A stretch of 54,852 nucleotides of DNA from a virus, in IMG/VR virus record IMGVR_UViG_3300045988_117159. The stretch is one strand, 5' to 3'. Under the pieces are notes generated by a model, which saw nothing but the letters and a program-made list of their open reading frames with translations, was not told the DNA's origin and did no database searches. This document shows positions 1 through 54,852 of the stretch, one piece after another. The position numbers were made by a program, and so were the translations under genes. How positions within the stretch are numbered: the first letter of the stretch is position 1; each line of letters begins with the position of its first letter.

Positions 1-55
1 TTTTATGTATCTCTTTCTTACTACATATATAGTATAACATATTGTTATACATATG
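1..55. repeat. 55-bp terminal redundancy: 1-55 is identical to 54798-54852 (assembly overlap of a circular or permuted genome)
   Basis: Character-by-character comparison of the two window ends. Implied unit length is 54797 bp. Confidence 0.9.
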
Positions 56-59
56 TAAA
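31..59 (-). promoter_or_regulatory. Early promoter cassette copy 1: -35 TTTACA (59..54), 17-nt spacer, -10 TATACT (36..31), with an A/T-rich UP-like tract up to about 90. It drives the gene starting at 54798 across the junction.
   Basis: Near-consensus sigma-A hexamers with exact 17-nt spacing. The same module recurs 6 times, always just upstream of a gene start. Confidence 0.7.
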
Positions 60-94
60 GAGTTTTGAGTGAAGTTTTTTATTTTTTTTTGAAA

Positions 95-113
95 GAAGTT
101 AAAAGACAACTTC
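95..113 (-). terminator. Weak hairpin (GAAGTT/AACTTC) overlapping the primase stop codon
   Basis: 6-bp stem with a 7-nt loop and only a short T run afterwards. Confidence 0.3.
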
Positions 114-1058
114 AAGGCTCTTAACTTCTTCTTGTAAATCATTTATATCTCTATCGTCTTTATAAACAACTTCTTTAATTAATTTATTTTTAACATTTCT
201 TCTAAATCTTTGAGTTGCTTTATATCCGGCATTGTCAGGGTCAAATGCTAAAACGTAAGAACGTACAGGTAATTTAGATAATATATCATATTGATGTTTA
301 TTCCCTGTTCCTATTAAAGCCATAGACGGAATTCCATATTTCCAAAGAGTTAAACAATTTAGAAATGATTCTACTATCCATGCCTCTTTATATTTTCCAT
401 TTGTGAATCTATAAGCTTGATAAATTGGTTTTTCTAAATCTTTTGGCAAAGTAAAGAATTTATTACTGACATTTCTAGTTGCTACAAATACACAATTTCC
501 ATCTAAATCTAAAATAGGAAAAGTTAGGCAACTTCTAGATTTATCATAACCAATATCAAATTCTTCTATAATTTCATCAGTTAATCCTCTCTTATACATG
601 TAAGGATGAATATATCTATAAGAATCTAATAATGATTCAGGAATATATTTACCGCTATGCTTGTTATTAGCGATATTAGAATTATTATTACTACTTCCAT
701 TTAATACCTCCATTAAATTTGGTCGTGTTTCAATTTCTACTGAATTGAAATGTTTAATCAACCAATTTTTTCCATATTTTCCCCTATCTTGATAACCATA
801 TAATTGAGAAATCATATCTTCAATTCCACCACTCCAACCACAAGCAAAACAGTGACATTTATTTAATTCACCATTTACACCGAAGGATGGTTTTCTTTCT
901 TGACCGTCTTTGTGAAATGGACAAGTTGTTTGAATGTTTTGTCCATTTAATCTAAATTGAAAGAATCTATTTATACCGTGAAGTGCTAATTCATCTTTTA
1001 GCACTTCCAACATTGTAATGGTATCCGTATTTATTAATATATCTTCAATTTTAATCAT
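99..1058 (-). CDS. dnaG: DNA primase (CHC2 zinc finger + TOPRIM)
   Basis: CPFHKDG..CHCFACGWSG zinc-finger motif. TOPRIM-type acidic motifs (IVESF, AFDPDNAG). Sits in the same block as the DnaB-like helicase. Confidence 0.85.
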   Translation of the reverse strand: MIKIEDILINTDTITMLEVLKDELALHGINRFFQFRLNGQNIQTTCPFHKDGQERKPSFGVNGELNKCHCFACGWSGGIEDMISQLYGYQDRGKYGKNWLIKHFNSVEIETRPNLMEVLNGSSNNNSNIANNKHSGKYIPESLLDSYRYIHPYMYKRGLTDEIIEEFDIGYDKSRSCLTFPILDLDGNCVFVATRNVSNKFFTLPKDLEKPIYQAYRFTNGKYKEAWIVESFLNCLTLWKYGIPSMALIGTGNKHQYDILSKLPVRSYVLAFDPDNAGYKATQRFRRNVKNKLIKEVVYKDDRDINDLQEEVKSLEVVF

Positions 1059-1260
1059 TGCTAAACACCCTCATATATTTTCTATTAAAAGTTCTATTTA
1101 TTCCATTAGCTTCCTTTAATGTTAAATTTTCATATGTTACATAGATTTCATTTTTATCAACAATATCTATTTTAATAATTTTTTCAGTTGGAGTTAAATG
1201 TAATCTAGCACCTTTTTGCCAATTATTTATTCTCCAAACATAATTTAAAAATTCTTTCAT
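1051..1260 (-). CDS. hypothetical protein (69 aa)
   Basis: ORF with SD GGAGATACATATTATG. Overlaps the primase start by 8 nt. Confidence 0.5.
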   Translation of the reverse strand: MKEFLNYVWRINNWQKGARLHLTPTEKIIKIDIVDKNEIYVTYENLTLKEANGINRTFNRKYMRVFSND

Positions 1261-1319
1261 AATATGTATCTCCTTTATTTATTGAATTAGTGTTGTAAGT
1301 GTTATCGCTTCACTTTTTA

Positions 1320-1517
1320 TTATGCGACTAACTTTTTTAAAGCTAATCTTGTTTTTCTTCTATAAGTTAGAAGTGTATTAATTTGTTCTCTAGTTTCAGC
1401 TTCATCCATTTCAATAGAAATTAATTTATCTAGGTTTTTCAACCCTCTATATTTAATGCTATCGCTAGCATTTTGTAATTGATTAAATCTTTCTTTAATT
1501 CCTTTATAATCCCACAT
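1320..1517 (-). CDS. hypothetical protein (65 aa), first gene behind promoter copy 2
   Basis: ORF directly after the conserved leader AGAGGTACATAAAAATG. Confidence 0.55.
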   Translation of the reverse strand: MWDYKGIKERFNQLQNASDSIKYRGLKNLDKLISIEMDEAETREQINTLLTYRRKTRLALKKLVA

Positions 1518-1548
1518 TTTTATGTACCTCTTTTCTTATTACATACAT

Positions 1549-1577
1549 AGTATAACATATGTATAACAATATGTAAA
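1549..1577 (-). promoter_or_regulatory. Early promoter cassette copy 2 (-35 TTTACA 1577..1572, -10 TATACT 1554..1549, spacer in the flipped orientation)
   Basis: Same hexamers and 17-nt spacing. The spacer reads TATTGTTATACATATGT on the coding strand. Confidence 0.7.
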
Positions 1578-1617
1578 GTGTTTTGTGTAAAGTTTTTTAT
1601 TTTTTTTTAAATAAAAA

Positions 1618-1637
1618 AAGAAGCATTTAAGCTTCTT
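1618..1637 (-). terminator. Rho-independent terminator type I (AAGAAGC-TTAAAT-GCTTCTT followed by a T run)
   Basis: 7-bp stem followed by TTTTTTTATTT on the coding strand. The stop codon of the 95-aa gene lies inside the stem. Confidence 0.7.
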
Positions 1638-1914
1638 CCAATTCTCCAAAAAGTTCTTCATATTTTCTATAATCGTATTTCAATAATAACTCTTTAGCTT
1701 TAGCCTCACCAATAGCCATTGCACACGTTGTATCATCTTGATACCATGTGATTAAATATCTTCCTTTTTTACTTCTATAAAGTTTGGCATCATACATATT
1801 AAGAATTTTAGAATCTAAAAATCTAATATAAGTTGTTACTCCTTTCTTCACTTTTTCGGAAACTAATTCCATTTTTTCAGTTTCATATTTTAGATTATCA
1901 ATGACGAATAACAT
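1627..1914 (-). CDS. hypothetical protein (95 aa)
   Basis: ORF packed tightly after the helicase. Ends ..ELEEA inside the terminator. Confidence 0.55.
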   Translation of the reverse strand: MLFVIDNLKYETEKMELVSEKVKKGVTTYIRFLDSKILNMYDAKLYRSKKGRYLITWYQDDTTCAMAIGEAKAKELLLKYDYRKYEELFGELEEA

Positions 1915-1916
1915 TT

Positions 1917-3188
1917 TTAAAATACCTCCTCTTCATTACTATCATTATACCTTCTTCTTAAATCTTCCGCTTTTTCTTCATCCCCTTTTCTATCTTCTTG
2001 TGGAATATAATCAAAGGTTCCTTTATCAGCATCCCACAGATACACTAGCTTTACATTATTACTTGCATTTCTTACTTTTTTGGTTGATATTTGAAGTCCT
2101 TCCTCTTTTTGCTGCACTGATAATACTATGGATGCATTATAGGCTATACCATCACTATCCCTAATATTCTCAAGCTTCAAATCTTCTTGCTGTGTACCCA
2201 TTCTATTAGACTGAACTACAACTAGAACTGGTATTTTTAAATCAATGCTCAACTGCATTAAATCCTCGCTAATATTAGTTAATTGAGTTGTCTTATTGTC
2301 ACCACTTCTTTTTCTCTCATCTTGTAAATAAGAAATACCATCAACTGCTAGTATATCAAGGTTATTCAATTCACACCAGCTTTTTAATTTTGAAACAGTC
2401 ACTTCTTTATTAAAGTCCTTTGGATGTGTTACATAAAATGGTACATCAATTCTTGATAACCTATCAATATATCTAGGATATCCTGATATATCTTCCCCAC
2501 GATACAAAGCACGACTTGAAATGTGACCATGTAATGTATCAAATCTATAGCCGGTCTTATTAGCGCTCATTTCAGGCTCAACTAAGCCAACTCTCAATTT
2601 TCCAATTTTCCAAGCATGTTCAAGCATCTTAATGAGTACCCAAGATTTACCTTGACCTGTCCTTGCGAACAAAACAACTAATTCCTCGCCCTTATGCCAT
2701 CCACCTAATTCTTCATCCAATTCTTGAAAACCGCTAGGAATAAATCTAGTATCTTTATTTTCTTTTGTTTCTTTCCATTCTTCTAAACGGCTTTTAGCAT
2801 CTTTAATAATATCTACACCTTTTATTTTTTCAACAACTTTAACGCTATCAATATTTGATTTTAAATATTCAAAAGCTTTATAAGAATCAGTTTGTAAGAG
2901 TTCAGCCATTTTCTGCATTAACGGAACTGACTGATTATATAGATATTCCTCTCTAAAAGTATCAACCAAATATTGGTCACTCTCTAGTACATTAATAATA
3001 TCAAAGTCATTAAATTTTGATAAAAATGTTTCAGTATCAGGTACATTTCCATATTCATTTAGATGTTCAATTATATAATCATATTCATCTTTATATTGGA
3101 TAAAATAATCTTCAGTAATGTCATTTTCTTTTAATATTCTTAATGATTTTTCTTTTAAGATTCTATTTAATATTTGAAGTTCTACCAT
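1917..3188 (-). CDS. dnaB: replicative DNA helicase (DnaB-like)
   Basis: Walker A FARTGQGKSW, Walker B-like ILAVDGISYL, VVVQSNR motif, N-terminal DnaB-type helical domain, length 423 aa. Confidence 0.85.
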   Translation of the reverse strand: MVELQILNRILKEKSLRILKENDITEDYFIQYKDEYDYIIEHLNEYGNVPDTETFLSKFNDFDIINVLESDQYLVDTFREEYLYNQSVPLMQKMAELLQTDSYKAFEYLKSNIDSVKVVEKIKGVDIIKDAKSRLEEWKETKENKDTRFIPSGFQELDEELGGWHKGEELVVLFARTGQGKSWVLIKMLEHAWKIGKLRVGLVEPEMSANKTGYRFDTLHGHISSRALYRGEDISGYPRYIDRLSRIDVPFYVTHPKDFNKEVTVSKLKSWCELNNLDILAVDGISYLQDERKRSGDNKTTQLTNISEDLMQLSIDLKIPVLVVVQSNRMGTQQEDLKLENIRDSDGIAYNASIVLSVQQKEEGLQISTKKVRNASNNVKLVYLWDADKGTFDYIPQEDRKGDEEKAEDLRRRYNDSNEEEVF

Positions 3189-3316
3189 CTTTTATACCTC
3201 TTCACATATTCAAAACTAGGTGAATGATAGATACCAAATAAAACTAAAATCTTATACATTTTTGAATTATTATTACATTTTGACCATTTTCTCCAATCTT
3301 TTAAATATTCAATCAT
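3182..3316 (-). CDS. small ORF (44 aa), not in the supplied track
   Basis: ATGA overlap with the upstream stop. Its own stop overlaps the helicase ATG. Supported by coding density only. Confidence 0.3.
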   Translation of the reverse strand: MIEYLKDWRKWSKCNNNSKMYKILVLFGIYHSPSFEYVKRYKRW

Positions 3317-4005
3317 ACATTGACACCTCGCTTATCTTCTTCTCTTAATTCTACAACTGTTGAACAGTTATAGATTCTACTTACCAATCTAGAACCTAGA
3401 CAATTTTCTAATTGTTCTTTATCTTTATTTGAAGTGTAGAAATTACTTTTACCAGCTGAAATTCTTCTATCAATATATTGCAATAAAATTTGATGTTCAA
3501 AACTAGTTGCATTGCTTTCTACAATGTCATCCCAAATAACCAAATCAACTTTTTCTATATCATTACATAGCTCTTCTAATCCATTCACTTTTTGAGAAAT
3601 TGAACGTTTATAATCATATAAGAATGAAGGAACATTTATAAATAGTGCTTTTTTATCAAAACAACTTTTATGCCAAATTTTGTCAAAATAACTGAACATT
3701 AATTTAATTGTCCAACTTGTTTTTCCATTTCCACAATTATTAGAAAAGATGTATAGATTCTTTCCTTTTTGTACATAATTATATATATCGTTATAAATGT
3801 TCTTTAGCTGATGAAAAGCTTCACTGTCAATATTAGAACAAGTTAGATTTTTTGGAATCCATAAATATTCAGGTAAATTAGATAAATTAAATAAGGAATG
3901 CATTAATTTATATCTAACACAACTGAGATAGCAATTTTCTTTAGCTCTATCACACGTTTTTCCATACCAACACTTATACATCTTCTTCCTCCAAAAGCTT
4001 GTCAT
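3313..4005 (-). CDS. helicase loader-like AAA+ ATPase (DnaC/DnaI/IstB-like)
   Basis: Walker A NNCGNGKTSW, Walker B DLVIWDDI, Cys-rich N-terminus, position between the initiator and DnaB. The real start is probably MYKCW at 3981. Confidence 0.55.
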   Translation of the reverse strand: MTSFWRKKMYKCWYGKTCDRAKENCYLSCVRYKLMHSLFNLSNLPEYLWIPKNLTCSNIDSEAFHQLKNIYNDIYNYVQKGKNLYIFSNNCGNGKTSWTIKLMFSYFDKIWHKSCFDKKALFINVPSFLYDYKRSISQKVNGLEELCNDIEKVDLVIWDDIVESNATSFEHQILLQYIDRRISAGKSNFYTSNKDKEQLENCLGSRLVSRIYNCSTVVELREEDKRGVNV

Positions 4006-4297
4006 ACGCTAAAATTAAAGCATTTATCGTATCATTTAAAGTATCTCTTGTATTTTTCAACATATTAATAGTGGGCATTAAATCTTGAGGATTTTCAACA
4101 ATCCAATATCCATCTTTTGGAATACAAGCAATAGGTACTCCCATATTTCTTAATTCTTGAATTATAATTCTTACATTTCTTTGTCTAATTCCTGTCAAAC
4201 TAGCAATATCATTATAATGTAACTGACAAGGACTAGTTGGCAGTAAGTTATAGACTTGTTCCTGTTCTACAGTTAAATATTTAGGTTTTTTGATCAT
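3974..4297 (-). CDS. winged-helix DNA-binding protein
   Basis: HTH-like segment YNDIASLTGIRQRNVRIIIQELRNMG. Located in the replication module. Confidence 0.45.
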   Translation of the reverse strand: MIKKPKYLTVEQEQVYNLLPTSPCQLHYNDIASLTGIRQRNVRIIIQELRNMGVPIACIPKDGYWIVENPQDLMPTINMLKNTRDTLNDTINALILAYDKLLEEEDV

Positions 4298-5116
4298 TTA
4301 AAACACCTCCAATTTTCCTTCAGCTTTCAATCTATCATATTTAGCTTGTGTTTCCTCTCTTGAAAAATTATCATGTTCCCATTTTAATGAATTGTCTAAT
4401 TCTTTATAATTTAAATTTTTAAGCCATGTTGGGTCTAAATTCTTATAACCATTATCTAATGATAATTGAATAGTATTTAATTGTGTTTTTAAATCTTTAT
4501 TAGCAATCCTGTTTAAATTGCCTCTAATTTTTTCATCAGTTATAAATACATTATTATCAATTAAACCTTTAAAAAACGTTTCTAATAAATCAATAACTTT
4601 TTCATTAAAATCATATTCATCAATAATTTTTAAAATGTTTTTTAACTTCTTTTCATTTTTAGAAATTTTAGAAGATTTTGAATTTTCGTTATTTATATTA
4701 TTACTTATTTTTTTAGTATTACTTATATTATTACTTATATTATTGTGTAAAGTTTCTTTACACCCCTGTAAAGTTTCTTTACATCCCCCCTGTAAAGTTT
4801 CTTTACACCCCTGTAAAGTTTCTTTACATGTATTATAATTTGTAATAGCTTTATAATGATTAAATAATACATTATTTATCTCTATAGGTTTCTTTTCAAT
4901 TAGTCCTTGTTCTACTAATTTTTTCAATATCGTACTTATAGATTGTCTAGAACAATTACACCATTCCGCTAGATAATTACTTGTTCCTGTGAACCAAGAA
5001 TTTTCTTCTTGTGAAAATCCATAAATGATTGCATAAACCATTAAAGCATTTCCTTTTAATTGTAATTTATTCACCATCCATCCTTGAATAGTAATATAAT
5101 TTTCATTTTTAACCAT
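4298..5116 (-). CDS. replication initiator / replisome organizer (N-terminal wHTH) containing the origin iterons
   Basis: N-terminal wHTH (SNYLAEWCNCSRQSISTILKKLVEQGLIEKK). The internal CKETLQG x4 is encoded by four DNA iterons. Followed by the loader and helicase. Confidence 0.65.
   Translation of the reverse strand: MVKNENYITIQGWMVNKLQLKGNALMVYAIIYGFSQEENSWFTGTSNYLAEWCNCSRQSISTILKKLVEQGLIEKKPIEINNVLFNHYKAITNYNTCKETLQGCKETLQGGCKETLQGCKETLHNNISNNISNTKKISNNINNENSKSSKISKNEKKLKNILKIIDEYDFNEKVIDLLETFFKGLIDNNVFITDEKIRGNLNRIANKDLKTQLNTIQLSLDNGYKNLDPTWLKNLNYKELDNSLKWEHDNFSREETQAKYDRLKAEGKLEVF
4746..4828. repeat. Origin-like iteron array: 4 copies of TGTAAAGTTTCTTTACA at 21/24/21-bp spacing, next to an AT-rich direct-repeat tract (about 4690-4745)
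   Basis: Iterons at 4746, 4767, 4791 and 4812. Each is itself a 7-bp inverted repeat (TGTAAAG/CTTTACA). Confidence 0.7.
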
Positions 5117-5144
5117 ATTTGTTTTTCCTCCTTAATATGTAAAA

Positions 5145-5286
5145 AACTTCATGTCACTTGTCGGCATACCTTTTTGATGAAAAGCTATTTATTGCTAATA
5201 TAAACAACATACACAGCACATATAATTGAAGGAAATTTGTTTGTAATTAAGGTATACCCACAAGTGACATGAAGTTAGTTCATGTC
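5145..5286 (-). promoter_or_regulatory. Structured leader or cruciform element upstream of the initiator gene: a 26-bp interrupted long-range inverted repeat plus a third competing arm
   Basis: 5145-5170 pairs with 5251-5276 (17 perfect bp, a G-G mismatch, then 8 bp including one G-U). 5279-5286 (TTCATGTC) can instead pair with 5267-5274. A T run follows on the coding strand. Confidence 0.5.
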
Positions 5287-5369
5287 TAATTATTCAATTT
5301 TATTGCACTGTATATATTTATTTCCTTCATACTTATGATACAACTTTTTATTGAATAATACAATATTTT

Positions 5370-5942
5370 TTACATATTAAAAATGTCATTAACTTGATTA
5401 TCAACTTCAGTATTTAATTTATCCCAAAGTTTTTTTCTAATGCTATCATCTAGATTTACACATTGCCATTCTTCTTCAGCCACAATCTTATAATAGTTAT
5501 CACCTTTTTTAACAGTTGCTCCTGAAGTGTATCTAATTGACATTACTTTGATACCATCCTCAGTAGTTACTTTTTCTTCTTTTTGTTCTTTTGAAGTTTC
5601 AATAACTTTAGCTTCTTGTTTTTTGGTTGATTTTTTAGCTGTAGTAGACGTTTTTTCTTTTTTAGTATTATTTACTTCATTCTCATTTTTGTTTGTTACA
5701 GCTTGTTTTTTAGGGTTTTCATCAGGTTCTCCCACTTCTTCTTTAATTGGTTCTTTTTGTTGAATATCTTCTTTTGGAGATTCTTCAACTGCATCTTGTA
5801 CAACTTCCTCACCTGCTTCATAACCGCCACATTCAGTACATGACACTGATTCACCATTTACAAGCATAGTACATCCATTACATTCCTTACAGAATTCATC
5901 AGCCTTATCTCCTGCCCATTTACATTTAATAAAATTAGCCAT
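5370..5942 (-). CDS. Cys-rich (zinc-ribbon-like) protein with a K/E-rich low-complexity linker
   Basis: N-terminal CKW..CKECNGC..CTECGG cysteine pairs and a long lysine/glutamate-rich middle. Confidence 0.45.
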   Translation of the reverse strand: MANFIKCKWAGDKADEFCKECNGCTMLVNGESVSCTECGGYEAGEEVVQDAVEESPKEDIQQKEPIKEEVGEPDENPKKQAVTNKNENEVNNTKKEKTSTTAKKSTKKQEAKVIETSKEQKEEKVTTEDGIKVMSIRYTSGATVKKGDNYYKIVAEEEWQCVNLDDSIRKKLWDKLNTEVDNQVNDIFNM

Positions 5943-5959
5943 TTTATTTATCCTCTTTT

Positions 5960-6370
5960 CTATTTATTTTTCTTGATTCTTAAAGTTGAAGTTACTTTTT
6001 CAATAAATGCTCTTTCTAAAATAGACATATCAAATCCACTATATGATAATTTTTCTAAAGCATCCTCATCAATATATTCTTTTGTTTTAATTACGGTTTT
6101 TAATTCTTCAGGTTTTAAATTAGCTTTTAAAATTTCAATAGCTAAATCATCATTTAAAGATGTTTTAGTTGTGTTAGAAACTGTTGCTGTGTATTTTTCA
6201 CTTTCAAAACATTCAAGATTATTTTTAGAAAAATATTCCTTAATTTGTTTTGATTCCTTATCAATGTATTTTTTTAAACATTTTTCCTCATCTTTATTTT
6301 TTCCGTAGGAATCAATAATACTAGCAATATCCACCTGTGGTTCTTCTTTTTTTAAAATTCTTCTACTCAT
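5960..6370 (-). CDS. hypothetical protein (136 aa)
   Basis: ORF with good packing. No motif I can name with confidence. Confidence 0.5.
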   Translation of the reverse strand: MSRRILKKEEPQVDIASIIDSYGKNKDEEKCLKKYIDKESKQIKEYFSKNNLECFESEKYTATVSNTTKTSLNDDLAIEILKANLKPEELKTVIKTKEYIDEDALEKLSYSGFDMSILERAFIEKVTSTLRIKKNK

Positions 6371-6373
6371 AAA

Positions 6374-6667
6374 TTAACCTCTTTTCTTTCCTCTTTTTCC
6401 CCATTGGTAATGAGCGTTAAATTCACTCATACATCCTCTATATTTCCCTTGTAAATCTTCTTTAAATTGTTTTAAAATCATAATGTCCGACCAAGAAAAA
6501 TATTTAATATTTCTACTGTCAACAGTAGGTTCAGGTAATTTTAATCCTTCAGGTTTTTCATATTCATTTGATTCATACCATTTATACCATCTTCTAATAG
6601 TCATATAGGATGTACCTAGAATTTGTGATACTTTCTGCATCGTAAATTTTGTATGTTCTTCCTTCAT
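6374..6667 (-). CDS. HTH DNA-binding protein (MerR/excisionase-type HTH)
   Basis: FTMQKVSQILGTSYMTIRRWYKW resembles the HTH_17/MerR N-terminal motif. Confidence 0.5.
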   Translation of the reverse strand: MKEEHTKFTMQKVSQILGTSYMTIRRWYKWYESNEYEKPEGLKLPEPTVDSRNIKYFSWSDIMILKQFKEDLQGKYRGCMSEFNAHYQWGKRGKKRG

Positions 6668-6727
6668 CTAATCACCTCCTTCAAATCTCAAATATATTGT
6701 AATACATAAATAGTTGAAAGTAAATAT

Positions 6728-8434
6728 CTATGATAATAGAAAGTTAATATCTTCTAATGATAATTTTCCATCAATGATTGCGTCACTCATTTTACCTTTT
6801 TTCTCAATTAAATCATGTATTCTATCATCTATAGTATCCTTACACATCAAAGTTATAATAGAAACAGTTCCTTTAGTACCAATTCTATGTGCTCTATCTT
6901 CAGCTTGATTCTTTAATGCTTTTGTCCAAGGTTCATCTAAAAATATGACATTCTGTGCGGAAGTTAACGTTAAACCAGTACCCATTGCACCTATTGTACC
7001 CACAATAACTTTACATCTTTCATCATTTTGGAATCTATCAACCTCATTCATTCTTTCTTCTTGTTTGACCTCACCTGTAATATAAGCGGGATTATATTTA
7101 GACAATAACTTAACTGCTACTTCAGTTATGCTTGTCCAATTAGAAAAAATAATAGCTTTTTGATTGTTTGCAATAATATCCTCAACTAATTCAACCATAC
7201 GTTGCATTTTAGCTGATTCTTGAATTGATTCGTCAATGATACCACACCAACCTGTAACTTGTCTTAATCTTAATAGCATAGACAATGGGTTATTTGACAT
7301 TCTTATTTGATGTATCAATGTTTTAGTATTTTCTTGAATTTCTAGATAAAGTTTTGACTGCTTACTTGACATTTCTACATATTCTAATTTTTCAATTTTA
7401 TCAGGCAAATCTAAAACTTCAGTCTTTAATCTTCTCAACATTATTTGGTCGACTAGACTTCTTAATTCATCAAGATTCTTATAACCTAGGATTTCAGCAT
7501 CATTGTAACCACCTAACCTACAGTAATGTCTTTTAAATTCAAATAATGAATGATTTTCATACCCTAGCCACTTAATTGGAAAATATAAATCAATAGGACT
7601 ATTCATTAAAGGTGTACCACTCATAGCTATCATGTGTGGAGCTGAAATTTCTAACATGGCTTTTCCTTGTAATGATGTTGAATCTTTAGCTCTATGACAT
7701 TCATCAAAAGCTATCAATCCTATAGTTCCGTCATTACATAATTCCTTAATCTTATTAGCTATAGGAAAATCATACTTGTATTTACTTATTTTTTTAGCTC
7801 CTAGACGTAAAGTTTCAATATTAGTGATAATATACTTGTAGTCAGGAAGATTGCTTAAATCATCCATTTTATCCTTTGTAGAGCCTAGATATTCTTTTCC
7901 ATTTTTTCTATATCTAGTTCCTAAAACATATCCTTTTTCATTTGAATGTTTTGATACTTCTTCACGCCAATTATATTTAAGAGAATTGACACCACATATA
8001 ATTAAAGCTTTTTGAACTTTATCACCTAAACATTCAACTAAATCAATTATTTGAAGTGTTTTTCCTAGACCTTGGTCATCACATAATAAGAATCTATCAT
8101 GATTCAAACCAAATCTAATTCCATCTAATTGATGTGAAAAAGGTTTTGTTTTAAAAATAATATTCTTAGGAATATCATTTTCTAATTCAATTTTATGCAA
8201 ATCTTCATAAAAGCCTTCAATAATAATTTCAATATCTTCAAACTTATTACACAATGATACTATATTATTGATAGGCATTTCCCAAGTACGATTATCAGGA
8301 TTATAGATTCTAGTACCCATTTTTTTAATAAAATCTACAATTCTTCCGTCATAATCAAAACTTACAAAAGCACTTTTCTTAATAAGTACATTAGATGCTA
8401 ACTTATCAGGGTTATCAATTTTTATTTTTATCAT
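6728..8434 (-). CDS. SNF2-family helicase/translocase
   Basis: Motif I LCDDQGLGKT, motif II FDECH, helicase-C motifs GTGLTLT and QAEDRAHRIGTKG. Confidence 0.9.
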   Translation of the reverse strand: MIKIKIDNPDKLASNVLIKKSAFVSFDYDGRIVDFIKKMGTRIYNPDNRTWEMPINNIVSLCNKFEDIEIIIEGFYEDLHKIELENDIPKNIIFKTKPFSHQLDGIRFGLNHDRFLLCDDQGLGKTLQIIDLVECLGDKVQKALIICGVNSLKYNWREEVSKHSNEKGYVLGTRYRKNGKEYLGSTKDKMDDLSNLPDYKYIITNIETLRLGAKKISKYKYDFPIANKIKELCNDGTIGLIAFDECHRAKDSTSLQGKAMLEISAPHMIAMSGTPLMNSPIDLYFPIKWLGYENHSLFEFKRHYCRLGGYNDAEILGYKNLDELRSLVDQIMLRRLKTEVLDLPDKIEKLEYVEMSSKQSKLYLEIQENTKTLIHQIRMSNNPLSMLLRLRQVTGWCGIIDESIQESAKMQRMVELVEDIIANNQKAIIFSNWTSITEVAVKLLSKYNPAYITGEVKQEERMNEVDRFQNDERCKVIVGTIGAMGTGLTLTSAQNVIFLDEPWTKALKNQAEDRAHRIGTKGTVSIITLMCKDTIDDRIHDLIEKKGKMSDAIIDGKLSLEDINFLLS

Positions 8435-8544
8435 TTACTCACCTCCTTTAATTATAATAATTTTACCTAAACATTTTGAACATAGATAGTTTTCAGGATT
8501 TTTAACAACACCACGTCTTGTGTTAAATCCTTACGTATTTACTA

Positions 8545-8844
8545 TTATTTTGTAATTGTATCATATGTATCTCTATATACTGTTTCCTGTGTTTCTATGT
8601 TTTTTATCAAATTATGAATAATAATATAACAACGTCCATCATCTTCGACAACATATTTTGTCACATTTCTATATTTTAAACTTCCTCTTATATATATGTC
8701 TCTAACAATATATTCTTTATCTTTGTCATTAGCCTCATTGTACCTATAGGTTTTTGAAACACATTGATTATATCCAACATAATCAATATTTATTCTTTCA
8801 CATACATATTCTTCATTATGTATATCTTTAAAATATTTTTTCAT
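8545..8844 (-). CDS. hypothetical protein (99 aa)
   Basis: ORF with an SD-like AGGCAAGGAAAAG upstream. Confidence 0.5.
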   Translation of the reverse strand: MKKYFKDIHNEEYVCERINIDYVGYNQCVSKTYRYNEANDKDKEYIVRDIYIRGSLKYRNVTKYVVEDDGRCYIIIHNLIKNIETQETVYRDTYDTITK

Positions 8845-8864
8845 TTTTCTTTTCCTTGCCTTTC

Positions 8865-9161
8865 TTATTCTTCATAAGGTTCAAATTCTTCAAAATCATC
8901 ATTATCATCATTATTTCTTAAAGCAATTTGATGATAAAGTGCTTCTAATGATGGACTATAGAAACTTTCTACTTGTCTAATGTTTCTTAATTCATCATGA
9001 ATAACTCTACCAAAGAAATAACCGTCACTGCATTCAATAACTTCGAGCTTTACTTGTACATTGCTATTAATATAATAGCTTTCTTCGTCCGTAGGATAAA
9101 CACACCCTACGTTATCACAATATCGCATCGCTTCTTTAATTGTCAAAATTGTTTCTACCAT
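8865..9161 (-). CDS. hypothetical acidic protein (98 aa), first gene behind promoter copy 3
   Basis: ORF directly after the cassette. Acidic tail NDDNDDFEEFEPYEE. Confidence 0.55.
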   Translation of the reverse strand: MVETILTIKEAMRYCDNVGCVYPTDEESYYINSNVQVKLEVIECSDGYFFGRVIHDELRNIRQVESFYSPSLEALYHQIALRNNDDNDDFEEFEPYEE

Positions 9162-9216
9162 TTTTCTTACCCTTTTTGATAACTCTTATTTGTTATCCCT
9201 TTCTTATTACATATAT

Positions 9217-9245
9217 AGTATAACATATATTTTTATGTATAACAA
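9217..9245 (-). promoter_or_regulatory. Early promoter cassette copy 3 (divergent: -35 TTGTTA 9245..9240, -10 TATACT 9222..9217)
   Basis: Same -10 and downstream ATATATG. The core TGTTATAC is displaced 8 bp upstream by an insertion. Confidence 0.55.
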
Positions 9246-9284
9246 TATATTTTGTTAAATTTGTTAAAAAATTTTAAAAATAAA

Positions 9285-9307
9285 AAGGTGTAAAATAATT
9301 ACACCTT
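9285..9307 (-). terminator. Rho-independent terminator (AAGGTGTAA/TTACACCTT)
   Basis: 9-bp stem, 5-nt loop, then TTTTTATTTTT on the coding strand. Abuts the stop of the 113-aa gene. Confidence 0.7.
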
Positions 9308-9648
9308 TAAATAATAGTTGTATTTGAAATTGATTCTAAATTTTTAAGATGATTTTTAAAAACTTGTTTTTCTTCTAATGTGCAAGAATTATAAAGTTCA
9401 CTCAACATCTTTCTAATAGTAGATAATAATGTTTCAAGATTATCAATATTTCTATTGTGCATATAATTAACAAATAAACCTTGGATATCCATAATAGTTT
9501 CATCAACATTACTTTCAGGAACTAAATCATATCCTTGATTTATTTTATTTATTTCAGCAAGTATTAAAAATGCCTCAACATCAAATCCTTTTTTAAGTTG
9601 ATTTTCAGCTAACTCTTTAGCAATGGGAATACTTTCCTCGAATGTCAT
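9307..9648 (-). CDS. hypothetical helical protein (113 aa), accessory island
   Basis: ORF, last gene before terminator 9285-9307. Confidence 0.5.
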   Translation of the reverse strand: MTFEESIPIAKELAENQLKKGFDVEAFLILAEINKINQGYDLVPESNVDETIMDIQGLFVNYMHNRNIDNLETLLSTIRKMLSELYNSCTLEEKQVFKNHLKNLESISNTTII

Positions 9649-9652
9649 ATAA

Positions 9653-9946
9653 TTACATTCCTAGCATTACTTTCACAACTGCTAATTTATCAGTGTATTT
9701 TCTGATGCATTTTTCCCAACAGTCTTTATCTTCTTGCGATAAATATACTGAATCTAATTCATCATATTCTTCCATTCCCATTTCTTTTAAATTTGATGCA
9801 TGCTGTAATTCTTGCATTGCCATATCATGATACATTTTTGACCATTGAGGCTTCATATTTTTATAATATACATATGATTCTGCATAATCTCTAGCACTGC
9901 ATAATTCATCTTTAATAGAATCCATATACATTTCTAGTCTTTTCAT
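9653..9946 (-). CDS. hypothetical helical protein (97 aa from the ATG at 9946)
   Basis: AGGAGG lies 8 nt upstream of ATG 9946. The track start at 9955 is a GTG inside the SD. Confidence 0.5.
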   Translation of the reverse strand: MKRLEMYMDSIKDELCSARDYAESYVYYKNMKPQWSKMYHDMAMQELQHASNLKEMGMEEYDELDSVYLSQEDKDCWEKCIRKYTDKLAVVKVMLGM

Positions 9947-9958
9947 AATGAGCACCTC

Positions 9959-10369
9959 CTAGCAAATTTTAGTTACAACAACATCAAAATCACCTGTAAC
10001 TTCTACACCCGTATTAATGAATTGTAATAATGTTGGAGAATCACAGCATCTTCCTAAATTATTGTCTTTGACTTGAACTAAAGTAGTGATAGGAACATTG
10101 ACTGAAGTTGTAATTGTAGCTCCTGTGATAGTTCTAGTTGCTTGAGGTTGATTGATTCCATTTTTAGTCATACCAATAACCACATCTCCAGCAGTACCTG
10201 CTAAAACAGTAGCATTAAAAACAACTTCATAAATACCGCATTTATTTAATTGAATTGTTGATACACCATTTAATTCGGCAGTACATCCTTTCTTTAAAGT
10301 CACGCTATTAAAAGGAATAATTCCTGTTGTAGCAACTACACTTTGACTTGTTGAATAAGCTTCTAACAT
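9959..10369 (-). CDS. BclA C-terminal / BxpB-like (TNF/C1q-fold-like) beta-rich protein
   Basis: All-beta, T/V/G/N-rich 136-aa sequence. It resembles exosporium BclA-CTD/ExsFA-type domains. Cys-containing C-terminus. Confidence 0.4.
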   Translation of the reverse strand: MLEAYSTSQSVVATTGIIPFNSVTLKKGCTAELNGVSTIQLNKCGIYEVVFNATVLAGTAGDVVIGMTKNGINQPQATRTITGATITTSVNVPITTLVQVKDNNLGRCCDSPTLLQFINTGVEVTGDFDVVVTKIC

Positions 10370-10408
10370 AATAATTTCCCCTCTCTATAATAATTTATTT
10401 TTAATAAA

Positions 10409-10438
10409 AAGTGGGAAGTTGTTCTAGCATTCCCACTT
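10409..10438 (-). terminator. Rho-independent terminator (AAGTGGGAA/TTCCCACTT)
   Basis: 9-bp GC-containing stem, 12-nt loop, then TTTTTATT on the coding strand. Confidence 0.6.
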
Positions 10439-10480
10439 AAACCTATAGGCATACTACAATGCTCATTTAATATTTAATTT

Positions 10481-11083
10481 TTAGATGTTTGAACATCCGC
10501 AACCTGAATTAAACACAGGGCTAAAACCTGCAGTATAAGTGGTTGCATTTGGATATCTAACTACACCACACATCGCTGATTGTAGTTGTAATTGATTAAC
10601 TTGTGCTTGTAATGTTTCAATTTTGTTTTGAGCCAAAGCATCAAGAATCTTTTGAGTTTGAGCTGTTGTGTTTGCATTAATACTAGCAGTATTAATAGCA
10701 CCGTTATAATTAACACCATCAATAGCTCTTTGAGTTGTGCAGCAACATTCAGCTAATTGTGTTTGAGTTGCATTAAAATTTCTTAATGTTTCATAACCTA
10801 AATTACTTAATCCATTTTGAAGTCCTTGATAATTATGTTGAACGTTATCATTTAATCTTCCAACAGAATTTTCTAGGTTATTGAAATTCATAGCATTACA
10901 TAACCCTGCTTCAGTTACTGGTTCTCCATTGAGATTTCTAGTTCCTCCAAAGAAACCTCCTCCACCAATCATCAATAAAATTAGCAATGCGAAAATCCAC
11001 ATTCCGCCATCAGCACCACCAAACATTCCGTTAGTTTTATCAGTCACTGCAGCAATGTCGGCTAAAGATACTCCTGAATCCAT
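10481..11083 (-). CDS. membrane-anchored Gly-rich, Q/N-rich and Cys-rich protein (200 aa)
   Basis: GMFGGADGGMWIFALLILLMIGGGGFFGG transmembrane segment, reminiscent of tiny YjcZ-type sporulation peptides. CCC and CGC clusters. Q/N-rich coiled region. Confidence 0.5.
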   Translation of the reverse strand: MDSGVSLADIAAVTDKTNGMFGGADGGMWIFALLILLMIGGGGFFGGTRNLNGEPVTEAGLCNAMNFNNLENSVGRLNDNVQHNYQGLQNGLSNLGYETLRNFNATQTQLAECCCTTQRAIDGVNYNGAINTASINANTTAQTQKILDALAQNKIETLQAQVNQLQLQSAMCGVVRYPNATTYTAGFSPVFNSGCGCSNI

Positions 11084-11132
11084 AAGTCATTTCTCCTTTC
11101 TTTTGTTAAATTTATATGAAAAAGCTTTAAGC

Positions 11133-11387
11133 TTATTTCATCATTTTTAATATTTCATTAGGGTCAATGTTCATATCTTTACATTTTTGATAAAAAACAT
11201 CTTTTGGGTTTTTACCTTCGCACATTTTCAGAACCTCTTGAACTTGAGGATTAGATTGAGCCATATTCATCAAAGTTTGTTGAGGATTCCTAGCAAAGTT
11301 AAACATATTCATCATATTTTTAACGTTTGACATTATTGGATTTTGATTTAATTGTGTCGAGGTCTTGTTGAACAAACTGCTTGCCAT
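11133..11387 (-). CDS. hypothetical protein (up to 84 aa; start uncertain, alternative ATG at 11333)
   Basis: ORF overlapping the 3' end of the upstream gene in another frame. GGAG lies 11 nt before ATG 11387. Confidence 0.4.
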   Translation of the reverse strand: MASSLFNKTSTQLNQNPIMSNVKNMMNMFNFARNPQQTLMNMAQSNPQVQEVLKMCEGKNPKDVFYQKCKDMNIDPNEILKMMK

Positions 11388-11748
11388 AGTCCATCATCTC
11401 CTTTTTAAAATTTTCAAATTCTTCTCTACTCACAAAATCATTTGAGGGTTGAGATACTTGTTGATTGTCTAAAATTTCAGTAAAAGAAAATTTTCTAATA
11501 TTTCCAAAGCCTGCTCCATCAGTTTGCTTTATATACATAATGTCACTATTACCGTCAAACAAAGCAACAGTACTATTTGGAGCCATTTGATAAGTTTGAG
11601 CACCTTGTAAACCATTTACTCTTATTAATTCTTGAGGTACTAAATTATTTGGAGTACTCATATTATTTAAGTTATTTAAGTTTTGATTATTATAGGATTG
11701 CATGTTATAAGGGTACTGCATACCCATTGAGTAGGGATTTTGATACAT
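11320..11748 (-). CDS. hypothetical protein with a Q/N/Y-rich N-terminus (142 aa)
   Basis: Strong SD AAAGGAGG. Prion-like MYQNPYSMGMQYPYNMQSYNNQNLNNLNN followed by a globular beta-like domain. Confidence 0.55.
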   Translation of the reverse strand: MYQNPYSMGMQYPYNMQSYNNQNLNNLNNMSTPNNLVPQELIRVNGLQGAQTYQMAPNSTVALFDGNSDIMYIKQTDGAGFGNIRKFSFTEILDNQQVSQPSNDFVSREEFENFKKEMMDYGKQFVQQDLDTIKSKSNNVKR

Positions 11749-11767
11749 AATGTATAACCTCCTTTGT

Positions 11768-11788
11768 TTTTACAATAAAATTGTAAAA
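11768..11788. promoter_or_regulatory. Perfect 9-bp inverted repeat TTTTACAAT-AAA-ATTGTAAAA overlapping a candidate promoter (-35 TTGTGA 11808..11803, -10 TACAAT 11785..11780)
   Basis: Palindrome read directly. The hexamers are 17 nt apart on the coding strand, between the terminator and the SD of the 142-aa gene. Confidence 0.4.
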
Positions 11789-11793
11789 TAAAA

Positions 11794-11825
11794 AGTACAC
11801 TATCACAATGTAATGATAGTGTACT
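11794..11825 (-). terminator. Strong rho-independent terminator (12-bp stem AGTACACTATCA/TGATAGTGTACT)
   Basis: 12-bp perfect stem, 8-nt loop, then TTTTTATTTT on the coding strand. Lies after the 66-aa HTH gene. Confidence 0.75.
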
Positions 11826-11837
11826 AAAAGTGTACAA

Positions 11838-12038
11838 TTATAGAATTTTTAAAATTTTCTTATTAACTTTTTGACTTAATTTTCTTGCATAATCACTAGA
11901 TATATCTAGTTCTTCAGCTATTTGTTCTAATGGGATACCTCTTGCTATCATTTCAAATAAATCTTTTTCATAATTTACAAAATTGCATTTATTTCTAAAT
12001 AGGTCTAGTTCGGGTTCAGTAAAGTCAGAAATAATCAT
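11838..12038 (-). CDS. small sigma-70 region 4 / LuxR-type HTH protein (66 aa)
   Basis: GIPLEQIAEELDISSDYARKLSQKVNKKI matches the region-4.2-type HTH pattern. Last gene of the late and lysis transcription unit. Confidence 0.5.
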   Translation of the reverse strand: MIISDFTEPELDLFRNKCNFVNYEKDLFEMIARGIPLEQIAEELDISSDYARKLSQKVNKKILKIL

Positions 12039-12098
12039 CTACGCTTACCTTTTCTTCTTCTACTTCTAGGTACATTTCTTCTAATAGTTTTAGTTACT

Positions 12099-12338
12099 CT
12101 AATTCGTGCCATTATTAATAGTTCCATTTCCATCTACATAATTAGCATCACTATTATCATTTGTTTCAATTTGCGTAGTTGTAGTTTCTTCAGTTGGAAG
12201 ATTCCAAAAATACAACCAAGCAATATTTGTAGCAAAGAATAATAGTAACATTGTAATAAATGCAATAAACCATCTTTTAGATTGATCTTTGATTTCTTTT
12301 AGACAATCAACAGCTAGAGTATCATGTTTTTCTTCCAT
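12099..12338 (-). CDS. single-pass membrane protein downstream of the endolysin
   Basis: Transmembrane segment WFIAFITMLLLFFATNIAWLYFW and a T/N-rich tail. Confidence 0.5.
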   Translation of the reverse strand: MEEKHDTLAVDCLKEIKDQSKRWFIAFITMLLLFFATNIAWLYFWNLPTEETTTTQIETNDNSDANYVDGNGTINNGTN

Positions 12339-12342
12339 AGCA

Positions 12343-13221
12343 TTATACTCCCATTAACGCCATGATGGTATTTTTACCTGCGATACCATCAGCAGTTAAG
12401 CCTTTTGATTTTTGGAATGCTTTAACGGCAGCTTCAGTATTGTTTCCAAATTTAGCATCAGTACCTTGAGGGTTGAATCCATAACAATATAAAGCAACTT
12501 GAACTGCTCTAACCATTTCTTGATACTCACCATTTCTAACATAGTGACGACCTAAAGCATTGATGGTTTTAGACCCACATTTTCCATCAACGGCTAACCA
12601 AGCATTATAATCATGGTTCATAGCAATTTGGAAACATCTAATAATATTAGCTTTTGTTTTAGGTCCATAGATTCCATCAGTATCAATTTTAACTCCTGTA
12701 TAATTGATAGTATGTTGTTGGCCTAAAGCAATTAAATCATTTCCTTTGGAAGTTGATTGTGGTATTGATGGTTTTGAAGTTGAAGTAGTTGAGTGTTCTT
12801 CGTATCTAAAATGATAATCCCATCCACCTTTATACGTATAGAATGAACGTGTACAAATTTCTTTTCCTGTTTGGTCACCAGTTTTACCTCCGGTAGTTTT
12901 TCCTTTTTCATTAATTGATGCATGTACAATGTTTTTAGCATCAATGCACATAACCACATGATGTCCTTCTTTTAAGAAAATATCTCCACGTTTTCTAGGT
13001 GAATCAATAGGAATAGCTTTAAAACCATTTTTTAATAATTGTTCTCTTAAATTTCTAGTAGTAGAACCACTATTTACATTAAATCCAGCTTTATGCAAAG
13101 CAGTACCAACTAATGATGAACAATCATAATTAGGACCATTTCTATGTGCTTGGTCATAACCATGTGAATTATCTCTAGCGATTGCTTCCATAAATGATAC
13201 TGCAGTTTCAATTTTTGACAT
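12343..13221 (-). CDS. endolysin: NlpC/P60-type cysteine peptidase + 2 PG_binding_1-like repeats
   Basis: YDCSSLVG catalytic Cys context, GDIFLKEGHHVVM His. C-terminal DGIYGPKTKANI and DAKFGNNTEAAVKAFQKSKGLTADGIAG repeats. Confidence 0.85.
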   Translation of the reverse strand: MSKIETAVSFMEAIARDNSHGYDQAHRNGPNYDCSSLVGTALHKAGFNVNSGSTTRNLREQLLKNGFKAIPIDSPRKRGDIFLKEGHHVVMCIDAKNIVHASINEKGKTTGGKTGDQTGKEICTRSFYTYKGGWDYHFRYEEHSTTSTSKPSIPQSTSKGNDLIALGQQHTINYTGVKIDTDGIYGPKTKANIIRCFQIAMNHDYNAWLAVDGKCGSKTINALGRHYVRNGEYQEMVRAVQVALYCYGFNPQGTDAKFGNNTEAAVKAFQKSKGLTADGIAGKNTIMALMGV

Positions 13222-13496
13222 TATTCATTTCCTCCATATTTTCCTGATAATAATTTAATCCAATTTTTAACTAATTCATAGCATCCTGTAGCACCTAATC
13301 CAATATAAGCACCAATTACAGCTTTTTCAAATGTTCCATATAAAATAAAATATGAAACTCCACCAACAAATGCTAAAATAGTTGGAATAAGCTTATTATT
13401 AATCACTGCATCATTAGTCCATGTTTTAACAATATATCCAATTAAAACACAACCTAATAATACTGCTGGATTAATAGTTTCTAATAAAAAATCCAT
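13221..13496 (-). CDS. holin
   Basis: 91 aa with 2-3 hydrophobic helices and a charged C-terminus. Immediately upstream of the endolysin, with stop/start overlap. Confidence 0.7.
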   Translation of the reverse strand: MDFLLETINPAVLLGCVLIGYIVKTWTNDAVINNKLIPTILAFVGGVSYFILYGTFEKAVIGAYIGLGATGCYELVKNWIKLLSGKYGGNE

Positions 13497-13560
13497 TTAA
13501 AAATCCTCCTTTCTTTTTAACATTATAACATTTATATACATAATTTAAAAGTATTTATAA

Positions 13561-14322
13561 TTATGCAATTCTTTCCCAAATATAAGTAAGCTGTGTTGGT
13601 TGGATATTTTGTCCATCGCCACTACCTGCTATGTCAGTGGATACATTTTGCGAGTATATTTCAGCATATCCTTCACCTGAATAATCCCTCCTTCTATAGA
13701 CATTTCCTTGTTCATTGGCGGTTACATTCTGTTCATGAGCATGTGTTTGTAACCATTTACTCCCAATAGTTTTTCCTGCATCTTGATTAAAAGTTGTATG
13801 AATATTTGTATCAGTATCATCCTCATTGATACCACCTAAAATATATCCTTTGATTCTAACCCATTTAGTTCCAGGATAATATTCATTAGGGTCAAAATCT
13901 TTTCTAGAATTATAAATTTGAGTTCCCACAGGTGGGTATAAATAAGAACTAGCTGGAAGTTTAATTGAAAAACTATATTGATTATTAACTCTTTTTAATA
14001 ATAAATCTTCTCCTGTGAATGAAAGACAATTAAAAATAATATAATCACTATTTTCCTCACTTGATAATAGTCTAATTTTCATTTGAGCATTTCCATTAAA
14101 GTAAGATTCTTGAACACTATATTCAAGTTGCCCATTTTCATTTTTAGATAAAGCGCTAGATTTAATAACATTTGATTGAGTATCAGTTATTTCAATAATA
14201 TAATTAGTTATTTGAGTGTTAAGAGGTGTTAAATAAATCAATAGAGAATTATTACCACTGTCCACACTATATAATCCATTTTTAGAAGCATCATTAAAAT
14301 CATAACTTAAAATATTTTTCAT
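13561..14322 (-). CDS. tail fibre/collar-like structural protein
   Basis: C-terminal YPPVGTQIY..YYPGTKWVRIKG..THAHEQN resembles the tail-collar/fibre motif family (PVGSIY..GTWE..H.H). Confidence 0.45.
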   Translation of the reverse strand: MKNILSYDFNDASKNGLYSVDSGNNSLLIYLTPLNTQITNYIIEITDTQSNVIKSSALSKNENGQLEYSVQESYFNGNAQMKIRLLSSEENSDYIIFNCLSFTGEDLLLKRVNNQYSFSIKLPASSYLYPPVGTQIYNSRKDFDPNEYYPGTKWVRIKGYILGGINEDDTDTNIHTTFNQDAGKTIGSKWLQTHAHEQNVTANEQGNVYRRRDYSGEGYAEIYSQNVSTDIAGSGDGQNIQPTQLTYIWERIA

Positions 14323-14354
14323 AATAATAAATTCCTTTCATAAAATATAATTTA

Positions 14355-14385
14355 AAAGTATAGTCTTTATTTTTGACTATACTTT
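14355..14385 (-). terminator. Hairpin (11-bp stem AAAGTATAGTC/GACTATACTTT) inside the late operon
   Basis: Perfect 11-bp stem, 9-nt loop, then TTTTAAATT. Overlaps the stop of the 89-aa gene. Confidence 0.45.
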
Positions 14386-14636
14386 ATTCTCTCCACCTCT
14401 TCCTTAACTTCAGAAAGATTATCTTCAACTTCATCTATACGTTCATGAATTCTTCTATGACTATCTTTATTTGAAACAGTAAATTTATCAATATTGTTTT
14501 CAATAGCAGTAAGTCTAGTCATCAATTTTGTAATTGTGGAATTCAATTTAATTATAGGATTTCCAACTGCCAAGAATAAACCTACTAAAGTTGCAATAGA
14601 TATAACTACAATCCAAGAAATTTCATATTCTAACAT
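14367..14636 (-). CDS. membrane-anchored coiled-coil protein (89 aa)
   Basis: N-terminal transmembrane segment ISWIVVISIATLVGLFLAV followed by heptad-like repeats. Confidence 0.5.
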   Translation of the reverse strand: MLEYEISWIVVISIATLVGLFLAVGNPIIKLNSTITKLMTRLTAIENNIDKFTVSNKDSHRRIHERIDEVEDNLSEVKEEVERIKYSQK

Positions 14637-16153
14637 TATACATTATCTCCTTTAAAGTCAATATAGCCACCTGCCAAATTTACAAAGCCTACTATACCGC
14701 TAATTGAATAACTTGAAGATGTAACTGTAATAAATGCACTGTTTTTTCCTGTGTGTGCTTCTAATTGAGTATTTAATGATGAGCTAAAGGTTGTTCCATT
14801 AGCATCTCTCAGCATTGCTATAGTTGATGGTGAAAATGTCATTTCTATTGTTGGTTTCTTATACATCGGGAATGGGTATTTTACATACATTTCTACTTTT
14901 TTATCATGTGAAATGAAAGCGGGTATCCTTAACATATCATCCTCAGTGCATCTCCAGAAGTATCTTCTGCATTCATCAAATTCTTTTTGATAATTAGGTT
15001 TAAACCCTGTAAATTTTTTACCTTTTTCTAATTTAACAAATTGGATAGGATAAGATGATGCACTAGTGGCTTCATCTGATATTGATAGTCTTGGGTATTG
15101 TGTATGTCTTGAAAACTGAATACTATATACAACTTTACCTTTATCATCAGTTAAATCTAGTGAGCCTAAAATCCCTGTGCTTAAATCTGTATAGAATGTT
15201 ACTGACTGTGTTTCTCTACCTCTTAATTTAGCTGATAACGTATAATATCCACTTTCTAGTGTATCACTTATATGTGACGGTAAGTCCTGACATAAATCAG
15301 CACTATATAAAGTTATGCCTTCATTTGTTACATTAACCTGTGCTATATCATTTGTTGCTTTATATAAGTCCCACATGTCAATAGTTTTAAAATCATCCAC
15401 GCTGTAACTGTAAGTCACAGAACCTCTTTGATTTACCGGTTTTAAAAAGTAGCTATTAATAAGAATATTTTCATTTTCAAAGTAATCAGTTTTTTCTTTA
15501 ATAGCATCAATTTCAATTTGTAATTTTCCAGCACTATCTGTAGAAAGTTTGTCTTTCATTTGATTGAACCAAGTATTAAATTGACTCTCGTATTGTTTGA
15601 ACAAAACTGAATAATCAATTTCATCAATAGTTCCAGCTACCCACCCACAAATAGAACTATCAGGACGAGTGTCTGTGATATTTGATTGTGTAATAGTAGA
15701 AGAATTTGCAGATACTAGAACATTAGCTAAAACAATATCTTTAATGGTATCATTGTAAGTTCTTGCAGGTGGTGTTGGTGATGTTGAAGGTAGGCCTTTA
15801 ATTACTTTAATTTCAGCATTTCTAACTGATAATGTATCATCAACACGCATTACAATTCTATCAATTCTATTTTGAGAATTTGCAGAATCTAAAGTTAATG
15901 TGACATTATCATTAACTAAAACTGTAACTCCTCCTACCATACAACTTCCTTTATTTACTTGAACTCCTAATGTACCATTTTCCACAACTTGTAAGTTATT
16001 GGACGGATTAGGAAATACTCCCTCTTTAAAATAAGTTTTTAATAGATTTCTAAAACCTTTTGAGTCTGTAGCTCTATCATAAATAGGTGTTCCATCTGAT
16101 TCATAGCTTTGGACTTGTGAATCAAATGGGAATGCTTGAATATTTTGTGCCAT
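14636..16153 (-). CDS. tail fibre / receptor-binding structural protein
   Basis: 505 aa downstream of the Tal-position gene. The N-terminus (FPFDS..YDRA..GV..NRIDRIV) is typical of Firmicute phage fibre proteins. Confidence 0.5.
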   Translation of the reverse strand: MAQNIQAFPFDSQVQSYESDGTPIYDRATDSKGFRNLLKTYFKEGVFPNPSNNLQVVENGTLGVQVNKGSCMVGGVTVLVNDNVTLTLDSANSQNRIDRIVMRVDDTLSVRNAEIKVIKGLPSTSPTPPARTYNDTIKDIVLANVLVSANSSTITQSNITDTRPDSSICGWVAGTIDEIDYSVLFKQYESQFNTWFNQMKDKLSTDSAGKLQIEIDAIKEKTDYFENENILINSYFLKPVNQRGSVTYSYSVDDFKTIDMWDLYKATNDIAQVNVTNEGITLYSADLCQDLPSHISDTLESGYYTLSAKLRGRETQSVTFYTDLSTGILGSLDLTDDKGKVVYSIQFSRHTQYPRLSISDEATSASSYPIQFVKLEKGKKFTGFKPNYQKEFDECRRYFWRCTEDDMLRIPAFISHDKKVEMYVKYPFPMYKKPTIEMTFSPSTIAMLRDANGTTFSSSLNTQLEAHTGKNSAFITVTSSSYSISGIVGFVNLAGGYIDFKGDNV

Positions 16154-16158
16154 ATAAA

Positions 16159-17217
16159 TTACCTCCTTATCTTATTTTTATTCCTAATGACATTTCCTAC
16201 TTTAATTTCGATAGAAATGTCACCTTGTTTCATAACTTCATAAATTTCAATAATTCTAACTTCTAATTGTAATCCATATTCATCTAACACACAATCTACT
16301 TTAGTTCCTAAATCATAGTCTTTCATATATTCATATCCTTGAGGTATAATTTTAAAGTCTACTGTTTGTTCAATGACATAATCCAATGATTTTTCTAAAC
16401 CTTTTTGAATAAGTTCTTCCTTATATTCTTCTAAAGTTTGTTTTTCATCATCAAATTGTACGTCCCTTTGGTCTATGAACTGTTTATATTTATAATTACC
16501 ATTTGATAAATCTAAATAAGCCACTATACGATTTTCAGCTTTATCACTTCCTGCAATAATAAAGTAATTTTTATATTTTGATTTGTCAATATTGATTGTA
16601 GGGTTTTTAATGGTATCTTGAACTGTTGAAAATGTAACAAATTCATTTCCTTCAGCTGATTGTGTTTTATCCTCTCCTTTATAAATTATAACATTTAATT
16701 CATCATTCTCAAAATTGTATACACATTTATAACTCATTTCTTGTGTCTGTAAGGTTTCATAGCATTTATCAGCTAATTCGCTTCCTGTTTCTTGATATTC
16801 AATAGTAGAACTTACCAGTCCTTCTTGATGTGTAATCTCTTTGATGGGAATATCTTCTTTGTACTGTCTTATCATATTTTCTACAGTTTGAATGAGTTGT
16901 CCACTACCATAGAAAGTAGGATAGATAACTTTATCATTTAATGTTCTTTCTAAAAAGTACCCTGAGATCTGAACATATTTTGTATTTTCTATTTTTAGCA
17001 TCTTTTTGACTTCGCCAGTTTCAGGTCTATCTTTGGTATAAATGTATTTAATGTTTGCTGAATACTGCTCTATGGGAATTATGATTGTAAAATCTCCATA
17101 GGTATAATATTTACGATTCCATTGCACGTTAGTTGGAGTTAATAGAGTTAATAATTGGAAGTTGGCATCTAATGCTTTAAATTCCAACATATCTTTGATT
17201 ATAGTAGATTGTAACAC
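16159..17217 (-). CDS. tail-associated protein (Tal position, Gp37-like)
   Basis: Position after Dit. 352 aa. The start may be an internal Met (overlaps the Dit 3' end). Confidence 0.45.
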   Translation of the reverse strand: MLQSTIIKDMLEFKALDANFQLLTLLTPTNVQWNRKYYTYGDFTIIIPIEQYSANIKYIYTKDRPETGEVKKMLKIENTKYVQISGYFLERTLNDKVIYPTFYGSGQLIQTVENMIRQYKEDIPIKEITHQEGLVSSTIEYQETGSELADKCYETLQTQEMSYKCVYNFENDELNVIIYKGEDKTQSAEGNEFVTFSTVQDTIKNPTINIDKSKYKNYFIIAGSDKAENRIVAYLDLSNGNYKYKQFIDQRDVQFDDEKQTLEEYKEELIQKGLEKSLDYVIEQTVDFKIIPQGYEYMKDYDLGTKVDCVLDEYGLQLEVRIIEIYEVMKQGDISIEIKVGNVIRNKNKIRR

Positions 17218-18043
17218 CTAATGAGTTCACACCTTCATCAGCATTAAACTTAATTGTGTTACTACCAATATCAAATTTTAAATCATAGAAAGAAGAATCT
17301 CTACTAGTTCTTCCAATTATATTAACTCCATTTTTTCTAACTGTTGCGGGTGTACTTGTTAAATCAATAATAATAGTATCATCTTTCACAAGTGTATCAT
17401 TTATCTTAATAAATTTATCGTCTTTATATACAATAGGATTTTTAACTACACCTTTTGCTAAAAGTACAATTTTAGGATAAGTTTCTACATCACCATTGTT
17501 CAATAGCTCAACTTCATCCGCAAATTTATAATGGCTAAAAATAAATCCTTTGCTGACTCTTGAAATAAATGGAAATCCAAATTTAGGAATAACTGAAGCA
17601 ATATCTTCCCCAAATTCATCAACACCCAATAAATATGGTTGCATACATCTTATAGTAAATTGTAATTCTAATCTCTTATAAATGTTCTTGTTCGGTAACG
17701 AAAATTTGTATAGACTTCCTTCGCACCATCTAGTTCTTCCTTGGTATGTTAAATATACTTTAAATGTGTGCTTAACACCAAAAAAGCTAATACAAGTGTC
17801 CCGAAGTATAGATAATAAATTTTTATTATACATATAAGCTTTTATTGTTCTATCTTGAATACCTACTCTTTCTGACGATAAAATACCACCATCACCAAAA
17901 GCTTTATCTTCATATGAAATTGTATTTGTCACATAATCCCAGCCGTCTAATCCATCACTAGGAATCATCCATAATGTGTTATCAAGGATGAACTCTTGTC
18001 CATCCTCTCTAACTATTCTTACTTTCACATCTTGACTAGCCAT
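17177..18043 (-). CDS. distal tail protein (Dit position)
   Basis: 288 aa immediately after the tape measure gene. Confidence 0.5.
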   Translation of the reverse strand: MASQDVKVRIVREDGQEFILDNTLWMIPSDGLDGWDYVTNTISYEDKAFGDGGILSSERVGIQDRTIKAYMYNKNLLSILRDTCISFFGVKHTFKVYLTYQGRTRWCEGSLYKFSLPNKNIYKRLELQFTIRCMQPYLLGVDEFGEDIASVIPKFGFPFISRVSKGFIFSHYKFADEVELLNNGDVETYPKIVLLAKGVVKNPIVYKDDKFIKINDTLVKDDTIIIDLTSTPATVRKNGVNIIGRTSRDSSFYDLKFDIGSNTIKFNADEGVNSLGVTIYYNQRYVGI

Positions 18044-18049
18044 CTATCA

Positions 18050-20374
18050 TCATCCTTCCATCTGATACATTTGTTGTAACCTTAATTCTCTACTCATTTC
18101 ATCAACTGATGCAATAGGTTGATTTATATTAATTTCTTGATTAAATTTGAACCCTTGAATTGCTAAATCTCCTAAACCATTTGAAATATCCATATTCATA
18201 ATATGTTGTAACGATTTAACACCGTTTAATAATGATGTTTCTATTTGAGACATTGGGTCATCTTCCATGAATCCTTCCACAATACCCATGCTCAAGAATT
18301 TACCAACCTCATTCTTCATAACCCTTGAAGGGGAATGAATTCCAAAGAATCCTTTGATTCCACTTAAAATTCCACTGCAAAATCCACCAATTTTACTCAA
18401 AATCCAATCTTTAACTGAATTAATACCATTCCATAATCCTTTAATCATATTTTTTCCAATATCAGTTATTCCTTTAATTCCATTATTGAATACGTTAGTG
18501 ATTGATTTTAAAATAGTTTTTGCATGACCCTCAACATTTGAAGCCATTGATTTAATACCATTTCCAATACCTTTAATCAGATTAATCCCTAAATTTAACC
18601 AATTATACGCTGTAAAAACTGATACAATAGCTTTAATAATTTGAGGGATATTAGCAATTAATGTTGGGATAGCTTTTATCAAGCCTGCTATTAATTGTAC
18701 AATTATTTCAAAACCTTTTGCTAAAATTGTTGGGAAATTATCATTGATGATATTAGCAAAAGTTGTAATGATTGTAGGAACATATGCAATTAATATTGGA
18801 ATGGCATTTGTTATTCCTTTAACTAAATTACTTAATAATTCAAAACCTTTTTGAATTAAGGTTGGAGCCGAATTTGCTAAACTTGTTGCAAAATCTTGAA
18901 TTATTTGAAGTAATTGTGGTAATACAGTTGGAATTGAACTTACAAATCCTTCTGCTAATGAACTCAATAAAGTCAAACCTAATTCTAATAATTGAGGTAT
19001 ACCTGATAATATTCCACTAATGATGTTATTTATAAGCGTAAATCCACTCGTCATCAGTATTGTGCTCGAACTCTCAAATCCAGCTTTCAACCCTGAAATA
19101 ACTTGTGAAACAATAGTACCTATATTGCTACTTAATGATTGTCCAAATTTAAACAACTGAGGTATAGCATCATCAAGAGCAATAGCAATTTTTTGAATGA
19201 ATTGTGATACTGTACCTGCTAATGATAATGAGCTACTATCAAAGCCTTTTAAAATAGTTTTCGCTAATTCAGGAATAGCAGTAGCAAATCCTTGAATAAT
19301 TGCACCAACCATATTTACTCCTGCAACGATTAATTTTGGCAAAATTCCTATAACAATCTTTGGAATTCTTTCCACAATTTTTGGAAGCATAGTTTCAATT
19401 AATGTACCTATACCATTTAAGATAATTTCTATTCTAGGAAATATATTATCTCCTACTGTATCAACACTTTCCACGAATTGATTAATTAATTCTTGTAAAT
19501 TAGCATCATCACTACCTAAACCTGTTACAAGATTATCCCAAGATGCTTTCATCATATTAACGGAACCTTCAATAGTTGTAGCAGCTTCTTTTGCTGAAGT
19601 TCCTGCAATACCCAAGCTTTTTTGCATAACTGAAATAGCGTTAACAATATTTCCAAAAGATAAATCTCCGTCTTTAACAGTGACATTTAACTCTTTTTGA
19701 ATTTCAGTCATTTTAGAAGCATCAGTAATTAATCTTTTCATTTCTTCTTTTGTACCACCATATCCTAACTTCAAGTTATCAAGCATTGTATAGTTTTGTT
19801 TTGCAAAACCTTGATAAGCCCACTGTATAGATTCTATAGAAGTACCCATTTTATTAGCATTATCTGACATATCTATCACTGCTCTATTAGCATAGTCTGC
19901 AGCCTTTTGAGTGTCTCCACCTAATGATTGTAATAATGACGCACTAAATCCCGTTACTTGTTCCATATATTGATTTCCGCTTATTTGAGCAGTTTTATAA
20001 GCTTGAGATGCATATTCTTGAACTTTTTTAGAAGCATCTTTAAATAAAGTATCAACTCCGCCAACAAGTTGTTCATATTTAGCATAGGATTTTGTAGCTT
20101 GTACAGTTAAGCCTGCTATTGCAGTAGATGAAGCTGTTACAGCCACAGCGGTGCCTTTAACAACAGCACCTGCTACTTGTTTAGCTCCGTTGGCAACTGA
20201 AGAACCAAAAGATTTTAGTTTAGCCCCGAGCCCATTAAAATGATTGTTCATTTGATTAGTGGTTCCTTGTGTATCTTTGGCTAAATCTTTTAATTTCTTC
20301 TTTAACTCTTCAATACCTTCTTTTAACCCTTTTTGGTCAAGTAGTGTCTCTATTGTAACTTTACCATCATTCAT
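18050..20374 (-). CDS. tail tape measure protein
   Basis: 774 aa. Long helical and hydrophobic repeats (GI..I..G motifs). Preceded by the chaperone pair. Confidence 0.85.
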   Translation of the reverse strand: MNDGKVTIETLLDQKGLKEGIEELKKKLKDLAKDTQGTTNQMNNHFNGLGAKLKSFGSSVANGAKQVAGAVVKGTAVAVTASSTAIAGLTVQATKSYAKYEQLVGGVDTLFKDASKKVQEYASQAYKTAQISGNQYMEQVTGFSASLLQSLGGDTQKAADYANRAVIDMSDNANKMGTSIESIQWAYQGFAKQNYTMLDNLKLGYGGTKEEMKRLITDASKMTEIQKELNVTVKDGDLSFGNIVNAISVMQKSLGIAGTSAKEAATTIEGSVNMMKASWDNLVTGLGSDDANLQELINQFVESVDTVGDNIFPRIEIILNGIGTLIETMLPKIVERIPKIVIGILPKLIVAGVNMVGAIIQGFATAIPELAKTILKGFDSSSLSLAGTVSQFIQKIAIALDDAIPQLFKFGQSLSSNIGTIVSQVISGLKAGFESSSTILMTSGFTLINNIISGILSGIPQLLELGLTLLSSLAEGFVSSIPTVLPQLLQIIQDFATSLANSAPTLIQKGFELLSNLVKGITNAIPILIAYVPTIITTFANIINDNFPTILAKGFEIIVQLIAGLIKAIPTLIANIPQIIKAIVSVFTAYNWLNLGINLIKGIGNGIKSMASNVEGHAKTILKSITNVFNNGIKGITDIGKNMIKGLWNGINSVKDWILSKIGGFCSGILSGIKGFFGIHSPSRVMKNEVGKFLSMGIVEGFMEDDPMSQIETSLLNGVKSLQHIMNMDISNGLGDLAIQGFKFNQEININQPIASVDEMSRELRLQQMYQMEG

Positions 20375-20394
20375 AGATTATAACCTCCTTCCCG

Positions 20395-20973
20395 TTAAGT
20401 ATTATAAAATTCTTCTCTTATTTCTTTTAAAATTTCATTTGTATTCTTATTTTCTTTTTTTGGCAGTGACCATATATTTTTTAATTTTTGACATTGTTTT
20501 TCATACGATTTATTATCTTTTTTATAACTTCTAAAGCCCATAATTTGGGACATAATAGTTGATTCATTTAATCCAATAAATAATGCTTTAAACATATGCC
20601 AATGCATATCACATGATGTTAAATCTATCTTATATTGGGACATAAAAGAACTAACTATATATTCCCCATCTTGAATATAATCCCATACAATATCATTTGA
20701 TGTATCAGTTGATTCTATTGGTGTTGAATTTTTATTATTATAAAAATTTATTAGTGCTTCTAAAAATTCTTTTTGATATGCAATGGCTTCTATTGCTAAT
20801 ACATCATCTTTAATAACAAAGAATAAATCTATATAATTAAAATCCTTAAAAATAGAATCATCCTTTAACATTTCTCCAAATTTTAACCACTCTCTAAAAT
20901 CTGTGTATAATAAATAAGACTTGCCTCCTACATTTATGGAATTCGGCAAGCCTTTTGTTCTTAAATCTATCAT
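20395..20973 (-). CDS. tail assembly chaperone (Gp15-like)
   Basis: N-terminus LPNSINVGGKSYLLYTDFREWLKF resembles the Phage_Gp15 family. Position before the tape measure protein. Confidence 0.5.
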   Translation of the reverse strand: MIDLRTKGLPNSINVGGKSYLLYTDFREWLKFGEMLKDDSIFKDFNYIDLFFVIKDDVLAIEAIAYQKEFLEALINFYNNKNSTPIESTDTSNDIVWDYIQDGEYIVSSFMSQYKIDLTSCDMHWHMFKALFIGLNESTIMSQIMGFRSYKKDNKSYEKQCQKLKNIWSLPKKENKNTNEILKEIREEFYNT

Positions 20974-21353
20974 TTTTTATTAACAGTTAAATTTTGAGCT
21001 TTATCCATTGCATTGATAAGTTCAATTAATTTGTCGTATGATGATAAATCAATATCACCTAATGCTGTGGATTGGTTAAAATTATTTAACGGTTTATTGT
21101 ATGTTTGAATAATTGATAAATATAGAATATTTAATTCATTAGGGTCTACGTTGTTAAATTTGCCTAAAGCTTTTTCACAGTTTTCTTGCCCTAATAAATT
21201 ACACACTAATTCATACATTCCTTTACATTTTTCTTTAAAATGTAATTCAGGTTTAGAGTTATATAATTCCTGTTTTTCTAATTGTTCAGCAATTTTTAAA
21301 TTATATTTTGGTAATGTGAATACATCACCATTAAATTCTACTTGATAGTCCAT
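20970..21353 (-). CDS. tail assembly chaperone (G-like)
   Basis: Position between the tube and Gp15-like genes. Ends AAT AAA AAA TGA, overlapping the next ATG. Confidence 0.5.
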   Translation of the reverse strand: MDYQVEFNGDVFTLPKYNLKIAEQLEKQELYNSKPELHFKEKCKGMYELVCNLLGQENCEKALGKFNNVDPNELNILYLSIIQTYNKPLNNFNQSTALGDIDLSSYDKLIELINAMDKAQNLTVNKK

Positions 21354-21359
21354 TTAAAA

Positions 21360-21842
21360 TTAACCTCCTGATTTAGTAAATGTTGGAGCACCACTTGTAA
21401 TTGCATACGTTCCTTTTTCAATGTCTCCACCCATTTTAATTGAAAAAGTAATTTTTCCATCAACTGTATTTAACACTTTTGATGTCAAAGTTGCAACACA
21501 TCTCCAAGCTTTCTTTTCAGTTCCGCCAAAGCACATTAAGAAAGGTACTTTAACATCACTGCCTACAGGCATATTGAAAAATTCATTAAACATAAAATCA
21601 TAAATAGGATTTCCCTCATAACAAGCAATTTCTTGAGGTAATTCAGGTTGATTTCCATTGATTTCAGTTACTGCATTTGCAAAGCAAATGTAATCCATAT
21701 CTTCTTCACTTTCATTCATTGTCAATTCAAAAATTGTAGAGTAATCAATTTGTTTCCAACTAGATGATGCAAAAGTTGTATCTTTAGTAACATCTAAAAA
21801 TGGGATGAACTGATTTCTAGTTAATTTTGTCATAGCTGCCAT
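21360..21842 (-). CDS. major tail (tube) protein
   Basis: 160 aa, assigned by position upstream of the chaperones. Confidence 0.55.
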   Translation of the reverse strand: MAAMTKLTRNQFIPFLDVTKDTTFASSSWKQIDYSTIFELTMNESEEDMDYICFANAVTEINGNQPELPQEIACYEGNPIYDFMFNEFFNMPVGSDVKVPFLMCFGGTEKKAWRCVATLTSKVLNTVDGKITFSIKMGGDIEKGTYAITSGAPTFTKSGG

Positions 21843-21846
21843 AATT

Positions 21847-22284
21847 CTAATCTCCTTTCATTTGTAAATATTGAATATAAAATTGTCCTTCATACCGAGC
21901 AATAGAAGTATCTTCTTGTAAAGTATATACTTCAGGAGCTTTATATAATGAACCAATTTCATTAACTATATAGTTATCTCCTAAAATAGGAAATTTTTGT
22001 TTTAAATTCATATCTTCTATAAATTTAGTAATTTTATCAAACGAATTTATTGCTTCTAAATTTAAATCACTTGTACCCTCATCATATGATTTCACTAGAT
22101 TTATATTGAACATAAGTCTAACTTCCATTGACCCGTCAATAAATTTATTTAGTATTTCACTACTTGAATTAGAACTTACTGAAGCAGTATCAGGAATCAT
22201 TGGGATAACATTAAAATAAGTATATCCATTTACTTCAGGACAATCTCTTAACCATATTGAAATAGCTTCATATATACTATTCAT
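21847..22284 (-). CDS. tail completion/terminator-like protein
   Basis: Assigned by position only. Confidence 0.35.
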   Translation of the reverse strand: MNSIYEAISIWLRDCPEVNGYTYFNVIPMIPDTASVSSNSSSEILNKFIDGSMEVRLMFNINLVKSYDEGTSDLNLEAINSFDKITKFIEDMNLKQKFPILGDNYIVNEIGSLYKAPEVYTLQEDTSIARYEGQFYIQYLQMKGD

Positions 22285-22635
22285 TTATCTTCCTCCTCGT
22301 TTAATAAATTCAGACACACTTCTAGCAACTTCATCTTTTTTATCTCTAAAAGCTGCCTGTTCCCAATGTGATTGAGCAAATGGGTTAACATCTTTACTAT
22401 AATTCAAAGGCCTACCTTTACTAGATACACCTTGCCATTGATATCTAGCATACTTTTGATTATATGTAACTTTATAAGGTTTAGTCACATAATTATTCAT
22501 TAACATTTTTGTATCGGCAGGAATATATTTTTTAAATTGTTTAGCCCATGTTTCTGCTAAATATATGCCTACTTTGTCATTTAGTAATTTAGCAATTATA
22601 GTATTTGATGGGCTTAATTCTATTTTTACTTTCAT
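22285..22635 (-). CDS. head-tail joining protein (HK97 gp10-like position)
   Basis: Position and size. Confidence 0.35.
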   Translation of the reverse strand: MKVKIELSPSNTIIAKLLNDKVGIYLAETWAKQFKKYIPADTKMLMNNYVTKPYKVTYNQKYARYQWQGVSSKGRPLNYSKDVNPFAQSHWEQAAFRDKKDEVARSVSEFIKRGGR

Positions 22636-22637
22636 AA

Positions 22638-23108
22638 TTAAATACCATTAACTCTAAATTGATAACGAGTATCAAATTTATTTTCTACTTCTTCAATATT
22701 TCTAATTTCACAAGCATTTGGACTATATTTATTTCTAATAGAAACTATGTTATTAGGAGTTATCTCTTTTTCTTCGATTTCTTCTAAAATAATAATATCT
22801 TGGTTTGATAAAGTAAAATAAGCATCCTTATTTTCTAATTCTTTCCATTTATAATAAGGCATATATTTATTAGTAAACGGAATCAAGATTGTAAATTGAG
22901 TTCCCATTGAAACAACTTGTCCATTAACATTGGAAATTTTAGTTCTTGAATAAGTACAACTTTTAATAACTGTTTTATACCAAACATCTAAACCAGTTAT
23001 AGAATCAGTTCTTTTTAATTTATTTAAAATTGTAATATTACCTTGCACGATATAACCACCTACCACGATAGAATAATTCTGGATATTCATATAAATATTC
23101 ATGTGCAA
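22638..23108 (-). CDS. head closure/connector-like protein (start uncertain, possibly GTG near 23050)
   Basis: The ORF overlaps the upstream gene by 71 nt if the first ATG is used. A GTG with a GGTGG SD lies near the upstream stop. Confidence 0.4.
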   Translation of the reverse strand: MHMNIYMNIQNYSIVVGGYIVQGNITILNKLKRTDSITGLDVWYKTVIKSCTYSRTKISNVNGQVVSMGTQFTILIPFTNKYMPYYKWKELENKDAYFTLSNQDIIILEEIEEKEITPNNIVSIRNKYSPNACEIRNIEEVENKFDTRYQFRVNGI

Positions 23109-23424
23109 TAGTTGTGAATTTTTCTAAAATAACACTTTCATTTTTCTTTGAAGTGTCATAACCGAAAGATTCAATTCCATTGCTATAGCTAGTTAATTTA
23201 TCACTTACATTTGTACTATTTTCATCAAATAAAGTATTTATTAATTTAACTTCAAGTCTTTTAATAGATTCAGGTACTGATTCTAACTCATTAACCAATA
23301 ATTCTAATTTCTTACAGGTTATATAATTTAATTTTGATTCTACTTCATATTGTAAATTGGGGAATGATTGTTGGTCACATTTCCCTCCAAAGTTTTGGTA
23401 ATCTGAAAAAGAAATATAATTCAT
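23038..23424 (-). CDS. head-tail connector (gp6-like position)
   Basis: Near downstream of the capsid gene (a 47-aa ORF lies between). 128 aa. Confidence 0.4.
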   Translation of the reverse strand: MNYISFSDYQNFGGKCDQQSFPNLQYEVESKLNYITCKKLELLVNELESVPESIKRLEVKLINTLFDENSTNVSDKLTSYSNGIESFGYDTSKKNESVILEKFTTIAHEYLYEYPELFYRGRWLYRAR

Positions 23425-23442
23425 TTATCATTCCCTCCTTTA

Positions 23443-23586
23443 CTATTCATCTTTAGTCGGTTCTTTTGGTGGTCTACCTTTTTTTGGTTTTTTCTCAACT
23501 TCAATCCCACCCATTTTCTTATACATTTCAATACAATCATGATTATTGGTTACAACTCCTGTACCATTGGGCAATTTAATCTCCAT
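23443..23586 (-). CDS. small ORF (47 aa), not in the track
   Basis: SD GGAGGTAATTTAGCATG. Basic tail KKPKKGRPPKEP. Confidence 0.4.
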   Translation of the reverse strand: MEIKLPNGTGVVTNNHDCIEMYKKMGGIEVEKKPKKGRPPKEPTKDE

Positions 23587-23602
23587 GCTAAATTACCTCC
23601 TT

Positions 23603-24475
23603 CTAGGATTGTTCATTTCCTGAATAATAAATGATTGTTTCAGGTGTTACTGCTTTTGTACCGTAGTAGAAGAACATTTCAACAGCTACTGCTTCACTTA
23701 AAGGAATTCTTTCAGCTGTGTAAGGAACACTTCTAATAGGTTGTGCAATAGATTCATTCATCATAGCTTCAAATTTAACCCCCTCAGGTAATCTATTTGA
23801 ACTATGACATCTTACACCATGATAATAGAAGAATTCTTCAGTTGTAGTGTCAACATTTGTATTTACAACTTTATCTAAATACATACGCATGTTAGAATAA
23901 GTGTCAGGGTCAAAAACGATTTGTAGCATTGAACGGTCTAGACCATCAATATAATCATTTTTTAAAGTTTCCAAATGTAAGATAGCTGATTCTACAATTT
24001 CTTGGATTTCAGTTACTCCTGTAGCATGTTTAAATTCAGTTCCTTCAGTTTTACCTACTTCAAAGAATTTTGTATCTAATTCAGCAATTAAACGTTGAGC
24101 GTGGTTGGCTGAACGTTTAGCAACTAATCCATCAACCCCTAATAATCTAACGTCTTTTTGTTCAATTTCTTCAACAAATTCTCTATCAGTATCAATAGGA
24201 ATTGTAACTGTTTTACCCTTTACATTATTACCTTTTCCACCTGTACGAGCAGTACCATAATTTTGAGCGGTTGCATTAGCAAAACGTTTTGCTTCTACTG
24301 TACCTGCTAAAGGGTCACCTGATAAATCAGTATTTTTTAATTGTACTGAAACTGCACCTTTTTGCACATTTTCAAGAACACCATCATAAGCTTCTTTTAA
24401 AAGCATTTTTCCATCACTAGAGCCATCTAATAATACACTTAATGATTCAATTCTATTTTGTGTTTTTACTGCCAT
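23603..24475 (-). CDS. major capsid protein
   Basis: 290 aa directly after the scaffold gene. Strong SD. Confidence 0.7.
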   Translation of the reverse strand: MAVKTQNRIESLSVLLDGSSDGKMLLKEAYDGVLENVQKGAVSVQLKNTDLSGDPLAGTVEAKRFANATAQNYGTARTGGKGNNVKGKTVTIPIDTDREFVEEIEQKDVRLLGVDGLVAKRSANHAQRLIAELDTKFFEVGKTEGTEFKHATGVTEIQEIVESAILHLETLKNDYIDGLDRSMLQIVFDPDTYSNMRMYLDKVVNTNVDTTTEEFFYYHGVRCHSSNRLPEGVKFEAMMNESIAQPIRSVPYTAERIPLSEAVAVEMFFYYGTKAVTPETIIYYSGNEQS

Positions 24476-24498
24476 ATAATTTTTCCTCCTTTAATTTT

Positions 24499-25125
24499 CT
24501 ACCAAATTACAGGATTAGGACGTTCTACATCTTCAGGTTCATCTACATCTTCAGGTTCATCAACTTTACCTGATTTTCCTGAAAATTTAATAGTTGGTTT
24601 TTTTGTTTGTTCCTCTTTTAAGAAAGCTCCTTCGTCCTCTTTCTTATAAGTTTCTACATAATCATCAAAACCAATTAATTCTCCATCTTTCATTTTTAAT
24701 TCATCTTTCATGATTTCACTTAAAAATGCTTTTTTAGCTGAATTAGAACTAAACTTTAATCCTGCTACTTTTTGATTTACTGCAAATTCATAAGCTTGTT
24801 TTTGTAATTTTGTTTCAGAATTTTTCTTATAATCAGCATATTCCTGTGTCAAAGTATCAATCTTTGCATTTGCTTTATCAAGTTCTTCTTTACTTGTTCC
24901 TGCATCTTTTAATTGCTTTTGTAACGCTTTTAAATCATCATCACGTTTTGAAATATCAGCTTTATAGTTTTCAATTTCAGTTTCTTTTGATTTTAAATCA
25001 TTACTAATTTTTTCAACTTCATTAATTGTTTTATAATTTTCATTAAAAGTTGAATTAAAATCTTTTTTCTTGTCTTCAGGAATTTCAATCCCAATTCCTT
25101 TCAAAATGTCAAAAATGTTTTTCAT
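24499..25125 (-). CDS. scaffolding protein
   Basis: Coiled-coil K/E-rich 208 aa located between the head-morphogenesis and capsid genes. Confidence 0.65.
   Translation of the reverse strand: MKNIFDILKGIGIEIPEDKKKDFNSTFNENYKTINEVEKISNDLKSKETEIENYKADISKRDDDLKALQKQLKDAGTSKEELDKANAKIDTLTQEYADYKKNSETKLQKQAYEFAVNQKVAGLKFSSNSAKKAFLSEIMKDELKMKDGELIGFDDYVETYKKEDEGAFLKEEQTKKPTIKFSGKSGKVDEPEDVDEPEDVERPNPVIW
24524..24559. repeat. Perfect 18-bp tandem duplication (TCTACATCTTCAGGTTCA x2) encoding DEPEDV x2
   Basis: Read directly at the 3' end of the scaffold gene. Confidence 0.9.
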
Positions 25126-25238
25126 AAATTAATGTCTCCTTAAAATATTATTTTAATTGTGTTTTCCACAATCTAGGTTAACTTACATTATTATTATAAT
25201 AAAATATTATTTTTATTACAAGTACATAACTATATTAT

Positions 25239-26345
25239 TTAATCTTCATCATAACCCCATACATATGTCCTATTAAATCTCGGTGTAATACCTGATTTTT
25301 TAGCAACATGATAATATAATGACTTCAATTCTCCTAATTTTGTTTCTTGTTTTTTATAATCAAACCCTGCTGAATCTAAAGCTATAATTTCATCTTTTTT
25401 ATATCTCATTTCAGTTTCAATAGAACGCATTAATTGTGATGCTTCATATTTAGTGTATTCTTTTCCTTTGATTGTAACTTTATCCGTAGATTTCTTTTTC
25501 ATTAATTCTAAATCTTCCTTTGTGTATGTTTTTGGTGATACCCCTAAAATGATATAAGAAATTCCATGTCTACAATTCAATGTTCCAATAGGTCTTTTTA
25601 ATTTATCGTTTAATTTTTCATAAGCTTTAATAGTGTATTGTCTTCCTTGATAAGGTAAATGGTCTTCAGCACATAAGCCGTGAGCATCAATTTCTACTCC
25701 ATCAGCACCATATTGATTCCCCATTTCTTTTCTAATGCCATTATTGACCTGTCTGACACCTTCTAAAATATTCATTCGGCAAGCGCTGTCTAATCTTCTT
25801 GTTCTACCACTAGCGTATGTGATTCTCATTCCTTTTCTAGCTTTGGATAATAACATTCTTTTCATTACACTTTCATAGTCGTCCATTCCTGTGGCTACTG
25901 TATCAATAGCTAAATCAATAATATCTCTATAATCTTTTGAAATGGCAGTTGTATGTGACATATTTATAAATGTGCCATCAGTTAATTTCTTAACTGATTC
26001 AATGTAACTATTCAAAGGTTTATTTTTAGAAAAAGGAGGTTGAGCTACACCCGTATAATTATATAAATAAGCTGCATCCTTATATTCTTCTCCTGCACTT
26101 TCAAGATATAATTTTTGAATATCCTCTAAAGCTAATCCTGTTTCTTTAACTAACATAGAATTAATTTCTTTGATATTATTTCCCATCAAAGCTAATTGTT
26201 CTAATCTATGCAAGTTGTCTTTATCTAATTTTCCAATAGCTTTAATTTGTTTAGCCATCATTTTTAAATAGAAAGTATTCACTTTACTAAATCTTTTAGC
26301 TATTTCAAAAGCTTTATTTGTAAGTTCAGTGGGTGTAATAGCCAT
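25239..26345 (-). CDS. head morphogenesis protein (SPP1 gp7 / Mu F-like)
   Basis: Position after the portal. The ..DAHGLCAEDH..GTLNCRH.. region is typical of the Mu F family. Confidence 0.65.
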   Translation of the reverse strand: MAITPTELTNKAFEIAKRFSKVNTFYLKMMAKQIKAIGKLDKDNLHRLEQLALMGNNIKEINSMLVKETGLALEDIQKLYLESAGEEYKDAAYLYNYTGVAQPPFSKNKPLNSYIESVKKLTDGTFINMSHTTAISKDYRDIIDLAIDTVATGMDDYESVMKRMLLSKARKGMRITYASGRTRRLDSACRMNILEGVRQVNNGIRKEMGNQYGADGVEIDAHGLCAEDHLPYQGRQYTIKAYEKLNDKLKRPIGTLNCRHGISYIILGVSPKTYTKEDLELMKKKSTDKVTIKGKEYTKYEASQLMRSIETEMRYKKDEIIALDSAGFDYKKQETKLGELKSLYYHVAKKSGITPRFNRTYVWGYDED

Positions 26346-26348
26346 CTA

Positions 26349-27869
26349 TTATTCCTCCTCTGTGTCTAATTCATTTGTTTTTGAACCATTATTAAATAAA
26401 TCATTCATCATATTTTCTTGTTTTTCTTTTTGCATATCTTTGATTTTTTTAGTTGCGACTTCTAAAGATTCTCCTGTATACCAAGCACGTACTTCAGCTT
26501 TATCTAGAATATCAGCCTCTACTAATTGAATCTTTTGTTGAAGTTCAGTATCAGTATCAGTTAAAACGCTATCTCCCCATTCAACCGTAGTATCATAATC
26601 CCCGTCGGGTGCTAATTCATACAAATCAACTAAAACATTCATGGCATAAACTGTATCCATTAAAGTATCTTCTAAAGCTTCTTGATGCGATACGATATTA
26701 TCATATGCTTTTTGTTTTAAAACTCTAATTTCAGTTGCAGTTCTTGCTTCAGCTTCTACATTAGAAATAGTACCTCTAGAAAGACATAATGCATCTTCAA
26801 TCCTCATTAGGATATTGTTTAATCCATCTAAATAACTAGCATCTCTTAAGGTTGGAGCGAAAGCATTATAAGTATTGGATTGTCCTAAATCCAAAGAACG
26901 ATATAATCTATCTTTCATTCTATCCATTACTGAATGAGTACCATAATAGCCATTTTCATAATGCAAAGCAGTAGGGTCTACATCAATAGCCATTTGTCCT
27001 CCTTCATATTCCCAATCTAGCCTACCAAATTGTTCATCAGCTTTTTGTATTAAATTAACAGCATCACCAAAGAACGATACCCCTAGTGGTGAATTCATAT
27101 CAACATTATTTGAAATTGGTTCACAATAATAACCATATAAAGGTTTTTCTACATTCTCAATTTCTACTCTAGGTTCTAATGTGAACCATTTTTCTACTTC
27201 AGTTAATGGAATTTCCTCACCTAATTCTTGAGTTGAATTTTCATCACCATTTGCATCTAATTTAATTTTAAAAGCTTTGTTTTCAATCGTGACAGTATTG
27301 TATTCAAATGTTTGCCTTTCTACTTTTGTGTATAAAATTTCACCGCTTCTAAATTGGTCTAAAAATGCAATATCCACAATATTCCCATCATCATCAAAAG
27401 CAATAGGATAGAATTCTCCTTGATAGTTAAAATCAAAGTAAACTTGGTCATTTTTAATATAAGGCTTGATGATAACTCCGCCTAAAGCTAACGCTTTTTC
27501 ATATACTTTAGGAAGTTTTTTAATTAATTTTTTCTTATAAACGTTGTTCAAATAGTCAGCCCTTGTTTTAGTCTCTTCTTGTTTGTCTTTGTCTACTTCG
27601 GTACTAATATTTGAGTCTATAATATCAGTTTTCATTTCACTCAAAACTTGCTGCTTAAATGCTTTACAAATTAATTTTGGAATACCAATAGAAATAACTC
27701 CTGTATCATCATTAACCCAAGGAGCTTTATTCTTATACATTTTCTTCCATAATGATATAGAATTCATCATAGTATCGGAAATACTAGAATCGATACTATT
27801 ATCAACTTTAGCATTTCCAATCATTTTATTTAGAGCTTGTAAAATTAATTCGATAATGTGTTTAATCAT
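26349..27869 (-). CDS. portal protein
   Basis: 506 aa followed by the Mu F-like gene. Acidic C-terminus. Confidence 0.75.
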   Translation of the reverse strand: MIKHIIELILQALNKMIGNAKVDNSIDSSISDTMMNSISLWKKMYKNKAPWVNDDTGVISIGIPKLICKAFKQQVLSEMKTDIIDSNISTEVDKDKQEETKTRADYLNNVYKKKLIKKLPKVYEKALALGGVIIKPYIKNDQVYFDFNYQGEFYPIAFDDDGNIVDIAFLDQFRSGEILYTKVERQTFEYNTVTIENKAFKIKLDANGDENSTQELGEEIPLTEVEKWFTLEPRVEIENVEKPLYGYYCEPISNNVDMNSPLGVSFFGDAVNLIQKADEQFGRLDWEYEGGQMAIDVDPTALHYENGYYGTHSVMDRMKDRLYRSLDLGQSNTYNAFAPTLRDASYLDGLNNILMRIEDALCLSRGTISNVEAEARTATEIRVLKQKAYDNIVSHQEALEDTLMDTVYAMNVLVDLYELAPDGDYDTTVEWGDSVLTDTDTELQQKIQLVEADILDKAEVRAWYTGESLEVATKKIKDMQKEKQENMMNDLFNNGSKTNELDTEEE

Positions 27870-27870
27870 A

Positions 27871-28077
27871 TTATTCCTCCTTTAATGTTGTTTTTTCTTC
27901 TTCAATAACATTAGAATCAATTAATTCCATTAATTCTTTATATTGTTCTTGTGTGATGCGGTCACCATAGAAGAAAATATCTAATTGATTTTTAGTTTTT
28001 TCAACATAAGCATCATCTAATAAACCCTTATTAATTTTAGAATTAATTCCTTTTTTCAATCTTTCATAAATAGTCAT
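27871..28077 (-). CDS. XkdX-like small protein
   Basis: MTIYERLKKG...ITQEQYKELM pattern as in XkdX-family proteins, which usually follow fibre genes. Confidence 0.4.
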   Translation of the reverse strand: MTIYERLKKGINSKINKGLLDDAYVEKTKNQLDIFFYGDRITQEQYKELMELIDSNVIEEEKTTLKEE

Positions 28078-28078
28078 A

Positions 28079-29908
28079 TTATTGTTCCTCCATATCTAAT
28101 TCTAAACAAGTAACTCTATAATCAATATCAATGATGCTTTGATTGTCAAGTTCTTCTTTACTTTCAATATATTTTTTAGTATCTTTAATATATTCTAGGT
28201 CAATAGTGGGGTAGACATCACTTGCTTCAAATGAAATATTTGTTTCACCTGAATATGTTTGTAATTGTTTTAATTGAGTTAAAAGTTCAGTTGGAATATC
28301 TTCTTCAGTTGGTGTTGAAAGTTGATAATAAACTGTTATTGGGTTTGATTGAAGCCAACTTTTAAATAGCTCAGTAGTATTTAGACCTCTTATTTTATTT
28401 AATACAACATACATAGCGTTATCTAAAACTTTTATTGCTTCTTCCAATGTAGTAGAAATAGAATCTGTGGTTAAAAGTTTATTGCAAATACATGGAGTAG
28501 TATCTATTGCATTACTGACATTTACACTATATCCATCCATGCTAACGTTATTACTATATTTGTTCCAAAGTTCATCATCACTTCCATCAAAAGTTACAAC
28601 ACCAACATTTCTAATAATCTTGCCTCTGTTAAAATCAATGTAATCATATACATCACCAATTTTATAAAGAGGATTTTGAAGAGTGTAATTTAAAATACTA
28701 CCAATATAAGGTTCATAAGTGGTGTTTGAACTATACCCAATATATAAATTTCTAAAAGGATTATCAGATTTTATCTCAATATATGATGCATTTGTTGGTA
28801 ATTTTAACGGATTTGTCGCTGTAAAATTTAAACTGATAAAAGTCCCCAAAATATTGTTATTTATATCATATATTTTATAATTTAATCCACTAGAAATACT
28901 ATTGTTTCTAAACAATGTCTTTCCACCTTTGATGATAATTTTTAATTGTTTATTATTTTTTATATAAGTATTGTAATTAAATAAATTTTTTCCACACATA
29001 ACTCCACTCAATTTATTAACCGCTTTAATTTCTTGTGGATATTCAGGTGAAGGAGAAGGTTTGCCACCAGTATATGGTTCGTAAGAGGTTGCAGTTGAAC
29101 CTTCTTGTTCACTATTACCTTTAATAACTAAACTATTCAATCTTTTCGTAGCAGCATCTGTTAATTGAGCATAACCATCCGTAATAGTCAATTCTTGAGT
29201 AATACCATTTGCATCCTTTAACTCACGGTCTTCTACTTCATTAACTTGTTTTTGTAAATCTGTATAAGTAGATGGAATACTATCTAAAGCTTTTTTGGCT
29301 GTATTTTCCACTAATTGGACTTGTTCAGAGCCTTTATTTGTGATGTTTGTGATTTGATTACTTGAGGTAGTAAGTAATCTGTTATTTTCGGTTTCAGCCA
29401 ATGCTGATAATTCTTTTTCTAATTGTAAGAAGTAATCTCTAGCTTGTTCTTGTTCTCCTGGAGTTAAATCATCAACTTCTAAACCAACAACGCATGTACC
29501 AGTTGCAATAGCAGTATTCCATTCATTAGTTATATTTCCTAATGAATCTACATTTCTAGCACACACAATAAAACTAATATTTCCTTGATATTCAGTTACT
29601 TTTCTAGATAATAACCATGTAAATGTGATATTATCATCTACTACTTTTACGTCGGTAACAATATATTTATCTTTTTCTCCATTTGCATTTTGATAATTAA
29701 TATATAATTGATATTGTGTTAAATCAACATTATCTCCTACGATTCTAGGGCATTGAAAATATTTTCTTTCAGTTTTTTCATCATTAGTGACACCAAATAA
29801 TAACTCACCTGAAGGAACATATATTTCTCTACTATTATCATCAATAATTAAGTAATCATCAACCATATCCTGTGTTGATGCATTCAATAAATCTTGAATT
29901 TCGCTCAT
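28079..29908 (-). CDS. fibre / BppU-N-like structural protein (609 aa) in an atypical position
   Basis: The N-terminal ~140 aa resemble the baseplate-upper-protein/Ig-like N domain. Central coiled coil and a beta-rich C-terminus. Confidence 0.4.
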   Translation of the reverse strand: MSEIQDLLNASTQDMVDDYLIIDDNSREIYVPSGELLFGVTNDEKTERKYFQCPRIVGDNVDLTQYQLYINYQNANGEKDKYIVTDVKVVDDNITFTWLLSRKVTEYQGNISFIVCARNVDSLGNITNEWNTAIATGTCVVGLEVDDLTPGEQEQARDYFLQLEKELSALAETENNRLLTTSSNQITNITNKGSEQVQLVENTAKKALDSIPSTYTDLQKQVNEVEDRELKDANGITQELTITDGYAQLTDAATKRLNSLVIKGNSEQEGSTATSYEPYTGGKPSPSPEYPQEIKAVNKLSGVMCGKNLFNYNTYIKNNKQLKIIIKGGKTLFRNNSISSGLNYKIYDINNNILGTFISLNFTATNPLKLPTNASYIEIKSDNPFRNLYIGYSSNTTYEPYIGSILNYTLQNPLYKIGDVYDYIDFNRGKIIRNVGVVTFDGSDDELWNKYSNNVSMDGYSVNVSNAIDTTPCICNKLLTTDSISTTLEEAIKVLDNAMYVVLNKIRGLNTTELFKSWLQSNPITVYYQLSTPTEEDIPTELLTQLKQLQTYSGETNISFEASDVYPTIDLEYIKDTKKYIESKEELDNQSIIDIDYRVTCLELDMEEQ

Positions 29909-29923
29909 TATTACATACCTCCC

Positions 29924-30235
29924 TTATATTTGATTAATAATTAGCTCATTTGTTTCAAATTCACTTATATTGTTTTTACCATATAATTTCAATGTAAAAT
30001 AATTATTATTAGTAATATCATTTGGTACTAAACAAGAATTTCCTTTAATTAATAAATTAACTTCTTTGTCCCTCTCATTTGTTAATTTTATTGCTTTTCG
30101 ACTACCTCTCCAAGAAGCATCAAAGTCAAATAATAATTTTAAATAATTATTACTATTCATAACTATATCATCAAAATTACAGTTTTCATTCTTTTCTAAC
30201 TTTTGACCTGAAATATTAAATACTAATTCTCTCAT
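29924..30235 (-). CDS. hypothetical protein (103 aa)
   Basis: ORF with ATGA overlap to the upstream gene. Confidence 0.5.
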   Translation of the reverse strand: MRELVFNISGQKLEKNENCNFDDIVMNSNNYLKLLFDFDASWRGSRKAIKLTNERDKEVNLLIKGNSCLVPNDITNNNYFTLKLYGKNNISEFETNELIINQI

Positions 30236-30468
30236 TTTATATCTCCTTTCACATTATCAAATTGATTACTAATTTTTGGAATCATACGAGCAATAAAATT
30301 AACATTATCTTCATTGTGAATTCCATAACTAAATTCTATCCCTGCTTCATGTAAATAAGCATGCACCATTTCATGCAATAATGTATGTTTAATCCATATA
30401 TCTTCTTTCCAAAGATAAATTCGTTTATCATCATAATGGACATAACCATCACTATTATTTGCTAACAT
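30232..30468 (-). CDS. minimal HExxH zincin-like protein (78 aa)
   Basis: TLLHEMVHAYLHEAG motif (SprT-like context). Confidence 0.4.
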   Translation of the reverse strand: MLANNSDGYVHYDDKRIYLWKEDIWIKHTLLHEMVHAYLHEAGIEFSYGIHNEDNVNFIARMIPKISNQFDNVKGDIK

Positions 30469-30521
30469 ACAAGAATCCTTTTTTTTCTAATATTTTAATT
30501 TTATAGTCTTCTCCTAAAATA

Positions 30522-32111
30522 TTAACGACCATATCTAGCACCTCCACGTTTCTTCCATATTTGTTCCGTTGCATATCTAATACAGTCAATACTATGGTTG
30601 TCTAAATCAGGATATGCACTTATTGGTTCACCTTCCGGTGTTGTTTCATATTGATATTTAGAAAATTCTTCTTTAGTGTTTGGGCATCTAATTGGGTCTA
30701 TTACTATCTTTAATAGTGATTGTAGCCACTTCATCCCAAATCTTACTGAATCAGGACCTTTTTCAGCTGCTCTAGCATTAATTCCATATGTTCTATATTC
30801 TTCTACAGACTTTTGTTCAGCACTGTCACAAGTTACTATATCATATCTTGTTAAACCTTTTTCATTTAATAATATATCAGCAGTATCTTTATTTGATTTT
30901 TTATTACATCTATATTCATCAAATATATACAATGTCATTCTAGCACTATCATAATAGCAACCACCAAAATGGAACGGGTCAGGATACCAACCCCAATCGA
31001 CACCATATAATACTTTATCAAATGAAGCTATTTCATTATCAGTAATTTCTCTTATTTCTAGATTATCAAATACTTCTAAACCTTGACCTACAGGAATACC
31101 TAAATATTCATGTTCATAAGCTTTTGGATTTATCTGTTTTAGCCATTCAGCATCATCAAAGAATTGTTTCCCAAGCCATTGTTTTGGTACATCTCTATAA
31201 TCGCTGTCATGTACTATTCTATCAGGTTTTCCACTTGATGCTTCTACATTAATCCAATGAGTATTAGAAATAGGAACGTTATAAGAAAAGAATGTATAAT
31301 ATCTATCTCCCCCACGAATAGTAGACTGATTAATATTACGAATTTCTTTCATACCTTTTAATTGATCCGCTTCTTCAAACCATCTAATAGCAATGTACAT
31401 TCCCTCAGGTGGTCTAATAGATTTAATCTTTTGAGGGTCATCCCCACCTCTAAAATAAATCTTTTGTCCTGTTTCTTTTAAAGTTATTTCCATCGGCGAT
31501 ACTGTGAATTTGAATTGATTCGTTAATCCTAAATGGTCAATAGCCCACTTAATTTGCATATAAACGGAATCTTTAAGAGTATTTCCAACCTCTCTCATCA
31601 CTAATGCACAGTAGTTAGGATTGTTTTTCATTAACTCAATAGTCTTTTCACCTATATACGTTGATTTAGTAGAACCACGTCCACCTCTTAACCAAAACTC
31701 ACTATAATCAGGATTATCAATATCTCTATTCAAATCTACAAATGATTTAGCTATATCTTTTGCAGGAATATAGAATGATGTATTTTCTTTCTCTTGTTCT
31801 TTTTCTGCTAATTCAGTTAATACTTGAAAAGATAAAGCATTTCCTTTCATTGCGGATCTCGCTTGTCCTGCAATCATTGATGCCATTACAGTAATATCTT
31901 CATCTTCAATTTCTTTACATAATCCTTTCACGGAGCGAACATTCTTTTTATTTGTTTCAGACTCAAGCATCATTTTGGCTAGTTGTTGCATGGTTTTTTT
32001 CTTTCTTCTTGCTTTACCACTAGCAATACCCCCCATACGTGCTATTTTACTTTGTTGTTCTTTTGTTCGTTGGTTTTGAGGAATCAAGTGTTTTGAATTA
32101 TCACCAGGCAT
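30522..32111 (-). CDS. terL: terminase large subunit (PBSX/XtmB-like) with a basic N-terminal extension
   Basis: Walker A WLRGGRGSTKST and a nuclease-domain-size C-terminus. The real start is likely MPGDNSK at 32111 (SD AAAGGAAG). The upstream 26 codons overlap the promoter. Confidence 0.85.
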   Translation of the reverse strand: MPGDNSKHLIPQNQRTKEQQSKIARMGGIASGKARRKKKTMQQLAKMMLESETNKKNVRSVKGLCKEIEDEDITVMASMIAGQARSAMKGNALSFQVLTELAEKEQEKENTSFYIPAKDIAKSFVDLNRDIDNPDYSEFWLRGGRGSTKSTYIGEKTIELMKNNPNYCALVMREVGNTLKDSVYMQIKWAIDHLGLTNQFKFTVSPMEITLKETGQKIYFRGGDDPQKIKSIRPPEGMYIAIRWFEEADQLKGMKEIRNINQSTIRGGDRYYTFFSYNVPISNTHWINVEASSGKPDRIVHDSDYRDVPKQWLGKQFFDDAEWLKQINPKAYEHEYLGIPVGQGLEVFDNLEIREITDNEIASFDKVLYGVDWGWYPDPFHFGGCYYDSARMTLYIFDEYRCNKKSNKDTADILLNEKGLTRYDIVTCDSAEQKSVEEYRTYGINARAAEKGPDSVRFGMKWLQSLLKIVIDPIRCPNTKEEFSKYQYETTPEGEPISAYPDLDNHSIDCIRYATEQIWKKRGGARYGR

Positions 32112-32160
32112 TAAATCACTTCCTTTACTTAATAAATAATATAAATATTTTACAAAATTA

Positions 32161-32189
32161 ATTATATTATAATTATTATAAATATACAA
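32161..32189 (-). promoter_or_regulatory. Candidate late-operon promoter (-35 TTGTAT 32189..32184, 17 nt, -10 TATAAT 32166..32161)
   Basis: Hexamers read on the coding strand just after terminator 32205-32230. AT-rich background makes chance matches likely. Confidence 0.35.
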
Positions 32190-32204
32190 ACTATAATAAA
32201 AAAT

Positions 32205-32230
32205 AAAAAGAGTATGGCAGTACTCTTTTT
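32205..32230. terminator. Bidirectional-looking terminator (AAAAAGAGTA-TGGCAG-TACTCTTTTT) separating the early/middle genes from the terminase
   Basis: 10-bp stem with A/T runs on both sides. Confidence 0.65.
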
Positions 32231-32356
32231 AATAAACTAGTAATAATATGAAATATCTTTTTTACTCTTCACATGTAATATCCAAGTAGCATTCATTTTC
32301 ATCTACAGGAATTGTAATATTGCCCCTTTTTGTATATATTAATTATACTGATTTTC

Positions 32357-32554
32357 TTATAATGTCACAACTACCACAAGTTGTTTGAATCTATCACTAT
32401 ATTTAATATTAACTTCTAATATATCTCGTTCTTCTAATTCTTTATCTAGTAAGTCAACTGCATTAGCTGATACTGCTATTTGTGTACTATCATATTCAAT
32501 AATTATCAATGTATCCCAAGTAACAGTTTTTGATATTAATTCTAAAGTTAGCAT
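32357..32554 (-). CDS. hypothetical protein (65 aa)
   Basis: ORF; TAATG coupling with the upstream small ORF. Confidence 0.5.
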   Translation of the reverse strand: MLTLELISKTVTWDTLIIIEYDSTQIAVSANAVDLLDKELEERDILEVNIKYSDRFKQLVVVVTL

Positions 32555-32733
32555 TATTTTTTATTCCTTTCTAAATATTCACTATATACCCAATATTTAT
32601 GCAGGGTTTCCTTACTCATTTGTATAATACCAGATTTAAAATCTTTTATATATTTTTTCATTTCACTTTTACATTTATTAAATTCTTGTTCATACCTGCT
32701 ATTTAATAAATCTTTATAAAATTCGCCGCTCAT
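32554..32733 (-). CDS. small ORF (59 aa), not in the track
   Basis: SD AGGAGGAAAATATATG. Its stop overlaps the next ATG. Confidence 0.45.
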   Translation of the reverse strand: MSGEFYKDLLNSRYEQEFNKCKSEMKKYIKDFKSGIIQMSKETLHKYWVYSEYLERNKK

Positions 32734-32747
32734 ATATTTTCCTCCTA

Positions 32748-32921
32748 TTATTTATTTTTATATTTTCTTACTGTATATTTATGTGAGGATAAATAATATT
32801 TAATATAATTTTTAAATTGAATTTCGTTATCAAACATTGTCATTTTTATTTTCTCCTTACATTTTCTTACCATGATATTAATTATATTAATAGCACTTTC
32901 TATTTCATCTATACATTCCAT
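32748..32921 (-). CDS. small ORF (57 aa, or 31 aa from ATG 32843, which has the better SD)
   Basis: Open frame. The internal ATG is preceded by AAGGAG. Confidence 0.35.
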   Translation of the reverse strand: MECIDEIESAINIINIMVRKCKEKIKMTMFDNEIQFKNYIKYYLSSHKYTVRKYKNK

Positions 32922-32932
32922 TGTTATTTATT

Positions 32933-33082
32933 CTATTCATAATAAAACATAGCTAAAGGGTATATACCATTTATATTAATTATCTCAACTATGTCCTCTT
33001 TTTTAATGCCTTTTTTATTCACAAAATCACACAATGCAAAAGCACCCTTAAAGTATTCATATTTCAATTTATTTAATTTCAT
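32933..33082 (-). CDS. small ORF (49 aa), paralog of 34448..34603
   Basis: Shares the ..F(V/I)N..(G/N)IKKE(D/N)IV..YYE-stop pattern with the 51-aa ORF. Confidence 0.4.
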   Translation of the reverse strand: MKLNKLKYEYFKGAFALCDFVNKKGIKKEDIVEIININGIYPLAMFYYE

Positions 33083-33365
33083 TTTCTTTCATACACCACT
33101 CTTTCCAATCAAAACTACAGCAATTCCCTTGAACTGGGCAATCATTATTATCTTCTTCTTGTTCTAAAACAAAATGACAATTTTTACATTTTGTTTGACG
33201 GCACATTTTAATTAGTTCTTCACACGCTTTATTGAATGCTTTTTCTAATTGGTCTACATATTTTTCCAAATCCTTAACATATCGATGATTTTGATTTTCA
33301 AACCACTTATTATCATAATTTAAACTGAAACTTCTATTGTAATTATTTTTATTGGGTCTATTCAT
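33069..33365 (-). CDS. hypothetical Cys-rich protein (98 aa)
   Basis: ORF with CKNCHF..CPVQGNCCSF cysteines. Confidence 0.5.
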   Translation of the reverse strand: MNRPNKNNYNRSFSLNYDNKWFENQNHRYVKDLEKYVDQLEKAFNKACEELIKMCRQTKCKNCHFVLEQEEDNNDCPVQGNCCSFDWKEWCMKENEIK

Positions 33366-33651
33366 CTAACCACCCCAATTCCTTACATTGTTTGTTAATT
33401 GCTTTTAATAAATCTATATCAACAAAACAAGTCTTAAAAGTATTTTCACTGTTTGAAAGAGGATTTTGCCACGTAACATCTCTCATACAACGAATTTCAA
33501 CATCCTTATCAGTAAAATCAAATATTATTATTTTTCTCTCATCTCCGTATAAAAATTTGTTATATATCAAACACTCCCTGCCCCAATAATATGAACGACT
33601 GAGATTGTCAGAGTCATATCCCAATTCCTTAAACATTTCTTTTGCTGTCAT
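33358..33651 (-). CDS. hypothetical protein (97 aa)
   Basis: ORF with overlapping starts and stops on both sides. Confidence 0.5.
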   Translation of the reverse strand: MTAKEMFKELGYDSDNLSRSYYWGRECLIYNKFLYGDERKIIIFDFTDKDVEIRCMRDVTWQNPLSNSENTFKTCFVDIDLLKAINKQCKELGWLDE

Positions 33652-33977
33652 AACTTTTTCAACCTTTCTTGTTCTCGCTTTGCTTTTTCTACTTTAAAAG
33701 CAAACACTTGGTCATCATCAATATTAAACATCACTTTTAATTGATACAGCATGATTTCAACGTCAGCTATTTCTTCGATTAAATTAGCATAATGTTTATC
33801 ATTTGGATAACGAAGAAATTTATTAATTGCTTGAATAAGTTCAGCACATTCTTCCATAGCTTGTCTACATTGTGGTTCTTTGCCATATTTTTCAAGCGAT
33901 TGTCTAAATATCCTTTTTGTTTCCGTTACTTTATCTATATATTCATCAACATTAAATTCTTCTATTTTATTCATCAT
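33648..33977 (-). CDS. mazG: MazG-like nucleoside triphosphate pyrophosphohydrolase
   Basis: EECAELIQAI ... LIEEIADVEIMLYQL matches the EExxE...ExxD MazG helical motif pair. Confidence 0.7.
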   Translation of the reverse strand: MMNKIEEFNVDEYIDKVTETKRIFRQSLEKYGKEPQCRQAMEECAELIQAINKFLRYPNDKHYANLIEEIADVEIMLYQLKVMFNIDDDQVFAFKVEKAKREQERLKKL

Positions 33978-33994
33978 CTATTACCTCACAATAT

Positions 33995-34162
33995 TTAATA
34001 TTCATATCTTTCAATCAATTCATCAATGGTTTCATCATCTTCGGCATCTTGAAAGTAGCCTCTCATTCTCATACCAACGAGCATACCGATTTCATCAAAA
34101 CAATCACCGCCACAGCCATCATCTTGAAATTCTTTTAATAAATCTAATTCAAATTTAGTCAT
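33995..34162 (-). CDS. small acidic ORF (55 aa), not in the track
   Basis: Open frame with a GGAG-containing upstream region. CGGDC motif. Confidence 0.4.
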   Translation of the reverse strand: MTKFELDLLKEFQDDGCGGDCFDEIGMLVGMRMRGYFQDAEDDETIDELIERYEY

Positions 34163-34201
34163 CTTTCATCAACTCCTCTTTCCATTGCTCTTTTGTAACT
34201 A

Positions 34202-34444
34202 TTAATCATCTTCAACCCTCCAATCTAATGCTTGTCCGCAATCCCAACAATATCTAGTTTCTTGACGTTCATTCATGTAATGTTCTAGTAACGCATTGCC
34301 ACAATTTGGACAAGTATAGGTATCTTTAGGTTCAAAAAGCTTATCAAGAGAGGAAGTTTTTTTCTTCCTCATTTTGTTTTTAATTGGTTTTTTAGGTGTT
34401 GCCTTTTCTACTAATGCTTCTTGATATTTATTCATTATTTTCAC
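34202..34444 (-). CDS. zinc-ribbon protein (80 aa)
   Basis: CPNCGN ... CWDCGQ cysteine pairs. Confidence 0.55.
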   Translation of the reverse strand: MKIMNKYQEALVEKATPKKPIKNKMRKKKTSSLDKLFEPKDTYTCPNCGNALLEHYMNERQETRYCWDCGQALDWRVEDD

Positions 34445-34447
34445 CTC

Positions 34448-34603
34448 CTATTCATAATAATATAAAATATATGTTGAATCAAATACTATACTATCTTTAT
34501 AAATATATTCAACTTTTACAATATTTTCTTTCTTGATATTATTTTCATTTATGAATTTTTCTAATTCATATCCACTACTAAACTGTTTAACACAAAACTG
34601 CAT
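34448..34603 (-). CDS. small ORF (51 aa), paralog of 32933..33082
   Basis: See the paralog entry. Its stop is followed by the SD of the next gene. Confidence 0.4.
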   Translation of the reverse strand: MQFCVKQFSSGYELEKFINENNIKKENIVKVEYIYKDSIVFDSTYILYYYE

Positions 34604-34605
34604 AC

Positions 34606-34836
34606 TTATTTCTCCTTATAGCATTCTAATTCTTTAAATTTAACATAGATAGCTCTTATTTCATCCGCTGTTAATATCCCATCATCACTTTGTACACTTT
34701 CCGCTTCAATATATATTTTTAACTCATGGTCATGTTCAGTTGATGAATATTCTATTGTTGACATATTGAATAAATCATAAGTTACTTTAGTTCTATCGTA
34801 TCCTAAATCTAATAATAAACTTTGTGATTTTTCCAT
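34606..34836 (-). CDS. hypothetical protein (76 aa)
   Basis: ORF, tight packing. Confidence 0.5.
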   Translation of the reverse strand: MEKSQSLLLDLGYDRTKVTYDLFNMSTIEYSSTEHDHELKIYIEAESVQSDDGILTADEIRAIYVKFKELECYKEK

Positions 34837-34838
34837 AA

Positions 34839-35192
34839 TTATTTCCTCTTTAAAATATATAAAGTTGCCTCATAATAATGCGTAGTATTTTCAACTTCAG
34901 TAGCATCAGCTAATATATTACAGCATGTTTCTAACAGGTCTCTTTTTAATTCATCTTCTACTGTATAAGTTTCACTTGTAGATAAGCTTGGAAAATAAGG
35001 TTTATTGTACTTCAAATGAATATCTTTGATTTCATATTCAGTAAATTCTACTTTTGGGGCGCCGTACTTAATAGATGATATTGAAATTAACTTATTATTT
35101 AATTTCTTAATCACTTTATAATCTTTATTTAGATTATAATATTTGATTCCTAATATTAATACAATAATTAATAATATAATATTTATATACAT
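34839..35192 (-). CDS. membrane-anchored hypothetical protein (117 aa)
   Basis: N-terminal transmembrane segment YINIILLIIVLILGI. Confidence 0.5.
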   Translation of the reverse strand: MYINIILLIIVLILGIKYYNLNKDYKVIKKLNNKLISISSIKYGAPKVEFTEYEIKDIHLKYNKPYFPSLSTSETYTVEDELKRDLLETCCNILADATEVENTTHYYEATLYILKRK

Positions 35193-35692
35193 TATTCATC
35201 CTCCACGATTTCACAATTTTCTAAAACATCTTCAATAATATAATATTTTTGACTTTCCCAAGTCACGAATTGGAATAATTGCTCTAAAAAGTTACATAAA
35301 TAGCAAGTTTCACCGCCTGCCCACCATGTTTTATCATCATCCATGATATGAGGTTCTTTTTCATATAAATTTATCAGTCCGCCTTTGTCTCTACAAATAT
35401 AGTTTACTCCTTGTTTTTGCAAAAACTTGAGCATTTCATAATCTAAAAAGGTAACTTTGATTGGTTCTAAAGGTTCTAATTCGTCTAACTCATATCTCCA
35501 TACAAAATCATTTCCTTTTGCCATACATTGTCGGATGTTATCTTTACTCATAATATCCATATTATCATCGCATAAATCTCTAGCAAGCGCATGCACTGTA
35601 TGTGAACTCTCTAGTTGTTCACCTCTAATAATCATACCTTCATAGTCGAAACTGTATTTAGGAACTTTTAACTTAAATTTTTTCATTTTCAA
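35192..35692 (-). CDS. hypothetical protein (166 aa), paralog of 35673..36161
   Basis: Colinear similarity to the upstream gene (EGM(I/V)(I/V).GE.., (M/V)DIM(S/T)K..I..CM, ..(W/A)W(A/F)G.., ..(E/Q)D(V/I)L..(C/Y)E(I/V)(V/I)E). Confidence 0.6.
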   Translation of the reverse strand: MKMKKFKLKVPKYSFDYEGMIIRGEQLESSHTVHALARDLCDDNMDIMSKDNIRQCMAKGNDFVWRYELDELEPLEPIKVTFLDYEMLKFLQKQGVNYICRDKGGLINLYEKEPHIMDDDKTWWAGGETCYLCNFLEQLFQFVTWESQKYYIIEDVLENCEIVEDE

Positions 35693-36113
35693 TCACCTCA
35701 TATCTATTTAAAATGTCTTGAATTAAAGTAGGTTCTTCATTATCATAAGAAACAAAAGGATATAACTCTTTAAGGTACATATCGAAAACAGGGTAGTAAC
35801 CTTCATTTTTACCAAACCATGCACCCCCATTAAATACAGGTTTATTTTTGAAAAAATTCAATCTATTGTCTGTTTCATCACGTGTAATGTATTTATATCC
35901 CATTTCTAATTGATGTTCTAGAAGTAATTTTTCTAGCATTGTAAAAGTAGGTTTTATTTTCTTTAAATAGTCTTTACCGAACTCATATCTAGGATATTCC
36001 ATACAGTTAATGATTTGTTCTTTAGTCATGATGTCTACATTCAACTTACAAATATCAATACTGTCGGCTTCTAAAATTTTAGTTCTTCCATCAATTTCTC
36101 CTTCAACAACCAT
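35673..36113 (-). CDS. hypothetical protein (146 aa as annotated). The frame continues upstream through a TAG (36128..36126) to an SD-preceded ATG at 36161.
   Basis: Same frame verified codon by codon. AAGGAG SD lies before ATG 36161. Similarity to the paralog extends upstream of ATG 36113. Confidence 0.6.
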   Translation of the reverse strand: MVVEGEIDGRTKILEADSIDICKLNVDIMTKEQIINCMEYPRYEFGKDYLKKIKPTFTMLEKLLLEHQLEMGYKYITRDETDNRLNFFKNKPVFNGGAWFGKNEGYYPVFDMYLKELYPFVSYDNEEPTLIQDILNRYEVIENEKI

Positions 36114-36191
36114 TCCTTCAACCCACTAGCTTTTACCATTATTTTTTAATTCGTATTTCATCTTTCTCTCTCCTTTTTAATAATTTCATAT

Positions 36192-36395
36192 CTAAAATCC
36201 CATATACTCTCTCTTTACTTTTTTGATTGATTTAATAGCTTGTCTTAATGCTTTTGCATCTTGTTTACTAACAATATTTCTTTTATTTTTTGACATTGCA
36301 TAAACTAGCCCATCTAAATTCATTCTATTCATATATTGTAAATTTTCCATAAATTCCTTTTCACAATTTGTATATGTTTGTCCTAATTTTTTCAT
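36192..36395 (-). CDS. hypothetical basic protein (67 aa)
   Basis: ORF. Confidence 0.5.
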   Translation of the reverse strand: MKKLGQTYTNCEKEFMENLQYMNRMNLDGLVYAMSKNKRNIVSKQDAKALRQAIKSIKKVKREYMGF

Positions 36396-36444
36396 AACTA
36401 TTCTCCTTTATAAAATGATGTAAATTAAATATATTATATGATAA

Positions 36445-36726
36445 TTATTTCAATGTTATAACTTTATAATCACCATTTACTTTTTTATCTTGGTCACATA
36501 AAATATAACCTACTTCACAATTAAATATTTCACATAAGCTATACAATGTTTCAGCATCAGGAAGTTTTTTACCATTTTCAATATCACTTAAAGTATTTCT
36601 ACCAATGTGTAATTTTTCAATTAAATCATATTGTGTCATCCTCATTTCTTTTCTATTTTCTTTAATTCTTTTTCCAATTTCTACCATTTTTAATTTATAT
36701 TTCATTTTAAATTTCTCCTTTATCAT
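36445..36726 (-). CDS. XRE-family HTH protein (candidate antitoxin/regulator)
   Basis: IGKRIKENRKEMRMTQYDLIEKLHIGRNTLSDIENGKKLP is a classic Cro/C1-type HTH. ATGA overlap with the MazF-like gene. Confidence 0.8.
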   Translation of the reverse strand: MIKEKFKMKYKLKMVEIGKRIKENRKEMRMTQYDLIEKLHIGRNTLSDIENGKKLPDAETLYSLCEIFNCEVGYILCDQDKKVNGDYKVITLK

Positions 36727-37070
36727 AAATTAAATTGAATTCTCATACTTTGTTTTACTTTATTCACGTTATATTCATTTAAAGATAAAACTTTTTTAAT
36801 TAAAAATTCTTTTGATATCGTGACTGTTTGTTCCGATAATACATAATTATCAATTCCAAAAATTCTAATTTTAGTATGTTGAGGTAAATGGTCTTTTTTA
36901 GTTGTCAATGGAATAACTCCTATTAAATCACAATATTCATTATTCTTATCATTTGATACAACTACTGCCATTCTTCTTCCCTTTTGATAATGTTTATTTT
37001 TGGCTATTGGAAAAACTCTATTAAAATCAATCCAAAACACATCATCATATTTTATTTCATTTGATACCAT
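36723..37070 (-). CDS. mazF: MazF/PemK-family endoribonuclease-like toxin
   Basis: Colinear with EndoA/MazF: DVFWIDF.., GRRMAVVVSND, IGVIPLTTK, LPQHTKI, VLSEQTVTISKEFL. Confidence 0.75.
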   Translation of the reverse strand: MVSNEIKYDDVFWIDFNRVFPIAKNKHYQKGRRMAVVVSNDKNNEYCDLIGVIPLTTKKDHLPQHTKIRIFGIDNYVLSEQTVTISKEFLIKKVLSLNEYNVNKVKQSMRIQFNL

Positions 37071-37198
37071 AGTTTTTTATGTATCTCCTCTTTCATAAAT
37101 TTTTTATAACAAGTTGCTCCCATACCTAATTCAATAGCTTTAGGATTTTTTAATTTTCTTCCACATCTTTTGCAAGTTGTCTGTTTTTGTTCATTCAT
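37052..37198 (-). CDS. DUF6011-like small protein (48 aa), not in the track
   Basis: CKRCGRKLKNPKAIELGMGATCYKK matches the C..CGR.L..P.S...G.G..C pattern. SD GGAGGGAG. Overlaps the MazF-like start by 19 nt. Confidence 0.55.
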   Translation of the reverse strand: MNEQKQTTCKRCGRKLKNPKAIELGMGATCYKKFMKEEIHKKLWYQMK

Positions 37199-37303
37199 TT
37201 ATTCTCCCTCCTTATGTTCATCTAAATAATCAAACACTAACATTGCAATTCCAAAAATTAATAATGGAGTACATAGAATCATTCCTACTTGCATATTTAA
37301 CAT
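37199..37303 (-). CDS. small hydrophobic peptide (34 aa), not in the track
   Basis: MLNMQVGMILCTPLLIFGIAMLVF.. Its stop abuts the next ATG. Confidence 0.35.
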   Translation of the reverse strand: MLNMQVGMILCTPLLIFGIAMLVFDYLDEHKEGE

Positions 37304-37305
37304 AT

Positions 37306-37662
37306 CTAATCACCACATTTCTTTTTACCATATTTTTTACTACCGTATTTTTCATTAAAACATTCTTTACATATTTTGTCATGACCGTTTCCTTTGCTTC
37401 TTTTTCTAAAATATCTAATAGGCTTAATTTCATGACAAACTCTACACTCTAATTCAGTAAGCTTTTCATAATAAATAAATTTAACATCATATCTAGCTTT
37501 GATTAAATTCTCTTCAGATATTGCCTGACTAATTGATTGTGGTGTTCTCCCAAAATAATCAGCCACTTCTTTTCTAGTTCCTACAAAAATACACTCATAA
37601 TCATTTCTTGTATCATAGATTCCATAGATAGCTATATGGTCTGCTTTTCTTTTAATTGACAT
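37306..37662 (-). CDS. NUMOD1-like HTH + zinc-ribbon protein (118 aa)
   Basis: VGTRKEVADYFGRTPQSISQAI HTH, then CRVCH..CKEC. Paralogous segment in 39699..40079. Confidence 0.45.
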   Translation of the reverse strand: MSIKRKADHIAIYGIYDTRNDYECIFVGTRKEVADYFGRTPQSISQAISEENLIKARYDVKFIYYEKLTELECRVCHEIKPIRYFRKRSKGNGHDKICKECFNEKYGSKKYGKKKCGD

Positions 37663-37672
37663 ATTAAATCAC

Positions 37673-37921
37673 CTATCTAAAATCAATGTTACTTTCAAGT
37701 AGAAAAGCAACTTCATATCCTTTCCTATTAATGACAATGTTGTCCATATCATCAATTTCTAGAACAAGCTCTTTTAAATCATATTTAGATTTATTATATT
37801 CGATTGATTCTTTAAATAAATCAATTTCTAAATAATCTTTAAAATCTTCTTCCTTGATATTCATTTGCTTTTTAATATATTGTCTAGCTACATTTGTAAC
37901 TAATACTTTTCTTTCTTCCAT
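37673..37921 (-). CDS. hypothetical protein (82 aa)
   Basis: ORF. Confidence 0.5.
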   Translation of the reverse strand: MEERKVLVTNVARQYIKKQMNIKEEDFKDYLEIDLFKESIEYNKSKYDLKELVLEIDDMDNIVINRKGYEVAFLLESNIDFR

Positions 37922-37940
37922 TTTTCTTATCTCCTTTATA

Positions 37941-38261
37941 TTATCTTGTATATACCATTACATTGATTCTTGGGTTTTCACAAAAGATTGTCTTTTTAGA
38001 TTCAACATATTTAGTTAAATCTAAACCATCAACGATTTCTTGAACTTTTTCAATTAATTCTTCTTTTACATAAAGTACTAAATTTTCACTATATGTATAG
38101 GCATCTTTGTAGCAATCTCTTTCTAATTCTACATCACCTTGTTTTGAAACAAATTCAGTTTTTAATCCTTTGATTTTTCCACTTTTAACTAATTTTGATT
38201 CCTTAACTGCAATTCCATTTCTTTTTAATTCATTTTTTACGATAACTTTTAAACTTTTCAT
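37941..38261 (-). CDS. hypothetical protein (106 aa), first gene behind promoter copy 4
   Basis: ORF directly after the conserved leader. Confidence 0.55.
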   Translation of the reverse strand: MKSLKVIVKNELKRNGIAVKESKLVKSGKIKGLKTEFVSKQGDVELERDCYKDAYTYSENLVLYVKEELIEKVQEIVDGLDLTKYVESKKTIFCENPRINVMVYTR

Positions 38262-38312
38262 TTTATGTACCTCTTCTTTCTTTATTTATGTTACTTCCTT
38301 AACTTCATATAT

Positions 38313-38341
38313 AGTATAACATATTGTTATACATATGTAAA
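38313..38341 (-). promoter_or_regulatory. Early promoter cassette copy 4 (-35 TTTACA 38341..38336, -10 TATACT 38318..38313)
   Basis: Spacer identical to copy 1. Confidence 0.7.
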
Positions 38342-38378
38342 GTGTTTTGGGTAAAGTTTTTTATTTTTTTAAATAAAA

Positions 38379-38398
38379 AGCTAGAAATTATTCTAGCT
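38379..38398 (-). terminator. Rho-independent terminator type II (AGCTAGAA-TAAT-TTCTAGCT followed by a T run)
   Basis: 8-bp stem containing the TAG stop of the delta-like gene. Same hairpin as at 43816. Confidence 0.7.
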
Positions 38399-39334
38399 CA
38401 AACATTTAACAACTAAATAATCTAATGCTATAGACTCATCAATCTTACCTAGTTTTATTCCACTTTCAACAAATTGACAAATGCCTAAATTTCTAATCAG
38501 CTCTTTAATTGAATATCCTCCAACCAGTTTTGAGCATCCATAAGCTTCACCTTTTGTTAAACCTGTTTTTTCACAAACACCTTTTTTATTATTCCCAACT
38601 GATTGATAAGCTAACTGATTTCTAAATCCGTTGTATAGTATACTTGCAATCATAATAGCAGGTTCTCCTTTTTGTTTTGCTTCATTTAATTTTATAATCG
38701 CTTTATCACTATAACCACCTAAAATAGCATTAGTTAATTCAAAAGTAATATCTCCAATTTCTTTGAAAAATATCCCTTGTTTATCCAAGATTTCAAAAGA
38801 TTCATTATTATCTTTTTTATTAAAATTAGAATATTGTTTTATCTTATCACATTCCAATAAGATTCTTCCATAGTCATTACTACAATAATCAATCAATTTA
38901 TCACAATTAGCCTCATTCAAATTAGGCAGCTCTTTTAGCACATAATTAATAAGAATATCATTTGTTAAATAATTAAATTCTACTGCATTTGATTTATTAC
39001 TTGTATAGAATTTGTTTCTCTTATCTAGTTTATGATATTTTAAAATTAATAAATCTTTTTTATTATTAAAAGTATTTTTTACAGTTGCCCAAGATTTCTC
39101 ATTTTTAATAAAATCTAAATCTTCACTAATAATATAGGCTTTTTTAGATTTATCTAATGATTTCATATTTACTTTATTCAAAGCAAAAATAACTGATTGA
39201 CACTCTATTTTTGTATAATTTTTTGAAATAATATCAATGTAATTATCTAATATACATTGTTCCTCTCCAAATAGAATTAAAAAATGCGGTAATGTCTTGT
39301 CTTTTATATGATTTCTTAAATCTATTAATTCCAT
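38393..39334 (-). CDS. holA: clamp loader delta subunit-like (HolA-like)
   Basis: N-terminus ..LPHFLILFGEEQCILDNYID.. resembles HolA (YLLYGEE). 313 aa. In an operon with gamma/tau and delta'. Confidence 0.55.
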   Translation of the reverse strand: MELIDLRNHIKDKTLPHFLILFGEEQCILDNYIDIISKNYTKIECQSVIFALNKVNMKSLDKSKKAYIISEDLDFIKNEKSWATVKNTFNNKKDLLILKYHKLDKRNKFYTSNKSNAVEFNYLTNDILINYVLKELPNLNEANCDKLIDYCSNDYGRILLECDKIKQYSNFNKKDNNESFEILDKQGIFFKEIGDITFELTNAILGGYSDKAIIKLNEAKQKGEPAIMIASILYNGFRNQLAYQSVGNNKKGVCEKTGLTKGEAYGCSKLVGGYSIKELIRNLGICQFVESGIKLGKIDESIALDYLVVKCLS

Positions 39335-39711
39335 TAGAATAATCCTCTTTTCTTAATAGTTTTCTTGTTCTTATTTTGTTTCCTATCACTTAAAAATAAT
39401 TTATATGCACAAATATTATCTAAATAATCATAATCTTTTGGAGTTAATCTTTTTGGTAAATCAAATCCTGTATTTCCGTCAAAATCATACATCATATAAC
39501 CATAAGTTGTATCCCTTTTAACGTCATATCTTCTACTTTTATTTAACTCTTTTTGCATCTTTACAAGTTCACGAGAAATAGAATCGTAATAATTATTAGT
39601 TAAGAAAGATTTATCATATTCATAATACATTATACAATTAAGGATTATCTTACGTTGATAATAATTTATTTTTGCTAATAAATCCCAATCTTTAAAAGCT
39701 ACTTTTTCCAT
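39334..39711 (-). CDS. hypothetical protein (125 aa) inside the clamp-loader operon
   Basis: ORF. Basic C-terminus ending KKRGLF. Confidence 0.5.
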   Translation of the reverse strand: MEKVAFKDWDLLAKINYYQRKIILNCIMYYEYDKSFLTNNYYDSISRELVKMQKELNKSRRYDVKRDTTYGYMMYDFDGNTGFDLPKRLTPKDYDYLDNICAYKLFLSDRKQNKNKKTIKKRGLF

Positions 39712-40079
39712 TTTGTATACATATCCTTATATTTTTTTCTAAATACATTATAGTCAATAGGAATTAATTCTAGATAATACTCATGATTAATTGGTCTATT
39801 TAGTAATAAAGCATTTCTTACATTATAAGAGGTTGTATTAATTTCATCAGCAACTTCTTTACACGAGCCAACAAATAACTCTTTTTTAGTCATTACATCC
39901 CTAACTCTAATTACTCTTGATGTTCTAGGATTACCGTAATAATTAGTCTGCAAAAGTAAAGGATAATCTTGATAAGTGGTTTCTCCACCAAATTCTTTAA
40001 ATTCTTTTATAGATGGTGCCCTACAAAATTCAGTCCAAAAATTATATAATAATTCCTCATTAAATGATTTAAAGTTCAT
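39699..40079 (-). CDS. NUMOD1-like HTH protein (126 aa)
   Basis: VGSCKEVADEINTTSYNVRNAL segment parallels 37306..37662. Confidence 0.4.
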   Translation of the reverse strand: MNFKSFNEELLYNFWTEFCRAPSIKEFKEFGGETTYQDYPLLLQTNYYGNPRTSRVIRVRDVMTKKELFVGSCKEVADEINTTSYNVRNALLLNRPINHEYYLELIPIDYNVFRKKYKDMYTKWKK

Positions 40080-40093
40080 TGATTAAACCCTCC

Positions 40094-40876
40094 TTAAACT
40101 TTATAATTGAAATAAATATCAATTAACATTCTATCAACTAAATAATAATTATTAAGTGATTTATTATCTAGTTGTGACTGCATATTAGAAATTAAATTTA
40201 TTGTTTCTTTTGATAATAATTCTTTATGATTCATTAAATTTAATAAAAATAATTTCATAAATTTTTCAATGCTCATTGATTCTTGATTTTTAAATGGTTT
40301 TAATTCTCTTGTCAATCTTAATAATTTTGTTCCATTTTTTTGACATATTGATTCAATAATATCTAATGAAAAATTATTGTATTTATCAACTTCATCAACA
40401 TCCTTCCAATTTTGAATATCATAAAAATTTGCACATACTTTTAAAATTTCTTTTGATTCACATTTCAAAGATAACTCTTCAAATGAATAAGGTTCCATAT
40501 GAAGCATCGTTCCACGACTTTTGATTGTACCCAGCATTCTATCATCATTATTAATTGTCATGATAAAGTAAGCATTTTTTGGTGGTTCTTCCACTACTTT
40601 TAATAAGGCATTTTTAGCATTCACGCTCATATTATCACAGTCTCTAAAAATACATAGTAATTTATCATTCATTGTATTTACATATTCTATGCAGTTTCTT
40701 ACATCATTAATAGAATTGTCAAAAATTAAACATCTAGCATTTATCACATTTCCAATAACTTTTGCTAATGTAAACCTGCCACTTCCTTTAGATCCACTAA
40801 TAATGATAAATCTAGGAACTGCTCTATTTAATCTCCAATTTTTAACTATTTCAATATTGTTCTTTTGACCAATCAT
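40094..40876 (-). CDS. holB: clamp loader delta' subunit-like AAA+ protein
   Basis: ISGSKGSGRFTLAK P-loop-like, ALLKVVEEPP, TIKSRGT sensor motif. Confidence 0.65.
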   Translation of the reverse strand: MIGQKNNIEIVKNWRLNRAVPRFIIISGSKGSGRFTLAKVIGNVINARCLIFDNSINDVRNCIEYVNTMNDKLLCIFRDCDNMSVNAKNALLKVVEEPPKNAYFIMTINNDDRMLGTIKSRGTMLHMEPYSFEELSLKCESKEILKVCANFYDIQNWKDVDEVDKYNNFSLDIIESICQKNGTKLLRLTRELKPFKNQESMSIEKFMKLFLLNLMNHKELLSKETINLISNMQSQLDNKSLNNYYLVDRMLIDIYFNYKV

Positions 40877-40880
40877 AATT

Positions 40881-41894
40881 TTAACCTCTACAATAATTAA
40901 TTATCATCATTTCAATAATTTCTTTTGGTTCATTATTCCATTTGATTGTGTTTGTAATATCAAGCATTAAATCAAGAATACTATAAATATCATCACCTAT
41001 AATGCTCTCAATTTTTTCTTGATTCTCATTTGTAAATGGGATTGAAATATATTTGAAACTTTTAAAGATATAATATTTTGTTAAATCTAAAATAAATTTG
41101 CTAAAATCTTTGATAAATAATTTTAAATCTTTTCCGTCATTAAAAATTGATTCTACAATTTCAATAGATTTTTTAGTGTCTTGATTTCTTAAATTTTCCA
41201 CAAAATCAAATAAAATATCATAATCAGCTCCACCTACTGTATCTAGTACATTTTTAATAGTTAATTCTTTTGATAAAGATAGACATTTATCTAATAAAGT
41301 AATAGAATCACGCATCCCACCATTTACAATTTTAGCAATATACTCTAATGCTTCATTTTCATAATTTACAATTTTTTCTCTTTCTAAAATAAATTGCAAT
41401 CTTCTTACAATTCCATCATTACTGATTTTATTGAATTGATACCTTTGAACTCTTGATAAAATTGTATTTGGAATCTTTTGTTGGTCAGTTGTGCATAAAA
41501 TAAAAATTGAAAATTTAGGTGATTCTTCTAAAGTTTTTAATAGAGCCTGCCAAGCCCCATTAGATAAGCTATGGCATTCATCAATAATAAATATCTTATA
41601 TTCACAATCCAATGGTTTCTTTTTAGCATCATCAATAATATTTCTAATATTATCAACCCCACTATTTGACGCAGCATCAACTTCAATAGGATTTCCTTCA
41701 CCTTGATTTATCATGTTAGCAAAGATTCTTGCTGATGTTGTTTTTCCTGTTCCTGCAGGACCAGTAAATAAATATCCATGTTGAAATGTTTTTGTTTTAA
41801 TTTGATTAGTTAAAATATCCTTGATAGCTGACTGTTCAGTCATGTCATCAAAATTTTTAGGTCTATATTTAACTGCTAGTGGTTGTCTTGCCAT
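40881..41894 (-). CDS. dnaX: DNA polymerase III gamma/tau-like clamp loader ATPase
   Basis: YRPKNFDDM, GPAGTGKTT, IIDECH, LLKTLEE, SRVQRYQF. Confidence 0.9.
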   Translation of the reverse strand: MARQPLAVKYRPKNFDDMTEQSAIKDILTNQIKTKTFQHGYLFTGPAGTGKTTSARIFANMINQGEGNPIEVDAASNSGVDNIRNIIDDAKKKPLDCEYKIFIIDECHSLSNGAWQALLKTLEESPKFSIFILCTTDQQKIPNTILSRVQRYQFNKISNDGIVRRLQFILEREKIVNYENEALEYIAKIVNGGMRDSITLLDKCLSLSKELTIKNVLDTVGGADYDILFDFVENLRNQDTKKSIEIVESIFNDGKDLKLFIKDFSKFILDLTKYYIFKSFKYISIPFTNENQEKIESIIGDDIYSILDLMLDITNTIKWNNEPKEIIEMMIINYCRG

Positions 41895-42022
41895 TATTTT
41901 TCTCCTCTCATTAAGATTTCCGCTAAATCTAATTCTAATTTTCTAGTTTTTACAACATCATAAGAACTATTATCTTTTGACATACTATTTAATTGCTGAT
42001 ACCTTTGTAATAATTCTTCCAT
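41894..42022 (-). CDS. small ORF (42 aa), not in the track
   Basis: TAATG coupling to the dnaX-like start. Confidence 0.35.
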   Translation of the reverse strand: MEELLQRYQQLNSMSKDNSSYDVVKTRKLELDLAEILMRGEK

Positions 42023-42032
42023 TAATTCTTTT

Positions 42033-42395
42033 TTATTCTTCGTTTCCATATAAACTTCCTTCATAACATAAATTACTTTCTTTATATTTTAAATAATCTC
42101 TAAATTGCTGTTCGTTCAAAATAAAGAAATTTTCCCCATTTGGTTCAAAATTAAAAGCTACAACACTTTCCTCTTTATTTTGTTCAAAAGCCTGTTCCTC
42201 GGCTTTTTGTATCCATTCTTTTTTAATTGAAAATGATTTTCTATCTTTTGTTGAAGTTTTAGCTTCAATTAAAAAATATTCAGTTACAACATCACCTCCA
42301 CTAAATTTTGTTCCACCACTATTAGGTTGAACTTTACCACTTAATAATTTTGATAAATATTTTTCTTGACTTGTACTAAAATCTCTTGTTGTCAT
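42033..42395 (-). CDS. PD-(D/E)XK-type nuclease (Hjc/resolvase-like)
   Basis: ..NSGGTKFSGGDVVTEYFLIEAKTS.. fits the D...E.K nuclease core. Confidence 0.45.
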   Translation of the reverse strand: MTTRDFSTSQEKYLSKLLSGKVQPNSGGTKFSGGDVVTEYFLIEAKTSTKDRKSFSIKKEWIQKAEEQAFEQNKEESVVAFNFEPNGENFFILNEQQFRDYLKYKESNLCYEGSLYGNEE

Positions 42396-42410
42396 TTTCT
42401 AATACCTCTC

Positions 42411-42650
42411 TTATTGTAGCCATATTCTTGGTGAATCATCTTCTTTTGTATCAATAATTTCTAATGTGTTAAAACCATTGCAAGTTCTTTGTAGCCTTGC
42501 CTTAACTCTACTTGCAACTTTTAATGATTTATAGACTTTGATACACCCATACCCATATTTAGGTTTTTCAAAGATTGCATATTTTTCATATTGAACAATA
42601 TAATCCTTTCCTGTATAATATTCACCCTGTTCATTCTTAATAACGTACAT
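42411..42650 (-). CDS. hypothetical protein (79 aa)
   Basis: ORF. Confidence 0.5.
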   Translation of the reverse strand: MYVIKNEQGEYYTGKDYIVQYEKYAIFEKPKYGYGCIKVYKSLKVASRVKARLQRTCNGFNTLEIIDTKEDDSPRIWLQ

Positions 42651-42792
42651 TTCTTACTCTCCTTTTCAATTCTCCATTTTTAAGTCTAGCTCCTCTAGAT
42701 TCTCCTTTTGGAGTTAGTAATATTCTAAAGGGTTGATTCTCTTTAAAATCATACCCTTTAAAACGATTTATCTTATTAAATATATTTTTCAT
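42637..42792 (-). CDS. small basic ORF (51 aa), not in the track
   Basis: TAATG coupling with the upstream gene. Overlaps the next start by 14 nt. Confidence 0.35.
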   Translation of the reverse strand: MKNIFNKINRFKGYDFKENQPFRILLTPKGESRGARLKNGELKRRVRNVRY

Positions 42793-43052
42793 TAATCCAC
42801 CTCTAATTTTTCAACTTGTTCTTTAGTAAAGAAAGCTAATAGTTTTAAAAAGTAATTTTGAGTTTCAACTTCTTCACCTTTTTCATTTTCTACTTTTTTA
42901 GTAGTTCTTTTCCAAATAGAAATTTTATGTTTTGATTTTTCACCTTTTTTAACTTTATAACCAAGTCTTTTCCATTCAGCAAAAGTATGTAATTCTATAC
43001 TTGGTTCTAGTTCATTCATTGCTATATATCTTGATATGATTTCTTTATTACA
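42792..43052 (-). CDS. small protein with an ArdC-N-like motif (86 aa from the ATG at 43052)
   Basis: GAGGAGG SD before ATG 43052. HTFAEWKRLGYKVKKGEKS resembles the ArdC/DUF1738 ssDNA-binding motif (TF.QW..LG..VKKGEK). Confidence 0.35.
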   Translation of the reverse strand, partial: CNKEIISRYIAMNELEPSIELHTFAEWKRLGYKVKKGEKSKHKISIWKRTTKKVENEKGEEVETQNYFLKLLAFFTKEQVEKLEVD

Positions 43053-43056
43053 CATT

Positions 43057-43377
43057 CTACTTACCTCCTCTAAATGTTTTAACAGCAATACCCATATCAT
43101 TTAAGTTAAATAAATTATAATAAGGTTCTTCTTGATTGTTAAGATAGTCCATCACCATTTGTTGTGAAATTAATTCTTTAATTTTTTCTTTTCCAATGAA
43201 TCTAATTTCTTTATTTCCTATAGTGTCTACAACTGAATCATAACAAGAATTTAATAAATCTAATAAACTTGGTACTTCTTCCACACCATCTTCACAAGCA
43301 TTCATCCAACCACATACTTCAAATCTAATAAATTTTCTTGTTAATATAACTGTTCTTTCTTGTAATTTATTTTCCAT
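43057..43377 (-). CDS. hypothetical protein (106 aa)
   Basis: ORF preceded by the leader-like GGTAAGGTACATAAAGATG. Confidence 0.5.
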   Translation of the reverse strand: MENKLQERTVILTRKFIRFEVCGWMNACEDGVEEVPSLLDLLNSCYDSVVDTIGNKEIRFIGKEKIKELISQQMVMDYLNNQEEPYYNLFNLNDMGIAVKTFRGGK

Positions 43378-43398
43378 CTTTATGTACCTTACCTTTCC

Positions 43399-43701
43399 TT
43401 ATGCTAATAATCCACGATTTTTCATTTCTTTTCTTACTGCATTAATGATTTTTCTATATGAGATAAAGTTTCCTTCTTCATCTTCTAATTCATTAGAATC
43501 ATTCAAATATAAATTAACATTATTTTCATTTGAATAGTCGTTTAGCATGTAAATGACATCTTCTTTAAAATCTTGTGAATCTTGACCATAAGCTTCTAGC
43601 ATATCAGTCCATGTTTCAATTCCCCAATCTTGATAATATCCTGTTAATTCTTTTTCTTGTTCGTCAACAATAATTTTTACTACTAATTCAAATTTTTTCA
43701 T
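43399..43701 (-). CDS. hypothetical acidic protein (100 aa), first gene behind promoter copy 5
   Basis: ORF directly after the cassette. D/E-rich. Confidence 0.55.
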   Translation of the reverse strand: MKKFELVVKIIVDEQEKELTGYYQDWGIETWTDMLEAYGQDSQDFKEDVIYMLNDYSNENNVNLYLNDSNELEDEEGNFISYRKIINAVRKEMKNRGLLA

Positions 43702-43747
43702 TTTATGTACCTCTCTTTTTTATGTATCTCTTTCTTACTTCATATAT

Positions 43748-43776
43748 AGTATAACATATGTATAACAATATGTAAA
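43748..43776 (-). promoter_or_regulatory. Early promoter cassette copy 5 (-35 TTTACA 43776..43771, -10 TATACT 43753..43748, flipped spacer as in copy 2)
   Basis: Same hexamers. The spacer is TATTGTTATACATATGT. Confidence 0.7.
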
Positions 43777-43815
43777 TAGTTTTGGGTAAAGTTTTTTTAT
43801 TTTTTTTTAAATAAA

Positions 43816-43839
43816 AAAGCTAGAAATTATTCTAGCTTT
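43816..43839 (-). terminator. Rho-independent terminator type II (same hairpin as 38379..38398)
   Basis: AGCTAGAA-TAAT-TTCTAGCT plus A/T extension, containing the TAG stop of recA. Confidence 0.7.
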
Positions 43840-44848
43840 GTAACTTATTTATTCCTTGAATCAATTTAGCATAAGCTTCTTTATTGTCTTGATAATATTT
43901 AATCAAGTTATATTTTCCTTGAAATTTTTCATCCTTTGAAATTTCTCCTGATTCTAAATCTACTAAATAAAACCATGCTCCTGCTTGATTTAATAAACCT
44001 AATTTGATTCCAACATCTATAGCATCAGAAATATAATCAATACCATCTAGATACCTCAATGTATAGAATCCTACTTTTCTATCAGCTCTACATATTTTTG
44101 ATTTTGTCAAAGCTACGTTGACTATATTCCCGGCAGGATTTTCACAAGACCTTGATAAATTTTTTCCTTGTTCATCAATATAATTTCCTTTCCTAAATTC
44201 TAATCTAGTGGTACAAGCGTGCCTCCAAGCTTTTCCACCTGTGGTAGTTGTGCCTCCATACATGCTATTCATATCATCCCTAACTTGATTTATTCCTATA
44301 AGAATGGCATCAGTTCTCGCTAGAATAGGTGTTACTTTTTTAGAAAATTCAGTTAAAGACATACTTATTCCTCCATATGTTCTTTCACCAATATCTTTTT
44401 CATTGGACTGCGTTGATACCATAGCACCTATAGAATCTAGAATACCTACACTTATTTCGCCGGTTTCAAATAATTCCATCATCATGTTAAATACTTCTTC
44501 GGCTCCCATTGAGTCAGGGTCAAAATATAATATGTTGTCACAATCTAACCCTAACTTTGTAGCCCAAATCCTATCAAATGTATGTTCTATGTCAACAATT
44601 AGTACTTTTTTATCAGGATATAACTTTTGAGCATTTCCTGCCAAATCTATAGCAGTTGTTGTTTTTCCACTTCCATCACTTCCATAAAATTCAGCAATTC
44701 TTCCAACAGGCAATCCTCCATAAGTCATATAATTTAATCGGCAAGAAGAAAAAGGAATTTTAGTTATTTCTTTTTCTTCCACACCTAAAGATATATTTCC
44801 AATTTTCATATTTTTATTTAACGATTTTACAACATTTTCTAAAGACAT
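43832..44848 (-). CDS. recA: RecA-family recombinase
   Basis: Walker A GSDGSGKTT, VLIVDIE, LIGINQVRD, length 338 aa. Confidence 0.8.
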   Translation of the reverse strand: MSLENVVKSLNKNMKIGNISLGVEEKEITKIPFSSCRLNYMTYGGLPVGRIAEFYGSDGSGKTTTAIDLAGNAQKLYPDKKVLIVDIEHTFDRIWATKLGLDCDNILYFDPDSMGAEEVFNMMMELFETGEISVGILDSIGAMVSTQSNEKDIGERTYGGISMSLTEFSKKVTPILARTDAILIGINQVRDDMNSMYGGTTTTGGKAWRHACTTRLEFRKGNYIDEQGKNLSRSCENPAGNIVNVALTKSKICRADRKVGFYTLRYLDGIDYISDAIDVGIKLGLLNQAGAWFYLVDLESGEISKDEKFQGKYNLIKYYQDNKEAYAKLIQGINKLQS

Positions 44849-44849
44849 T

Positions 44850-45125
44850 TTATTCCTCCTTTATATATACCTTTGTATACTTAACCCCGAAACTATTAGA
44901 TTTATGACGAACCCAAACGTCTATGACATTATTCTTTACTGCTCCTCCACAATCTTCAGCAATATATTCATTTCCATCAATTAAAATAATCGAACCATAA
45001 GGAATCACGTTTGGGTCTACTGCTATTGTATGATTCTCTTGTGCTTTTGTTCCTGTAGCAGTTAAATCTCCATAATCATCTTCCACTAACCAATAGCACG
45101 TGATTCTAAATGTACCTAGTTCTCT
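44850..45125 (-). CDS. 3D-domain (MltA/YuiC-like double-psi beta-barrel) segment, in frame with the upstream ORF across a single TGA
   Basis: TFRITCYW..TATGT..IAVDPNVIPYGS..AEDCGGAVKNNVIDVW is a 3D-domain signature. No ATG covers its first strand (the track start is a GTG at 45086). Confidence 0.6.
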   Translation of the reverse strand, partial: RELGTFRITCYWLVEDDYGDLTATGTKAQENHTIAVDPNVIPYGSIILIDGNEYIAEDCGGAVKNNVIDVWVRHKSNSFGVKYTKVYIKEE

Positions 45126-45365
45126 TCATTTATTTAATTCTTCGACTTGTCCTTCAAGATAAGCGTTATCTTGTAGAACACTATTATATTCATCCTGTAA
45201 TAGTTTATATTGATTTTCTTTCTCAATTAATGTGTCCGTAAGATTATCAATTTGCTTTTGTTGTTCCTTAATTTTATTACTAAAATTCAAGTTAATTAAA
45301 ACTGCAAATAATAATATAACTACTACAATTAATAAAGTTACTTTTGTTTTATTTAATTTTTTCAT
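45126..45365 (-). CDS. membrane anchor + coiled-coil ORF (79 aa) ending in a TGA that is in frame with the 3D domain
   Basis: Transmembrane segment VTLLIVVVILLFAVLI. Frame relation verified (45125-45086 = 39 nt). Confidence 0.6.
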   Translation of the reverse strand: MKKLNKTKVTLLIVVVILLFAVLINLNFSNKIKEQQKQIDNLTDTLIEKENQYKLLQDEYNSVLQDNAYLEGQVEELNK

Positions 45366-45884
45366 TTAAAACACCTCTCTATTTTTATTAATATATTTAG
45401 AATTTGATAACTCTAATTCTAATAATCTTTTATTCATTATTTTTTTTAATGAATTTAACATTTCATATCCCGCATCTATTTTTAATTTTGTTTTTTTATA
45501 CGAACGATTAAAAACATTGTATACGATTGTATCCTTTTGTGATTTTGTTAATGCTTCAGCATCTTTTTCCGCAACTGTACCAACTGCTAATAATTTAGCT
45601 GTATTGTACACTTCAACTTTTTTAGCTTTTGACACATCTTCTTTAATCCCAATTTCTTCTAATTTTTCACCAACAAAGTAAAGAACATTTGCAAGCTCCA
45701 AAATATAATACTCTAAATCTCTATCATTCATAGGCTGAATCTTCTTTAAGTTTGAATTTATTTCTTGCATTAAATCGTCTAAATCTTTACAGCATTCATC
45801 AGTTATAGATTTTGATAATTTTGATACAAACTTCGACAATTTTTCTATAGATGCTATATCATCATTTGTGATTCTTCTTGTCAT
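45366..45884 (-). CDS. hypothetical helical protein (172 aa)
   Basis: ORF located after RuvC (ATGA overlap) in the recombination block that ends with RecA. Confidence 0.5.
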   Translation of the reverse strand: MTRRITNDDIASIEKLSKFVSKLSKSITDECCKDLDDLMQEINSNLKKIQPMNDRDLEYYILELANVLYFVGEKLEEIGIKEDVSKAKKVEVYNTAKLLAVGTVAEKDAEALTKSQKDTIVYNVFNRSYKKTKLKIDAGYEMLNSLKKIMNKRLLELELSNSKYINKNREVF

Positions 45885-46324
45885 TTCATATGTCTCCTTG
45901 CATATTCAGCAATTAATAAAGCTTCAGCCATTCCATCATGTTGTTTTCTACTTCTTTCAGTGGGTAATAGATTAACTGATGGGAATAATCTAATGGCACA
46001 TTCAATAGAAGTGTTCTTATCATTTGTTACCCCAAATTCTCTTTTCCATTTTTGAGGTGATACCAATTCATATTGAATAAATGATGCTGATAAAGCACCT
46101 TGGATAAATCCAAAGTTCTTTCCAAAGTTAAACATACTAGTTACACCTTGACCTGGCATAGCATGTACATTTTCAACCATACATTTTACTTTTTGATTAT
46201 TGACATTAAAATCATCTAAAAGTTGAATCAACTTCACATTATCATATTTATAAGTGTACGCTTTATCATACTCAATGACTGCAATACCCCCATTTTTTCC
46301 TGGGTCAATTCCTATATAAATCAT
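45881..46324 (-). CDS. ruvC: RuvC-like Holliday junction resolvase (147 aa from MIYIGIDPG)
   Basis: IGIDPG, VENVH, QHDGMAEALLIA catalytic-residue contexts. The track start at 46405 overlaps the upstream gene and is unlikely. Confidence 0.75.
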   Translation of the reverse strand: MIYIGIDPGKNGGIAVIEYDKAYTYKYDNVKLIQLLDDFNVNNQKVKCMVENVHAMPGQGVTSMFNFGKNFGFIQGALSASFIQYELVSPQKWKREFGVTNDKNTSIECAIRLFPSVNLLPTERSRKQHDGMAEALLIAEYARRHMK

Positions 46325-46328
46325 ATAT

Positions 46329-47126
46329 TTACACCACTTTCTTACATATGCCTTTAAAATGGCACCATCTACAATTTTTTGTGTCGTTTGTTTTTGGTGG
46401 AGCAATTAATCTTTCAACATAGCCTTCGCATTCATAGATATAATCACATAATTTATTTTTCATTTCTTGATTCACGTTAAAAACACAAGGGCACTCTAGA
46501 GAACAGGTGTCTCTATTTTCATATAAAACAAAAGCTTTGTCTAAATCTAATGCAGTGCAATAGCATATAACTTGGTAATGATGTTGTGCTAAAGGTTTAT
46601 TTTCAACTTGGGAATACTTAAAACTTATGACATTTTTAAACTCAAATAAATAATATTCATTTGTTGAAATTTTTCGCATAATTCCATCGCACCTAAAAGA
46701 AATTTTCAAAGCTGAATCAAATAGCAACGTTTCTACACCTTGTTGACCTCTTATTACAAGCGTTAGACATTTTCCTTCTTTTTGTTTCTTTTCAACGTAT
46801 TTAGCAACATCTACATATTCCCAATCAAATCCGAATGATTTCATGTTCATTAATGCCTGTTGTATCCTTTCATGTCTGTCAGTTCCTGTATCAGCCATCC
46901 CTTGAGAATTATATTCCATAGGAGTTGAATCTTGTTCAGCTCCCACTCTTGTAAAATACATATTTCTCATACAATGTAATGAAGATGGTTTATACCAATT
47001 ACTCCCTTTTCTTCTATTTTCATTTGCAGTTAGTTCAATAGATTTCATTGTGTCCAATAAAAATCTCTTATTATCCGGTAAATCTTTTGAACTATTCTTA
47101 ATCATAGTTACTAATCTTCTACTCAT
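46329..47126 (-). CDS. Cas4/RecB-like PD-(D/E)XK exonuclease with a 4-Cys cluster
   Basis: N-terminal Cys (SSLHCMRN), FEFKN core, QVICY, C-terminal CRWCHFKGIC. Confidence 0.65.
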   Translation of the reverse strand: MSRRLVTMIKNSSKDLPDNKRFLLDTMKSIELTANENRRKGSNWYKPSSLHCMRNMYFTRVGAEQDSTPMEYNSQGMADTGTDRHERIQQALMNMKSFGFDWEYVDVAKYVEKKQKEGKCLTLVIRGQQGVETLLFDSALKISFRCDGIMRKISTNEYYLFEFKNVISFKYSQVENKPLAQHHYQVICYCTALDLDKAFVLYENRDTCSLECPCVFNVNQEMKNKLCDYIYECEGYVERLIAPPKTNDTKNCRWCHFKGICKKVV

Positions 47127-47127
47127 G

Positions 47128-47304
47128 TTATTTCTCCTTAATTAGTTTTATAAAATCATTAAATTGTGAACCTGTGATAAATCCATTTGTATATAACCCA
47201 TAAATAAGTGTTTTTAAATTCTCACATTCAATAGGACCTTGAGCGAATAAACATCTCTCTCTTAAATGTTCTAATTGAGTTTTATTAAGTCTATAATCTT
47301 TCAT
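47128..47304 (-). CDS. small ORF (58 aa), not in the track
   Basis: TAATG coupling upstream. It carries the SD of the nuclease gene. Confidence 0.4.
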   Translation of the reverse strand: MKDYRLNKTQLEHLRERCLFAQGPIECENLKTLIYGLYTNGFITGSQFNDFIKLIKEK

Positions 47305-47486
47305 TATTTTTCACCTCCTTGATACATTATATCATTAATTAATATGTCTAATTTGGATGTAATTGTATCTAATTTACTTCTTTGTTTTCTATTCAACTCA
47401 TTTTCTTCATTGTTTAATTCGCCAATCAATGAGTTTAGAGCATATATTAAATTTTCTTGTGTTGATTCATTTACCTTATTTTTCAT
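47304..47486 (-). CDS. hypothetical coiled-coil protein (60 aa)
   Basis: ORF. Confidence 0.45.
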   Translation of the reverse strand: MKNKVNESTQENLIYALNSLIGELNNEENELNRKQRSKLDTITSKLDILINDIMYQGGEK

Positions 47487-47498
47487 ACTTTACTACCA

Positions 47499-47630
47499 TT
47501 AATTAAATAAATTTAATAATTCTAAAATAAAAACTATTAAGTAAATAAAATCCAAACTCTTTTGAAAAATAATTTGAAAAGCCATTGATGCACCTGTTAG
47601 AATTAAAATAAAAGTATCTACGTTAACCAT
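47499..47630 (-). CDS. small hydrophobic ORF (43 aa), not in the track
   Basis: MVNVDTFILILTGASMAFQIIF.. with AGGA upstream. Confidence 0.35.
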   Translation of the reverse strand: MVNVDTFILILTGASMAFQIIFQKSLDFIYLIVFILELLNLFN

Positions 47631-47685
47631 TAATTAACACATCCTAAAATTTTGATAATTAAAATACTTTTAAACATGTAATACG

Positions 47686-47790
47686 TCATTCTTCATGAGC
47701 TTTCAAAATTTTATCAATTTGCTTTTTTGTTAGATTTTGACAATCATACATAATATGGTTCAATTCATCTACAATAAATGTTTTATACAT
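47686..47790 (-). CDS. small ORF (34 aa), not in the track
   Basis: SD AAAGGAGAAAG lies 6 nt before the ATG. Confidence 0.4.
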   Translation of the reverse strand: MYKTFIVDELNHIMYDCQNLTKKQIDKILKAHEE

Positions 47791-47845
47791 TTTTTCTTTC
47801 TCCTTTATTTAATAACGTTTAACTTTTCATATTGTTATATTTTTC

Positions 47846-48136
47846 TTAAAACATAACAATAAATGTATATTCATCATCAATTTCATAAACTTTAATAACC
47901 CTAGCATTAATTAAATCTTTATCAATATAAAGCTTTATATCCAGCGGGCTCAAATTTTTGGCTATTGTTTTATCTTTTTTGCCCAACGATAATTTAATTT
48001 TAAATGTTGCATTTGGATTATGTTTCTTGATAACACTACTCATATAATCAATGGAACTAAAACACACATTTTCAGTGATGTAATAAACGTACAATATATG
48101 TTCTTTATCTAATTTTTCTAACCATTGTTTTTCCAT
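47846..48136 (-). CDS. hypothetical protein (96 aa)
   Basis: ORF preceded by the leader-like GGTAAGGTACATAAAGATG. Confidence 0.5.
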   Translation of the reverse strand: MEKQWLEKLDKEHILYVYYITENVCFSSIDYMSSVIKKHNPNATFKIKLSLGKKDKTIAKNLSPLDIKLYIDKDLINARVIKVYEIDDEYTFIVMF

Positions 48137-48158
48137 CTTTATGTACCTTACCTTTCTT

Positions 48159-48389
48159 TTATTTAGCTAAAACCCAACCAAGATTTTCAATACATGATTT
48201 TGGAAACCATTTATCAAAATCATGATTCAATTTATCATTTGGGTTAAAAATATGTAATTGAACTGCTTTTTCAGTTTCTTTAACCACTTCAAATCTATAA
48301 GCTGTATTTACTGATGATGCAATAACCCAAGATTCTAACTTATTAATAATCCAACTTTTAAATTTTACTTCGCAAAATTTCTTTTCCAT
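48159..48389 (-). CDS. hypothetical protein (76 aa), first gene behind promoter copy 6
   Basis: ORF directly after a duplicated leader. Confidence 0.55.
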   Translation of the reverse strand: MEKKFCEVKFKSWIINKLESWVIASSVNTAYRFEVVKETEKAVQLHIFNPNDKLNHDFDKWFPKSCIENLGWVLAK

Positions 48390-48438
48390 CTTTATGTATC
48401 TCTTTCTTTTTTATGTATCTCTTTCTTACTACATATAT

Positions 48439-48467
48439 AGTATAACATATTGTTATACATAATACAA
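48439..48467 (-). promoter_or_regulatory. Early promoter cassette copy 6 (-35 TTGTAT 48467..48462, -10 TATACT 48444..48439)
   Basis: Spacer identical to copies 1 and 4, with a degenerate -35. Confidence 0.6.
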
Positions 48468-48505
48468 GTGTTTTGGGTAAAGTTTTTTATTTTTTTTAAA
48501 TAAAA

Positions 48506-48525
48506 AAGAAGCTATTAAGCTTCTT
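48506..48525 (-). terminator. Rho-independent terminator type I (same stem as 1618..1637)
   Basis: AAGAAGC-TTAATA-GCTTCTT followed by a T run. It contains the ..EEA-stop of the clamp gene. Confidence 0.7.
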
Positions 48526-49594
48526 CATCTTCTAACAGTGCAATTACTTGAATCACTTTTCCACATTCTAATTTAATAGCATTATCATCACCATACCATA
48601 ATTTAACTGTGTCTTCAGGATAAGCTTGTAATTGCTCTTTTAACATTGGAATATCCACTAGGCACGTAAATGGCTTAAATTCATGTGATTCAATATAATT
48701 AATTGTTTCAGTTGATGCATCTTTTCTACTATGAATATTTAAACCTTTTCTTGTAAAGTTAAAATATGCTCCGTTTTTATCATATGGTTCAATAAATAAT
48801 TGTAATCTATCTAACACTGATAGTAATAATGCTTTAGGAATCTTACAATATGATTCAAAGGCAACATCTAAATATCTAGAAATTTCTTCTACCGGATAAT
48901 CTTCAATTCCTTCTAATAATGTTCCATAAATCATCATATTATCATCATAGATAATTAATTCATCAGCTCCACCTAATGTTACTTTAACATCTTCATTTTT
49001 AAATAGTGACATTAAGTTCATCATTTGCGGTGAAATTAATAAAGGTTGTTTTGAATTAAACATATTGAATTTATTAAATGTAATAACCATACTATCAGTA
49101 GAAATTACATTATCACCACAATAATAACCAGTTAAGCAAGGTTGCTCTAATGTTTTGGCTAAAGCTGATTTATTAATATTAAATGCCGACATGATGCTTG
49201 ATAATTTAACTGTTAATTGTTCAGTTGCTTCAATCTTTGGAATTTCAGGAAAGCTAACCAATCCTTCTTCATCACTTATTAATGAAATCTTATATGTTCC
49301 ATTCCCTTTGATAATTAGTACATCATCTTTAACTGATAAATCAATTTCAGGTGATGTCATTTTAGAAATTAATTTTCCAAACTTTTCCGCTTCTACTGTA
49401 ATATCAATATCATCACCTAAAACTTTATCTAATGTCATTTCTAATGTATTTGTCATATCAGTTGATAATAAATGTAATTTATTATTATTTAATTTAATTC
49501 CAATCATTTGAGTAATTGGAATTAATGCATTATTACTTGTTCCCTTTAAAGAATTATTTACTGCTTCTTTTAATAAATTTGTTGCAATTTTCAT
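48515..49594 (-). CDS. dnaN: DNA polymerase III beta sliding clamp-like protein
   Basis: 359 aa. The N-terminus MKIATNLLKEAVN..IPITQMIGIKLNNNKLHLLSTDMTNTLEMTL parallels DnaN. Clamp-loader genes are in the genome. Confidence 0.7.
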   Translation of the reverse strand: MKIATNLLKEAVNNSLKGTSNNALIPITQMIGIKLNNNKLHLLSTDMTNTLEMTLDKVLGDDIDITVEAEKFGKLISKMTSPEIDLSVKDDVLIIKGNGTYKISLISDEEGLVSFPEIPKIEATEQLTVKLSSIMSAFNINKSALAKTLEQPCLTGYYCGDNVISTDSMVITFNKFNMFNSKQPLLISPQMMNLMSLFKNEDVKVTLGGADELIIYDDNMMIYGTLLEGIEDYPVEEISRYLDVAFESYCKIPKALLLSVLDRLQLFIEPYDKNGAYFNFTRKGLNIHSRKDASTETINYIESHEFKPFTCLVDIPMLKEQLQAYPEDTVKLWYGDDNAIKLECGKVIQVIALLEDEEA

Positions 49595-49613
49595 TTTTAT
49601 TTTCTCCTTAAAT

Positions 49614-50192
49614 TTAAAATAGTTCTTTTTTATGCTCTTTTATAATTAAATCATCATTAGCACAATATCTATGAGAATAACATACTCTATTTATATAGAA
49701 TAACATTGTTTCAATATTATTTTTATAATGCCGTTTAGCGCAATCACGTATTGTTCCATCTTTTGTTAAGTCATTCTTTCTATTACAATGATTTAACTTT
49801 GTAGGCTCCCATAATTCACTATGATTATCTCTATGAACTCCCATTCTAGGATTAGCTGTTTTTGCATAATACAAATATCCCTGTTGTGTATAAATATCAC
49901 CAAAATATTCAGATAATTTATTACCTATACTCATACCTTGATAATCTGGAAGAACAACAAATCTATGTTCGATATAAGCTTTTTTGTTATTTTTAAATTT
50001 ACCAGGAAGACATCGTACACTTGCAAAAGCAACTAATTTATCATTCCAAGTAGCTAAATAGCAATCTGAATTATTTAATAAATTTCCACTTAAATAATGA
50101 TGTCTTTTAAAGTACGTCCAAACTTGGGGTTTACACTTACAAATTTTAAGAATAATTTTTGACTTTCTCCTGGGACAATCACTTAAAATCAT
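49614..50192 (-). CDS. GNAT-fold acetyltransferase-like protein
   Basis: Motif A-like FVVLPDYQGMSIGNKLSEYF (Q/R-x-x-G-x-G/A). ATGA overlap with the ATPase gene. Confidence 0.55.
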   Translation of the reverse strand: MILSDCPRRKSKIILKICKCKPQVWTYFKRHHYLSGNLLNNSDCYLATWNDKLVAFASVRCLPGKFKNNKKAYIEHRFVVLPDYQGMSIGNKLSEYFGDIYTQQGYLYYAKTANPRMGVHRDNHSELWEPTKLNHCNRKNDLTKDGTIRDCAKRHYKNNIETMLFYINRVCYSHRYCANDDLIIKEHKKELF

Positions 50193-50782
50193 TTTTTTGT
50201 ATCTAAATTATAAATCCAATCAGGTTTTAACCAATCTATAATATCATAATGACAGCTAGCAAAAACTATATTTTTTAATTTTTTATTTCTTATATATTTT
50301 TGAATAGAGTAAGAGCAACTAATTGCGCACTCTCTATTTACTACACTAGTAAATTCATCAATTACTGCATTATCTTTCAATTTTCTAGCCAAGTTTGCTC
50401 TAAATCGTTGACCATTTGACAACGTATTATATGATTGTAACCAAGTTGGAATAGAATTTAATCCTACAGCTCCTAAACGTTCAATAGCATCCTCGTAATT
50501 TTCAAAATTATCTGCTATACAATAATCATTATTCCATGATATTTTTTCATCTTTTCCAAATTTAGATAAAAGAGTTGATTTTCCTGAACCTGATGCACCA
50601 ATTATTAACCCAATTTGAAAATCACTTGGAAAATTTGGAATGTCTATCTCAATTTTTTGTTTTCCATCAAATTCATAATCAAAAGCATTTGATATTTTTT
50701 TAGTGGTATCTGTAAGAATTATTTTATTTTCTAAAATTATGCTGTTTTTTTTTGTTTTCGTTTCTATATTAAATAAACTCAT
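50189..50782 (-). CDS. minimal ABC-type ATPase (197 aa)
   Basis: Walker A GASGSGKST, signature LSNGQRFRANLARKL, Walker B AVIDEFTS, H-loop-like ASCHYD. Confidence 0.7.
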   Translation of the reverse strand: MSLFNIETKTKKNSIILENKIILTDTTKKISNAFDYEFDGKQKIEIDIPNFPSDFQIGLIIGASGSGKSTLLSKFGKDEKISWNNDYCIADNFENYEDAIERLGAVGLNSIPTWLQSYNTLSNGQRFRANLARKLKDNAVIDEFTSVVNRECAISCSYSIQKYIRNKKLKNIVFASCHYDIIDWLKPDWIYNLDTKK

Positions 50783-50792
50783 ATATTTTCAC

Positions 50793-53042
50793 CTACATTT
50801 CTATTTTTTCACCATACCAATTATATGTGAAATCAACATCACATTTAAAAGGTAACTTAATTAAATGACTTGGTGCAGTTCTCATTAAATATGATAATCT
50901 TTCCGCACATTCTTTTGCATTTTCTTCAGGACACTCTCCAATGACTTCATCATGCACTTGAATTAATAAATGAAATCCTAACTCTTTCATTTTTTCATCA
51001 TTATTAATTGAAATCATTGCTAATTTAGCCATATCCGCAGCCGAACCTTGAACACGTGCGTTAACACATTGTCTTTCGGCTTGAGAAATAAATCCTCCGT
51101 TATCTTTAATCTTGATTCCTAATTGATATGCTTCTTGTATAATTTTATTTTTATTTTGCCAACCGAAAGATTTTTTCAATCTATCAGTATATTCTTTTTT
51201 AATTCTTTCAGGCACCTCATTTGAACAATCATTATTAAAATCCAATGGGTCAAAACTTACTCTATTCCCACTATATTTAAATTCATATGGTTCTAACTGC
51301 ATATCAGTTAAGTGCCTTCTTCTTCCCCAAGCAGTAGTAACATAACCATATTTTCTAGCCATATCTTGTGATTCATCAATGAAATTCGCTAAACCCGTAA
51401 AAGCACTTAACACTTTATCATAAATGACTTGTGCTTGTTTAGTTGAAACTCCTAATTGTTCCGCAATAGATGGAATTTGTCTTCCATATAATACACCCAA
51501 AACGATACTTTTAGCTTGTGTTCTTCTTTCTTTTCCTTGAACATTTGTAGTACCATCGGGTCTAAATTCCAAGCAATCCTCATAAGATTTATTAAAGGCT
51601 AGACTTGCAATAGTGGAATAAATATCTTTTCCATGAATAAAGGCGTCTTGCATTTTTTTATCTTTTGATAGATAAGATGTGACCATAGGTTCTTGTTGAC
51701 TATAATCCGCACCTAATAAGATATATCCATCTTGTGCTTTAAACATTTGTCTAATTTCCTTATTGTGACTTGGTATGTTTTGTAAATTTGGGTCACTACT
51801 TGAAAATCTTCCTGTTTTAGCACCATATTGATTAAAACTTGCATGGATTCTTCCATCTTTTAAAGCTATATTAGGCATTTTTTCAATGTAAGTATTTAAT
51901 AATTTATCTACATTTCTCATTCCTAAAATTGCTTCGCAAAGATTTTTTTCTTTACCTTTTGCAAAATGTTTTAGAATTTCCTCACCTGTACCTCTTGGTG
52001 ACTTCTTATCAGGACTTTCTAATTTTAAAATGTCATAAAATAATATAGCTAATTGAGTTGGACTTGATAATGAAATTGGTTCACTCAATTTATTATTTGG
52101 ATTTTTCATTTTGTATTCCTCAATTTGTTCTTGGTACATTGAAATAGCCTTATTGGCTTGTTCCAATCTCTCTTTTCTAATGTTTGTGTATTTTTCTAAA
52201 AGTTTATTACAAATTTCAAAATCCAAACAAACTCCTCTATCTTCCATATCAGCTACAACTTCAACCAACGGCATTTCTATATTCATAAATACATTATAAG
52301 GTCCTGCTAATCTTCTTCTATTAAGTACAGTCTTTTGATATTCATATAATTCAAAAGTCTTAATTGCATCACCAGCCGCATATAAATATGCAACTTTAAT
52401 TGGTACATAATCAAATTGAATTCCATTAAACAGTTTATCAAAAGTTAATGATTCAATATCTTTAGAATCACAATATTTTAAATGTAAGTCTTTTAATCTA
52501 TGACTTTCATTTTCATCAATACAGTATCCTGCCAACATTGTATCCCAATAACATTTTAGATTTAGATTTAAACAATGTCTAATAACCCTAATATCATATT
52601 TAGAATTATGCATTATCCATTTTCCCTCAAATCTTTTTAATTCTTCAGCTACATCTTTTTCATTTAGTTGATTTGAAGTTCGTACATTTGTAATATGTGA
52701 TTTATGATTAATTGGAATATATACTGCTTTTTTTCCTTTAGTGTATAAACACACGCCTACAATATCAATCAATAATGGATTCAATCCTGTTGTTTCAGTA
52801 TCTATTGCACATTCTCCATTTTTGATACATAAATCAATATATTCATGTAATGATTGTTTATCTCTAATTAATTCATAATCCTCTTTATGATGTTTCAATT
52901 TAGTTTCAGCCATTGAAATCATCATATCTATTTTTTGGGAGAGGTTTCCTCCCCCTTTAATAGATGTTCTAGTTATTGATGATTTAGCTTTTTTAACTAA
53001 AGCTTTTTCATTAGGCTTAATTCTTCCAAAATTAAAAGTCAT
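50793..53042 (-). CDS. polA: family A DNA polymerase with a 3'-5' exonuclease domain
   Basis: Exo motifs DTETTGL, HNSKYD, YAAGDA. Pol motifs DYSQQEP (A), RRTQAKSIVLGVLYG (B), QVHDEV (C). Confidence 0.9.
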   Translation of the reverse strand: MTFNFGRIKPNEKALVKKAKSSITRTSIKGGGNLSQKIDMMISMAETKLKHHKEDYELIRDKQSLHEYIDLCIKNGECAIDTETTGLNPLLIDIVGVCLYTKGKKAVYIPINHKSHITNVRTSNQLNEKDVAEELKRFEGKWIMHNSKYDIRVIRHCLNLNLKCYWDTMLAGYCIDENESHRLKDLHLKYCDSKDIESLTFDKLFNGIQFDYVPIKVAYLYAAGDAIKTFELYEYQKTVLNRRRLAGPYNVFMNIEMPLVEVVADMEDRGVCLDFEICNKLLEKYTNIRKERLEQANKAISMYQEQIEEYKMKNPNNKLSEPISLSSPTQLAILFYDILKLESPDKKSPRGTGEEILKHFAKGKEKNLCEAILGMRNVDKLLNTYIEKMPNIALKDGRIHASFNQYGAKTGRFSSSDPNLQNIPSHNKEIRQMFKAQDGYILLGADYSQQEPMVTSYLSKDKKMQDAFIHGKDIYSTIASLAFNKSYEDCLEFRPDGTTNVQGKERRTQAKSIVLGVLYGRQIPSIAEQLGVSTKQAQVIYDKVLSAFTGLANFIDESQDMARKYGYVTTAWGRRRHLTDMQLEPYEFKYSGNRVSFDPLDFNNDCSNEVPERIKKEYTDRLKKSFGWQNKNKIIQEAYQLGIKIKDNGGFISQAERQCVNARVQGSAADMAKLAMISINNDEKMKELGFHLLIQVHDEVIGECPEENAKECAERLSYLMRTAPSHLIKLPFKCDVDFTYNWYGEKIEM

Positions 53043-53044
53043 AA

Positions 53045-53452
53045 TTAATCACCTAATCCATCAAGTTCTTTCAATAATGATGCTAATGTATCATCTTGTT
53101 CCGCTAAAGTTCTAGCTAACTGTAATTTGCTTGATTTTTTAACTTGACTATCAATTTCTTCTAAAAGTTCTTGTTTTCTTTTTTCTTTTGCCTTCTTATT
53201 AAAGTAATCGCTTAAATCAATTACACTAATTACCTCTCTTAATTTGGTTTTCTCTTTTAATTCTAAATCTTTTCTCTGATAGAATTTTGTCAAAACCCCC
53301 ATTCTTGAACCGTATTTAGTATCAACCATTACATATGAGCCCTCAAATACATCTTCAATTAATTCTTTTGAAATTGAAAATTTATAAATTTTTTCACCTA
53401 GCATATCGGCATATTTATAAAATTGGACGCCACAATAATAAATATCATCCAT
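53045..53452 (-). CDS. hypothetical protein (135 aa)
   Basis: ORF between the SSB-like gene and the polymerase. Confidence 0.5.
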   Translation of the reverse strand: MDDIYYCGVQFYKYADMLGEKIYKFSISKELIEDVFEGSYVMVDTKYGSRMGVLTKFYQRKDLELKEKTKLREVISVIDLSDYFNKKAKEKRKQELLEEIDSQVKKSSKLQLARTLAEQDDTLASLLKELDGLGD

Positions 53453-53453
53453 T

Positions 53454-54110
53454 TTAGAAACCTCCTCTTCTACTTCTTCTTGTAGGTTGTGGTTCTTCTC
53501 TTCTTGAGGCTCTTCTTCTAACTCCTGATTCTTCTTGTTGTTGATTATTGTCAGTTTGTGGAAAACTTCCTGTATCTAAATATTCAACCATTTCATCAGT
53601 CGATTTGTCTAGAATAAATGAACCCATAAATTGAGGCTTTTCAACATTTGATAAATCCATTGGTTCTACATCAGGCATTGGATAAATGTCATATGTTGTT
53701 TTTGTATCGCCTTTTGCACCATGTCTTTCAATTTCAAAAACATGATTAATAAGGTCAGGGTATCTATTAAACAATGCTTCCATTCTTTTTAAGAATGTTT
53801 TTCCTCTTTCCCAAATCTTAACTTTCTTTTCATTCAAATCATACAAAGTTAAAATCATTACTGGTTTAACTGATAAACCTGCTTCACAAAATGGACATGC
53901 ATCTAGTGGGTCATCATAGTTACGTTTGCAATCAACATAACGTTCAGTATCACCTACTTTAACTTTGTGACATACATAGGTATCTAATTCATCATAATTA
54001 TTGTACATGAATTGTACTCTTGCTACGTCACCATCATTAGCTAATCTTAACCAATCAGCTCCATTTTGATTTCCATACTTCTCAAATTCTCTTGGATTAA
54101 CTCTTCCCAT
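53454..54110 (-). CDS. gp32-like ssDNA-binding protein (218 aa from MGRVN)
   Basis: H..x..C-x10-C-x2-C (HKVKV..CKRNYDDPLDACPFC) parallels the T4 gp32 zinc site. GGAG lies 11 nt before ATG 54110. Located upstream of the polymerase in the same gene string (a 135-aa ORF lies between). Confidence 0.5.
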   Translation of the reverse strand: MGRVNPREFEKYGNQNGADWLRLANDGDVARVQFMYNNYDELDTYVCHKVKVGDTERYVDCKRNYDDPLDACPFCEAGLSVKPVMILTLYDLNEKKVKIWERGKTFLKRMEALFNRYPDLINHVFEIERHGAKGDTKTTYDIYPMPDVEPMDLSNVEKPQFMGSFILDKSTDEMVEYLDTGSFPQTDNNQQQEESGVRRRASRREEPQPTRRSRRGGF

Positions 54111-54210
54111 AATCTCTTTTCTCCTTTTCATCTTTTTATAAGTTTGTCATTTCTTTTAGTTTGCAAAGGGCTAATAAAGAAATGATCGAAAGTAAAGACC
54201 CTTTATTGTC

Positions 54211-54798
54211 TTAACTTAATTGCCAATTATAACTAACATTACAAGAATCAATATATTTACTAAGTTGATATCGTCTTCCTCTATGAGTATACTTAATAAA
54301 TAAATAGCGATTTGATTCTAATAAGATTAAATCACAATCTTTAATTTCTCTTCGTCTTCTAGATTCAGTTTCTTTTACGATATTCATATATTTTTCATAA
54401 AATTTAGAACCTTTTTTAATTTCAACTTCTCTTGAAAGTTTACGATTTTTACCAAAATAATTATTTAATCTTTTATGGCTCTTTTGTTGAGCTTCTTCAA
54501 ACTCTTTTTTACTAGTTGTGTAAACATCATCACTAATCTTATATACAGTGAAGAAATATTTTTGTGAATTACATAATTCTACAACATAATCAAATACTTT
54601 ACGTTCTCCTTCTCTTCGTTTTAATCCAACTGTTAATGTAATATCTTCATTATCAACACTAACTGCTGTAACTGAAATTCTAAAATCATTTCCATATAAT
54701 GTGTTAGTTAAAACAAAATCTTTATGAAAATCTAATTCCATCATCATTTGTTCAGTTACTATTCTTCTTAATTCTTTTTCTTTGTAAATTGTTCTCAT
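54211..54798 (-). CDS. hypothetical protein (195 aa from MRTIY), first gene behind promoter copy 1
   Basis: ATG 54798 sits exactly where the other cassette copies place their start. The 17 extra codons in the track run through the leader and the -10 box. Confidence 0.6.
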   Translation of the reverse strand: MRTIYKEKELRRIVTEQMMMELDFHKDFVLTNTLYGNDFRISVTAVSVDNEDITLTVGLKRREGERKVFDYVVELCNSQKYFFTVYKISDDVYTTSKKEFEEAQQKSHKRLNNYFGKNRKLSREVEIKKGSKFYEKYMNIVKETESRRRREIKDCDLILLESNRYLFIKYTHRGRRYQLSKYIDSCNVSYNWQLS

Positions 54799-54852
54799 TT
54801 TATGTATCTCTTTCTTACTACATATATAGTATAACATATTGTTATACATATG

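Follow-up and report, generated by a model that had tools for sequence, protein, structure and literature searches.

A conserved, mobile six-gene cassette of gut phages and its possible action at the host envelope

In the 54,852-nucleotide virus sequence IMGVR_UViG_3300045988_117159 (IMG/VR; this whole stretch of DNA is referred to as the window), a run of small minus-strand genes lies between the lysis genes and an early promoter. The question raised by this locus is whether these genes constitute a functional unit and, if so, what that unit would contribute to the phage. A preliminary description based on the sequence alone had proposed a seven-gene, moron-like island with private regulatory signals, no obvious housekeeping role and a spore-surface-like composition. 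The best overall explanation in our analysis, to which we assign a probability of about 0.45, is a mobile cassette whose products would form a membrane-anchored assembly acting on the envelope.

Membership, order and spread of the cassette

All seven proposed ORFs are present on the minus strand of the window at the positions given for them, each has conserved homologues, and by this sequence comparison none is a chance ORF. Iterated HMM searches in 84 loci fetched via p200 recovered p200 in every locus, QN142 in 81, p84 in 80, p136 in 72, HTH66 in 71 (in synteny), p100 in 61 and p113 in 51. Six of these genes form the conserved unit (9653-12038, minus strand), in the order HTH66, QN142, p84, p200, p136, p100. 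The seventh, p113, is confined to the window's own clade and was rejected as a member, which reduces the originally described island by one gene. Three terminator hairpins split the region, and its features are listed below in the direction of transcription.

12099-12338, minus strand: TM79, a 79-aa single-pass membrane protein encoded between the endolysin gene and the cassette (flank gene)
11838-12038, minus strand: HTH66, a stand-alone 66-aa tetrahelical HTH protein of the GerE/LuxR/sigma-70-region-4 type; first cassette gene
11794-11825, minus strand: T1, an intrinsic terminator (13-bp stem and T-run) in the gap between the HTH gene and QN142
11780-11808, minus strand: putative sigma-A-type promoter (TTGTGA, 17 nt, TACAAT) that would serve QN142-p84-p200 and overlaps the 3' arm of T1
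11768-11788, minus strand: perfect 9-bp palindrome, TTTTACAAT-TTT-ATTGTAAAA, covering the candidate -10 element
11320-11748, minus strand: QN142, with a Q/N/Y/P-rich disordered N-terminus (1-52), a three-stranded beta unit (60-88) and a helix (108-121)
11133-11387, minus strand: p84, a small Met-rich (13%) and Q/N-rich (25%) protein
10481-11083, minus strand: p200, the 200-aa signature protein of the cassette
10404-10438, minus strand: T2, a terminator-like hairpin after p200 (-11.3 kcal/mol, z -2.1), the weakest of the three
9959-10369, minus strand: p136, a stand-alone BclA-C/TNF-like domain protein with five Cys
9653-9946, minus strand: p100, a 97-aa half-ferritin; last gene of the conserved cassette
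9307-9648, minus strand: p113, a helical protein found only in close relatives of the window (flank gene)
9284-9308, minus strand: T3, a terminator after p113 that closes the late transcription unit (-11.4 kcal/mol, z -5.0)
9217-9245, minus strand: early promoter (TTGTTA, 17 nt, TATACT, with an upstream TG)

One cassette gene order is kept in approximately 125 fetched loci, in phages that range from 28 to 59% GC and include ones that have nothing else in common with the window. At locus L010 (47% GC), p200 is 75% identical to that of the window and no other gene is common to the two within 10 kb on either side. QN142, p84 and p200 occur together in at least 80 of the 84 loci, and the 68-nt overlap of the start of p84 with the end of QN142 is also present in relatives. 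HTH66, p136 and p100 are each individually missing from some loci; in others the p136 slot holds a non-homologous Cys-rich protein of 125 aa, or the p100 slot a protein of ~189 aa. Replacement in the same slot by a protein of like size and composition argues for a conserved role of that slot.

The usual site of the cassette is directly past the lysis genes, at the lysis end of the late operon, as in the window and in bajarodcaudo virus 5. One SPP1-like clade carries it inside the head-gene block, between minor capsid protein 2 and the scaffold/capsid genes, C. perfringens phages carry it in the early region, and a temperate phage has it between the lysis genes and the integrase. Among 28 diverse loci, about half have a match to a cell-wall hydrolase or cell-wall-binding family in the closest large gene upstream, and the catalytic families of these genes are mutually unrelated. 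The flanking TM79 (hydrophobic peak at residues 24-42; no Pfam match) often accompanies the cassette, being present in 56/84 loci, and in Dulem virus 35 it lies directly upstream of the HTH gene with the cassette in the head module. When loci were instead sampled through the SNF2 helicase, and therefore independently of the cassette, p200 was present in 34/39 and the remainder included deletion variants; a few close relatives lack the cassette wholly or in part, and as metagenome assemblies these may be defective genomes.

Together, the several genomic positions and the natural deletion variants point to a mobile, dispensable cassette, and the description of the locus as conserved, mobile and dispensable is very probably correct. 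The cassette is a moron-like accessory module that moves as a unit between many unrelated gut Firmicutes phages. In this respect the preliminary description is upheld by the fixed order in otherwise unrelated phages, the varied positions, the losses and the hairpins at the T1 place. Its claim that no housekeeping role is evident also stands, since homology of the cassette to housekeeping phage proteins was looked for and not found. The six proteins contain no detectable catalytic domain apart from the ferritin-like one and no recognisable toxin, exclusion or virulence family.

Predicted properties of the proteins and regulatory signals

The most conserved protein of the neighbourhood is p200, which is 80-84% identical to relatives in which DnaB is at ~72% and SNF2 at ~68%, and which belongs to a family of at least 8000 clusters at 90% identity. 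It consists of an acidic N-terminal tail, a hydrophobic Gly-flanked segment (about residues 28-47) and a predicted long helix, with an invariant CCC motif at 113-115 and a Cys-rich C-terminal tail that ends in GCGC. The hydrophobic segment is kept in nearly all of 272 p200 relatives (mean peak hydropathy 2.4). Both of its flanks are acidic and poor in K/R, a feature atypical of stable membrane anchors, and several topologies of p200 seem possible. The likeness to YjcZ peptides noted earlier is confined to composition, and neither the window protein nor 43 relatives gave a Pfam match. Searches of p200 against Pfam and PDB returned no match, and structure prediction of two core proteins gave no usable fold. 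PHROG 16490 (p200, 6.4e-18) and PHROG 21718 (QN142, 3.1e-13) are both labelled "unknown function" and do not record the cassette linkage.

The Q/N/Y-rich N-terminus described for QN142 is evident in the first 40 residues (N+Q = 40%), and in the AlphaFold2 model confidence is too low to assign structure at residues 1-52 (pLDDT below 50) and reaches 68-83 at residues 51-90. Foldseek with this model found no PDB match below E 0.1; matches in BFVD are mainly uncharacterised gut-virome proteins, and the few named ones carry names that look arbitrary and automatic. For the overlapping 84-aa ORF the long form is the genuine one: its N-terminus MASSLF is conserved in relatives, although one gene caller picked a 66-aa form. 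Its domain matches are weak only (XPC-binding and ubiquilin-like). The QN142, p84 and p200 genes have good ribosome-binding sites.

A resemblance of p136 to the BclA C-terminal domain was correctly recognised: the family profile matches BclA 2z5w over its full length (E 4.4e-6) and F-BclA-CTD 9h38 (1.3e-4), and Pfam BclA_C (PF18573) is found in 11/17 family members, with the window sequence alone reaching 22.4 bits against a cut-off of 38. BclA_C (1WCK, 2Z5W, 9H38) is the TNF/C1q-like trimeric head of the collagen-like exosporium filament, and p136, all-beta in character, has in common with it the motif IPFNSV...G.Y. In contrast to BclA, p136 is phage-encoded beside a membrane-protein gene, carries conserved Cys motifs and, at ~135 aa, has no collagen-like stalk or N-terminal extension. 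Its relatives likewise stand alone: at E up to 0.001 there are 291 representative clusters, and among the best 150 listed almost all are ~125-145 aa and matched end to end, which leaves no room for a collagen stalk.

Of the two downstream proteins earlier called helical, p113 is helical, with no family match in Pfam or PHROG, whereas p100 is better described as a half-ferritin. Pfam Rubrerythrin is detected in 12/15 p100 family members (best E 3.4e-5), and bacterioferritin 9qq4 is matched at E 1e-5 with alignment to helices A and B. As in the ferritin-like superfamily (bacterioferritin, rubrerythrin), p100 has the Glu/Tyr of helix A and the ExxH of helix B, and E14, Y21, E46 and H49 are invariant. 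Unlike ferritins it has only 97 aa and one putative metal-ligand set, the second ExxH of many relatives being lost in the window protein. Half-ferritins of similar size exist, such as the encapsulated ferritins; no solved encapsulated ferritin is among the 60 best p100 matches listed.

The HTH66 family profile matches the SdiA DNA-binding domain (1.8e-8), GerE 1fse (2.8e-8) and RpoE (8.9e-6), with NarL also matched and SdiA and NarL scoring on par with GerE. The single sequence stays under the Pfam cut-offs for both GerE (0.0038) and Sigma70_r4 (0.047), PHROG sigma-factor families match at ~1e-4 through their C-terminal ends, and the HTH of one relative has a precomputed Sigma70_r4 match. The earlier reading as a sigma region-4-like HTH is thus acceptable, but the GerE/LuxR tetrahelical fold fits at least as well. 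A sigma factor was rejected because sigma region 2 is absent. Compared with the GerE/LuxR-FixJ and sigma-70 region 4 families (1FSE; PF00196, PF04545), HTH66 is similar to GerE in its stand-alone size (66 versus 74 aa) and differs in its sub-threshold Pfam scores and in the terminator that separates it from the genes it may control.

This terminator, T1, is a predicted strong one (-18 kcal/mol, z -6.2). The units of the island are bounded by terminators, as proposed; the separate terminator expected after p200 is also found, in the weaker form of T2. About half of the non-redundant relatives have a hairpin (at least 7 bp) in the gap that follows the HTH gene; most of these hairpins precede a T-run, and they differ in sequence. 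The candidate promoter beside T1 has 9/12 consensus matches in a consensus scan, a score that is common in this AT-rich DNA. The palindrome is a possible operator: such a repeat arises in 0.85% of shuffles of the 45-nt tail, and comparable palindromes occur at 0.31 per kb in the window. In the closest relatives its symmetry is broken by single one-arm changes with no compensation in the other arm, which weakens the case for an operator. The early promoter predicted at the island's border is confirmed; it is a divergent version of a conserved promoter block whose four other copies, closely similar, lie in intergenic regions of the window (1518-1626, 38262-38392, 43702-43831 and 48390-48514).

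Possible functions of the cassette

In the favoured explanation the cassette products would form one complex around p200, whose single hydrophobic segment would keep it in or on the cytoplasmic membrane. The CCC motif and C-terminal Cys would cross-link p200 oligomers once conditions become oxidising, perhaps also to the Cys-rich p136 trimer; p84 and QN142 would assist in the cytoplasm as partners or chaperones, and HTH66 would control the cassette's own promoter. Late in infection, around lysis, such a complex could affect the host envelope by setting lysis time, blocking superinfection or re-adsorption, or aiding persistence after lysis. This envelope mechanism is a tentative, low-confidence guess. 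Any stalk or cross-link picture is conjecture, as the AlphaFold2 model of p200 is unreliable (pLDDT 46). Co-transfer of the genes is linkage and no proof of physical interaction, and homology tying any component to envelope, lysis or exclusion was not found. Lysis control in particular leaves the TNF-like trimer, the ferritin-like protein and the transcription factor with no obvious role.

An unlikely alternative is that the cassette products are optional components of the virion. They could form a decoration or fibre on the capsid or tail, with p200 as a coiled-coil stalk and p136 as its TNF-like trimeric head, disulfide-locked after release. They could also be internal or ejection proteins, whose hydrophobic segment would enter the target membrane on infection after being shielded by p84 before packaging. 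TNF/C1q-like trimers are common fibre tips, as in BclA, and decoration proteins may be as dispensable as this cassette. The cassette is always within or beside late genes, and its place in the head block of the SPP1-like clade also fits a virion role. The acidic flanks in p200 are easier to reconcile with on-demand insertion of the segment than with permanent anchoring. Several products are Cys-rich without signal peptides (hydropathy peaks and sequences revealed no strongly hydrophobic signal-peptide-like N-terminal segment in the partners of p200), so disulfide cross-links would be possible only after release. However, the cassette comes with a regulator and terminators of its own and varies in position, a ferritin-like protein and an HTH are unexpected in particles, the gap between lysis genes and integrase in the temperate phage is a classic place for non-structural cargo, and no similarity to known structural phage families was found in Pfam or PHROG.

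The spore theme, in which coat- or exosporium-like proteins would modify the surface of host spores, change sporulation or tether phage material to spores, rests by analogy on the remote homology of p136 to BclA-C, the fold-level likeness of HTH66 to GerE (a regulator of late spore-coat genes) and composition, and we consider it improbable. Ferritin-like and Cys-rich proteins are recurrent components of spore coats, and the culturable carriers, such as Clostridium phages CPD1 and XP41-N3, infect C. perfringens, a spore-former. Gut phages with sporulation-related genes are known (PMC10294663), but the catalogue of phage sporulation genes contains nothing resembling the cassette. The GerE-type fold is generic, p136 has no extension able to hold an exosporium-targeting sequence, and neither YjcZ nor any other sporulation family was matched. 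The window phage looks virulent, with its own replisome (neither sporulation genes nor an integrase were found among its called genes by Pfam annotation), and some carrier bins are assigned to non-spore-forming taxa.

Equally improbable is an anti-defence or host-takeover set of small non-enzymatic proteins that would neutralise immune or signalling components of the host by binding them. The cassette is mobile and dispensable, its small non-enzymatic proteins evolve fast, and known anti-defence genes lie near some loci (a Tad2-like gene at L088). Nevertheless, such genes are usually early and the cassette is at the late end, p200 is conserved far above typical arms-race proteins, and the Foldseek match between QN142 and the anti-CBASS protein Acb4 falls short of significance (E 0.35, TM 0.2-0.35). 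PADLOC gave no match, though its library comprises defence systems and not anti-defence proteins. Finally, chance linkage of unrelated morons, such as a ferritin-like antioxidant gene with assorted small genes, would accommodate the swappable slots and the separate losses of HTH66, p136 and p100, but is very improbable given the single order across phages of such different GC content, the constancy of QN142-p84-p200 with its overlap, and the like-for-like replacements.

Comparison with T4 lysis inhibition and phage morons

For a membrane-anchored assembly acting on the envelope, the lysis-inhibition set of T4 offers an analogy. It comprises holin T, a protein with a single transmembrane segment and a large disulfide-containing C-terminal domain, together with the small partners RI and RIII. 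By analogy only, p200 has the size of holin T, with a short N-tail, one hydrophobic segment and a Cys-bearing C-domain of ~150 aa. A small helical partner of ~84 aa, reminiscent of RI/RIII, is encoded beside it, and the cassette adjoins the lysis genes and is dispensable. The likeness is one of size and layout; the window already has a conventional holin (13221-13496), and the TNF-like, ferritin-like and HTH members have no T4 counterparts. With phage morons and lysogenic-conversion cargo the cassette has in common that it is terminator-bounded, dispensable and mobile, and often lies between the lysis genes and the integrase or early region. It differs from them in being a fixed six-gene set with its own regulator in place of a single gene, and in that the window carrier is apparently virulent.

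Content, conservation and mobility of the cassette

The region downstream of the lysis genes contains a six-gene cassette (HTH66 through p100), which our analysis firmly establishes as a fixed-order, horizontally mobile and dispensable accessory unit with its own regulator and terminators. The features of this region, in order of transcription, are as follows.

12099-12338, minus strand: TM79, a 79-aa protein encoded between the endolysin gene and the cassette
11838-12038, minus strand: HTH66, a small helix-turn-helix (HTH) protein
11794-11825: hairpin T1
11320-11748, minus strand: QN142, a protein with a Q/N/Y-rich N-terminus
11133-11387, minus strand: p84, an 84-aa protein overlapping QN142
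10481-11083, minus strand: p200, with a hydrophobic segment between Gly runs
about 10404-10438: hairpin T2
9959-10369, minus strand: p136, a BclA-C/TNF-like protein
9653-9946, minus strand: p100, a half-ferritin
9307-9648, minus strand: p113, a flanking gene of the window clade only
9284-9308: hairpin T3

All seven open reading frames listed in the preliminary description (the cassette plus p113) are present as described, and each is considered a real gene because homologues keep its relative position in other phages. The overlapping p84 frame is genuine in its long form, with a conserved N-terminal MASSLF and an overlap with QN142 that recurs in relatives.

Homologues of p200 were identified by tblastn in virome records and C. 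perfringens phages, where genes resembling QN142 and p84 immediately precede them. The proposed survey of synteny was carried out with iterated HMMs on 84 loci (71 viral-contig, 5 genome-collection and 8 annotated phage records). In this sample, which was fetched through p200, p200 is recovered in 84 of 84 loci, followed by QN142 (81), p84 (80), p136 (72), HTH66 (71) and p100 (61), and the order and strand of the cassette are identical throughout; the window's own lysin and holin families are found in 31 and 15 loci only. At 90% identity, one search placed 5684 clusters in the p200 family, and a profile search at least 8000. Carriers range from 28% to 59% GC, and in many of them the cassette is all that they have in common with the window over 10 kb to each side; for one locus of 47% GC, this common part is limited to p200 (75% identical) and QN142. 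The same partners accompany p200 across phages of very different base composition.

Within the window clade, conservation is higher for p200 (80-84% identical) and p136 (70-74%) than for DnaB (~72%) or the SNF2 helicase (~68%), and p100, p84 and QN142 diverge faster. In one close relative, IMGVR_UViG_3300045988_110617, the flanking genes are mostly 96-100% identical to those of the window and p200 and p136 only 86% and 93%, a difference that suggests recombinational exchange of alleles inside the cassette. Searched for near-identical DNA, 50,697 phage records contained no match to the region, and p200 had none in plasmids.

The cassette occupies several genomic positions. In the window clade, bajarodcaudo virus 5 and other loci, its place is after the lysis genes. 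Dulem virus 35 and a whole SPP1-like clade have it in the head module, with Phage_min_cap2 on one side and the scaffold and capsid genes on the other; the same head genes occur in the window, uninterrupted at this point. C. perfringens phages carry the cassette in their early region, and in a temperate phage of 59% GC it is flanked by the lysis genes and by an integrase and repressor in divergent orientation. Among 28 non-redundant loci, roughly half have a gene matching a cell-wall hydrolase or cell-wall-binding family as the closest large one upstream, and the catalytic families concerned (NLPC_P60, Amidase_2, Amidase_5, CHAP, Glucosaminidase, Peptidase_C39_2 and Phage_lysozyme2) are mutually unrelated.

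Presence and absence were scored in a sample anchored on the SNF2 helicase, and hence independent of the cassette, which provided 39 loci with enough upstream sequence. p200 is present in 34 of these. One locus (L112) has a deletion from the 3' end of TM79 to the middle of p113 that removes HTH66 through p100, another (L097) lacks p200, p136 and p100, a third (L107) lacks p200, and two (L125 and L129) lack the whole cassette; these variants are metagenome assemblies whose viability is presumed. The moron-like character proposed earlier is borne out by presence and absence among related phages, varied positions and occurrence in unrelated phages; of its own regulatory signals, the terminators are well supported and the promoter is a candidate.

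Folds and families of the encoded proteins

HTH66 is a stand-alone tetrahelical HTH protein. Its family profile matches the DNA-binding domain of SdiA (1.8e-8), GerE (2.8e-8) and NarL (5e-6) among PDB sequences, as well as RpoE, and the single sequence falls below the Pfam GerE/LuxR (PF00196) cut-off (17.3 versus 23.5 bits). Matches to sigma factors are confined to region 4: PHROG sigma-factor families are matched at their C-terminal ends only (positions 110-156 of 167 in PHROG 1190), TIGR02937 at positions 122-164 of 165, and a Sigma70_r4 match is precomputed for one relative. The earlier label of a sigma-region-4-like HTH thus holds for a small HTH with region-4 matches, and requires qualification in that GerE/LuxR folds match too and sigma region 2 is missing. 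A sigma-70 family sigma factor, which combines region 4 with a region 2 that contacts the -10 element and core polymerase, was considered and rejected; because it has 66 residues and lacks region 2, HTH66 is not a sigma factor but a predicted DNA-binding regulator.

For p136, the suggested likeness to BclA was confirmed by comparing the family profile with solved structures, which shows a full-length though remote homology to the TNF/C1q-like C-terminal domain of BclA. Profile positions 20-139 align with residues 23-135 of 2z5w (E 4.4e-6), and there is a further match at 1.3e-4 to 9h38, the corresponding domain of F-BclA, from endospore appendages (PMC12357932). The window protein itself is below the BclA_C (PF18573) cut-off (22.4 versus 38 bits, E 1.2e-4), and 11 of 17 relatives match this family at E<=0.05 (best 2.3e-7). 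In BclA the domain ends a collagen-like stalk with an N-terminal exosporium-targeting region, whereas p136 has 136 aa and no GXY repeats; nearly all of the best 150 of 291 representative relatives are likewise stand-alone proteins of ~125-145 aa.

The two proteins described initially as helical have separated, p100 being a half-ferritin and p113, like TM79, having no assignable family. p100 contains the helix A Glu and helix B ExxH, with E14, Y21, E46 and H49 invariant in 15 relatives, and matches helices A and B of bacterioferritin (1e-5); Pfam Rubrerythrin (PF02915) matches 12 of 15 members, with the window protein at 19.3 against a cut-off of 22.8. In a ferritin-like four-helix bundle of ~140-170 aa, helices C and D supply another Glu and ExxH, but p100 has 97 aa without the complete second set: a second ExxH is found in many relatives, is not invariant, and is lost in the window protein (WEKCI).

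Loci without p136 have a Cys-rich, beta-type protein of ~125 aa in its slot (L001 5526-5903; L002 5701-6120; L003 6699-7109; L065 1915-2286; L012 10336-10725). Most versions have an N-terminal Cys-rich stretch (e.g. MxCxxxCxxC) before the beta-type body, a layout reminiscent of endospore appendage subunits with their Cys-rich N-terminal connectors; homology to p136 or any PDB entry was not detectable. Just downstream of the p136 slot, about ten loci, several without detectable p100, encode a protein of ~189 aa from a family of ~175-335 aa (L030 11154-11723; L001 6484-7011; L004 4382-5086; L002 6125-7132). Its profile has no match to p100 and a weak one to full-length ferritins (best E 0.006); the cassette may therefore always include a ferritin-like protein, in either of two forms.

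Three of the six cassette proteins, QN142, p84 and p200, have no recognisable fold or family, and searches of Pfam, NCBIfam, PHROGs and PADLOC provided no functional name for these, p113 or TM79. The Q/N/Y-rich N-terminus noted for QN142 is a real feature, conserved as a Q/N/Y/P-rich composition with variable sequence. AlphaFold2 gave no confident structure for residues 1-52, followed by a small three-stranded unit and a helix at moderate confidence; Foldseek against the PDB returned nothing below E 0.1, matches in BFVD were mostly uncharacterised gut-virome proteins, and the family profile returned only noise from PDB sequences. p84 is composed of 13% Met and 25% Q/N and weakly matches XPC-binding and ubiquilin-type helical domains.

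p200 begins with an acidic tail of ~27 residues, and its hydrophobic segment between Gly runs is conserved in nearly all of 272 relatives. Both flanks of this segment are acidic and K/R-poor and so give no charge cue to its topology. A near-invariant CCC is followed by D-x-V-x-Y-x2-A-x-NT, and the C-terminus contains Cys. The protein matches PHROG 16490 (function unknown), and the family has no Pfam match and only noise against PDB sequences. The likeness to YjcZ-type peptides drawn earlier was not sustained, as no such Pfam match was found for p200 (E<=0.1) or 43 relatives (E<=0.05), and is compositional only, consisting of a Gly-flanked hydrophobic stretch. The AlphaFold2 model (43-row alignment, pLDDT 46) is unreliable. 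A long coiled coil was also considered and is unsupported beyond the last ~30 residues because a heptad scan of residues 89-169 revealed no clear register.

Genomic setting and regulation

The window, which derives from a human gut metagenome, is a phage genome of ~55 kb with a GC content of 28%, and practically every credible gene is on its minus strand. The head and tail genes are SPP1-like by their Pfam labels (Terminase_3, Phage_min_cap2, SPP1_Dit and Sipho_Gp37), and genes without such a label fill the portal, scaffold and major capsid positions. Replisome genes encode DNA polymerase A, sliding clamp, clamp loader, RecA, DnaB, primase and the SNF2 helicase; no integrase was found among the Pfam labels of called genes anywhere in the window. 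The lysis genes and promoter blocks are located as follows.

13221-13496: holin candidate
12343-13221: endolysin (Amidase_5, ELLD, PG_binding_1)
1518-1626, 38262-38392, 43702-43831 and 48390-48514: four conserved copies of a strong promoter block, with a T-run upstream
9162-9306: diverged copy of the promoter block

The layout of the block is a T-run, AAAAAACTTTAC(A/C)CAAAAC, a -35 of the TTTACA/TTGTAT type and then TGTTATACT (extended -10). The blocks divide the early genes into several units, and a terminator-like T-rich stretch precedes each copy. With lysis genes on one side and the terminator and promoter opening an early unit on the other, the cassette region forms the 3' end of a late unit.

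Two further observations concern the early region and a gap in open reading frame selection. A PemK-family toxin gene (36723-37070, minus strand) adjoins an HTH_3 (Xre-type) gene (36445-36726, minus strand), and the two look like a toxin-antitoxin pair in an apparently virulent phage. The gap, of 444 nt (45885-46328), seems by eye to encode a RuvC-like Holliday-junction resolvase (IGIDPGKNGG...).

A recurrent feature immediately before the cassette or lysis genes is a small protein whose N-terminal transmembrane segment is followed by a coiled coil (window 14367-14636; L020 8076-8366; L086 8645-8950); in the head-module clade, one such protein and a 130-aa protein precede the cassette. On account of this recurrence, part of a lysis block may move with the cassette.

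The island was correctly described as terminator-bounded, in that three hairpins with T-runs divide the region: T1 after HTH66 (-18 kcal/mol, z -6.2), T2 after p200 (-11.3, z -2.1) and T3 after p113 (-11.4, z -5.0). An Rfam scan of 9000-12500 returned nothing credible. About half of the non-redundant relatives have a hairpin of at least 7 bp between HTH66 and QN142, most with a following T-run, and the stems differ in sequence from locus to locus, a pattern consistent with terminator conservation. In the window, a candidate promoter (TTGTGA, 17 nt, TACAAT; 9/12 consensus match) overlaps T1, and a perfect 9-bp palindrome (11768-11788; chance ~1%) lies between T1 and the QN142 ribosome-binding site, over the candidate -10. 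This palindrome may be an HTH66 operator, and is held to candidate status because close relatives break its symmetry. The HTH66-QN142 spacing is 89 nt in the window versus 210-300 nt in most close relatives, and in 28 loci this spacer contains an extra conserved small open reading frame, mostly of 41-54 aa (L009 9231-9383; L021 9258-9398), that is absent from the window.

Functional interpretation

We favour a function in which p200 would be the centre of a membrane-associated assembly acting at the envelope late in infection. The grounds are the association of the cassette with the lysis end of late operons, the conserved hydrophobic segment of p200, the most constrained of the six proteins, the lack of a signal-peptide-like hydrophobic N-terminus in the partners of p200, and the finding of no enzymatic domain besides the ferritin-like one. 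A spanin-like reading was rejected, given that C. perfringens, which hosts carrier phages, is Gram-positive and that the wall-binding domains of the window endolysin are of Gram-positive type.

The alternative that best survives is an accessory role in the virion, which we keep alive on account of the acidic flanks of the p200 hydrophobic segment, the location of the cassette in the head module in one clade and its Cys-rich composition. A role at the spore surface, as suggested in the preliminary description, finds thematic echoes in the GerE-type HTH, the ferritin-like p100 and the BclA-C domain of p136, but it has no specific support, and the generic nature of these folds weighs against it. 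We regard an anti-defence role, or the mere linkage of genes that are unrelated, as less likely. Compared with the PADLOC component models of known anti-phage defence systems, 10 proteins had no match at E<=0.1.

Literature searches on phage BclA-like or TNF-like modules and on the C. perfringens carrier phages turned up no account of this cassette; its proteins are on record only as hypothetical and its component families in PHROGs as of unknown function. We file it as phage accessory or moron cargo that is unusually large, widespread and conserved, and as a coherent block it ranks among the larger ones in the gut-virome 'dark matter'. As it is dispensable and its carriers include culturable C. 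perfringens phages such as CPD1, XP41-N3 and vB_CpeS-17DYC, its function is directly testable by deletion. Whether in lysis timing, exclusion, virion protection or spore interaction, its role likely matters for the ecology of gut Clostridia phages, and solving it would name several large families of unknown function.

Beyond the favoured envelope assembly, we consider it improbable, though worth stating, that the cassette is a phage-borne, spore-coat-like self-assembly kit, released at lysis to coat virions or cell remnants or to re-dress host spores. A GerE-type regulator would control a membrane-seeded, Cys-cross-linked p200 scaffold, to which p136 would contribute a TNF-like lectin trimer, QN142 a sticky Q/N-rich protein and p100 a ferritin-like antioxidant, and the components released at lysis would form a protective or adhesive coat. 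Occlusion and coat strategies are, to our knowledge, undescribed for tailed phages, and such a kit, if true, would be their bacterial-virus counterpart.

Follow-up and report, generated by a model that had tools for sequence, protein, structure and literature searches.

Which gene, if any, neutralises a MazF-like toxin that a phage carries directly beside an XRE-type HTH gene? The question is raised by a locus in a viral DNA of 54,852 nucleotides (IMG/VR record IMGVR_UViG_3300045988_117159; "the window" hereafter means this whole stretch). An original prediction, made from the letters alone, described the locus as a MazF-fold toxin combined in HigBA-like order with a downstream HTH partner. 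It offered three readings, namely a hybrid toxin-antitoxin (TA) pair, a phage host-shutoff or superinfection-exclusion RNase, and a counter-defence device. The four open reading frames (ORFs) that it listed are all present on the minus strand (37303-37199, 34 aa; 37198-37052, 48 aa; 37070-36723, 115 aa; 36726-36445, 93 aa). The features of the locus, as annotated here, are as follows.

36164-36695, strand not assigned: variable 532-bp cassette holding the HTH gene body and a 67-aa ORF (blastn breakpoints, ORF maps)
36192-36395, minus strand: basic 67-aa ORF, part of the HTH cassette (Pfam/PHROG profile scan)
36445-36705, minus strand: XRE/Cro-type HTH gene, 86 aa from a probable start at 36705; the ORF reaches an ATG at 36726 (HTH_3)
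36723-37070, minus strand: predicted MazF/PemK-family endoribonuclease gene (PF02452, phrog_1936, AF2/Foldseek, catalytic residues, dN/dS)
37052-37198, minus strand: DUF6011 mini-protein, 48 aa, overlapping the start of the MazF-like gene by 19 nt (PF19474)
37078-37083, minus strand: UACAUA hexamer in the leader of the MazF-like gene, after the SD (GAGGAG) and before the AUG
37199-37303, minus strand: 34-aa peptide, hydrophobic helix at the N-terminus followed by an acidic tail
37306-37662, minus strand: 118-aa protein, HTH-like at the N-terminus and with a Cys-rich (Stc1-like) zinc finger at the C-terminus
38306-38341, minus strand: promoter-like element, TTTACA and TATACT 17 nt apart, the -10 being extended (repeat scan)

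The phage genome and the setting of the locus

The phage encodes its own replisome, all ORFs called as genes lie on one strand, and the window also carries terminase, portal, tail and endolysin genes. No integrase or repressor was matched by PHROG profiles among the large ORFs scanned, which, together with the self-encoded replisome and the single coding strand, supports the earlier impression of a non-temperate phage; the genome is probably complete and of virulent type. Comparison of the DNA polymerase gave phiCTP1/FA88 and Dp-1/MS1 as the nearest isolates, and a megablast search of 50,697 phage records yielded no known phage with a nucleotide match to the region. The phage is one of low-GC Gram-positive bacteria (Firmicutes), and its MazF-like gene sits where the replication module meets the late genes.

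The promoter-like element at 38306-38341 is one copy of a repeated promoter/leader (7 matches against 0.07 expected), with a terminator-like hairpin (38399-38378) directly upstream, and is the probable start of the operon containing the MazF module. A sigma-70 promoter scan stayed at the background level of AT-rich DNA (46 sites against 39 expected). Within this operon, the 118-aa protein matched Stc1 (1.2e-6), phrog_35 (1.5e-4) and HTH_Crp_2 (0.1), and its gene occupies the slot that a phage sigma factor fills in related phages, where a sigma-MazF-DUF6011 synteny is seen. The hydrophobic 34-aa peptide that had been noticed upstream of the DUF6011 gene is indeed encoded there; it is identical or conservatively changed in the related phages L005, L006, L010, L135 and L137 (dN/dS 0.33 versus L010), and no family match was found for it in Pfam or PHROG.

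The 115-aa protein is a predicted MazF-family endoribonuclease

The similarity of the 115-aa protein to EndoA/MazF, read originally from colinearity, was borne out by every comparison of family, fold and active site. The protein matched the Pfam family PemK_toxin (PF02452) with an E value of 2.4e-16 and 60.3 bits (cutoff 23.1 bits), residues 10-112 covering profile positions 4-108 of 109, and phrog_1936 ("MazF-like growth inhibitor") with 1e-19 over residues 3-113. Sequence matches in the PDB were led by the MazF/MoxT proteins of B. subtilis, B. cereus and B. anthracis, followed by S. aureus MazF. The AF2 model (pLDDT 93.3, pTM 0.86) aligned in Foldseek with SaMazF, BsMazF and MoxT at TM 0.82-0.85, and the best 50 PDB matches were all MazF/MoxT; the protein is thus modelled as an SH3-like barrel of the MazF/Kid/CcdB fold.

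Both residues whose lack would have spoken against this assignment are present. R33 aligns with the catalytic arginine of BsMazF (R25) and EcMazF (R29) and is invariant in 62 family members. T56, in a conserved PLTTK motif that aligns without gaps to VPCTT of EcMazF, corresponds to the catalytic threonine T52 of the latter, and the 14 closest members (alignment A3) all have T56/T57. In addition, 90% or more of the 62 members share N40, P54, P63, H65 and E80. The protein is basic (pI 9.5), and its gene is intact, encoding 115-116 aa, in L005, L006, L007, L135, L136 and L137. With dN/dS values of 0.13-0.26 against sister phages, and 0.15 against L010, the gene is under purifying selection. Members of this phage family share at most 35% identity with anything in 185,579 species genomes, and by this measure the family is separate from cellular MazF. 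The defence-system models of PADLOC gave no match to the protein.

Search for an antitoxin gene

To survey the neighbourhood, we used 44 dereplicated phage MazF contexts, taken from at least 420 viral contigs, and considered same-strand neighbours up to 450 nt away. A gene of the MazE/AbrB, RHH or Phd type was found beside the MazF-like gene neither in the window nor in any of the 44 contexts, which extends the initial observation that no AbrB/MazE-type gene precedes the toxin; the same pipeline, applied to bacterial relatives as a positive control, recovered a conserved RHH gene upstream of their MazF. The type II mazEF/pemIK class, which is defined by an adjacent and co-conserved cognate antitoxin gene (of AbrB/MazE, RHH/CopG, Phd or DUF3018 type, for example), was rejected for want of such a gene. 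Since no tandem repeats occur in 35500-38500 and no Rfam match was obtained in 34000-39500, nothing suggests a type III RNA antitoxin, and a ToxIN-like system, with a repeat array by the toxin gene, was likewise rejected. Most likely, none of the neighbours neutralises the toxin. The two that could be argued to do so are the DUF6011 and the HTH proteins.

The DUF6011 gene is a conserved neighbour with links of its own

The Cys-containing 48-aa ORF had been likened to DUF6011, and its match to PF19474 (6.4e-10, 38.8 bits, cutoff 26.6 bits), with a CxxCGR...GxGxxC motif, agrees with this, as does the 19-nt overlap seen in the sequence. C9, C12 and C30 do not vary among 41 homologues, and the protein is strongly basic (pI 9.85, +8.6).

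It is conceivable, though improbable, that the MazF-like and DUF6011 proteins form a real module in which DUF6011 acts as an inhibitor or as a specificity or targeting cofactor. The two genes adjoin in all 16 carriers of the phage group, in both orders, mostly overlapping or at most 1 nt apart (-19, -14, -4 and +1 nt among the clearly called cases, and +74 in one clade), and both are under purifying selection (dN/dS of DUF6011, 0.06-0.25). The zinc domain of MqsA, which binds MqsR, offers a precedent for an inhibitor, and in the L008 and L014 clades (~50% identity) a different zinc-ribbon protein, with a CxxC...CxxC pattern, is encoded 11-13 nt after the MazF-like gene. Against such a module, a MazF-like gene is lacking within 2.5 kb at 28 of the 44 loci that carry a close DUF6011 homologue, and DUF6011 usually follows a phage sigma-factor gene, to which it is fused in L107. 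This linkage and fusion point to a transcription-related role of its own and, with the 28 loci lacking MazF, weaken the case for a dedicated antitoxin. Moreover, DUF6011 is basic like the RNase that it would have to bind, and its structure model is of moderate confidence (pLDDT 75), with an uninformative fold search (best E=3.3 against the PDB, to generic zinc fingers and ribosomal zinc-ribbon proteins). Nothing on DUF6011 was found in the literature searched. We regard it as a small zinc-knuckle gene, conserved in this phage group and associated there with the late sigma-factor region.

The XRE-HTH gene is a facultative neighbour

The 93-aa ORF matched HTH_3 (1.5e-13), the domain spanning residues 14-67 of the 86-aa protein that begins at the second ATG. 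The ATGA overlap between the MazF stop and the first HTH ATG, noted in the original prediction, does exist in the sequence. An SD (AAGGAG, 36720-36715) lies 9 nt 5' of the second ATG at 36705 (MKYKLKM...), and the HTH genes of L010, L136 and L137 start at the equivalent position, 13-19 nt past the MazF stop (18-20 nt for the conserved start); the ATG in the overlap is therefore probably not used, and, as the starts in the relatives lie downstream of the MazF stop, the overlap is not conserved.

The body of the HTH gene belongs to a variable cassette. Alignment with L005 and L007 by blastn breaks at 36696 and 36163, and in these phages ~119 bp encoding a 50-aa membrane peptide replace the 532 bp of the window; L006 has the same peptide. 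The 67-aa ORF of the cassette, without a family match in Pfam or PHROG, is present in L010 and absent from L005, L006 and L007, and a 64-aa ORF in L135 and a 63-aa ORF in L136 hold the same position. The HTH gene itself is intact in L010, deleted in L005, L006 and L007, shortened by an N-terminal (internal) deletion in L135, chimeric in L136 and frameshifted to 50 aa in L137. It is also disrupted in P0160 and P0162, and the toxin gene is intact wherever it can be read. The homopolymer frameshifts in L137 and P0160 may be assembly errors. By these comparisons, the cassette is missing or damaged in no fewer than four independent ways among sister phages whose MazF-like gene is intact.

These findings bear on the hybrid type II pair, in which the HTH protein would neutralise the MazF-fold toxin within an addiction, exclusion or abortive module, and which we judge slightly less probable still than a module with DUF6011. 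In its favour, the toxin-then-HTH order and the tight spacing are found in both the window and L010, and all close HTH homologues (at least 57% identity) with readable context lie downstream of the same MazF clade, which may reflect some functional tie between HTH and MazF. XRE is not among the usual MazF partners named in surveys, and such a pair would therefore be new. A pattern scan of IMG/VR yielded no close HTH relatives. The gene is, however, lost or broken in L005-7, L135, L136 and L137, where the MazF-like gene is intact, and between the window and L010 its dN/dS is 2.26 (from 19 substitutions), versus 0.15 for MazF in the same genome pair. The start in the ATGA overlap, on which the coupling of the two genes had been based, is not the conserved one. 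Only 19 residues, neutral and with no acidic stretch, follow the domain, and the operator search found weak AT-rich palindromes only. Among PADLOC models, the protein matched generic HTH models alone. In the neighbourhood survey, which the original prediction had itself proposed, HTH_3 occurred downstream of the MazF-like gene in 4 of 44 phage contexts. We therefore reject the HTH protein as the antitoxin, given its deletion or damage in sister phages and its dN/dS, and the proposed HigBA-like partnership does not hold up against its dispensability in these phages. Membership in a HigBA/MqsRA-like class was rejected as well, the HTH gene being not strictly co-inherited with the toxin and having neither an additional neutralising domain nor purifying selection. 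It is better described, on present comparisons, as an optional regulatory cassette that is undergoing loss in the relatives, and as a facultative neighbour instead of an obligate partner.

The least probable alternative is a counter-defence decoy that titrates a host MazE-like antitoxin or heterodimerises with a host MazF/Abi toxin and cleaves no RNA: in Bacillus, defence against phages by the host MazEF is documented, MazF-binding proteins encoded by phages are known (PMC10769878), and the distance of the phage family from cellular MazF would suit a decoy, but the invariant catalytic arginine and the strongly conserved threonine, LPxH and EQ motifs would be needless in a pure decoy, and PADLOC offers no match.

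A probable solitary phage RNase and its candidate targets

We consider it probable, with some reserve, that the product of the 115-aa gene is a functional and solitary endoribonuclease of the MazF family, and that the gene is an accessory ("moron"-type) one, with no dedicated antitoxin, in a virulent siphovirus that resembles phiCTP1 and Dp-1 and infects low-GC Firmicutes. Among the three options raised at the outset, the phage-deployed RNase is the one that fits best, and the hybrid pair is left unsupported, the HTH gene being dispensable. The gene would probably be transcribed from the repeated promoter near 38340, and its product may form the usual MazF dimer and cleave single-stranded RNA at a short motif through R33 and T56. 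In lytic infection, the RNase may be directed at transcripts of the host, at competing elements or at early/middle transcripts of the phage itself; a dedicated antitoxin would not be needed, because the host cell is doomed during such an infection. The gene may have settled beside DUF6011, on either side of it. The HTH "knock-outs" that occur naturally in the sister phages argue that the RNase needs no linked antidote. No functional study of a phage-borne solo MazF was found in the literature searched.

A lead on the targets comes from the hexamer UACAUA, the cleavage site of the MazF proteins of B. subtilis, Listeria and S. aureus (bioRxiv 10.64898/2026.08.06.743204). It lies between SD and AUG in 8 early/middle genes, that of the MazF-like gene included, and its occurrence in the MazF-like leader is conserved in L010 and L135-137. 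Late transcripts carry 1 site in 20.9 kb, giving 1 late versus 25 early sites; the repeated promoter/leader element, together with composition (Markov expectation 4.8), accounts for most of this contrast. Counted per gene, it is not significant (8/71 versus 0/31), nor does it follow the presence of MazF among relatives, and no self-avoidance of MazF motifs (UACAU, ACA and others) was found genome-wide on the transcript strand. The UACAUA sites in leaders are a lead only.

If the phage enzyme shared the UACAUA specificity of these MazF proteins, its nearest characterised relatives, it would cut between SD and AUG in 8 or more early/middle genes of the phage itself; among the targets would be its own mRNA and the genes proximal to the promoter in the repeated promoter/leader cassette, and late transcripts would be spared. 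Such a RegB-like temporal switch, by which the enzyme would shut off early/middle expression and itself at the late transition, would fit the recurrent position of the MazF-like gene beside phage sigma factors and late regulators, and we regard it as a long shot.

For TA biology the novelty is modest, since the hybrid MazF-XRE pair is unsupported. Hundreds of phages (one scan gave at least 420 IMG/VR contigs) encode MazF homologues whose active site is intact and which lack an antitoxin, and the question moves from which neighbour is the antitoxin to which RNA a lytic phage cuts, and when. For this, the UACAUA sites in early/middle translation-initiation regions provide a concrete and cheap hypothesis.

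Comparison with known systems

B. subtilis MazF/EndoA (NdoA, PDB 4MDX/1NE8), SaMazF and MoxT share with the phage protein the Pfam family, the fold, both catalytic residues (Arg and Thr), the motifs LPxH and EQxxTI, and a similar length. Different from these, the phage protein is only 25-28% identical to them and basic, and its gene has no upstream MazE (RHH/AbrB) and is borne by a phage genome of virulent type. HigBA and MqsRA have in common with the window and L010 the toxin-then-XRE-HTH order and the tight spacing, but their toxins adopt the RelE fold, in contrast to the MazF fold predicted here, and the HTH gene of the window is not co-conserved with its toxin. Furthermore, the zinc domain of MqsA and the helical extension of HigA bind the toxin, whereas the HTH protein of the window has no extra toxin-binding domain.

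T4 RegB, a phage-encoded sequence-specific endoribonuclease with a toxin-like (RelE-like) fold that needs no antitoxin, inactivates early mRNAs by cutting in translation-initiation regions at GGAG. Its sequence is unrelated to that of the window protein, and the analogy is a functional one, drawn solely from the UACAUA sites in ribosome-binding regions. Like the window gene, MazF-mx of Myxococcus xanthus has no adjacent antitoxin gene; it serves in a programme that is not that of a classical TA locus, as discussed in PMC2701414. MazF-mx is chromosomal, developmental and controlled by the unlinked transcription factor MrpC, whereas the window gene is phage-borne.

The members of PHROG 1936, such as gp086 of Lactobacillus phage ATCC 8014-B2, Javan405_0008 of a Streptococcus prophage and those of gut "Heliusvirales" NatCom phages, are, like the window gene, solo and placed in the replication-to-late regions of phages of Firmicutes, and they too have no canonical antitoxin. 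The window protein is less than 40% identical to that of any deposited phage, and the flanks differ: DUF6011 and the optional HTH gene in the window, versus a 162-167-aa protein (a sub-threshold HTH match in one of three scanned), HU or ParB in the other members. The window gene is a further case of this common "solo" phage MazF, and not a new hybrid TA pair.

The 115-aa protein is a MazF

All four ORFs of the module were found exactly where the original prediction had placed them, and its guesses of MazF, HTH and DUF6011 domains were borne out by profile searches.

37303-37199, minus strand: 34-aa hydrophobic peptide (ORF map)
37198-37052, minus strand: 48-aa Cys protein, DUF6011 (profile search, E=6.4e-10)
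37070-36723, minus strand: 115-aa ORF, PemK_toxin PF02452 (E=2.4e-16) and phrog_1936 'MazF-like growth inhibitor' (1e-19; profile searches)
36726-36445, minus strand: 93-aa ORF, HTH_3/HTH_19 (profile search, about 1e-13)

In phmmer searches of the PDB, the 115-aa protein matched B. subtilis EndoA/MazF, B. cereus and B. anthracis MoxT and then S. aureus MazF. An AlphaFold2 model built from 62 family members reached a pLDDT of 93.3 and a pTM of 0.86, and its top 50 Foldseek matches in the PDB were all MazF or MoxT (best TM 0.82-0.85). R33, equivalent to R25 of BsMazF and R29 of EcMazF, is invariant in family alignments, and T56 belongs to a conserved PLTTK motif, which forms a gap-free alignment with VPCTT (T52) of EcMazF. 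The LPxH and EQxxTI motifs, which BsMazF also has, are retained in the phage family. Profile and structure comparison thus recovered both the MazF fold and the catalytic Arg/Thr equivalents, and the assignment of the protein as a true MazF is solid. It is less than 40% identical to any deposited phage protein. The ORF is intact (115-116 aa) in all loci read, with a dN/dS of 0.13-0.26 across seven sister genomes.

The downstream HTH gene is dispensable

The XRE-HTH gene directly downstream had been proposed as the toxin's partner. Comparison of relatives rejects this role, since the gene is deleted in three IMG/VR sisters (L005-L007) and damaged in three others (L135, L136 and L137), all with an intact MazF ORF; dispensable in sisters and not co-conserved with MazF, it lends no support to a hybrid MazF-XRE toxin-antitoxin pair. 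The MazF proteins of L005-L007 are 93-94% identical to that of the window, and nucleotide identity of 96-97% extends as far as 36696 or 36713, yet both the HTH gene and the 67-aa ORF after it are entirely missing. About 119 bp coding for a 50-aa membrane peptide, the same as in L006, replace the 532-bp window segment 36164-36695 in L005 and L007, the cassette swap starting directly after a common Shine-Dalgarno (SD) sequence and start codon. The HTH protein has lost helix 1 by an internal deletion in L135 and is frameshifted (50 aa) in L137; in L136 it is chimeric, its C-terminal third being swapped for a tail like the C-terminus of a downstream paralogue family. Further variants occur in two other loci (P0160 and P0162). 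All close homologues of the window HTH with readable context sit behind this MazF clade.

Between the window and its sister L010, the HTH gene has a dS of 0.04 and a dN of 0.09 (ratio 2.3), whereas MazF from the same genome pair has a dS of 0.63 and a dN of 0.095, which suggests that the HTH cassette was exchanged recently and that constraint on it is relaxed. Beyond its DNA-binding domain the protein has only about 19 residues, uncharged, and no operator-like palindrome stands out. The supposed ATGA coupling, in which the first ATG of the 93-aa ORF overlaps the 115-aa stop, is present in the sequence but is not conserved. The HTH start in relatives, 13-19 nt past the MazF stop, is the equivalent of a second ATG at 36705 with AAGGAG 9 nt before it, so the ATGA-overlapped start is probably not the one in use.

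Just downstream of the module lie tandem paralogues of 166 and 146 aa (35192-35692 and 35673-36113; phrog_22292), of a family whose copy number varies among relatives; the tail of the truncated L136 HTH resembles their C-terminus (...EDILxxCEIVExx).

Phage MazF-like genes are typically solitary

An IMG/VR pattern scan gave at least 420 viral contigs with relatives of the MazF-like protein, 80 of which were fetched and, together with loci already in the set, dereplicated to 44 contexts; all same-strand ORFs within 450 nt were scanned against Pfam. No MazE/AbrB, RHH or Phd gene was found in this range in any of the 44, which agrees with the original observation that no AbrB/MazE-type antitoxin lies upstream of the window's MazF. 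HTH_3 was downstream in four contexts, two of them from the window clade, and other neighbours were varied (HU, ParB, class-V aminotransferase, integrase, sigma factors and a conserved 162-167-aa protein). As a positive control, the same pipeline was applied to bacterial relatives taken from a set of 185,579 species genomes. None of these exceeds 35% identity to the query, and those further away (21-32%) come mostly from Desulfobacterota. Here a conserved RHH/CopG-type gene, about 80 aa long, turned up immediately upstream. Because the control found such genes while the phage contexts held none of the three antitoxin types, the family's MazF-like genes in phages are judged to be typically solitary. 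Neither tandem RNA repeats nor Rfam families were found near the module.

The 162-167-aa protein, with a weak sub-threshold C-terminal HTH match in one of three members scanned, consistently precedes the MazF-like gene by 0-15 nt in streptococcal Javan prophages and gut 'Heliusvirales' phages (L001, L003, L031-L040, L044-L048, L057, L062, L073-L081 and L086), and is itself preceded by a helicase gene in both annotated examples (L001 and L003). It is a different recurrent MazF neighbour, worth its own study. Another small zinc protein beside a phage MazF, of 122-142 aa, lies immediately 3' (gap 11-13 nt) in L008 (4371-4739) and L014 (978-1406), whose MazF-like clades are about 50% identical to the window's; it combines a CxxC...CxxC zinc ribbon (sub-threshold Zn_ribbon_4) with a long charged C-terminal tail.

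DUF6011 belongs to a sigma-factor region

In the phage group around the window, every MazF-like gene adjoins DUF6011, which resembles a functional pair, although gene order varies: DUF6011 is upstream with a 19-nt overlap in the window clade, and downstream in the L020-L029 clades (gaps +1, -14, -4 and +74 nt). A functional partnership nevertheless seems unlikely, since a MazF-like gene is missing within 2.5 kb in 28 of 44 loci with a close DUF6011 homologue; in those 28, DUF6011 usually comes after a gene of the phage sigma-70 family. By this gene context, the late-regulatory region is where DUF6011 resides, and it is the MazF-like gene that is the accessory insertion. In related phages (L107, also L110, L112, L125, L020 and L025) DUF6011 comes directly after a gene for an ECF-like sigma-70 (r2+r4) factor, and it is fused in frame to the C-terminus of the sigma gene in L107 (IMGVR_UViG_3300029100_000004, 2000-2656), suggesting a transcription-associated zinc knuckle. 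Where read (L020, L025, L112 and L125), carriers outside the window clade have the order sigma, MazF, DUF6011. The DUF6011 protein is strongly basic (pI 9.85), and its moderate structure model (pLDDT 75) has no informative structural neighbour; a homologue carries the label 'RNA polymerase subunit RPC12/RpoP' in one source.

A 118-aa protein at 37306-37662 has an N-terminal sigma-r4/Crp-like HTH segment and a C-terminal CxxC...CxxC (Stc1-like) zinc finger. As relatives have the sigma factor in this position, the protein is possibly an alternative late regulator.

UACAUA sites and a repeated promoter/leader cassette

MazF of B. subtilis, Listeria and S. aureus is strict for the motif UACAUA (bioRxiv 10.64898/2026.08.06.743204). 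This hexamer occurs 26 times on the window's transcript strand (for example at 48398, 48145, 43709, 43386, 38269, 37083, 1526 and 1268), mostly in intergenic positions, and once in the 20.9-kb late region (Markov expectation 4.8), its late fraction being the lowest among 59 same-composition hexamers. It stands exactly between SD and AUG in 8 of 71 early/middle genes, including the MazF-like gene, and in none of 31 late genes, a gene-level contrast that is not significant. Its density is 0.65/kb in MazF-plus against 0.80/kb in MazF-minus loci and similar on both strands. Since some of the copies are duplicates, the contrast between genes falls short of significance and the arrangement is confined to the window clade, not following MazF presence elsewhere, the sites hint only faintly at a RegB-like phage RNase that would cut its own early/middle mRNAs in translation-initiation regions.

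Some sites fall in the -35 region of a promoter/leader element that has seven copies in the window (0.07 expected). The cassette, about 100 nt long, counts six copies if the window ends overlap.

24-40, minus strand: promoter/leader cassette
1542-1558, minus strand: promoter/leader cassette
9210-9226, minus strand: promoter/leader cassette
38306-38322, minus strand: promoter/leader cassette
43741-43757, minus strand: promoter/leader cassette
48432-48448, minus strand: promoter/leader cassette
54821-54837, minus strand: promoter/leader cassette

Its layout is an A/T-rich run, CTTTACCCAAAAC, TTTACATA, 17 nt, TATACT and AGTAAGAAAGAGA-TACATA-AAATG. Every copy falls in an early/middle region, outside the structural module, and the set probably serves as the phage's early/middle promoters.

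The host phage genome

The window has a GC content of about 27%, with all ORFs called as genes on the minus strand. It encodes a replisome (PolA-type polymerase, clamp, three clamp-loader proteins, SSB, UvsX-like recombinase, primase, DnaB and DnaC), a packaging and structural set (large terminase, portal, head and tail proteins) and an endolysin. With its own replisome, and no integrase or repressor family matched in any large ORF scanned, the description of the phage as non-temperate is reasonable. Among isolates, its polymerase is most similar (43-45% identity) to those of Clostridium phages phiCTP1/FA88 and Streptococcus phages Dp-1/MS1. The exact 55-nt overlap of the ends (1-55 and 54798-54852) points to a probably complete circular assembly of about 54.8 kb, with some doubt, since the overlap coincides with the repeated promoter element, also found internally, and the repeat may have caused a contig break.

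Several palindromic sites are strongly avoided on both strands alike, including CAATTG (0 observed vs 24 expected); CTTAG and CTAAG are under-represented (2 and 1 vs 32 and 27), and GGTACC is missing (0 vs 5.5). This depletion resembles restriction-site avoidance and gives a hint of the host's R-M systems.

Proposed function

Taken across the genomes compared, the window carries an intact, selected MazF-family gene with no co-conserved antitoxin and a dispensable HTH gene, in a virulent-type genome. Encoded at the junction of replication and late genes, the protein would be a dimeric, sequence-specific ssRNA endonuclease, which the phage may use in lytic growth against the host, a competitor or its own earlier transcripts. 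We propose that, the infected cell being expendable, such an RNase would do without an antidote. MazF partners listed in published surveys are AbrB, RHH, Phd, XF1863, DUF3018 and wHTH, and XRE is not among them (PMC2701414, PMC3879964). The window MazF is a new member of a catalogued class, the solitary phage MazF-like RNases.

Follow-up and report, generated by a model that had tools for sequence, protein, structure and literature searches.

The window, by which we mean the whole stretch of DNA analysed here (54,852 nt, from a human-gut phage of ~55 kb), carries six copies (c1–c6) of a cassette of ~100–140 nt (n = 6), all on the coding (minus) strand, and we consider it probable that these are host sigma-A punctuation cassettes that double as homology for exchange and whose spacers flip neutrally. 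Each cassette except c1 would end the upstream unit with an intrinsic terminator overlapping the preceding stop codon, transcription would restart at a strong host sigma-A promoter with a predicted G start 7 nt downstream of the −10 box, and the transcript would begin with a leader that is short, purine-rich and unstructured and includes a GAGG-type Shine-Dalgarno (SD) sequence. Punctuated in this way, the ~32-kb early/replication arm would be split into six units, which unmodified host RNA polymerase could read directly after infection. Furthermore, the copies have ~100 nt in common, and genes for RecA, a Cas4-like nuclease and resolvases are present in the phage, so that the cassettes may act as portable homology; gene conversion would homogenise them among themselves, and at these junctions small accessory ORFs could be gained, lost, exchanged or copied.

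The phage itself is best explained as a virulent-type Firmicutes phage of the human gut. Its nearest phages by PolA and TerL are Clostridium phiCTP1, Streptococcus Dp-1 and Blautia Montmirail, and the domains of its endolysin (gene 12343–13221) point to a Gram-positive host. A megablast of 8 kb against GenBank phages gave zero matches, which argues that there is no cultured close relative, and a search of the whole window against Rfam (at gathering thresholds) and with ARAGORN found nothing, so that by the Rfam result the leaders and hairpins of the cassettes do not belong to known RNA families.

All six copies that the first-pass annotation had reported are present, each on the minus strand (Table 1), and far above chance: the 18-mer TATGTTATACTATRTATG occurs seven times against 0.65 expected, a count that none of 100 shuffles reaches, and a repeat search recovers the copies independently as one family (D1, 97 nt, 68–89% identity to the reference). 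The match at 54821–54838 is a circular-assembly duplicate rather than a seventh copy, since it falls in the 55-nt overlap of the window ends (positions 1–55 equal 54798–54852); the same overlap bears out the junction duplicate that had been placed at 54828–54852, and the ATG downstream of c1, at position 1, is the same base as 54798. The outlier among the copies is c3, with 63–70% identity and no A tract. In the late block (32111–12099), from terminase to endolysin (packaging to lysis), neither an nhmmer profile nor pattern searches find any copy, in agreement with the absence that had been claimed. An iteron-like 21-nt array, separate from the cassettes, lies inside the initiator gene.

Table 1. 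Cassettes, first downstream ORFs and two further signals in the window (all on the minus strand; TSS, transcription start site; energies in kcal/mol, predicted).
Feature	Span	Hairpin	−35	−10	Second 8-mer	Predicted TSS	Leader (nt)	ATG	Remarks
c1	1..125	125–98	59–54	36–31	inverted, 43–50	24 (G)	23	1	after primase gene; A tract; CTTCACTCAAAAC box
c2	1518..1639	1639–1616, −12.4	1577–1572	1554–1549	direct, 1561–1568	1542	25	1517	
c3	9162..9308	9308–9284, −11.4	9245–9240	9222–9217	9237–9244, supplies −35	9210	49	9161	
c4	38262..38399	38399–38378, −14.2 (z −5.3)	38341–38336	38318–38313	inverted, 38325–38332	38306	45	38261	T-run/A-run palindrome; CTTTACCCAAAAC box
c5	43702..43839	43839–43816, −13.4 (z −5.4)	43776–43771	43753–43748	direct, 43760–43767	43741	40	43701	after RecA
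c6	48390..48526	48526–48505, −12.7	48467–48462	48444–48439	inverted, 48451–48458	48432	43	48389	after beta-clamp gene
First ORF after c1	54211..54798								195 aa
First ORF after c2	1320..1517								65 aa, begins MWDYKG
First ORF after c3	8865..9161								98 aa
First ORF after c4	37941..38261								106 aa
First ORF after c5	43399..43701								100 aa
First ORF after c6	48159..48389								76 aa
Promoter-like site outside the repeat family	6696..6724								after SNF2; TTTACT-17-TACAAT (ATGTATTACAATAT); no terminator
Terminator without cassette	32192..32231	−10.0 (z −2.95)							closes c4 unit

The TATACT hexamer (five of six matches to TATAAT) and the 17-nt spacing previously noted hold in all six copies, as does the extended −10 TGTTATACT, with TG at −15/−14. 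The −35 box is TTTACA in c1, c2, c4 and c5 (five of six consensus positions), TTGTTA in c3 (four of six) and TTGTAT in c6 (three of six), and a promoter scanner scores the first four of these copies at 10/12 with the TG. The 19-mer ATATGTTATACTATRTATG, which spans the −10/start core, has exact matches at 44 viral loci whose flanks are unrelated, typically with a TTGACA 17 nt upstream, and at 54 bacterial loci, mostly in genomes of Clostridia and Bacilli; of these 54, 27 have a −35 of at least four of six matches at the 17-nt distance, and one lies ahead of a tRNA gene. With the −35, spacer, TG and −10 of a Firmicutes sigma-A extended −10 promoter in place, and the same core found in host-type chromosomes, the cassettes are, at the level of sequence, predicted to carry promoters of this type. 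Read as a search for the host, the scan of bacterial genomes with the 19-mer returns many Firmicutes and none with the family-specific cassette. As a sequence common to Firmicutes chromosomes and many unrelated phages, the 19-nt core is a candidate for a strong, portable promoter in gut Clostridia and Bacilli.

The first-pass annotation had taken the high identity of the promoters to imply co-regulated early units, and this does not follow: because the core is that of a generic strong Firmicutes promoter, found in unrelated phages and bacterial chromosomes, identity between copies is no evidence of special co-regulation, and identity outside the core is better attributed to concerted evolution and cassette exchange. 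Other promoter-like or terminator sites exist beyond the cassettes (6724–6696, 25221–25193, 13549–13522, 32231–32204 and 11825–11794). The first of these, after the SNF2 gene, resembles the type II cassettes that relatives have at the same junction, and those at 25221–25193 and 13549–13522 are sigma-A-like and precede late genes, so that promoter class alone is no proof of the early timing that we presume for the cassette units. Two further candidates within the cassettes were rejected, namely the CTTTAC box and the upstream 8-mer as a tandem upstream promoter, because they are spaced 20 nt apart, and an antisense promoter from the inverted 8-mer, for which the plus strand offers no −35.

Upstream of the −35 lies an AT-rich tract, a candidate UP element, with an A run at approximately −66 to −51 and CAAAAC at approximately −44 to −37, which also mirrors the T-tail of the terminator; a distant clade has T runs in place of the A tract. 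At the 3′ end of the cassette are the SD and the start codon. The leaders are short and purine-rich, with GAGG-type SD sequences, and are predicted to be unstructured (0 to −1.6 kcal/mol) except for a small hairpin in c3. The common leader described earlier is not common: exact AGAAAGAGATACATAAAATG occurs in c1 only, and the other copies hold variants or a tandem duplicate, the latter being a perfect 19-nt duplication of the SD unit in c6 (48391–48427). Likewise, the ATATATG said to follow the −10 box is present in every copy but c2, which reads ATGTATG.

An intrinsic terminator had been claimed for every copy, and is credible in five of the six. In c2–c6 the predicted hairpins have a stem that contains G+C, a short loop and a U tract, and are stable relative to shuffled sequence (−11.4 to −14.2 kcal/mol, z −2.9 to −5.4); c1 has only a weak hairpin (−6.6 kcal/mol, z −0.9) that no U-tail follows. 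The stop codon of the upstream gene sits within the terminator hairpin, that of the delta-like gene, for example, inside the terminator of c4, and the hairpins are homologous in pairs, c2 with c6 and c4 with c5. At the clamp and RecA junctions the relatives L047, L049 and L053 have strong hairpins (−17 to −22 kcal/mol) with unrelated stems, and at the primase junction no clade compared has a credible terminator. A bidirectional terminator was rejected, since the plus-strand reading lacks a T-tail. The c4 unit is closed by the predicted cassette-free terminator (Table 1), which lies immediately ahead of the terminase ATG (32111) and separates the early arm from the packaging genes.

The genes of the cassette-bounded units are those of replication and recombination, among them SSB, PolA, clamp, RecA, clamp loaders, SNF2, DnaD/O-like, DnaC-like, DnaB and primase, and the late block has none; at the level of sequence this agrees with the restriction of the cassettes to early and replication genes described previously. 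The accompanying statement that each copy opens with a small ORF stands for five copies (65–106 aa) and fails for c1, where the first ORF is not small (Table 1). When compared with PHROGs, Pfam and PDB sequences, the six first ORFs returned no PHROG function, no Pfam family and no credible PDB relative; a match of the c1 first ORF to RB69 DNA polymerase (E = 0.005) is marginal, and we do not rely on it. The first ORFs are variable accessory genes, ORFans at the head of what are nevertheless core replication operons. The third gene in the c5 unit codes for an ArdC-N domain protein, in keeping with, though no demonstration of, an anti-defence or host-takeover role for the first ORFs. In practical terms, the cassettes provide a map of predicted early units and accessory-gene hot spots, which narrows the search for such functions to the ORFs directly downstream.

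A search of related genomes, as proposed with the original description, recovers the cassettes with variants in several independent assemblies and samples, and the comparison indicates that they evolve in concert. Copies within one genome are 73–93% identical in the window and 80–91% in L047, against 47–68% when one and the same junction is compared between clades. Promoter types I and II swap at the same junctions between relatives, and in genomes whose flanks are 95–99% identical the spacer orientation, the leader type and the −10 hexamer (TATACT or TACAAT) differ at orthologous sites, as does, between near-identical genomes, the first downstream ORF. The first ORF after c5 is deleted in two independent samples (contig 117691 and SAYO22 (L154)), contig 117181 has a different ORF of 85 aa inserted after c3, ahead of the usual first ORF, and in contig 110617 the cassette is duplicated together with the MWDYKG ORF after the clamp gene, where this ORF copy and then a novel gene stand in place of the c6 first ORF. 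In the distant clade, c2 and the ORFs at 1320–1517 and 1051–1260 are missing between DnaB and primase. The −35 box, the −10 box and the SD unit each show local duplications within cassettes, which resemble scars of out-of-register exchange. Indels and replacements between close relatives map to cassettes, some of them chimeric, and other indels lie elsewhere: of about 11 structural differences counted in the early arm, about 3 lie next to a cassette, for which a rough binomial estimate made by hand gives ~0.07 and is suggestive only, and several indels fall mid-operon, such that the cassettes are not the sole route of gene flux.

The 8-mer that forms the −10, TGTTATAC, recurs in the spacer. 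This 8-mer is confined to the cassettes, exactly two per cassette (14 matches against 2.8 expected), and where the second copy is inverted (c1, c4 and c6, with c2 and c5 direct) a perfect 8-3-8 palindrome overlaps the −10. In the distant clade the arrangement is retained, the 8-mer there differing by one base and occurring in both orientations, GTATTACA and TGTAATAC. These properties would fit an operator at which a phage or host DNA-binding protein switches all six early promoters together, a reading that we nevertheless consider unlikely. Both orientations of the spacer 8-mer occur at five of the six sites among near-identical genomes, from which it follows that the orientation encodes no site-specific regulation; junctions with a type I cassette can instead carry type II, in which no second box is obvious; and the variant in both orientations is equally explained by frequent flipping or gene conversion. 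As the cassette copies are homologous, they do not constitute independent evidence for an operator. The XRE helix-turn-helix (HTH) protein encoded at 36445–36726, the sole clear HTH gene of the early arm, was rejected as regulator since it is missing from relatives that keep the cassettes (contigs 110617 and 110899). Short asymmetric motifs at many sites, overlapping promoters, are familiar from the C1 operators of phage P1 and the stoperators of mycobacteriophage L5, for both of which the repressor is identified, and stoperators have a fixed orientation to transcription. Here, in contrast, the HTH candidate is not co-conserved with the sites, and the orientation of the 8-mer is free.

Under our preferred reading, that of punctuation cassettes with exchangeable homology, the flip appears to be neutral. 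The spacer has a 20-bp frame, ACATAT-N8-ATATGT, the palindromic arms of which overlap the −35 and the TG motif, so that inverting the 8-bp centre spares all core promoter elements, and with these intact both orientations can circulate. Alternatively, and in our view improbably, the frame is an actively re-orientable element or operator, its 8-bp core being bound by a putative factor or flipped through palindrome-mediated template switching, and the cassette-proximal ORFans form a rapidly exchanged pool of anti-defence and host-takeover genes. If this were the case, the phage population would hold a standing heterogeneity of early-promoter behaviour.

It is also conceivable that the copies are alike only through independent selection toward a host-optimal promoter, terminator and ribosome-binding site, with no exchange. 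The identical −10/start core in many unrelated phages and bacterial chromosomes does indicate strong convergent or consensus pressure on that part of the cassette. However, parts that follow no consensus are also alike (A tract, CTTTAC..AAAC box, spacer core and leader), the hairpins are homologous in the pairs described above, whole leader and spacer alleles move between positions while the flanks remain 95–99% identical, and a module of cassette and ORF is duplicated at a second site, all of which makes convergence alone very improbable. Finally, that the repeats are assembly artefacts, iterons, packaging signals or a MITE-like selfish element is scarcely credible: the window ends do duplicate 55 nt of c1 and short-read Logan contigs break inside c5, but each cassette has unique flanks and is recovered in independent assemblies and samples with variants, the iteron-like array is a separate one in the initiator gene, no transposase, terminal inverted repeats or target-site duplications were noticed on reading the cassettes, and the cassettes fit exactly between stop codon and SD/ATG, in coding orientation. 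The cassettes, in turn, explain breaks and mis-joins in short-read assemblies of these phages.

Among known systems, the host-takeover module of Bacillus phage SPO1 likewise consists of numerous short early operons, each equipped with a strong sigma-A promoter, a strong SD and a terminator; it is located within the terminal redundancy of what is a large myovirus and codes for small takeover proteins, not replication genes, and to our knowledge repeat-mediated exchange has not been established for it. Closer in organization are the PeSLs of T4-like myoviruses, which are composite promoter-early stem-loop cassettes (Arbiol et al. 2010, PMC2839356; Comeau et al. 2014, PMC4122927). Both are composites of ~100 nt with an AT-rich upstream part, a strong early promoter of the host sigma-70 family, a stem-loop terminator and an SD/ATG; both occur in many copies per genome, are followed by ORFans and are sites of indels and replacements between close relatives; and in both the crossovers appear to lie between the −10 and the SD. 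The two have no sequence homology, however, and the phage group considered here is not a T4-like myovirus. Here the hairpin is a predicted intrinsic terminator upstream of the promoter, whereas the PeSL stem-loop usually lies between or over the −35 and −10; the stems are AT-rich rather than polyG/polyC; the cassettes bracket core replication operons instead of hyperplastic ORFan-rich regions; and there are only six copies, with a spacer that has a re-orientable 8-bp core.

The layout of the units is that of the Bacillus subtilis siphovirus SPP1, which, in the part of its description drawn upon here (PMC6316719), has five terminator-bracketed sigma-A early units, PE1–PE5. In SPP1, which is lytic and infects a Firmicutes host, contiguous polycistronic early units are transcribed from several canonical sigma-A promoters and bracketed by Rho-independent terminators; replication genes and small, uncharacterised moron-like ORFs are mixed in them, and the late genes use different signals. 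In that same part of the description its early promoters are not presented as a repeat family, and no cassette exchange is described. By analogy, then, we regard the cassettes as a Firmicutes-phage counterpart of PeSL cassettes, apparently laid out like the SPP1 early units. New relative to the first-pass annotation are their concerted evolution, the exchange of alleles at the same site, and the second copy of the −10 8-mer in both orientations. The result extends the idea of mobile regulatory cassettes from the T4-like myoviruses of Gram-negative hosts to an uncultured family of human-gut phages.

The six copies of the cassette (c1-c6), all on the minus strand of a 54,852-nt window of 28% G+C on which all credible genes also lie on the minus strand, were recovered at the same six sites by a de novo repeat search made without prior information (a 97-nt family), and a profile built from them detects none beyond these six in the window. 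An 18-mer around the -10 box has 7 matches, six from the copies and one from the end overlap, against 0.65 expected. Read on the coding strand, all six sites show the element order described in the first-pass annotation (terminator hairpin, A/T tract, promoter, SD leader, ATG), and 6/6 copies carry TG-T-TATACT with a spacer of exactly 17 nt. The module is thus real and correct in outline, but it has neither six terminators nor a single leader, and c3 is a divergent outlier (63-70% identity). Terminator-like hairpins enclosing the preceding gene's stop codon lie just upstream of c2-c6 (-11.4 to -14.2 kcal/mol, z -2.9 to -5.4), giving five terminators, whereas the c1 hairpin lacks a U-tail and is no more stable than shuffled sequence (-6.6 kcal/mol, z -0.9). 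A duplicate of c1 at the junction does exist, but it is the overlap of a circular assembly, as indicated by the identity of the first and last 55 nt, which leaves the count at six.

The T-tail (TTTTTTATTT) and the next A tract (AAATAAAAAA) are complementary to each other, a CTTTAC(N3)AAAC box duplicates the -35 region with a 14-nt period, and the -10 box is itself a local duplicate (11-12-nt period). The copies bear SD leaders as claimed, but in variants rather than one fixed sequence: c4 and c5 have two SD units each, and that of c6 is duplicated with a 19-nt period at 100% identity. With transcription predicted to start at a G 7 nt beyond TATACT, the leaders would be 23-49 nt long, purine-rich and essentially unstructured.

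Cassettes, transcription units and other features of the window
Feature	Coordinates	-35 box	Upstream 8-mer	Unit or remark
c1	1..125	TTTACA	inverted	195-aa ORF, SSB, PolA, two phrog_11143 genes, beta-clamp
c2	1518..1639	TTTACA	direct	two small ORFs, primase
c3	9162..9308	TTGTTA	direct	small ORFs, SNF2 helicase, DnaD/O-like initiator, DnaC-like loader, DnaB
c4	38262..38399	TTTACA	inverted	~25 small genes incl. MazF-like protein, XRE HTH regulator, MazG-like protein
c5	43702..43839	TTTACA	direct	small ORFs incl. ArdC-N domain protein, resolvase, clamp-loader gamma/tau, second loader subunit, delta-like protein
c6	48390..48526	TTGTAT	inverted	small ORFs, Cas4-like nuclease, RuvC-like resolvase, RecA
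Cassette-free terminator	32231-32204			end of c4 unit, just ahead of terminase ATG at 32111
TTTACT-17-TACAAT site	6724-6696			after SNF2
Sigma-A-like sites	25221-25193, 13549-13522			ahead of capsid and lysis genes
Strong terminators	11825-11794, ~10440-10405			outside cassettes
Replisome/recombination genes	38393-39334, 40094-40876, 40881-41894, 48515-49594, 50793-53042, 43832-44848
Initiator gene	4298-5116			DnaD/O-like
Tandem repeat	4746-4828			21 nt x3.8, inside initiator gene
Intergenic fold	5110-5375			upstream of initiator gene
MazF-like gene	36723-37070			followed by XRE-type HTH gene
XRE-type HTH gene	36445-36726
ArdC-N protein gene	42792-43100			third gene of c5 unit
Terminase large-subunit ORF	30522-32189
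PolA-clamp interval	49614-50782			hypervariable; L045 12236-15185
Other differing genes	42411-42650, 34839-35192, 36163-36696, 8545-8844			distant from cassettes

That cassettes are confined to the early and replication arm holds by the gene content of the units and by the profile search, although the table shows that promoter-like and terminator signals also occur outside them. The replication and recombination set is unusually complete for a 55-kb genome, comprising a beta sliding clamp, three clamp-loader-type proteins (gamma/tau, second loader subunit, delta-like), PolA, RecA, a Cas4-like nuclease and two resolvases. Within the initiator gene, the 21-nt array (TGTAAAGTTTCTTTACACCCC) is iteron-like and a candidate replication origin; the initiator gene of relatives has 15-nt repeats (L047, a distant-clade contig, 4601-4660). 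The 253-nt intergenic region upstream forms a long-range stem (-67 kcal/mol, z -5.8) without an Rfam match, and could be a structured RNA or an origin-associated DNA structure. In the terminase large-subunit ORF, database TerL alignments begin at residue 146, and the ~145-aa N-terminal extension, unmatched in other TerL proteins, is perhaps a small-subunit-like domain, either fused or so far unannotated; translation more likely starts at the ATG at 32111 than at the TTG at 32189.

Five close IMG/VR contigs (110617, 110899, 117181, 117691 and 102093; PolA 97-98% where measured) and a distant clade of at least eight contigs (PolA 69-74%) share the gene order SNF2 ... DnaD/O-DnaC-DnaB-primase, SSB-PolA, variable genes-clamp, Cas4 ... 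RecA, and a cassette follows primase, clamp and RecA across the family, but with varying sequence. In the distant clade both type I (TTTACA/TTGACA-17-TGTTATACT) and type II (TTGCAA-17-TGTTACAAT) cassettes occur, type II throughout in L047 and mixed in L049, together with an extra cassette after PolA, where the window has none; conversely, L047 has DnaB directly next to primase, and c2 with its two small ORFs is inserted between these genes in the window. Relatives carry strong hairpins of unrelated sequence (-17 to -22 kcal/mol) at their clamp and RecA junctions, which supports terminator function at c2-c6, and the weak c1 hairpin is explained by the absence of a primase-junction terminator from every clade compared.

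Beyond this phage, the exact 19-mer ATATGTTATACTATRTATG of the promoter core occurs at 44 IMG/VR loci, most with wholly unrelated flanks and on contigs of up to 216 kb, usually 17 nt downstream of TTGACA. It also occurs at 54 loci in species-representative bacterial genomes, mostly gut Clostridia and Bacilli MAGs, 27/54 of which have a -35 (at least 4/6 matches) exactly 17 nt upstream and one of which lies directly ahead of a tRNA gene. Judged by these sequence matches, the promoter is not phage-specific, the cassette core being a copy of a strong housekeeping promoter of generic type. No better argument is at hand that unmodified host sigma-A RNA polymerase would read the core, and hence that the promoters would be early ones. 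The Firmicutes chromosomes that hold this core span 25-62% G+C, and its -10/discriminator/start is strikingly invariant. The most economical model would be a composite punctuation cassette of terminator, sigma-A promoter and leader, and its most likely function would be punctuation of early transcription by host RNA polymerase.

The sequence originates from a human gut metagenome (exact-protein look-up: ENA run ERR636379, PRJEB7369, contig of 54,945 bp), and megablast finds no close cultured phage. This source, together with the nearest PolA proteins (Clostridium phage phiCTP1/FA88, 44-45%; Streptococcus phage Dp-1/MS1, about 43%), the nearest TerL proteins (Blautia phage Montmirail and human faecal contigs) and the endolysin domains (Amidase_5, NlpC/P60, PG_binding_1), points to a Firmicutes host.

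The copy identity that had been taken to imply co-regulation is real, but it is not a special sign of it, as concerted evolution and cassette-mediated exchange account for the repeat family. Cassettes cluster by genome, not by position: window copies are mostly 73-93% and L047 copies 80-91% identical, and those at the same junction in different clades only 47-68%. Comparing modules at one site between genomes with 95-99% identical flanks, we find the inverted allele with a GAAGTTAAGG leader at c4 in the window and at c2 and c5 in 110617, and TACAAT, not TATACT, in c1 of 117691 and in c5 of SAYO22, a sample encoding exactly the RecA protein of the window. The first ORF after c5 is absent from 117691 and SAYO22, 117181 has a new 85-aa ORF after c3, and 110617 has 1.1 kb beside c6 replaced, starting with a second copy of the cassette, the 65-aa MWDYKG ORF and about 35 nt found elsewhere at c2 (64/65 residues identical). 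The shared ~100 nt would serve as a homologous-exchange substrate for the phage RecA, nuclease and resolvase set. Enrichment of differences near cassettes (~3 of ~11 events) is only suggestive, because others, including the PolA-clamp island, are cassette-distant. In that interval the two phrog_11143 genes of the window give way in 110617 to 2.9 kb coding for a DNA methyltransferase (FSPPF motif) and helicase-like proteins, and in the distant clade to other, unrelated genes. Logan short-read contigs L155 and L156 (ERR636379, ERR2737935) end inside c5, ~85 nt past the stop codon of RecA, as expected of a true repeat; cassette repeats fragment assemblies of this phage family.

The 8-mer TGTTATAC is confined to cassettes in the window, with exactly two in each (14 matches including the overlap, 2.8 expected), one being the extended -10. 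c1 and c4 share an 18-nt spacer core (CATATGTATAACAATATG) that, reverse-complemented, reads exactly as the core of c2 and c5, and the palindromic arms of the enclosing frame, ACATAT-N8-ATATGT, overlap the -35 end and the TG motif, so that inversion leaves all core promoter elements unchanged. Where unrelated phages use this frame, N8 is arbitrary; in the cassette family the close clade has GTATAACA/TGTTATAC and the distant one GTATTACA/TGTAATAC, the same base change thus being carried in both orientations. Among close relatives, both orientations are seen at c1, c2, c4, c5 and c6, and orientation is conserved at no site. Since, moreover, inversion keeps the -35, spacer length, TG and -10, a neutral flip is favoured, with the core frequently re-oriented, perhaps because paralogous cassettes convert one another over short tracts or because the 6-bp inverted arms allow template switching. 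It is also possible, though less likely, that the spacer core is a recognition element of constrained sequence and free orientation, the 8-mers acting as operator for a DNA-binding protein, which fits the base change shared by both orientations; the clade-specific N8 pattern would fit either reading. The flip, for which we favour neutrality, is the one cassette feature without ready precedent.

The six first ORFs, directly after the cassettes, have no PHROG function, Pfam family or credible PDB relative, and are accessory genes, variable among close relatives. The ArdC-N protein of the c5 unit matches the ArdC N-terminal domain (28.6 bits, Pfam cutoff 22.6), an anti-restriction, ssDNA-binding domain. 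The suggestion that first ORFs may be host-takeover or anti-defence genes is thus a reasonable guess. In the c4 unit, contigs 110617 and 110899 keep the MazF-like gene and are without the XRE HTH gene and an adjoining 67-aa ORF.

Early punctuation by host RNA polymerase would be ordinary for a lytic Firmicutes phage: B. subtilis phage SPP1, with five sigma-A early units, Rho-independent terminators around them, replication genes and moron-like ORFs, resembles the window in the layout of early units (PMC6316719). For concerted evolution and cassette exchange, the known counterpart is the promoter-early stem-loop (PeSL) cassette of T4-like phages, in which an AT-rich tract, a sigma-70 early promoter, a stem-loop terminator and SD/ATG are followed by ORFans, and which mediates indels and replacements with crossovers mapped between -10 and SD (PMC2839356, PMC4122927). 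The PeSL reports found in a literature search concern only T4-like, jumbo and cyanophage myoviruses, which is limited evidence of absence elsewhere. On the model favoured here both elements combine punctuation and exchange substrate in one, but the present cassettes are non-homologous, belong to another phage group, carry a classical terminator ahead of the promoter and flank operons of core replication genes; they would be a known kind of element in a new lineage and configuration.

Follow-up and report, generated by a model that had tools for sequence, protein, structure and literature searches.

A split ATPase-acetyltransferase pair in a phage replication module, read as a frameshifted allele of a predicted DNA-base-acylating ABC-GNAT gene

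Described ABC-GNAT proteins and their relatives

Proteins joining an ABC-type ATPase domain to a GNAT acyltransferase domain (ABC-GNAT) form a family that is already described, computationally only, and of which the two-ORF allele studied here is a frameshifted member. Section 3.4.7 of PMC7824862, citing Iyer, Zhang, Burroughs and Aravind (NAR 2013), predicts that ABC-GNAT acylates a DNA base; Tenacibaculum phage pT24 is named as a member, and Mom is given as a GNAT-type enzyme acting on the DNA polymer. pT24 was also among the direct matches of our family search. Another GNAT, gp48 of phage PaMx11, acetylates 5-aminomethyl-dU in phage DNA (PMC8989533), and ParB-like proteins switch on DNA base-modifying enzymes (PMC13229309). 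In JGI/COG-style nomenclature, the family is called ‘ABC-type ATPase with predicted acetyltransferase domain’. ABC ATPases were reportedly classified by Krishnan et al. in 2020. No biochemical or genetic study of any ABC-GNAT member was found in the literature searched.

The initial annotation of the locus, made from the letters alone, could not assign its ATPase and GNAT to any characterised system. This holds in that no characterised system claims the two domains, but the family has a name and is predicted to modify DNA bases. Likewise, acyl transfer to nucleic acid, which the same annotation considered conceivable, is the best-supported reading of the genomic context, but it is not new, since it goes back to Iyer et al. 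2013 (via PMC7824862). The family is large, and acyl modification of DNA has been predicted for it by Aravind's group since 2013, and again in 2021.

The co-occurrence of ABC and GNAT domains outside this genome, which that annotation had left to be looked for, proved very wide: clustering at 50% identity gave at least 1058 clusters, and species-representative genomes contain at least 577 loci. Members are found in phages of many phyla and among some eukaryote-like proteins. About 96% of homologues are single ABC-GNAT fusions of ~360–390 aa (77 of 80 IMG/VR loci). Of the clusters above, the best 150 are mostly 340–400 aa long, with Walker A typically at about residue 55, LSxGE at about 115 and QGxGxG at about 280, and 69 of the 70 genomic hits measure 348–607 aa. 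Ten long relatives carry C-terminal extensions of ~150–200 aa in which no Pfam domain was detected. Tandem ABC-ABC-GNAT proteins also occur (P0113, P0099) and were noted in connection with a putative ATP-sandwich dimer. Clean splits exist in Thomasclavelia phage TR-TP1 (gp98/gp97, 26-nt gap) and in locus L035 (4-nt gap, AGGA upstream). In Streptococcus pyogenes prophage copies the GNAT part lies in the -1 frame, open from about L004:4576, without a start codon of its own; the frames show a single -1 change. Another relative, L007, has a damaged 5′ end.

The two ORFs of the window and their sibling alleles

The window analysed here is the whole of IMG/VR record IMGVR_UViG_3300045988_117159, 54,852 nucleotides with a GC content of 28%, a composition at which A-runs are common. 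Two ORFs lie on its minus strand: an ABC ATPase domain of 197 aa (50189..50782), which corresponds to the N-terminal half of an ABC-GNAT gene, and, in the -1 frame, a GNAT acyltransferase domain of 192 aa (49614..50192), which corresponds to the C-terminal half. The stop of the former and the start of the latter share an ATGA, and neither ORF contains an internal stop. Upstream of the ABC ORF is polA (50793..53042), and downstream of the GNAT ORF is the sliding-clamp gene (48515..49594; phrog_947, 5e-32). The initial annotation had reported the two ORFs, their overlap, their ABC and GNAT identities and their place among replisome genes, and in all of these it was right. The GNAT ORF has no Shine-Dalgarno (SD) motif; the neighbouring genes have 6-nt SD motifs. 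ATGA overlaps are ordinary in this genome, with six cases.

The hallmarks of an ABC ATPase are found in the ABC half in the expected order, all on the minus strand. Walker A (P-loop) reads GASGSGKST (residues 62–70, 50573..50599), of which G, S, G, G and K are invariant in the family alignment. The signature motif LSNGQ (residues 121–125, 50408..50422) is LSxGE/Q in the family, with invariant S and G. Walker B with the catalytic Glu reads AVIDE (residues 139–143, 50354..50368), its D and E being invariant; VIDEF thus occupies residues 140–144, and the family motif FTSVVNR comes after AVIDE. The H-loop histidine H178 (50249..50251) lies in ASCHYD, where the family consensus is ASCHxDI. The Pfam profile ABC_tran scored 26.8 bits against a cutoff of 25, and the family profile matched OpuCA, ABCE1, UvrA and ABCB1 in the PDB at 1e-22 to 1e-14. 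The ABC half was of low confidence in an AlphaFold2 model (shallow alignment) and, because it modelled poorly, we make no claim on the arrangement of the domains.

The GNAT half passed the cutoffs of Acetyltransf_7 (29.6 versus 27) and Acetyltransf_1 (29.4 versus 20.7) in Pfam, was modelled with a pLDDT of 80–92, and matched many GNATs in Foldseek with probability 1.0 and a TM-score of about 0.6. PDB searches with the sequence of either half separately returned generic or noise matches only. The GNAT domain starts with the family-specific HHYL motif (residues 31–34, 50091..50102, minus strand), in which H and Y are invariant, as are a W and an F upstream. Motif A, the acetyl-CoA pyrophosphate-binding pattern Q/R-x-x-G-x-G/A of GNATs, reads QGMSIG (residues 85–90, 49923..49940, minus strand), with a Ser at the fourth position. 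This Ser88 (AGT, first base 49931) stands where at least 90% of the family have Gly, and all fused sibling alleles read QGMGIG (Gly88). The underlying base is in column 874 of the DNA alignment, with A in the window and loci L168 and L169 and G in the other loci. The Gly88Ser substitution may be damaging.

Both halves are colinear on a single family profile. On phrog_11143 (357 positions) the ABC ORF covers positions 2–189 (9e-69) and the GNAT ORF 196–351 (2e-30); on a profile built in this analysis they cover 4–193 (3.9e-73) and 200–356 (1.8e-51), respectively. The motif set of the family (W..F..HHYL, REHR-VVLPDYQG, KT-HP and R..YSHEY) is recognised in the window as VWTYFKRHHYL, IEHRFVVLPDYQG, KTANP and RVCYSHRY, and the two ORFs together keep the family motifs except for one Gly. 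In sibling gut phages the gene, 99.7–99.8% identical, is a single ORF of 389 aa, which is the 197 and 192 aa joined as ...DTKK|MILS.... These sibling alleles encode one polypeptide, the window allele, with A7 at the junction, two ORFs. Clustered at 90% identity, the window GNAT groups with the 389-aa proteins P0178, P0176, P0180, P0184, P0186, P0187 and P0189; P0178 is found on 23 contigs of sibling phages. At least 30 contigs carry the fused form and about 11 the A7 form; the exact window pair is on 9. From these sequence comparisons we conclude that the two window ORFs are a frameshifted allele of a single ABC-GNAT gene of PHROG 11143. The combined statement, that this is a frameshifted ABC-GNAT allele and that the intact enzyme is a predicted DNA-base-acylating one, we hold with moderate confidence.

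The lesion is located in a poly-A tract at the ABC/GNAT boundary (50192..50198, minus strand), which is A7 in the window and A8 in fused sibling alleles; this is the sole junction difference in the DNA alignment (column 606, a gap in the window, L168 and L169 and an A in 14 other loci). The tract reads A_AAA_AAA in the 0 frame with TGA immediately after, and its last A opens the GNAT ATG, which is an internal Met codon in the fused allele. Because A8 is A7 here, the ABC part stops at the TGA, and it is the -1 frame that goes on to encode the GNAT part. The design proposed in the initial annotation, two proteins coupled in translation, does not stand against the fused state of 77 of the 80 viral loci, the 389-aa P0178 on the 23 sibling contigs, the single homopolymer A that separates the pair from the fused allele, and a GNAT ORF devoid of an SD motif. 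The pair is thus an allele and not an architecture, which removes a tempting but wrong two-protein model.

A second tract near the 5′ end (50745..50753, minus strand, codons 10–12 of the ABC ORF) is A9 in the window and A8 in other sibling genomes (column 51, a gap in L172–L175 and L177). The A8 alleles suffer an early frameshift, give 259-aa gene calls and lose Walker A. At least two or three SNP backgrounds carry them, and the samples come from several studies. Besides the two variable tracts, the aligned loci show 3 SNP columns in 1169 nt, a low count that stems partly from the selection of loci by exact protein match, so that the comparison of the window with the others was relied on. Tract lengths were read from consensus contigs; the A7 allele comes from runs ERR636356 and ERR636379, the A8 allele from ERR1539639 and ERR1539462, and the 5′ A8 allele from ERR1539365. 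The two tracts suggest either a phase-variable contingency switch or ongoing decay. The window allele itself may be off, or leaky via termination-reinitiation or -1 slippage on A_AAA_AAA. It could also function in two chains, since other phages have clean splits.

Under decay, the gene would be an accessory cassette, dispensable in this host range, that frameshifts, point changes and deletions are turning into a pseudogene. The window allele combines a frameshift with Gly88Ser in motif A, and sibling alleles are degraded otherwise: P0024 has lost motif A by an internal out-of-frame deletion, P0185 misses 14 aa, among them the signature-motif residues LSN, and the 5′ A8 alleles lack Walker A. 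The startless -1-frame GNAT of the S. pyogenes prophages and the damaged 5′ end of L007 go in the same direction. Given the motif A substitution and the deletions in P0024 and P0185, the gene may simply be dispensable in the lineage of the window. Against such a loss, no allele is commoner among siblings than the intact one, neither window ORF has acquired internal stops, and phage lineages that are 5–7% apart in polA and dnaN share the gene at 99.7–99.8% identity, which points to recent spread rather than neglect. We regard decay as a possible explanation, on the unlikely side.

Under phase variation, slipped-strand changes in the poly-A tracts would frequently switch a DNA-modifying enzyme between on, off and split states, so that modified and unmodified genomes coexist and the population is hedged against both classical restriction and restriction that depends on modification. 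Bacteria are well known to switch DNA-modification genes through homopolymer tracts. In favour of this reading, the tracts vary (A9/A8 at codons 10–12, A8/A7 at the junction) among genes with just 3 SNP columns in 1169 nt, and the 5′ A8 allele is present on several SNP backgrounds from several studies. In addition, the genome has eight tracts of 8 bases or more, counting the junction at its A8 length, and two of them fall in this 1.2-kb gene, where about 0.17 would be expected. However, A-runs are common at 28% GC, the A7 haplotype is tied to private SNPs in the DNA alignment, including the possibly damaging Gly-to-Ser change, and so resembles a fixed lineage, and the deletion alleles P0024 and P0185 suit decay better. 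A switch is therefore rather doubtful in our estimate. Should the tracts truly be phase-variable, this would be a case of a phage that alters how its own DNA is modified.

Genomic context and the substrate of the intact enzyme

The neighbours and fusion partners of ABC-GNAT genes favour a DNA-linked role. A ParB_N gene is found directly upstream (position -1) in 19 of 80 viral loci (24%) and in 45 of 70 genomic loci (64%), and P0134 is a ParB-ABC-GNAT fusion. Gp85/gp86 of Gordonia phage Jace are an example of a homologue linked to ParB. Further fusions join the GNAT to a DNA polymerase (P0152; phrog_1252, 4e-70, the polymerase identity coming from PHROGs, as its C-terminus gave noise against the PDB) or to a DnaB-like AAA_25-HTH protein (P0111), and others involve Tudor domains (P0084, P0099), an SBNO helicase (P0101) or a PHD finger. 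An ASCH-like domain is fused in P0139 and P0156 and is encoded next to the gene in a Streptococcus prophage (PDB 5GUS, 3e-13), in Nonomuraea and at two viral loci.

The window belongs to a subgroup without ParB that is embedded in replisome genes. A profile of the neighbouring ParB genes run on six-frame ORFs of the window gave no match at E<=10, and no ASCH was found in the window; both absences speak against a DNA target in this phage. The order polA, fused ABC-GNAT, dnaN recurs in L007, and L070 has polA upstream. In phage phiCTP1 the slot between polA and dnaN is occupied by a DNA methyltransferase (phrog_498, 3e-69), and in the sibling L172 it additionally holds an SNF2-type helicase and an N6_N4 MTase. 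A methyltransferase in the same slot of related phages supports the DNA-modification reading. Elsewhere, prophages carry the ABC-GNAT gene just before terS/terL, a position that could instead reflect a packaging or late-gene role, and the Mu-like phage phiE255 carries it just after its tail-fibre genes.

Taken from this context, the best-supported reading of the intact enzyme is an ATP-coupled acyl transfer directed at nucleic acid. The ABC domains would dimerise as an ATP sandwich, in the usual way, and engage DNA through the binding and hydrolysis of ATP; in loci that have a ParB_N partner, this protein may load the enzyme on DNA or activate it there. The GNAT domain would then transfer an acyl group from acyl-CoA to an exocyclic amine of a phage DNA base, and the modified base would shield the phage DNA from restriction by the host. 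N4 of cytosine is a tentative favourite as target, given the sporadic association with ASCH-like domains, as N4-acylcytidine is handled by some ASCH proteins.

Alternatively, the enzyme may not be DNA-directed and may acetylate a protein (of the replisome, of packaging or of host defence), an RNA or tRNA, or a small molecule; the ABC domain would then serve as a clamp or regulator driven by ATP. In Foldseek the GNAT half comes nearest to GNATs that act on proteins or small molecules, RimI and Naa50 among them; the best matches are to protein N-terminal, ribosomal-protein and aminoglycoside acetyltransferases, and NCBIfam gave a weak rimI match; going by the modelled fold, a protein target for the GNAT is thus conceivable. 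A position next to terS/terL or among replisome genes suits a protein target as well, and ABC-F and ABCE1 proteins, which act on ribosomes, are among the PDB matches of the family profile. On the other hand, among GNATs fold similarity does not track substrate, the partners and fusions are linked to DNA or chromatin (ParB_N, DNA polymerase, DnaB-like, SBNO helicase, Tudor, PHD), and relatives have a methyltransferase in the same slot. We thus consider a target other than DNA fairly unlikely. Membership of a known defence or anti-defence family was also considered and rejected: PADLOC defence profiles gave short P-loop matches for the ABC half, taken as noise, and none for the GNAT half.

A fuller picture can be drawn for DNA modification, in which the 389-aa enzyme would install a hitherto undescribed N-acyl base (e.g. 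N4-acetyl-dC) in phage DNA during replication, its ABC dimer serving next to the replisome as a DNA clamp driven by ATP. Both poly-A tracts would act as a phase switch that keeps modified and unmodified genomes in gut phage populations as a hedge, and the A7 allele might give ABC alone with a slight -1 fusion product. That all of these parts hold together is quite improbable in our view.

Expression of the split allele and comparison with known systems

Two ways in which the A7 allele might be made to work were weighed. In an evolved two-subunit system, separate ABC and GNAT chains would be produced in a fixed ratio by termination-reinitiation at the ATGA and would form a complex. Both ORFs are intact at full length with all family motifs but one Gly, the ATGA junctions of this genome, six in number, are normal, and clean splits are found in TR-TP1 gp98/gp97 and L035. 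Yet siblings 99.7–99.8% identical in DNA have one ORF and differ by one homopolymer A, the GNAT ORF has no SD motif, and the fused form prevails, both on contigs (at least 30 against about 11 for A7) and in the family (about 96%). An evolved two-subunit system is accordingly very unlikely.

The other way is a programmed -1 frameshift at A_AAA_AAA-TGA, which would give mostly ABC alone and some ABC-GNAT fusion, mimicking the two-ABC-per-GNAT layout of the tandem ABC-ABC-GNAT proteins P0113 and P0099. The heptamer is in the 0-frame register (codons AAA AAA) with the TGA directly after, and a -1 shift would yield precisely the fused protein of the siblings. In this genome, AAAAAATGA also stands at the -1 junction of a likely tail-chaperone pair, and the S. 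pyogenes prophage copies are likewise split by a -1 frame change. But the site is not conserved, siblings being in frame with A8 and L007 having no A-run there, and the hairpin downstream falls short of significance (z = -1.2), starting about 2 nt past the heptamer, where 5–9 nt is the expected spacing of a stimulatory structure. Programmed frameshifting at this site is, in our assessment, highly improbable.

An error of sequencing or assembly at a true A8 junction, as a single-base homopolymer difference might suggest, is hardly credible and was rejected, the identical A7 junction being present in two independent assemblies (ENA and Logan) of different runs and, as the exact pair, on 9 contigs tied to haplotype-private SNPs, and the 20 other A/T runs of at least 7 within the window all lying in intact ORFs.

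As a frameshifted allele, the window gene takes its place among near-isogenic natural ON, split and OFF alleles in human gut phages, which are ready-made controls for the search for a modification.

Among described enzymes, TmcA and NAT10 resemble ABC-GNAT in having a P-loop NTPase N-terminal to a GNAT that acts on nucleic acid (in ABC-GNAT, by prediction). They have a tRNA-binding domain, and their P-loop domain is helicase-like, whereas that of ABC-GNAT is of the ABC class with signature motif and H-loop, and their substrate is N4 of RNA cytidine, that of ABC-GNAT being probably DNA. The analogy with TmcA drawn in the initial annotation is thus no more than a functional one, the P-loop class being another and the fold match poor: Foldseek against 2zpa (TmcA) gave a TM-score of 0.16–0.24 with an rmsd of 13 Å. 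Membership of the TmcA type was rejected on the same grounds and on the absence of TmcA domains in Pfam and NCBIfam searches.

Mom of phage Mu shares with ABC-GNAT the GNAT fold in a phage enzyme and modifies a base amine (adenine N6) for anti-restriction; unlike ABC-GNAT it has no ATPase domain, and no sequence similarity between the two was detected in the searches run. PaMx11 gp48 is likewise a GNAT, shown to act on a base in polymeric phage DNA. It is a stand-alone protein in a 5-hmdU hypermodification cluster (kinase, amino-acid:DNA transferase, FAD lyase), and none of the genes for 5-hmdU hypermodification was identified among the ORFs scanned, which were part of those in the window. In ParB-dependent modifiers (DpdB-DpdA, phage T-dioxygenases) and ParB-methyltransferase fusions, ParB_N is upstream or fused as in ABC-GNAT, with ParB-linked and ParB-free subclasses; ABC-GNAT differs by a catalytic GNAT domain with its own ABC ATPase, and its dependence on ParB is putative. 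Phasevarion methyltransferases have, like this gene, a frame set by homopolymer length and near-identical length variants. The modification by ABC-GNAT is a predicted one, its gene is phage-borne and of another enzyme class, and here decay is an equally good reading of the tracts.

Within the ABC-GNAT family, the window has the same colinear profile match and motifs as the other members. It differs from them by the one-base contraction that cuts the gene and by the Gly-to-Ser change in motif A; a ParB partner is absent, and the gene lies within the replication module instead of before the terminase genes.

Two reading frames and their junction

On the minus strand, a 197-aa ORF carrying an ABC ATPase domain (50189..50782) adjoins a 192-aa ORF carrying a GNAT domain (49614..50192), the TGA of the first overlapping the ATG of the second in the window sequence, as the initial annotation had described. 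Its domain calls and replisome setting were also borne out. All four ABC motifs are readable in the translation (Walker A GASGSGKST, signature LSNGQ, Walker B VIDEF and an H-loop His) and Pfam ABC_tran scores 26.8 against a cutoff of 25. The GNAT ORF passes two Pfam models, Acetyltransf_7 (29.6, cutoff 27) and Acetyltransf_1 (29.4, cutoff 20.7), and the GNAT half of an AlphaFold2 model (pLDDT 80-92) matches many solved GNATs in Foldseek with probability 1.0 and TM ~0.6. polA lies upstream of the ABC ORF and a sliding-clamp homologue (phrog_947, 5e-32) downstream of the GNAT ORF; beyond the clamp gene are a Cas4-like exonuclease, a RuvC-like resolvase, a UvsX-like recombinase and clamp loaders. 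The phage comes from a human gut metagenome (ENA ERZ918926, a 54,944-nt contig).

Exactly this 197+192-aa pair is carried by 9 contigs. At 90% identity, the GNAT ORF clusters chiefly with 389-aa proteins: P0178, found on 23 contigs, and P0176, P0180, P0184, P0186, P0187 and P0189. Each of these siblings is both window proteins joined, ...NLDTKK running directly into MILSDCP..., with a motif A reading QGMGIG as against QGMSIG in the window. In an alignment of 17 DNA copies, all fused alleles have A8 at the junction poly-A tract, and the window and two loci identical to it have A7; the start codon of the GNAT ORF thus corresponds to a Met codon inside the fused gene that a one-base contraction of the tract has exposed. 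No Shine-Dalgarno motif precedes the GNAT ORF, but one of 6 nt is found before each of the ABC, polA and clamp genes. The ABC and GNAT ORFs are one gene, not two, and the translationally coupled two-protein design proposed initially is an accident of this contraction.

Further variation affects the same gene. A 5′ poly-A tract at codons 10-12 (50745-50753) is A9 in the window and A8 in the near-identical gut-phage loci L172-L175 and L177. The A8 form causes an early frameshift, for which gene callers give a 259-aa product without Walker A; this product (P0179) is present on 8 contigs, which derive from several studies and represent two or more SNP backgrounds. In P0182 the A7 split comes with a normal QGMGIG, P0024 has lost motif A through an out-of-frame internal deletion, and P0185 is missing 14 aa, some of them from the signature motif. 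These changes aside, the fetched gene copies show 3 SNP columns in 1169 nt, a figure that is partly a selection effect of the exact-protein look-up. Comparison of the window with the other siblings is free of this effect: ABC-GNAT is 99.7-99.8% identical but polA only 93-95% and dnaN ~95%, which suggests that the cassette (window 49614-50782 against L172-L185) recently moved by horizontal exchange between related phage lineages.

These observations fit a contingency (phase-variable) locus and they fit ordinary decay of an accessory gene, each alone or together with the other. A programmed −1 frameshift at the A7 junction is formally possible: A_AAA_AAA stands in register with a stop after it, and slippage by −1 would yield the normal protein; however, downstream structure is non-significant (z = -1.2) and the slippery site is not conserved. 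Assembly error is ruled out, since independent assemblies of different runs (ENA and Logan) have the same A7 junction, private SNPs accompany it in the DNA alignment, and intact window genes contain 20 further A/T runs of 7 or more; the A7 allele is real.

Elsewhere in the window, 127-aa and 192-aa ORFs (20395-21353, minus strand) overlap by ATGA at ...AAT AAA AAA TGA, upstream of a 774-aa tape-measure-like ORF (18050-20374). The second ORF is in the −1 frame without a Shine-Dalgarno motif. This pair looks like a tail-assembly-chaperone G/GT programmed −1 frameshift pair, and its junction much resembles the ABC/GNAT one. Also on the minus strand, a small ORF (42792-43100) matches the N-terminal domain of ArdC, an anti-restriction, ssDNA-binding protein (Pfam ArdcN, 1.8e-6, 28.6 bits, cutoff 22.6); an ORF at 36723-37070 matches a MazF-like growth inhibitor (phrog_1936, 1e-19) and is overlapped through ATGA by the downstream ORF 36445-36726, with which it may form a toxin-antitoxin-like pair; two adjacent paralogous ORFs of 166 and 146 aa (35192-36113) both match phrog_22292; and a 118-aa ORF (37306-37662) carries a Cys-rich Stc1-type domain (Pfam Stc1, 1.2e-6, 29.4 bits, cutoff 24.8).

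The fused ABC-GNAT family

In PHROG profile searches, both ORFs match one profile, phrog_11143 (357 positions): the ABC ORF aligns to 2-189 (9e-69) and the GNAT ORF to 196-351 (2e-30). With the GNAT half as query, exhaustive phmmer searching returned 1058 clusters (50% identity) at E<=1e-3, of which 375 reached E<=1e-10; proteins of the best 150 clusters are mostly 340-400 aa long, Walker A lying around residue 55, LSxGE around 115 and QGxGxG around 280. The gene is fused in 77 of 80 IMG/VR loci and split in 2. L035 is a clean split. In L083 (1116-1145), ABC and GNAT share a frame and are separated by a single in-frame TAA followed by an A10 run; this allele may have been split by a nonsense mutation or be a candidate for read-through. 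Annotated phages with the fusion include Aeromonas PX29 (gp085), Gordonia Jace (gp86) and Burkholderia phiE255 (gp29); Thomasclavelia TR-TP1, also annotated, has a clean split, and there the pair adjoins the DNA polymerase.

Streptococcus phage Javan523 (L004, 3504-5508) has the gene order ParB_N, ABC, GNAT, ASCH, an arrangement also seen in phages 315.4, phiNIH1.1 and other Javan prophages, and the ABC part of this type is annotated ‘iron siderophore transporter’. Its GNAT part is in the −1 frame relative to ABC, open from ~4576 with a first start codon at 4801; these widespread prophage copies are therefore also frameshift-split. In the related contig L007 (471-2106), a GIY-YIG/NUMOD3 homing endonuclease gene interrupts polA, and the 5′ end of ABC-GNAT is shortened and out of frame.

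The family has been described before, on computational grounds. The JGI annotation of the window ORF is ‘ABC-type ATPase with predicted acetyltransferase domain’, and a passage of PMC7824862 cites Iyer et al. 2013 for the family, predicted there to place an acyl modification on a DNA base, and names Tenacibaculum phage pT24, which is among our matches for both halves. No experimental work on the family was found in the literature searched. The window gene is a member of this computationally defined family, as a disrupted allele.

Gene partners, fusions and the polA-dnaN slot

A partner gene for ParB_N (Pfam ParB_N, 28.6 bits), immediately upstream on the same strand, is present at 19/80 viral loci and at 45 of the 70 loci in bacterial and archaeal genomes. 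The latter are mostly prophage-like regions of Planctomycetota and Nonomuraea, with the order ParB, ABC-GNAT, terS-like, terL, portal. No ParB was found in the window phage, whose subgroup is ParB-free and replisome-embedded. ASCH-like genes adjoin ABC-GNAT in five Nonomuraea and two viral loci, a clear ASCH gene follows it in Streptococcus prophages (PDB 5GUS, 3e-13), P0139 and P0156 have ASCH-like C-terminal extensions as read from their sequences, and one long family member matches Pfam ASCH.

Fusions include an N-terminal ParB-like region (P0134; read from sequence, unscored by Pfam), a phage DNA polymerase (P0152; phrog_1252, 4e-70, family-B motif DVASLYPNS), a DnaB-like AAA_25 ATPase with HTH (P0111), Tudor domains (P0084, P0099) and a PHD finger in one long member. 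A 2734-aa protein (P0101) joins ABC-GNAT to a Strawberry-notch helicase, and P0113 and P0099 are tandem ABC-ABC-GNAT forms. The family extends to chromatin-type proteins. The P0084/P0099/P0101/P0113 group has eukaryote-like architectures, including tandem ABC-ABC-GNAT with a PTM/DIR17-type Tudor.

The polA-ABC-GNAT arrangement recurs in L007 and L070. Sibling L172 (3382-5648) has two extra genes between ABC-GNAT and dnaN, one for a 458-aa SNF2/DEAD-type helicase and one for a 297-aa N6_N4 DNA methyltransferase. Clostridium phage phiCTP1, with polA 44% identical, holds in the same slot the gp51 DNA methyltransferase (phrog_498, 3e-69). The polA-dnaN slot seems to collect DNA-modification genes. 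The three phiCTP1 slot genes (L005, 7342-9350) are annotated hypothetical; gp51 has a faint ParB-like N-terminus, and gp50 and gp52 have no PHROG match.

Gene context agrees with, and extends, a DNA-linked role. The initial interpretation is partly supported: its domain calls and genomic context stand, its nucleic-acid idea stands as the probable reading, and the two-protein form falls away.

Possible function and known systems

We propose that the ABC domains would dimerise, driven by ATP, and engage DNA, assisted by ParB where present; the GNAT domain would acylate an exocyclic base amine from an acyl-CoA donor, and the acylated base may serve as an anti-restriction mark. Some ASCH proteins handle N4-acylcytidine; because of this and of the ASCH link, our guess for the base position is N4 of cytosine. 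In Gordonia phage Jace (L002, 3453-5532), ABC-GNAT lies between genes for ParB and an aspartate decarboxylase; the beta-alanine that this decarboxylase makes is a precursor of CoA, or might itself be an acyl donor. Burkholderia phage phiE255 (L003, 3953-5685) has a PurN-like formyltransferase downstream of ABC-GNAT, and both arrangements may hint at donor chemistry.

Alternatively, the enzyme may act on a protein: in Foldseek, the GNAT half comes closest to solved structures of RimI and Naa50 type, and its gene's location ahead of the terminase genes in prophages might point to something other than DNA modification. With RNA/tRNA and small-molecule targets included, we judge such a reading rather unlikely. 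The family is a good unsolved target, and its function could be approached directly through the ON, split and OFF alleles that occur naturally in gut phages.

PADLOC assigned the window pair to no defence system. Membership of TmcA/NAT10 was rejected on a different P-loop class and a poor fold match; the likeness is only a loose one, an NTPase coupled to a GNAT on nucleic acid. Analogues, as phage GNATs on DNA polymers, are PaMx11 gp48 (PMC8989533) and Mom (in a passage of PMC7824862). In its gene partnerships, the family is analogous to ParB-linked modification enzymes: ParB-like proteins are activators of DNA base-modifying enzymes (PMC13229309), and DpdB is a further precedent.
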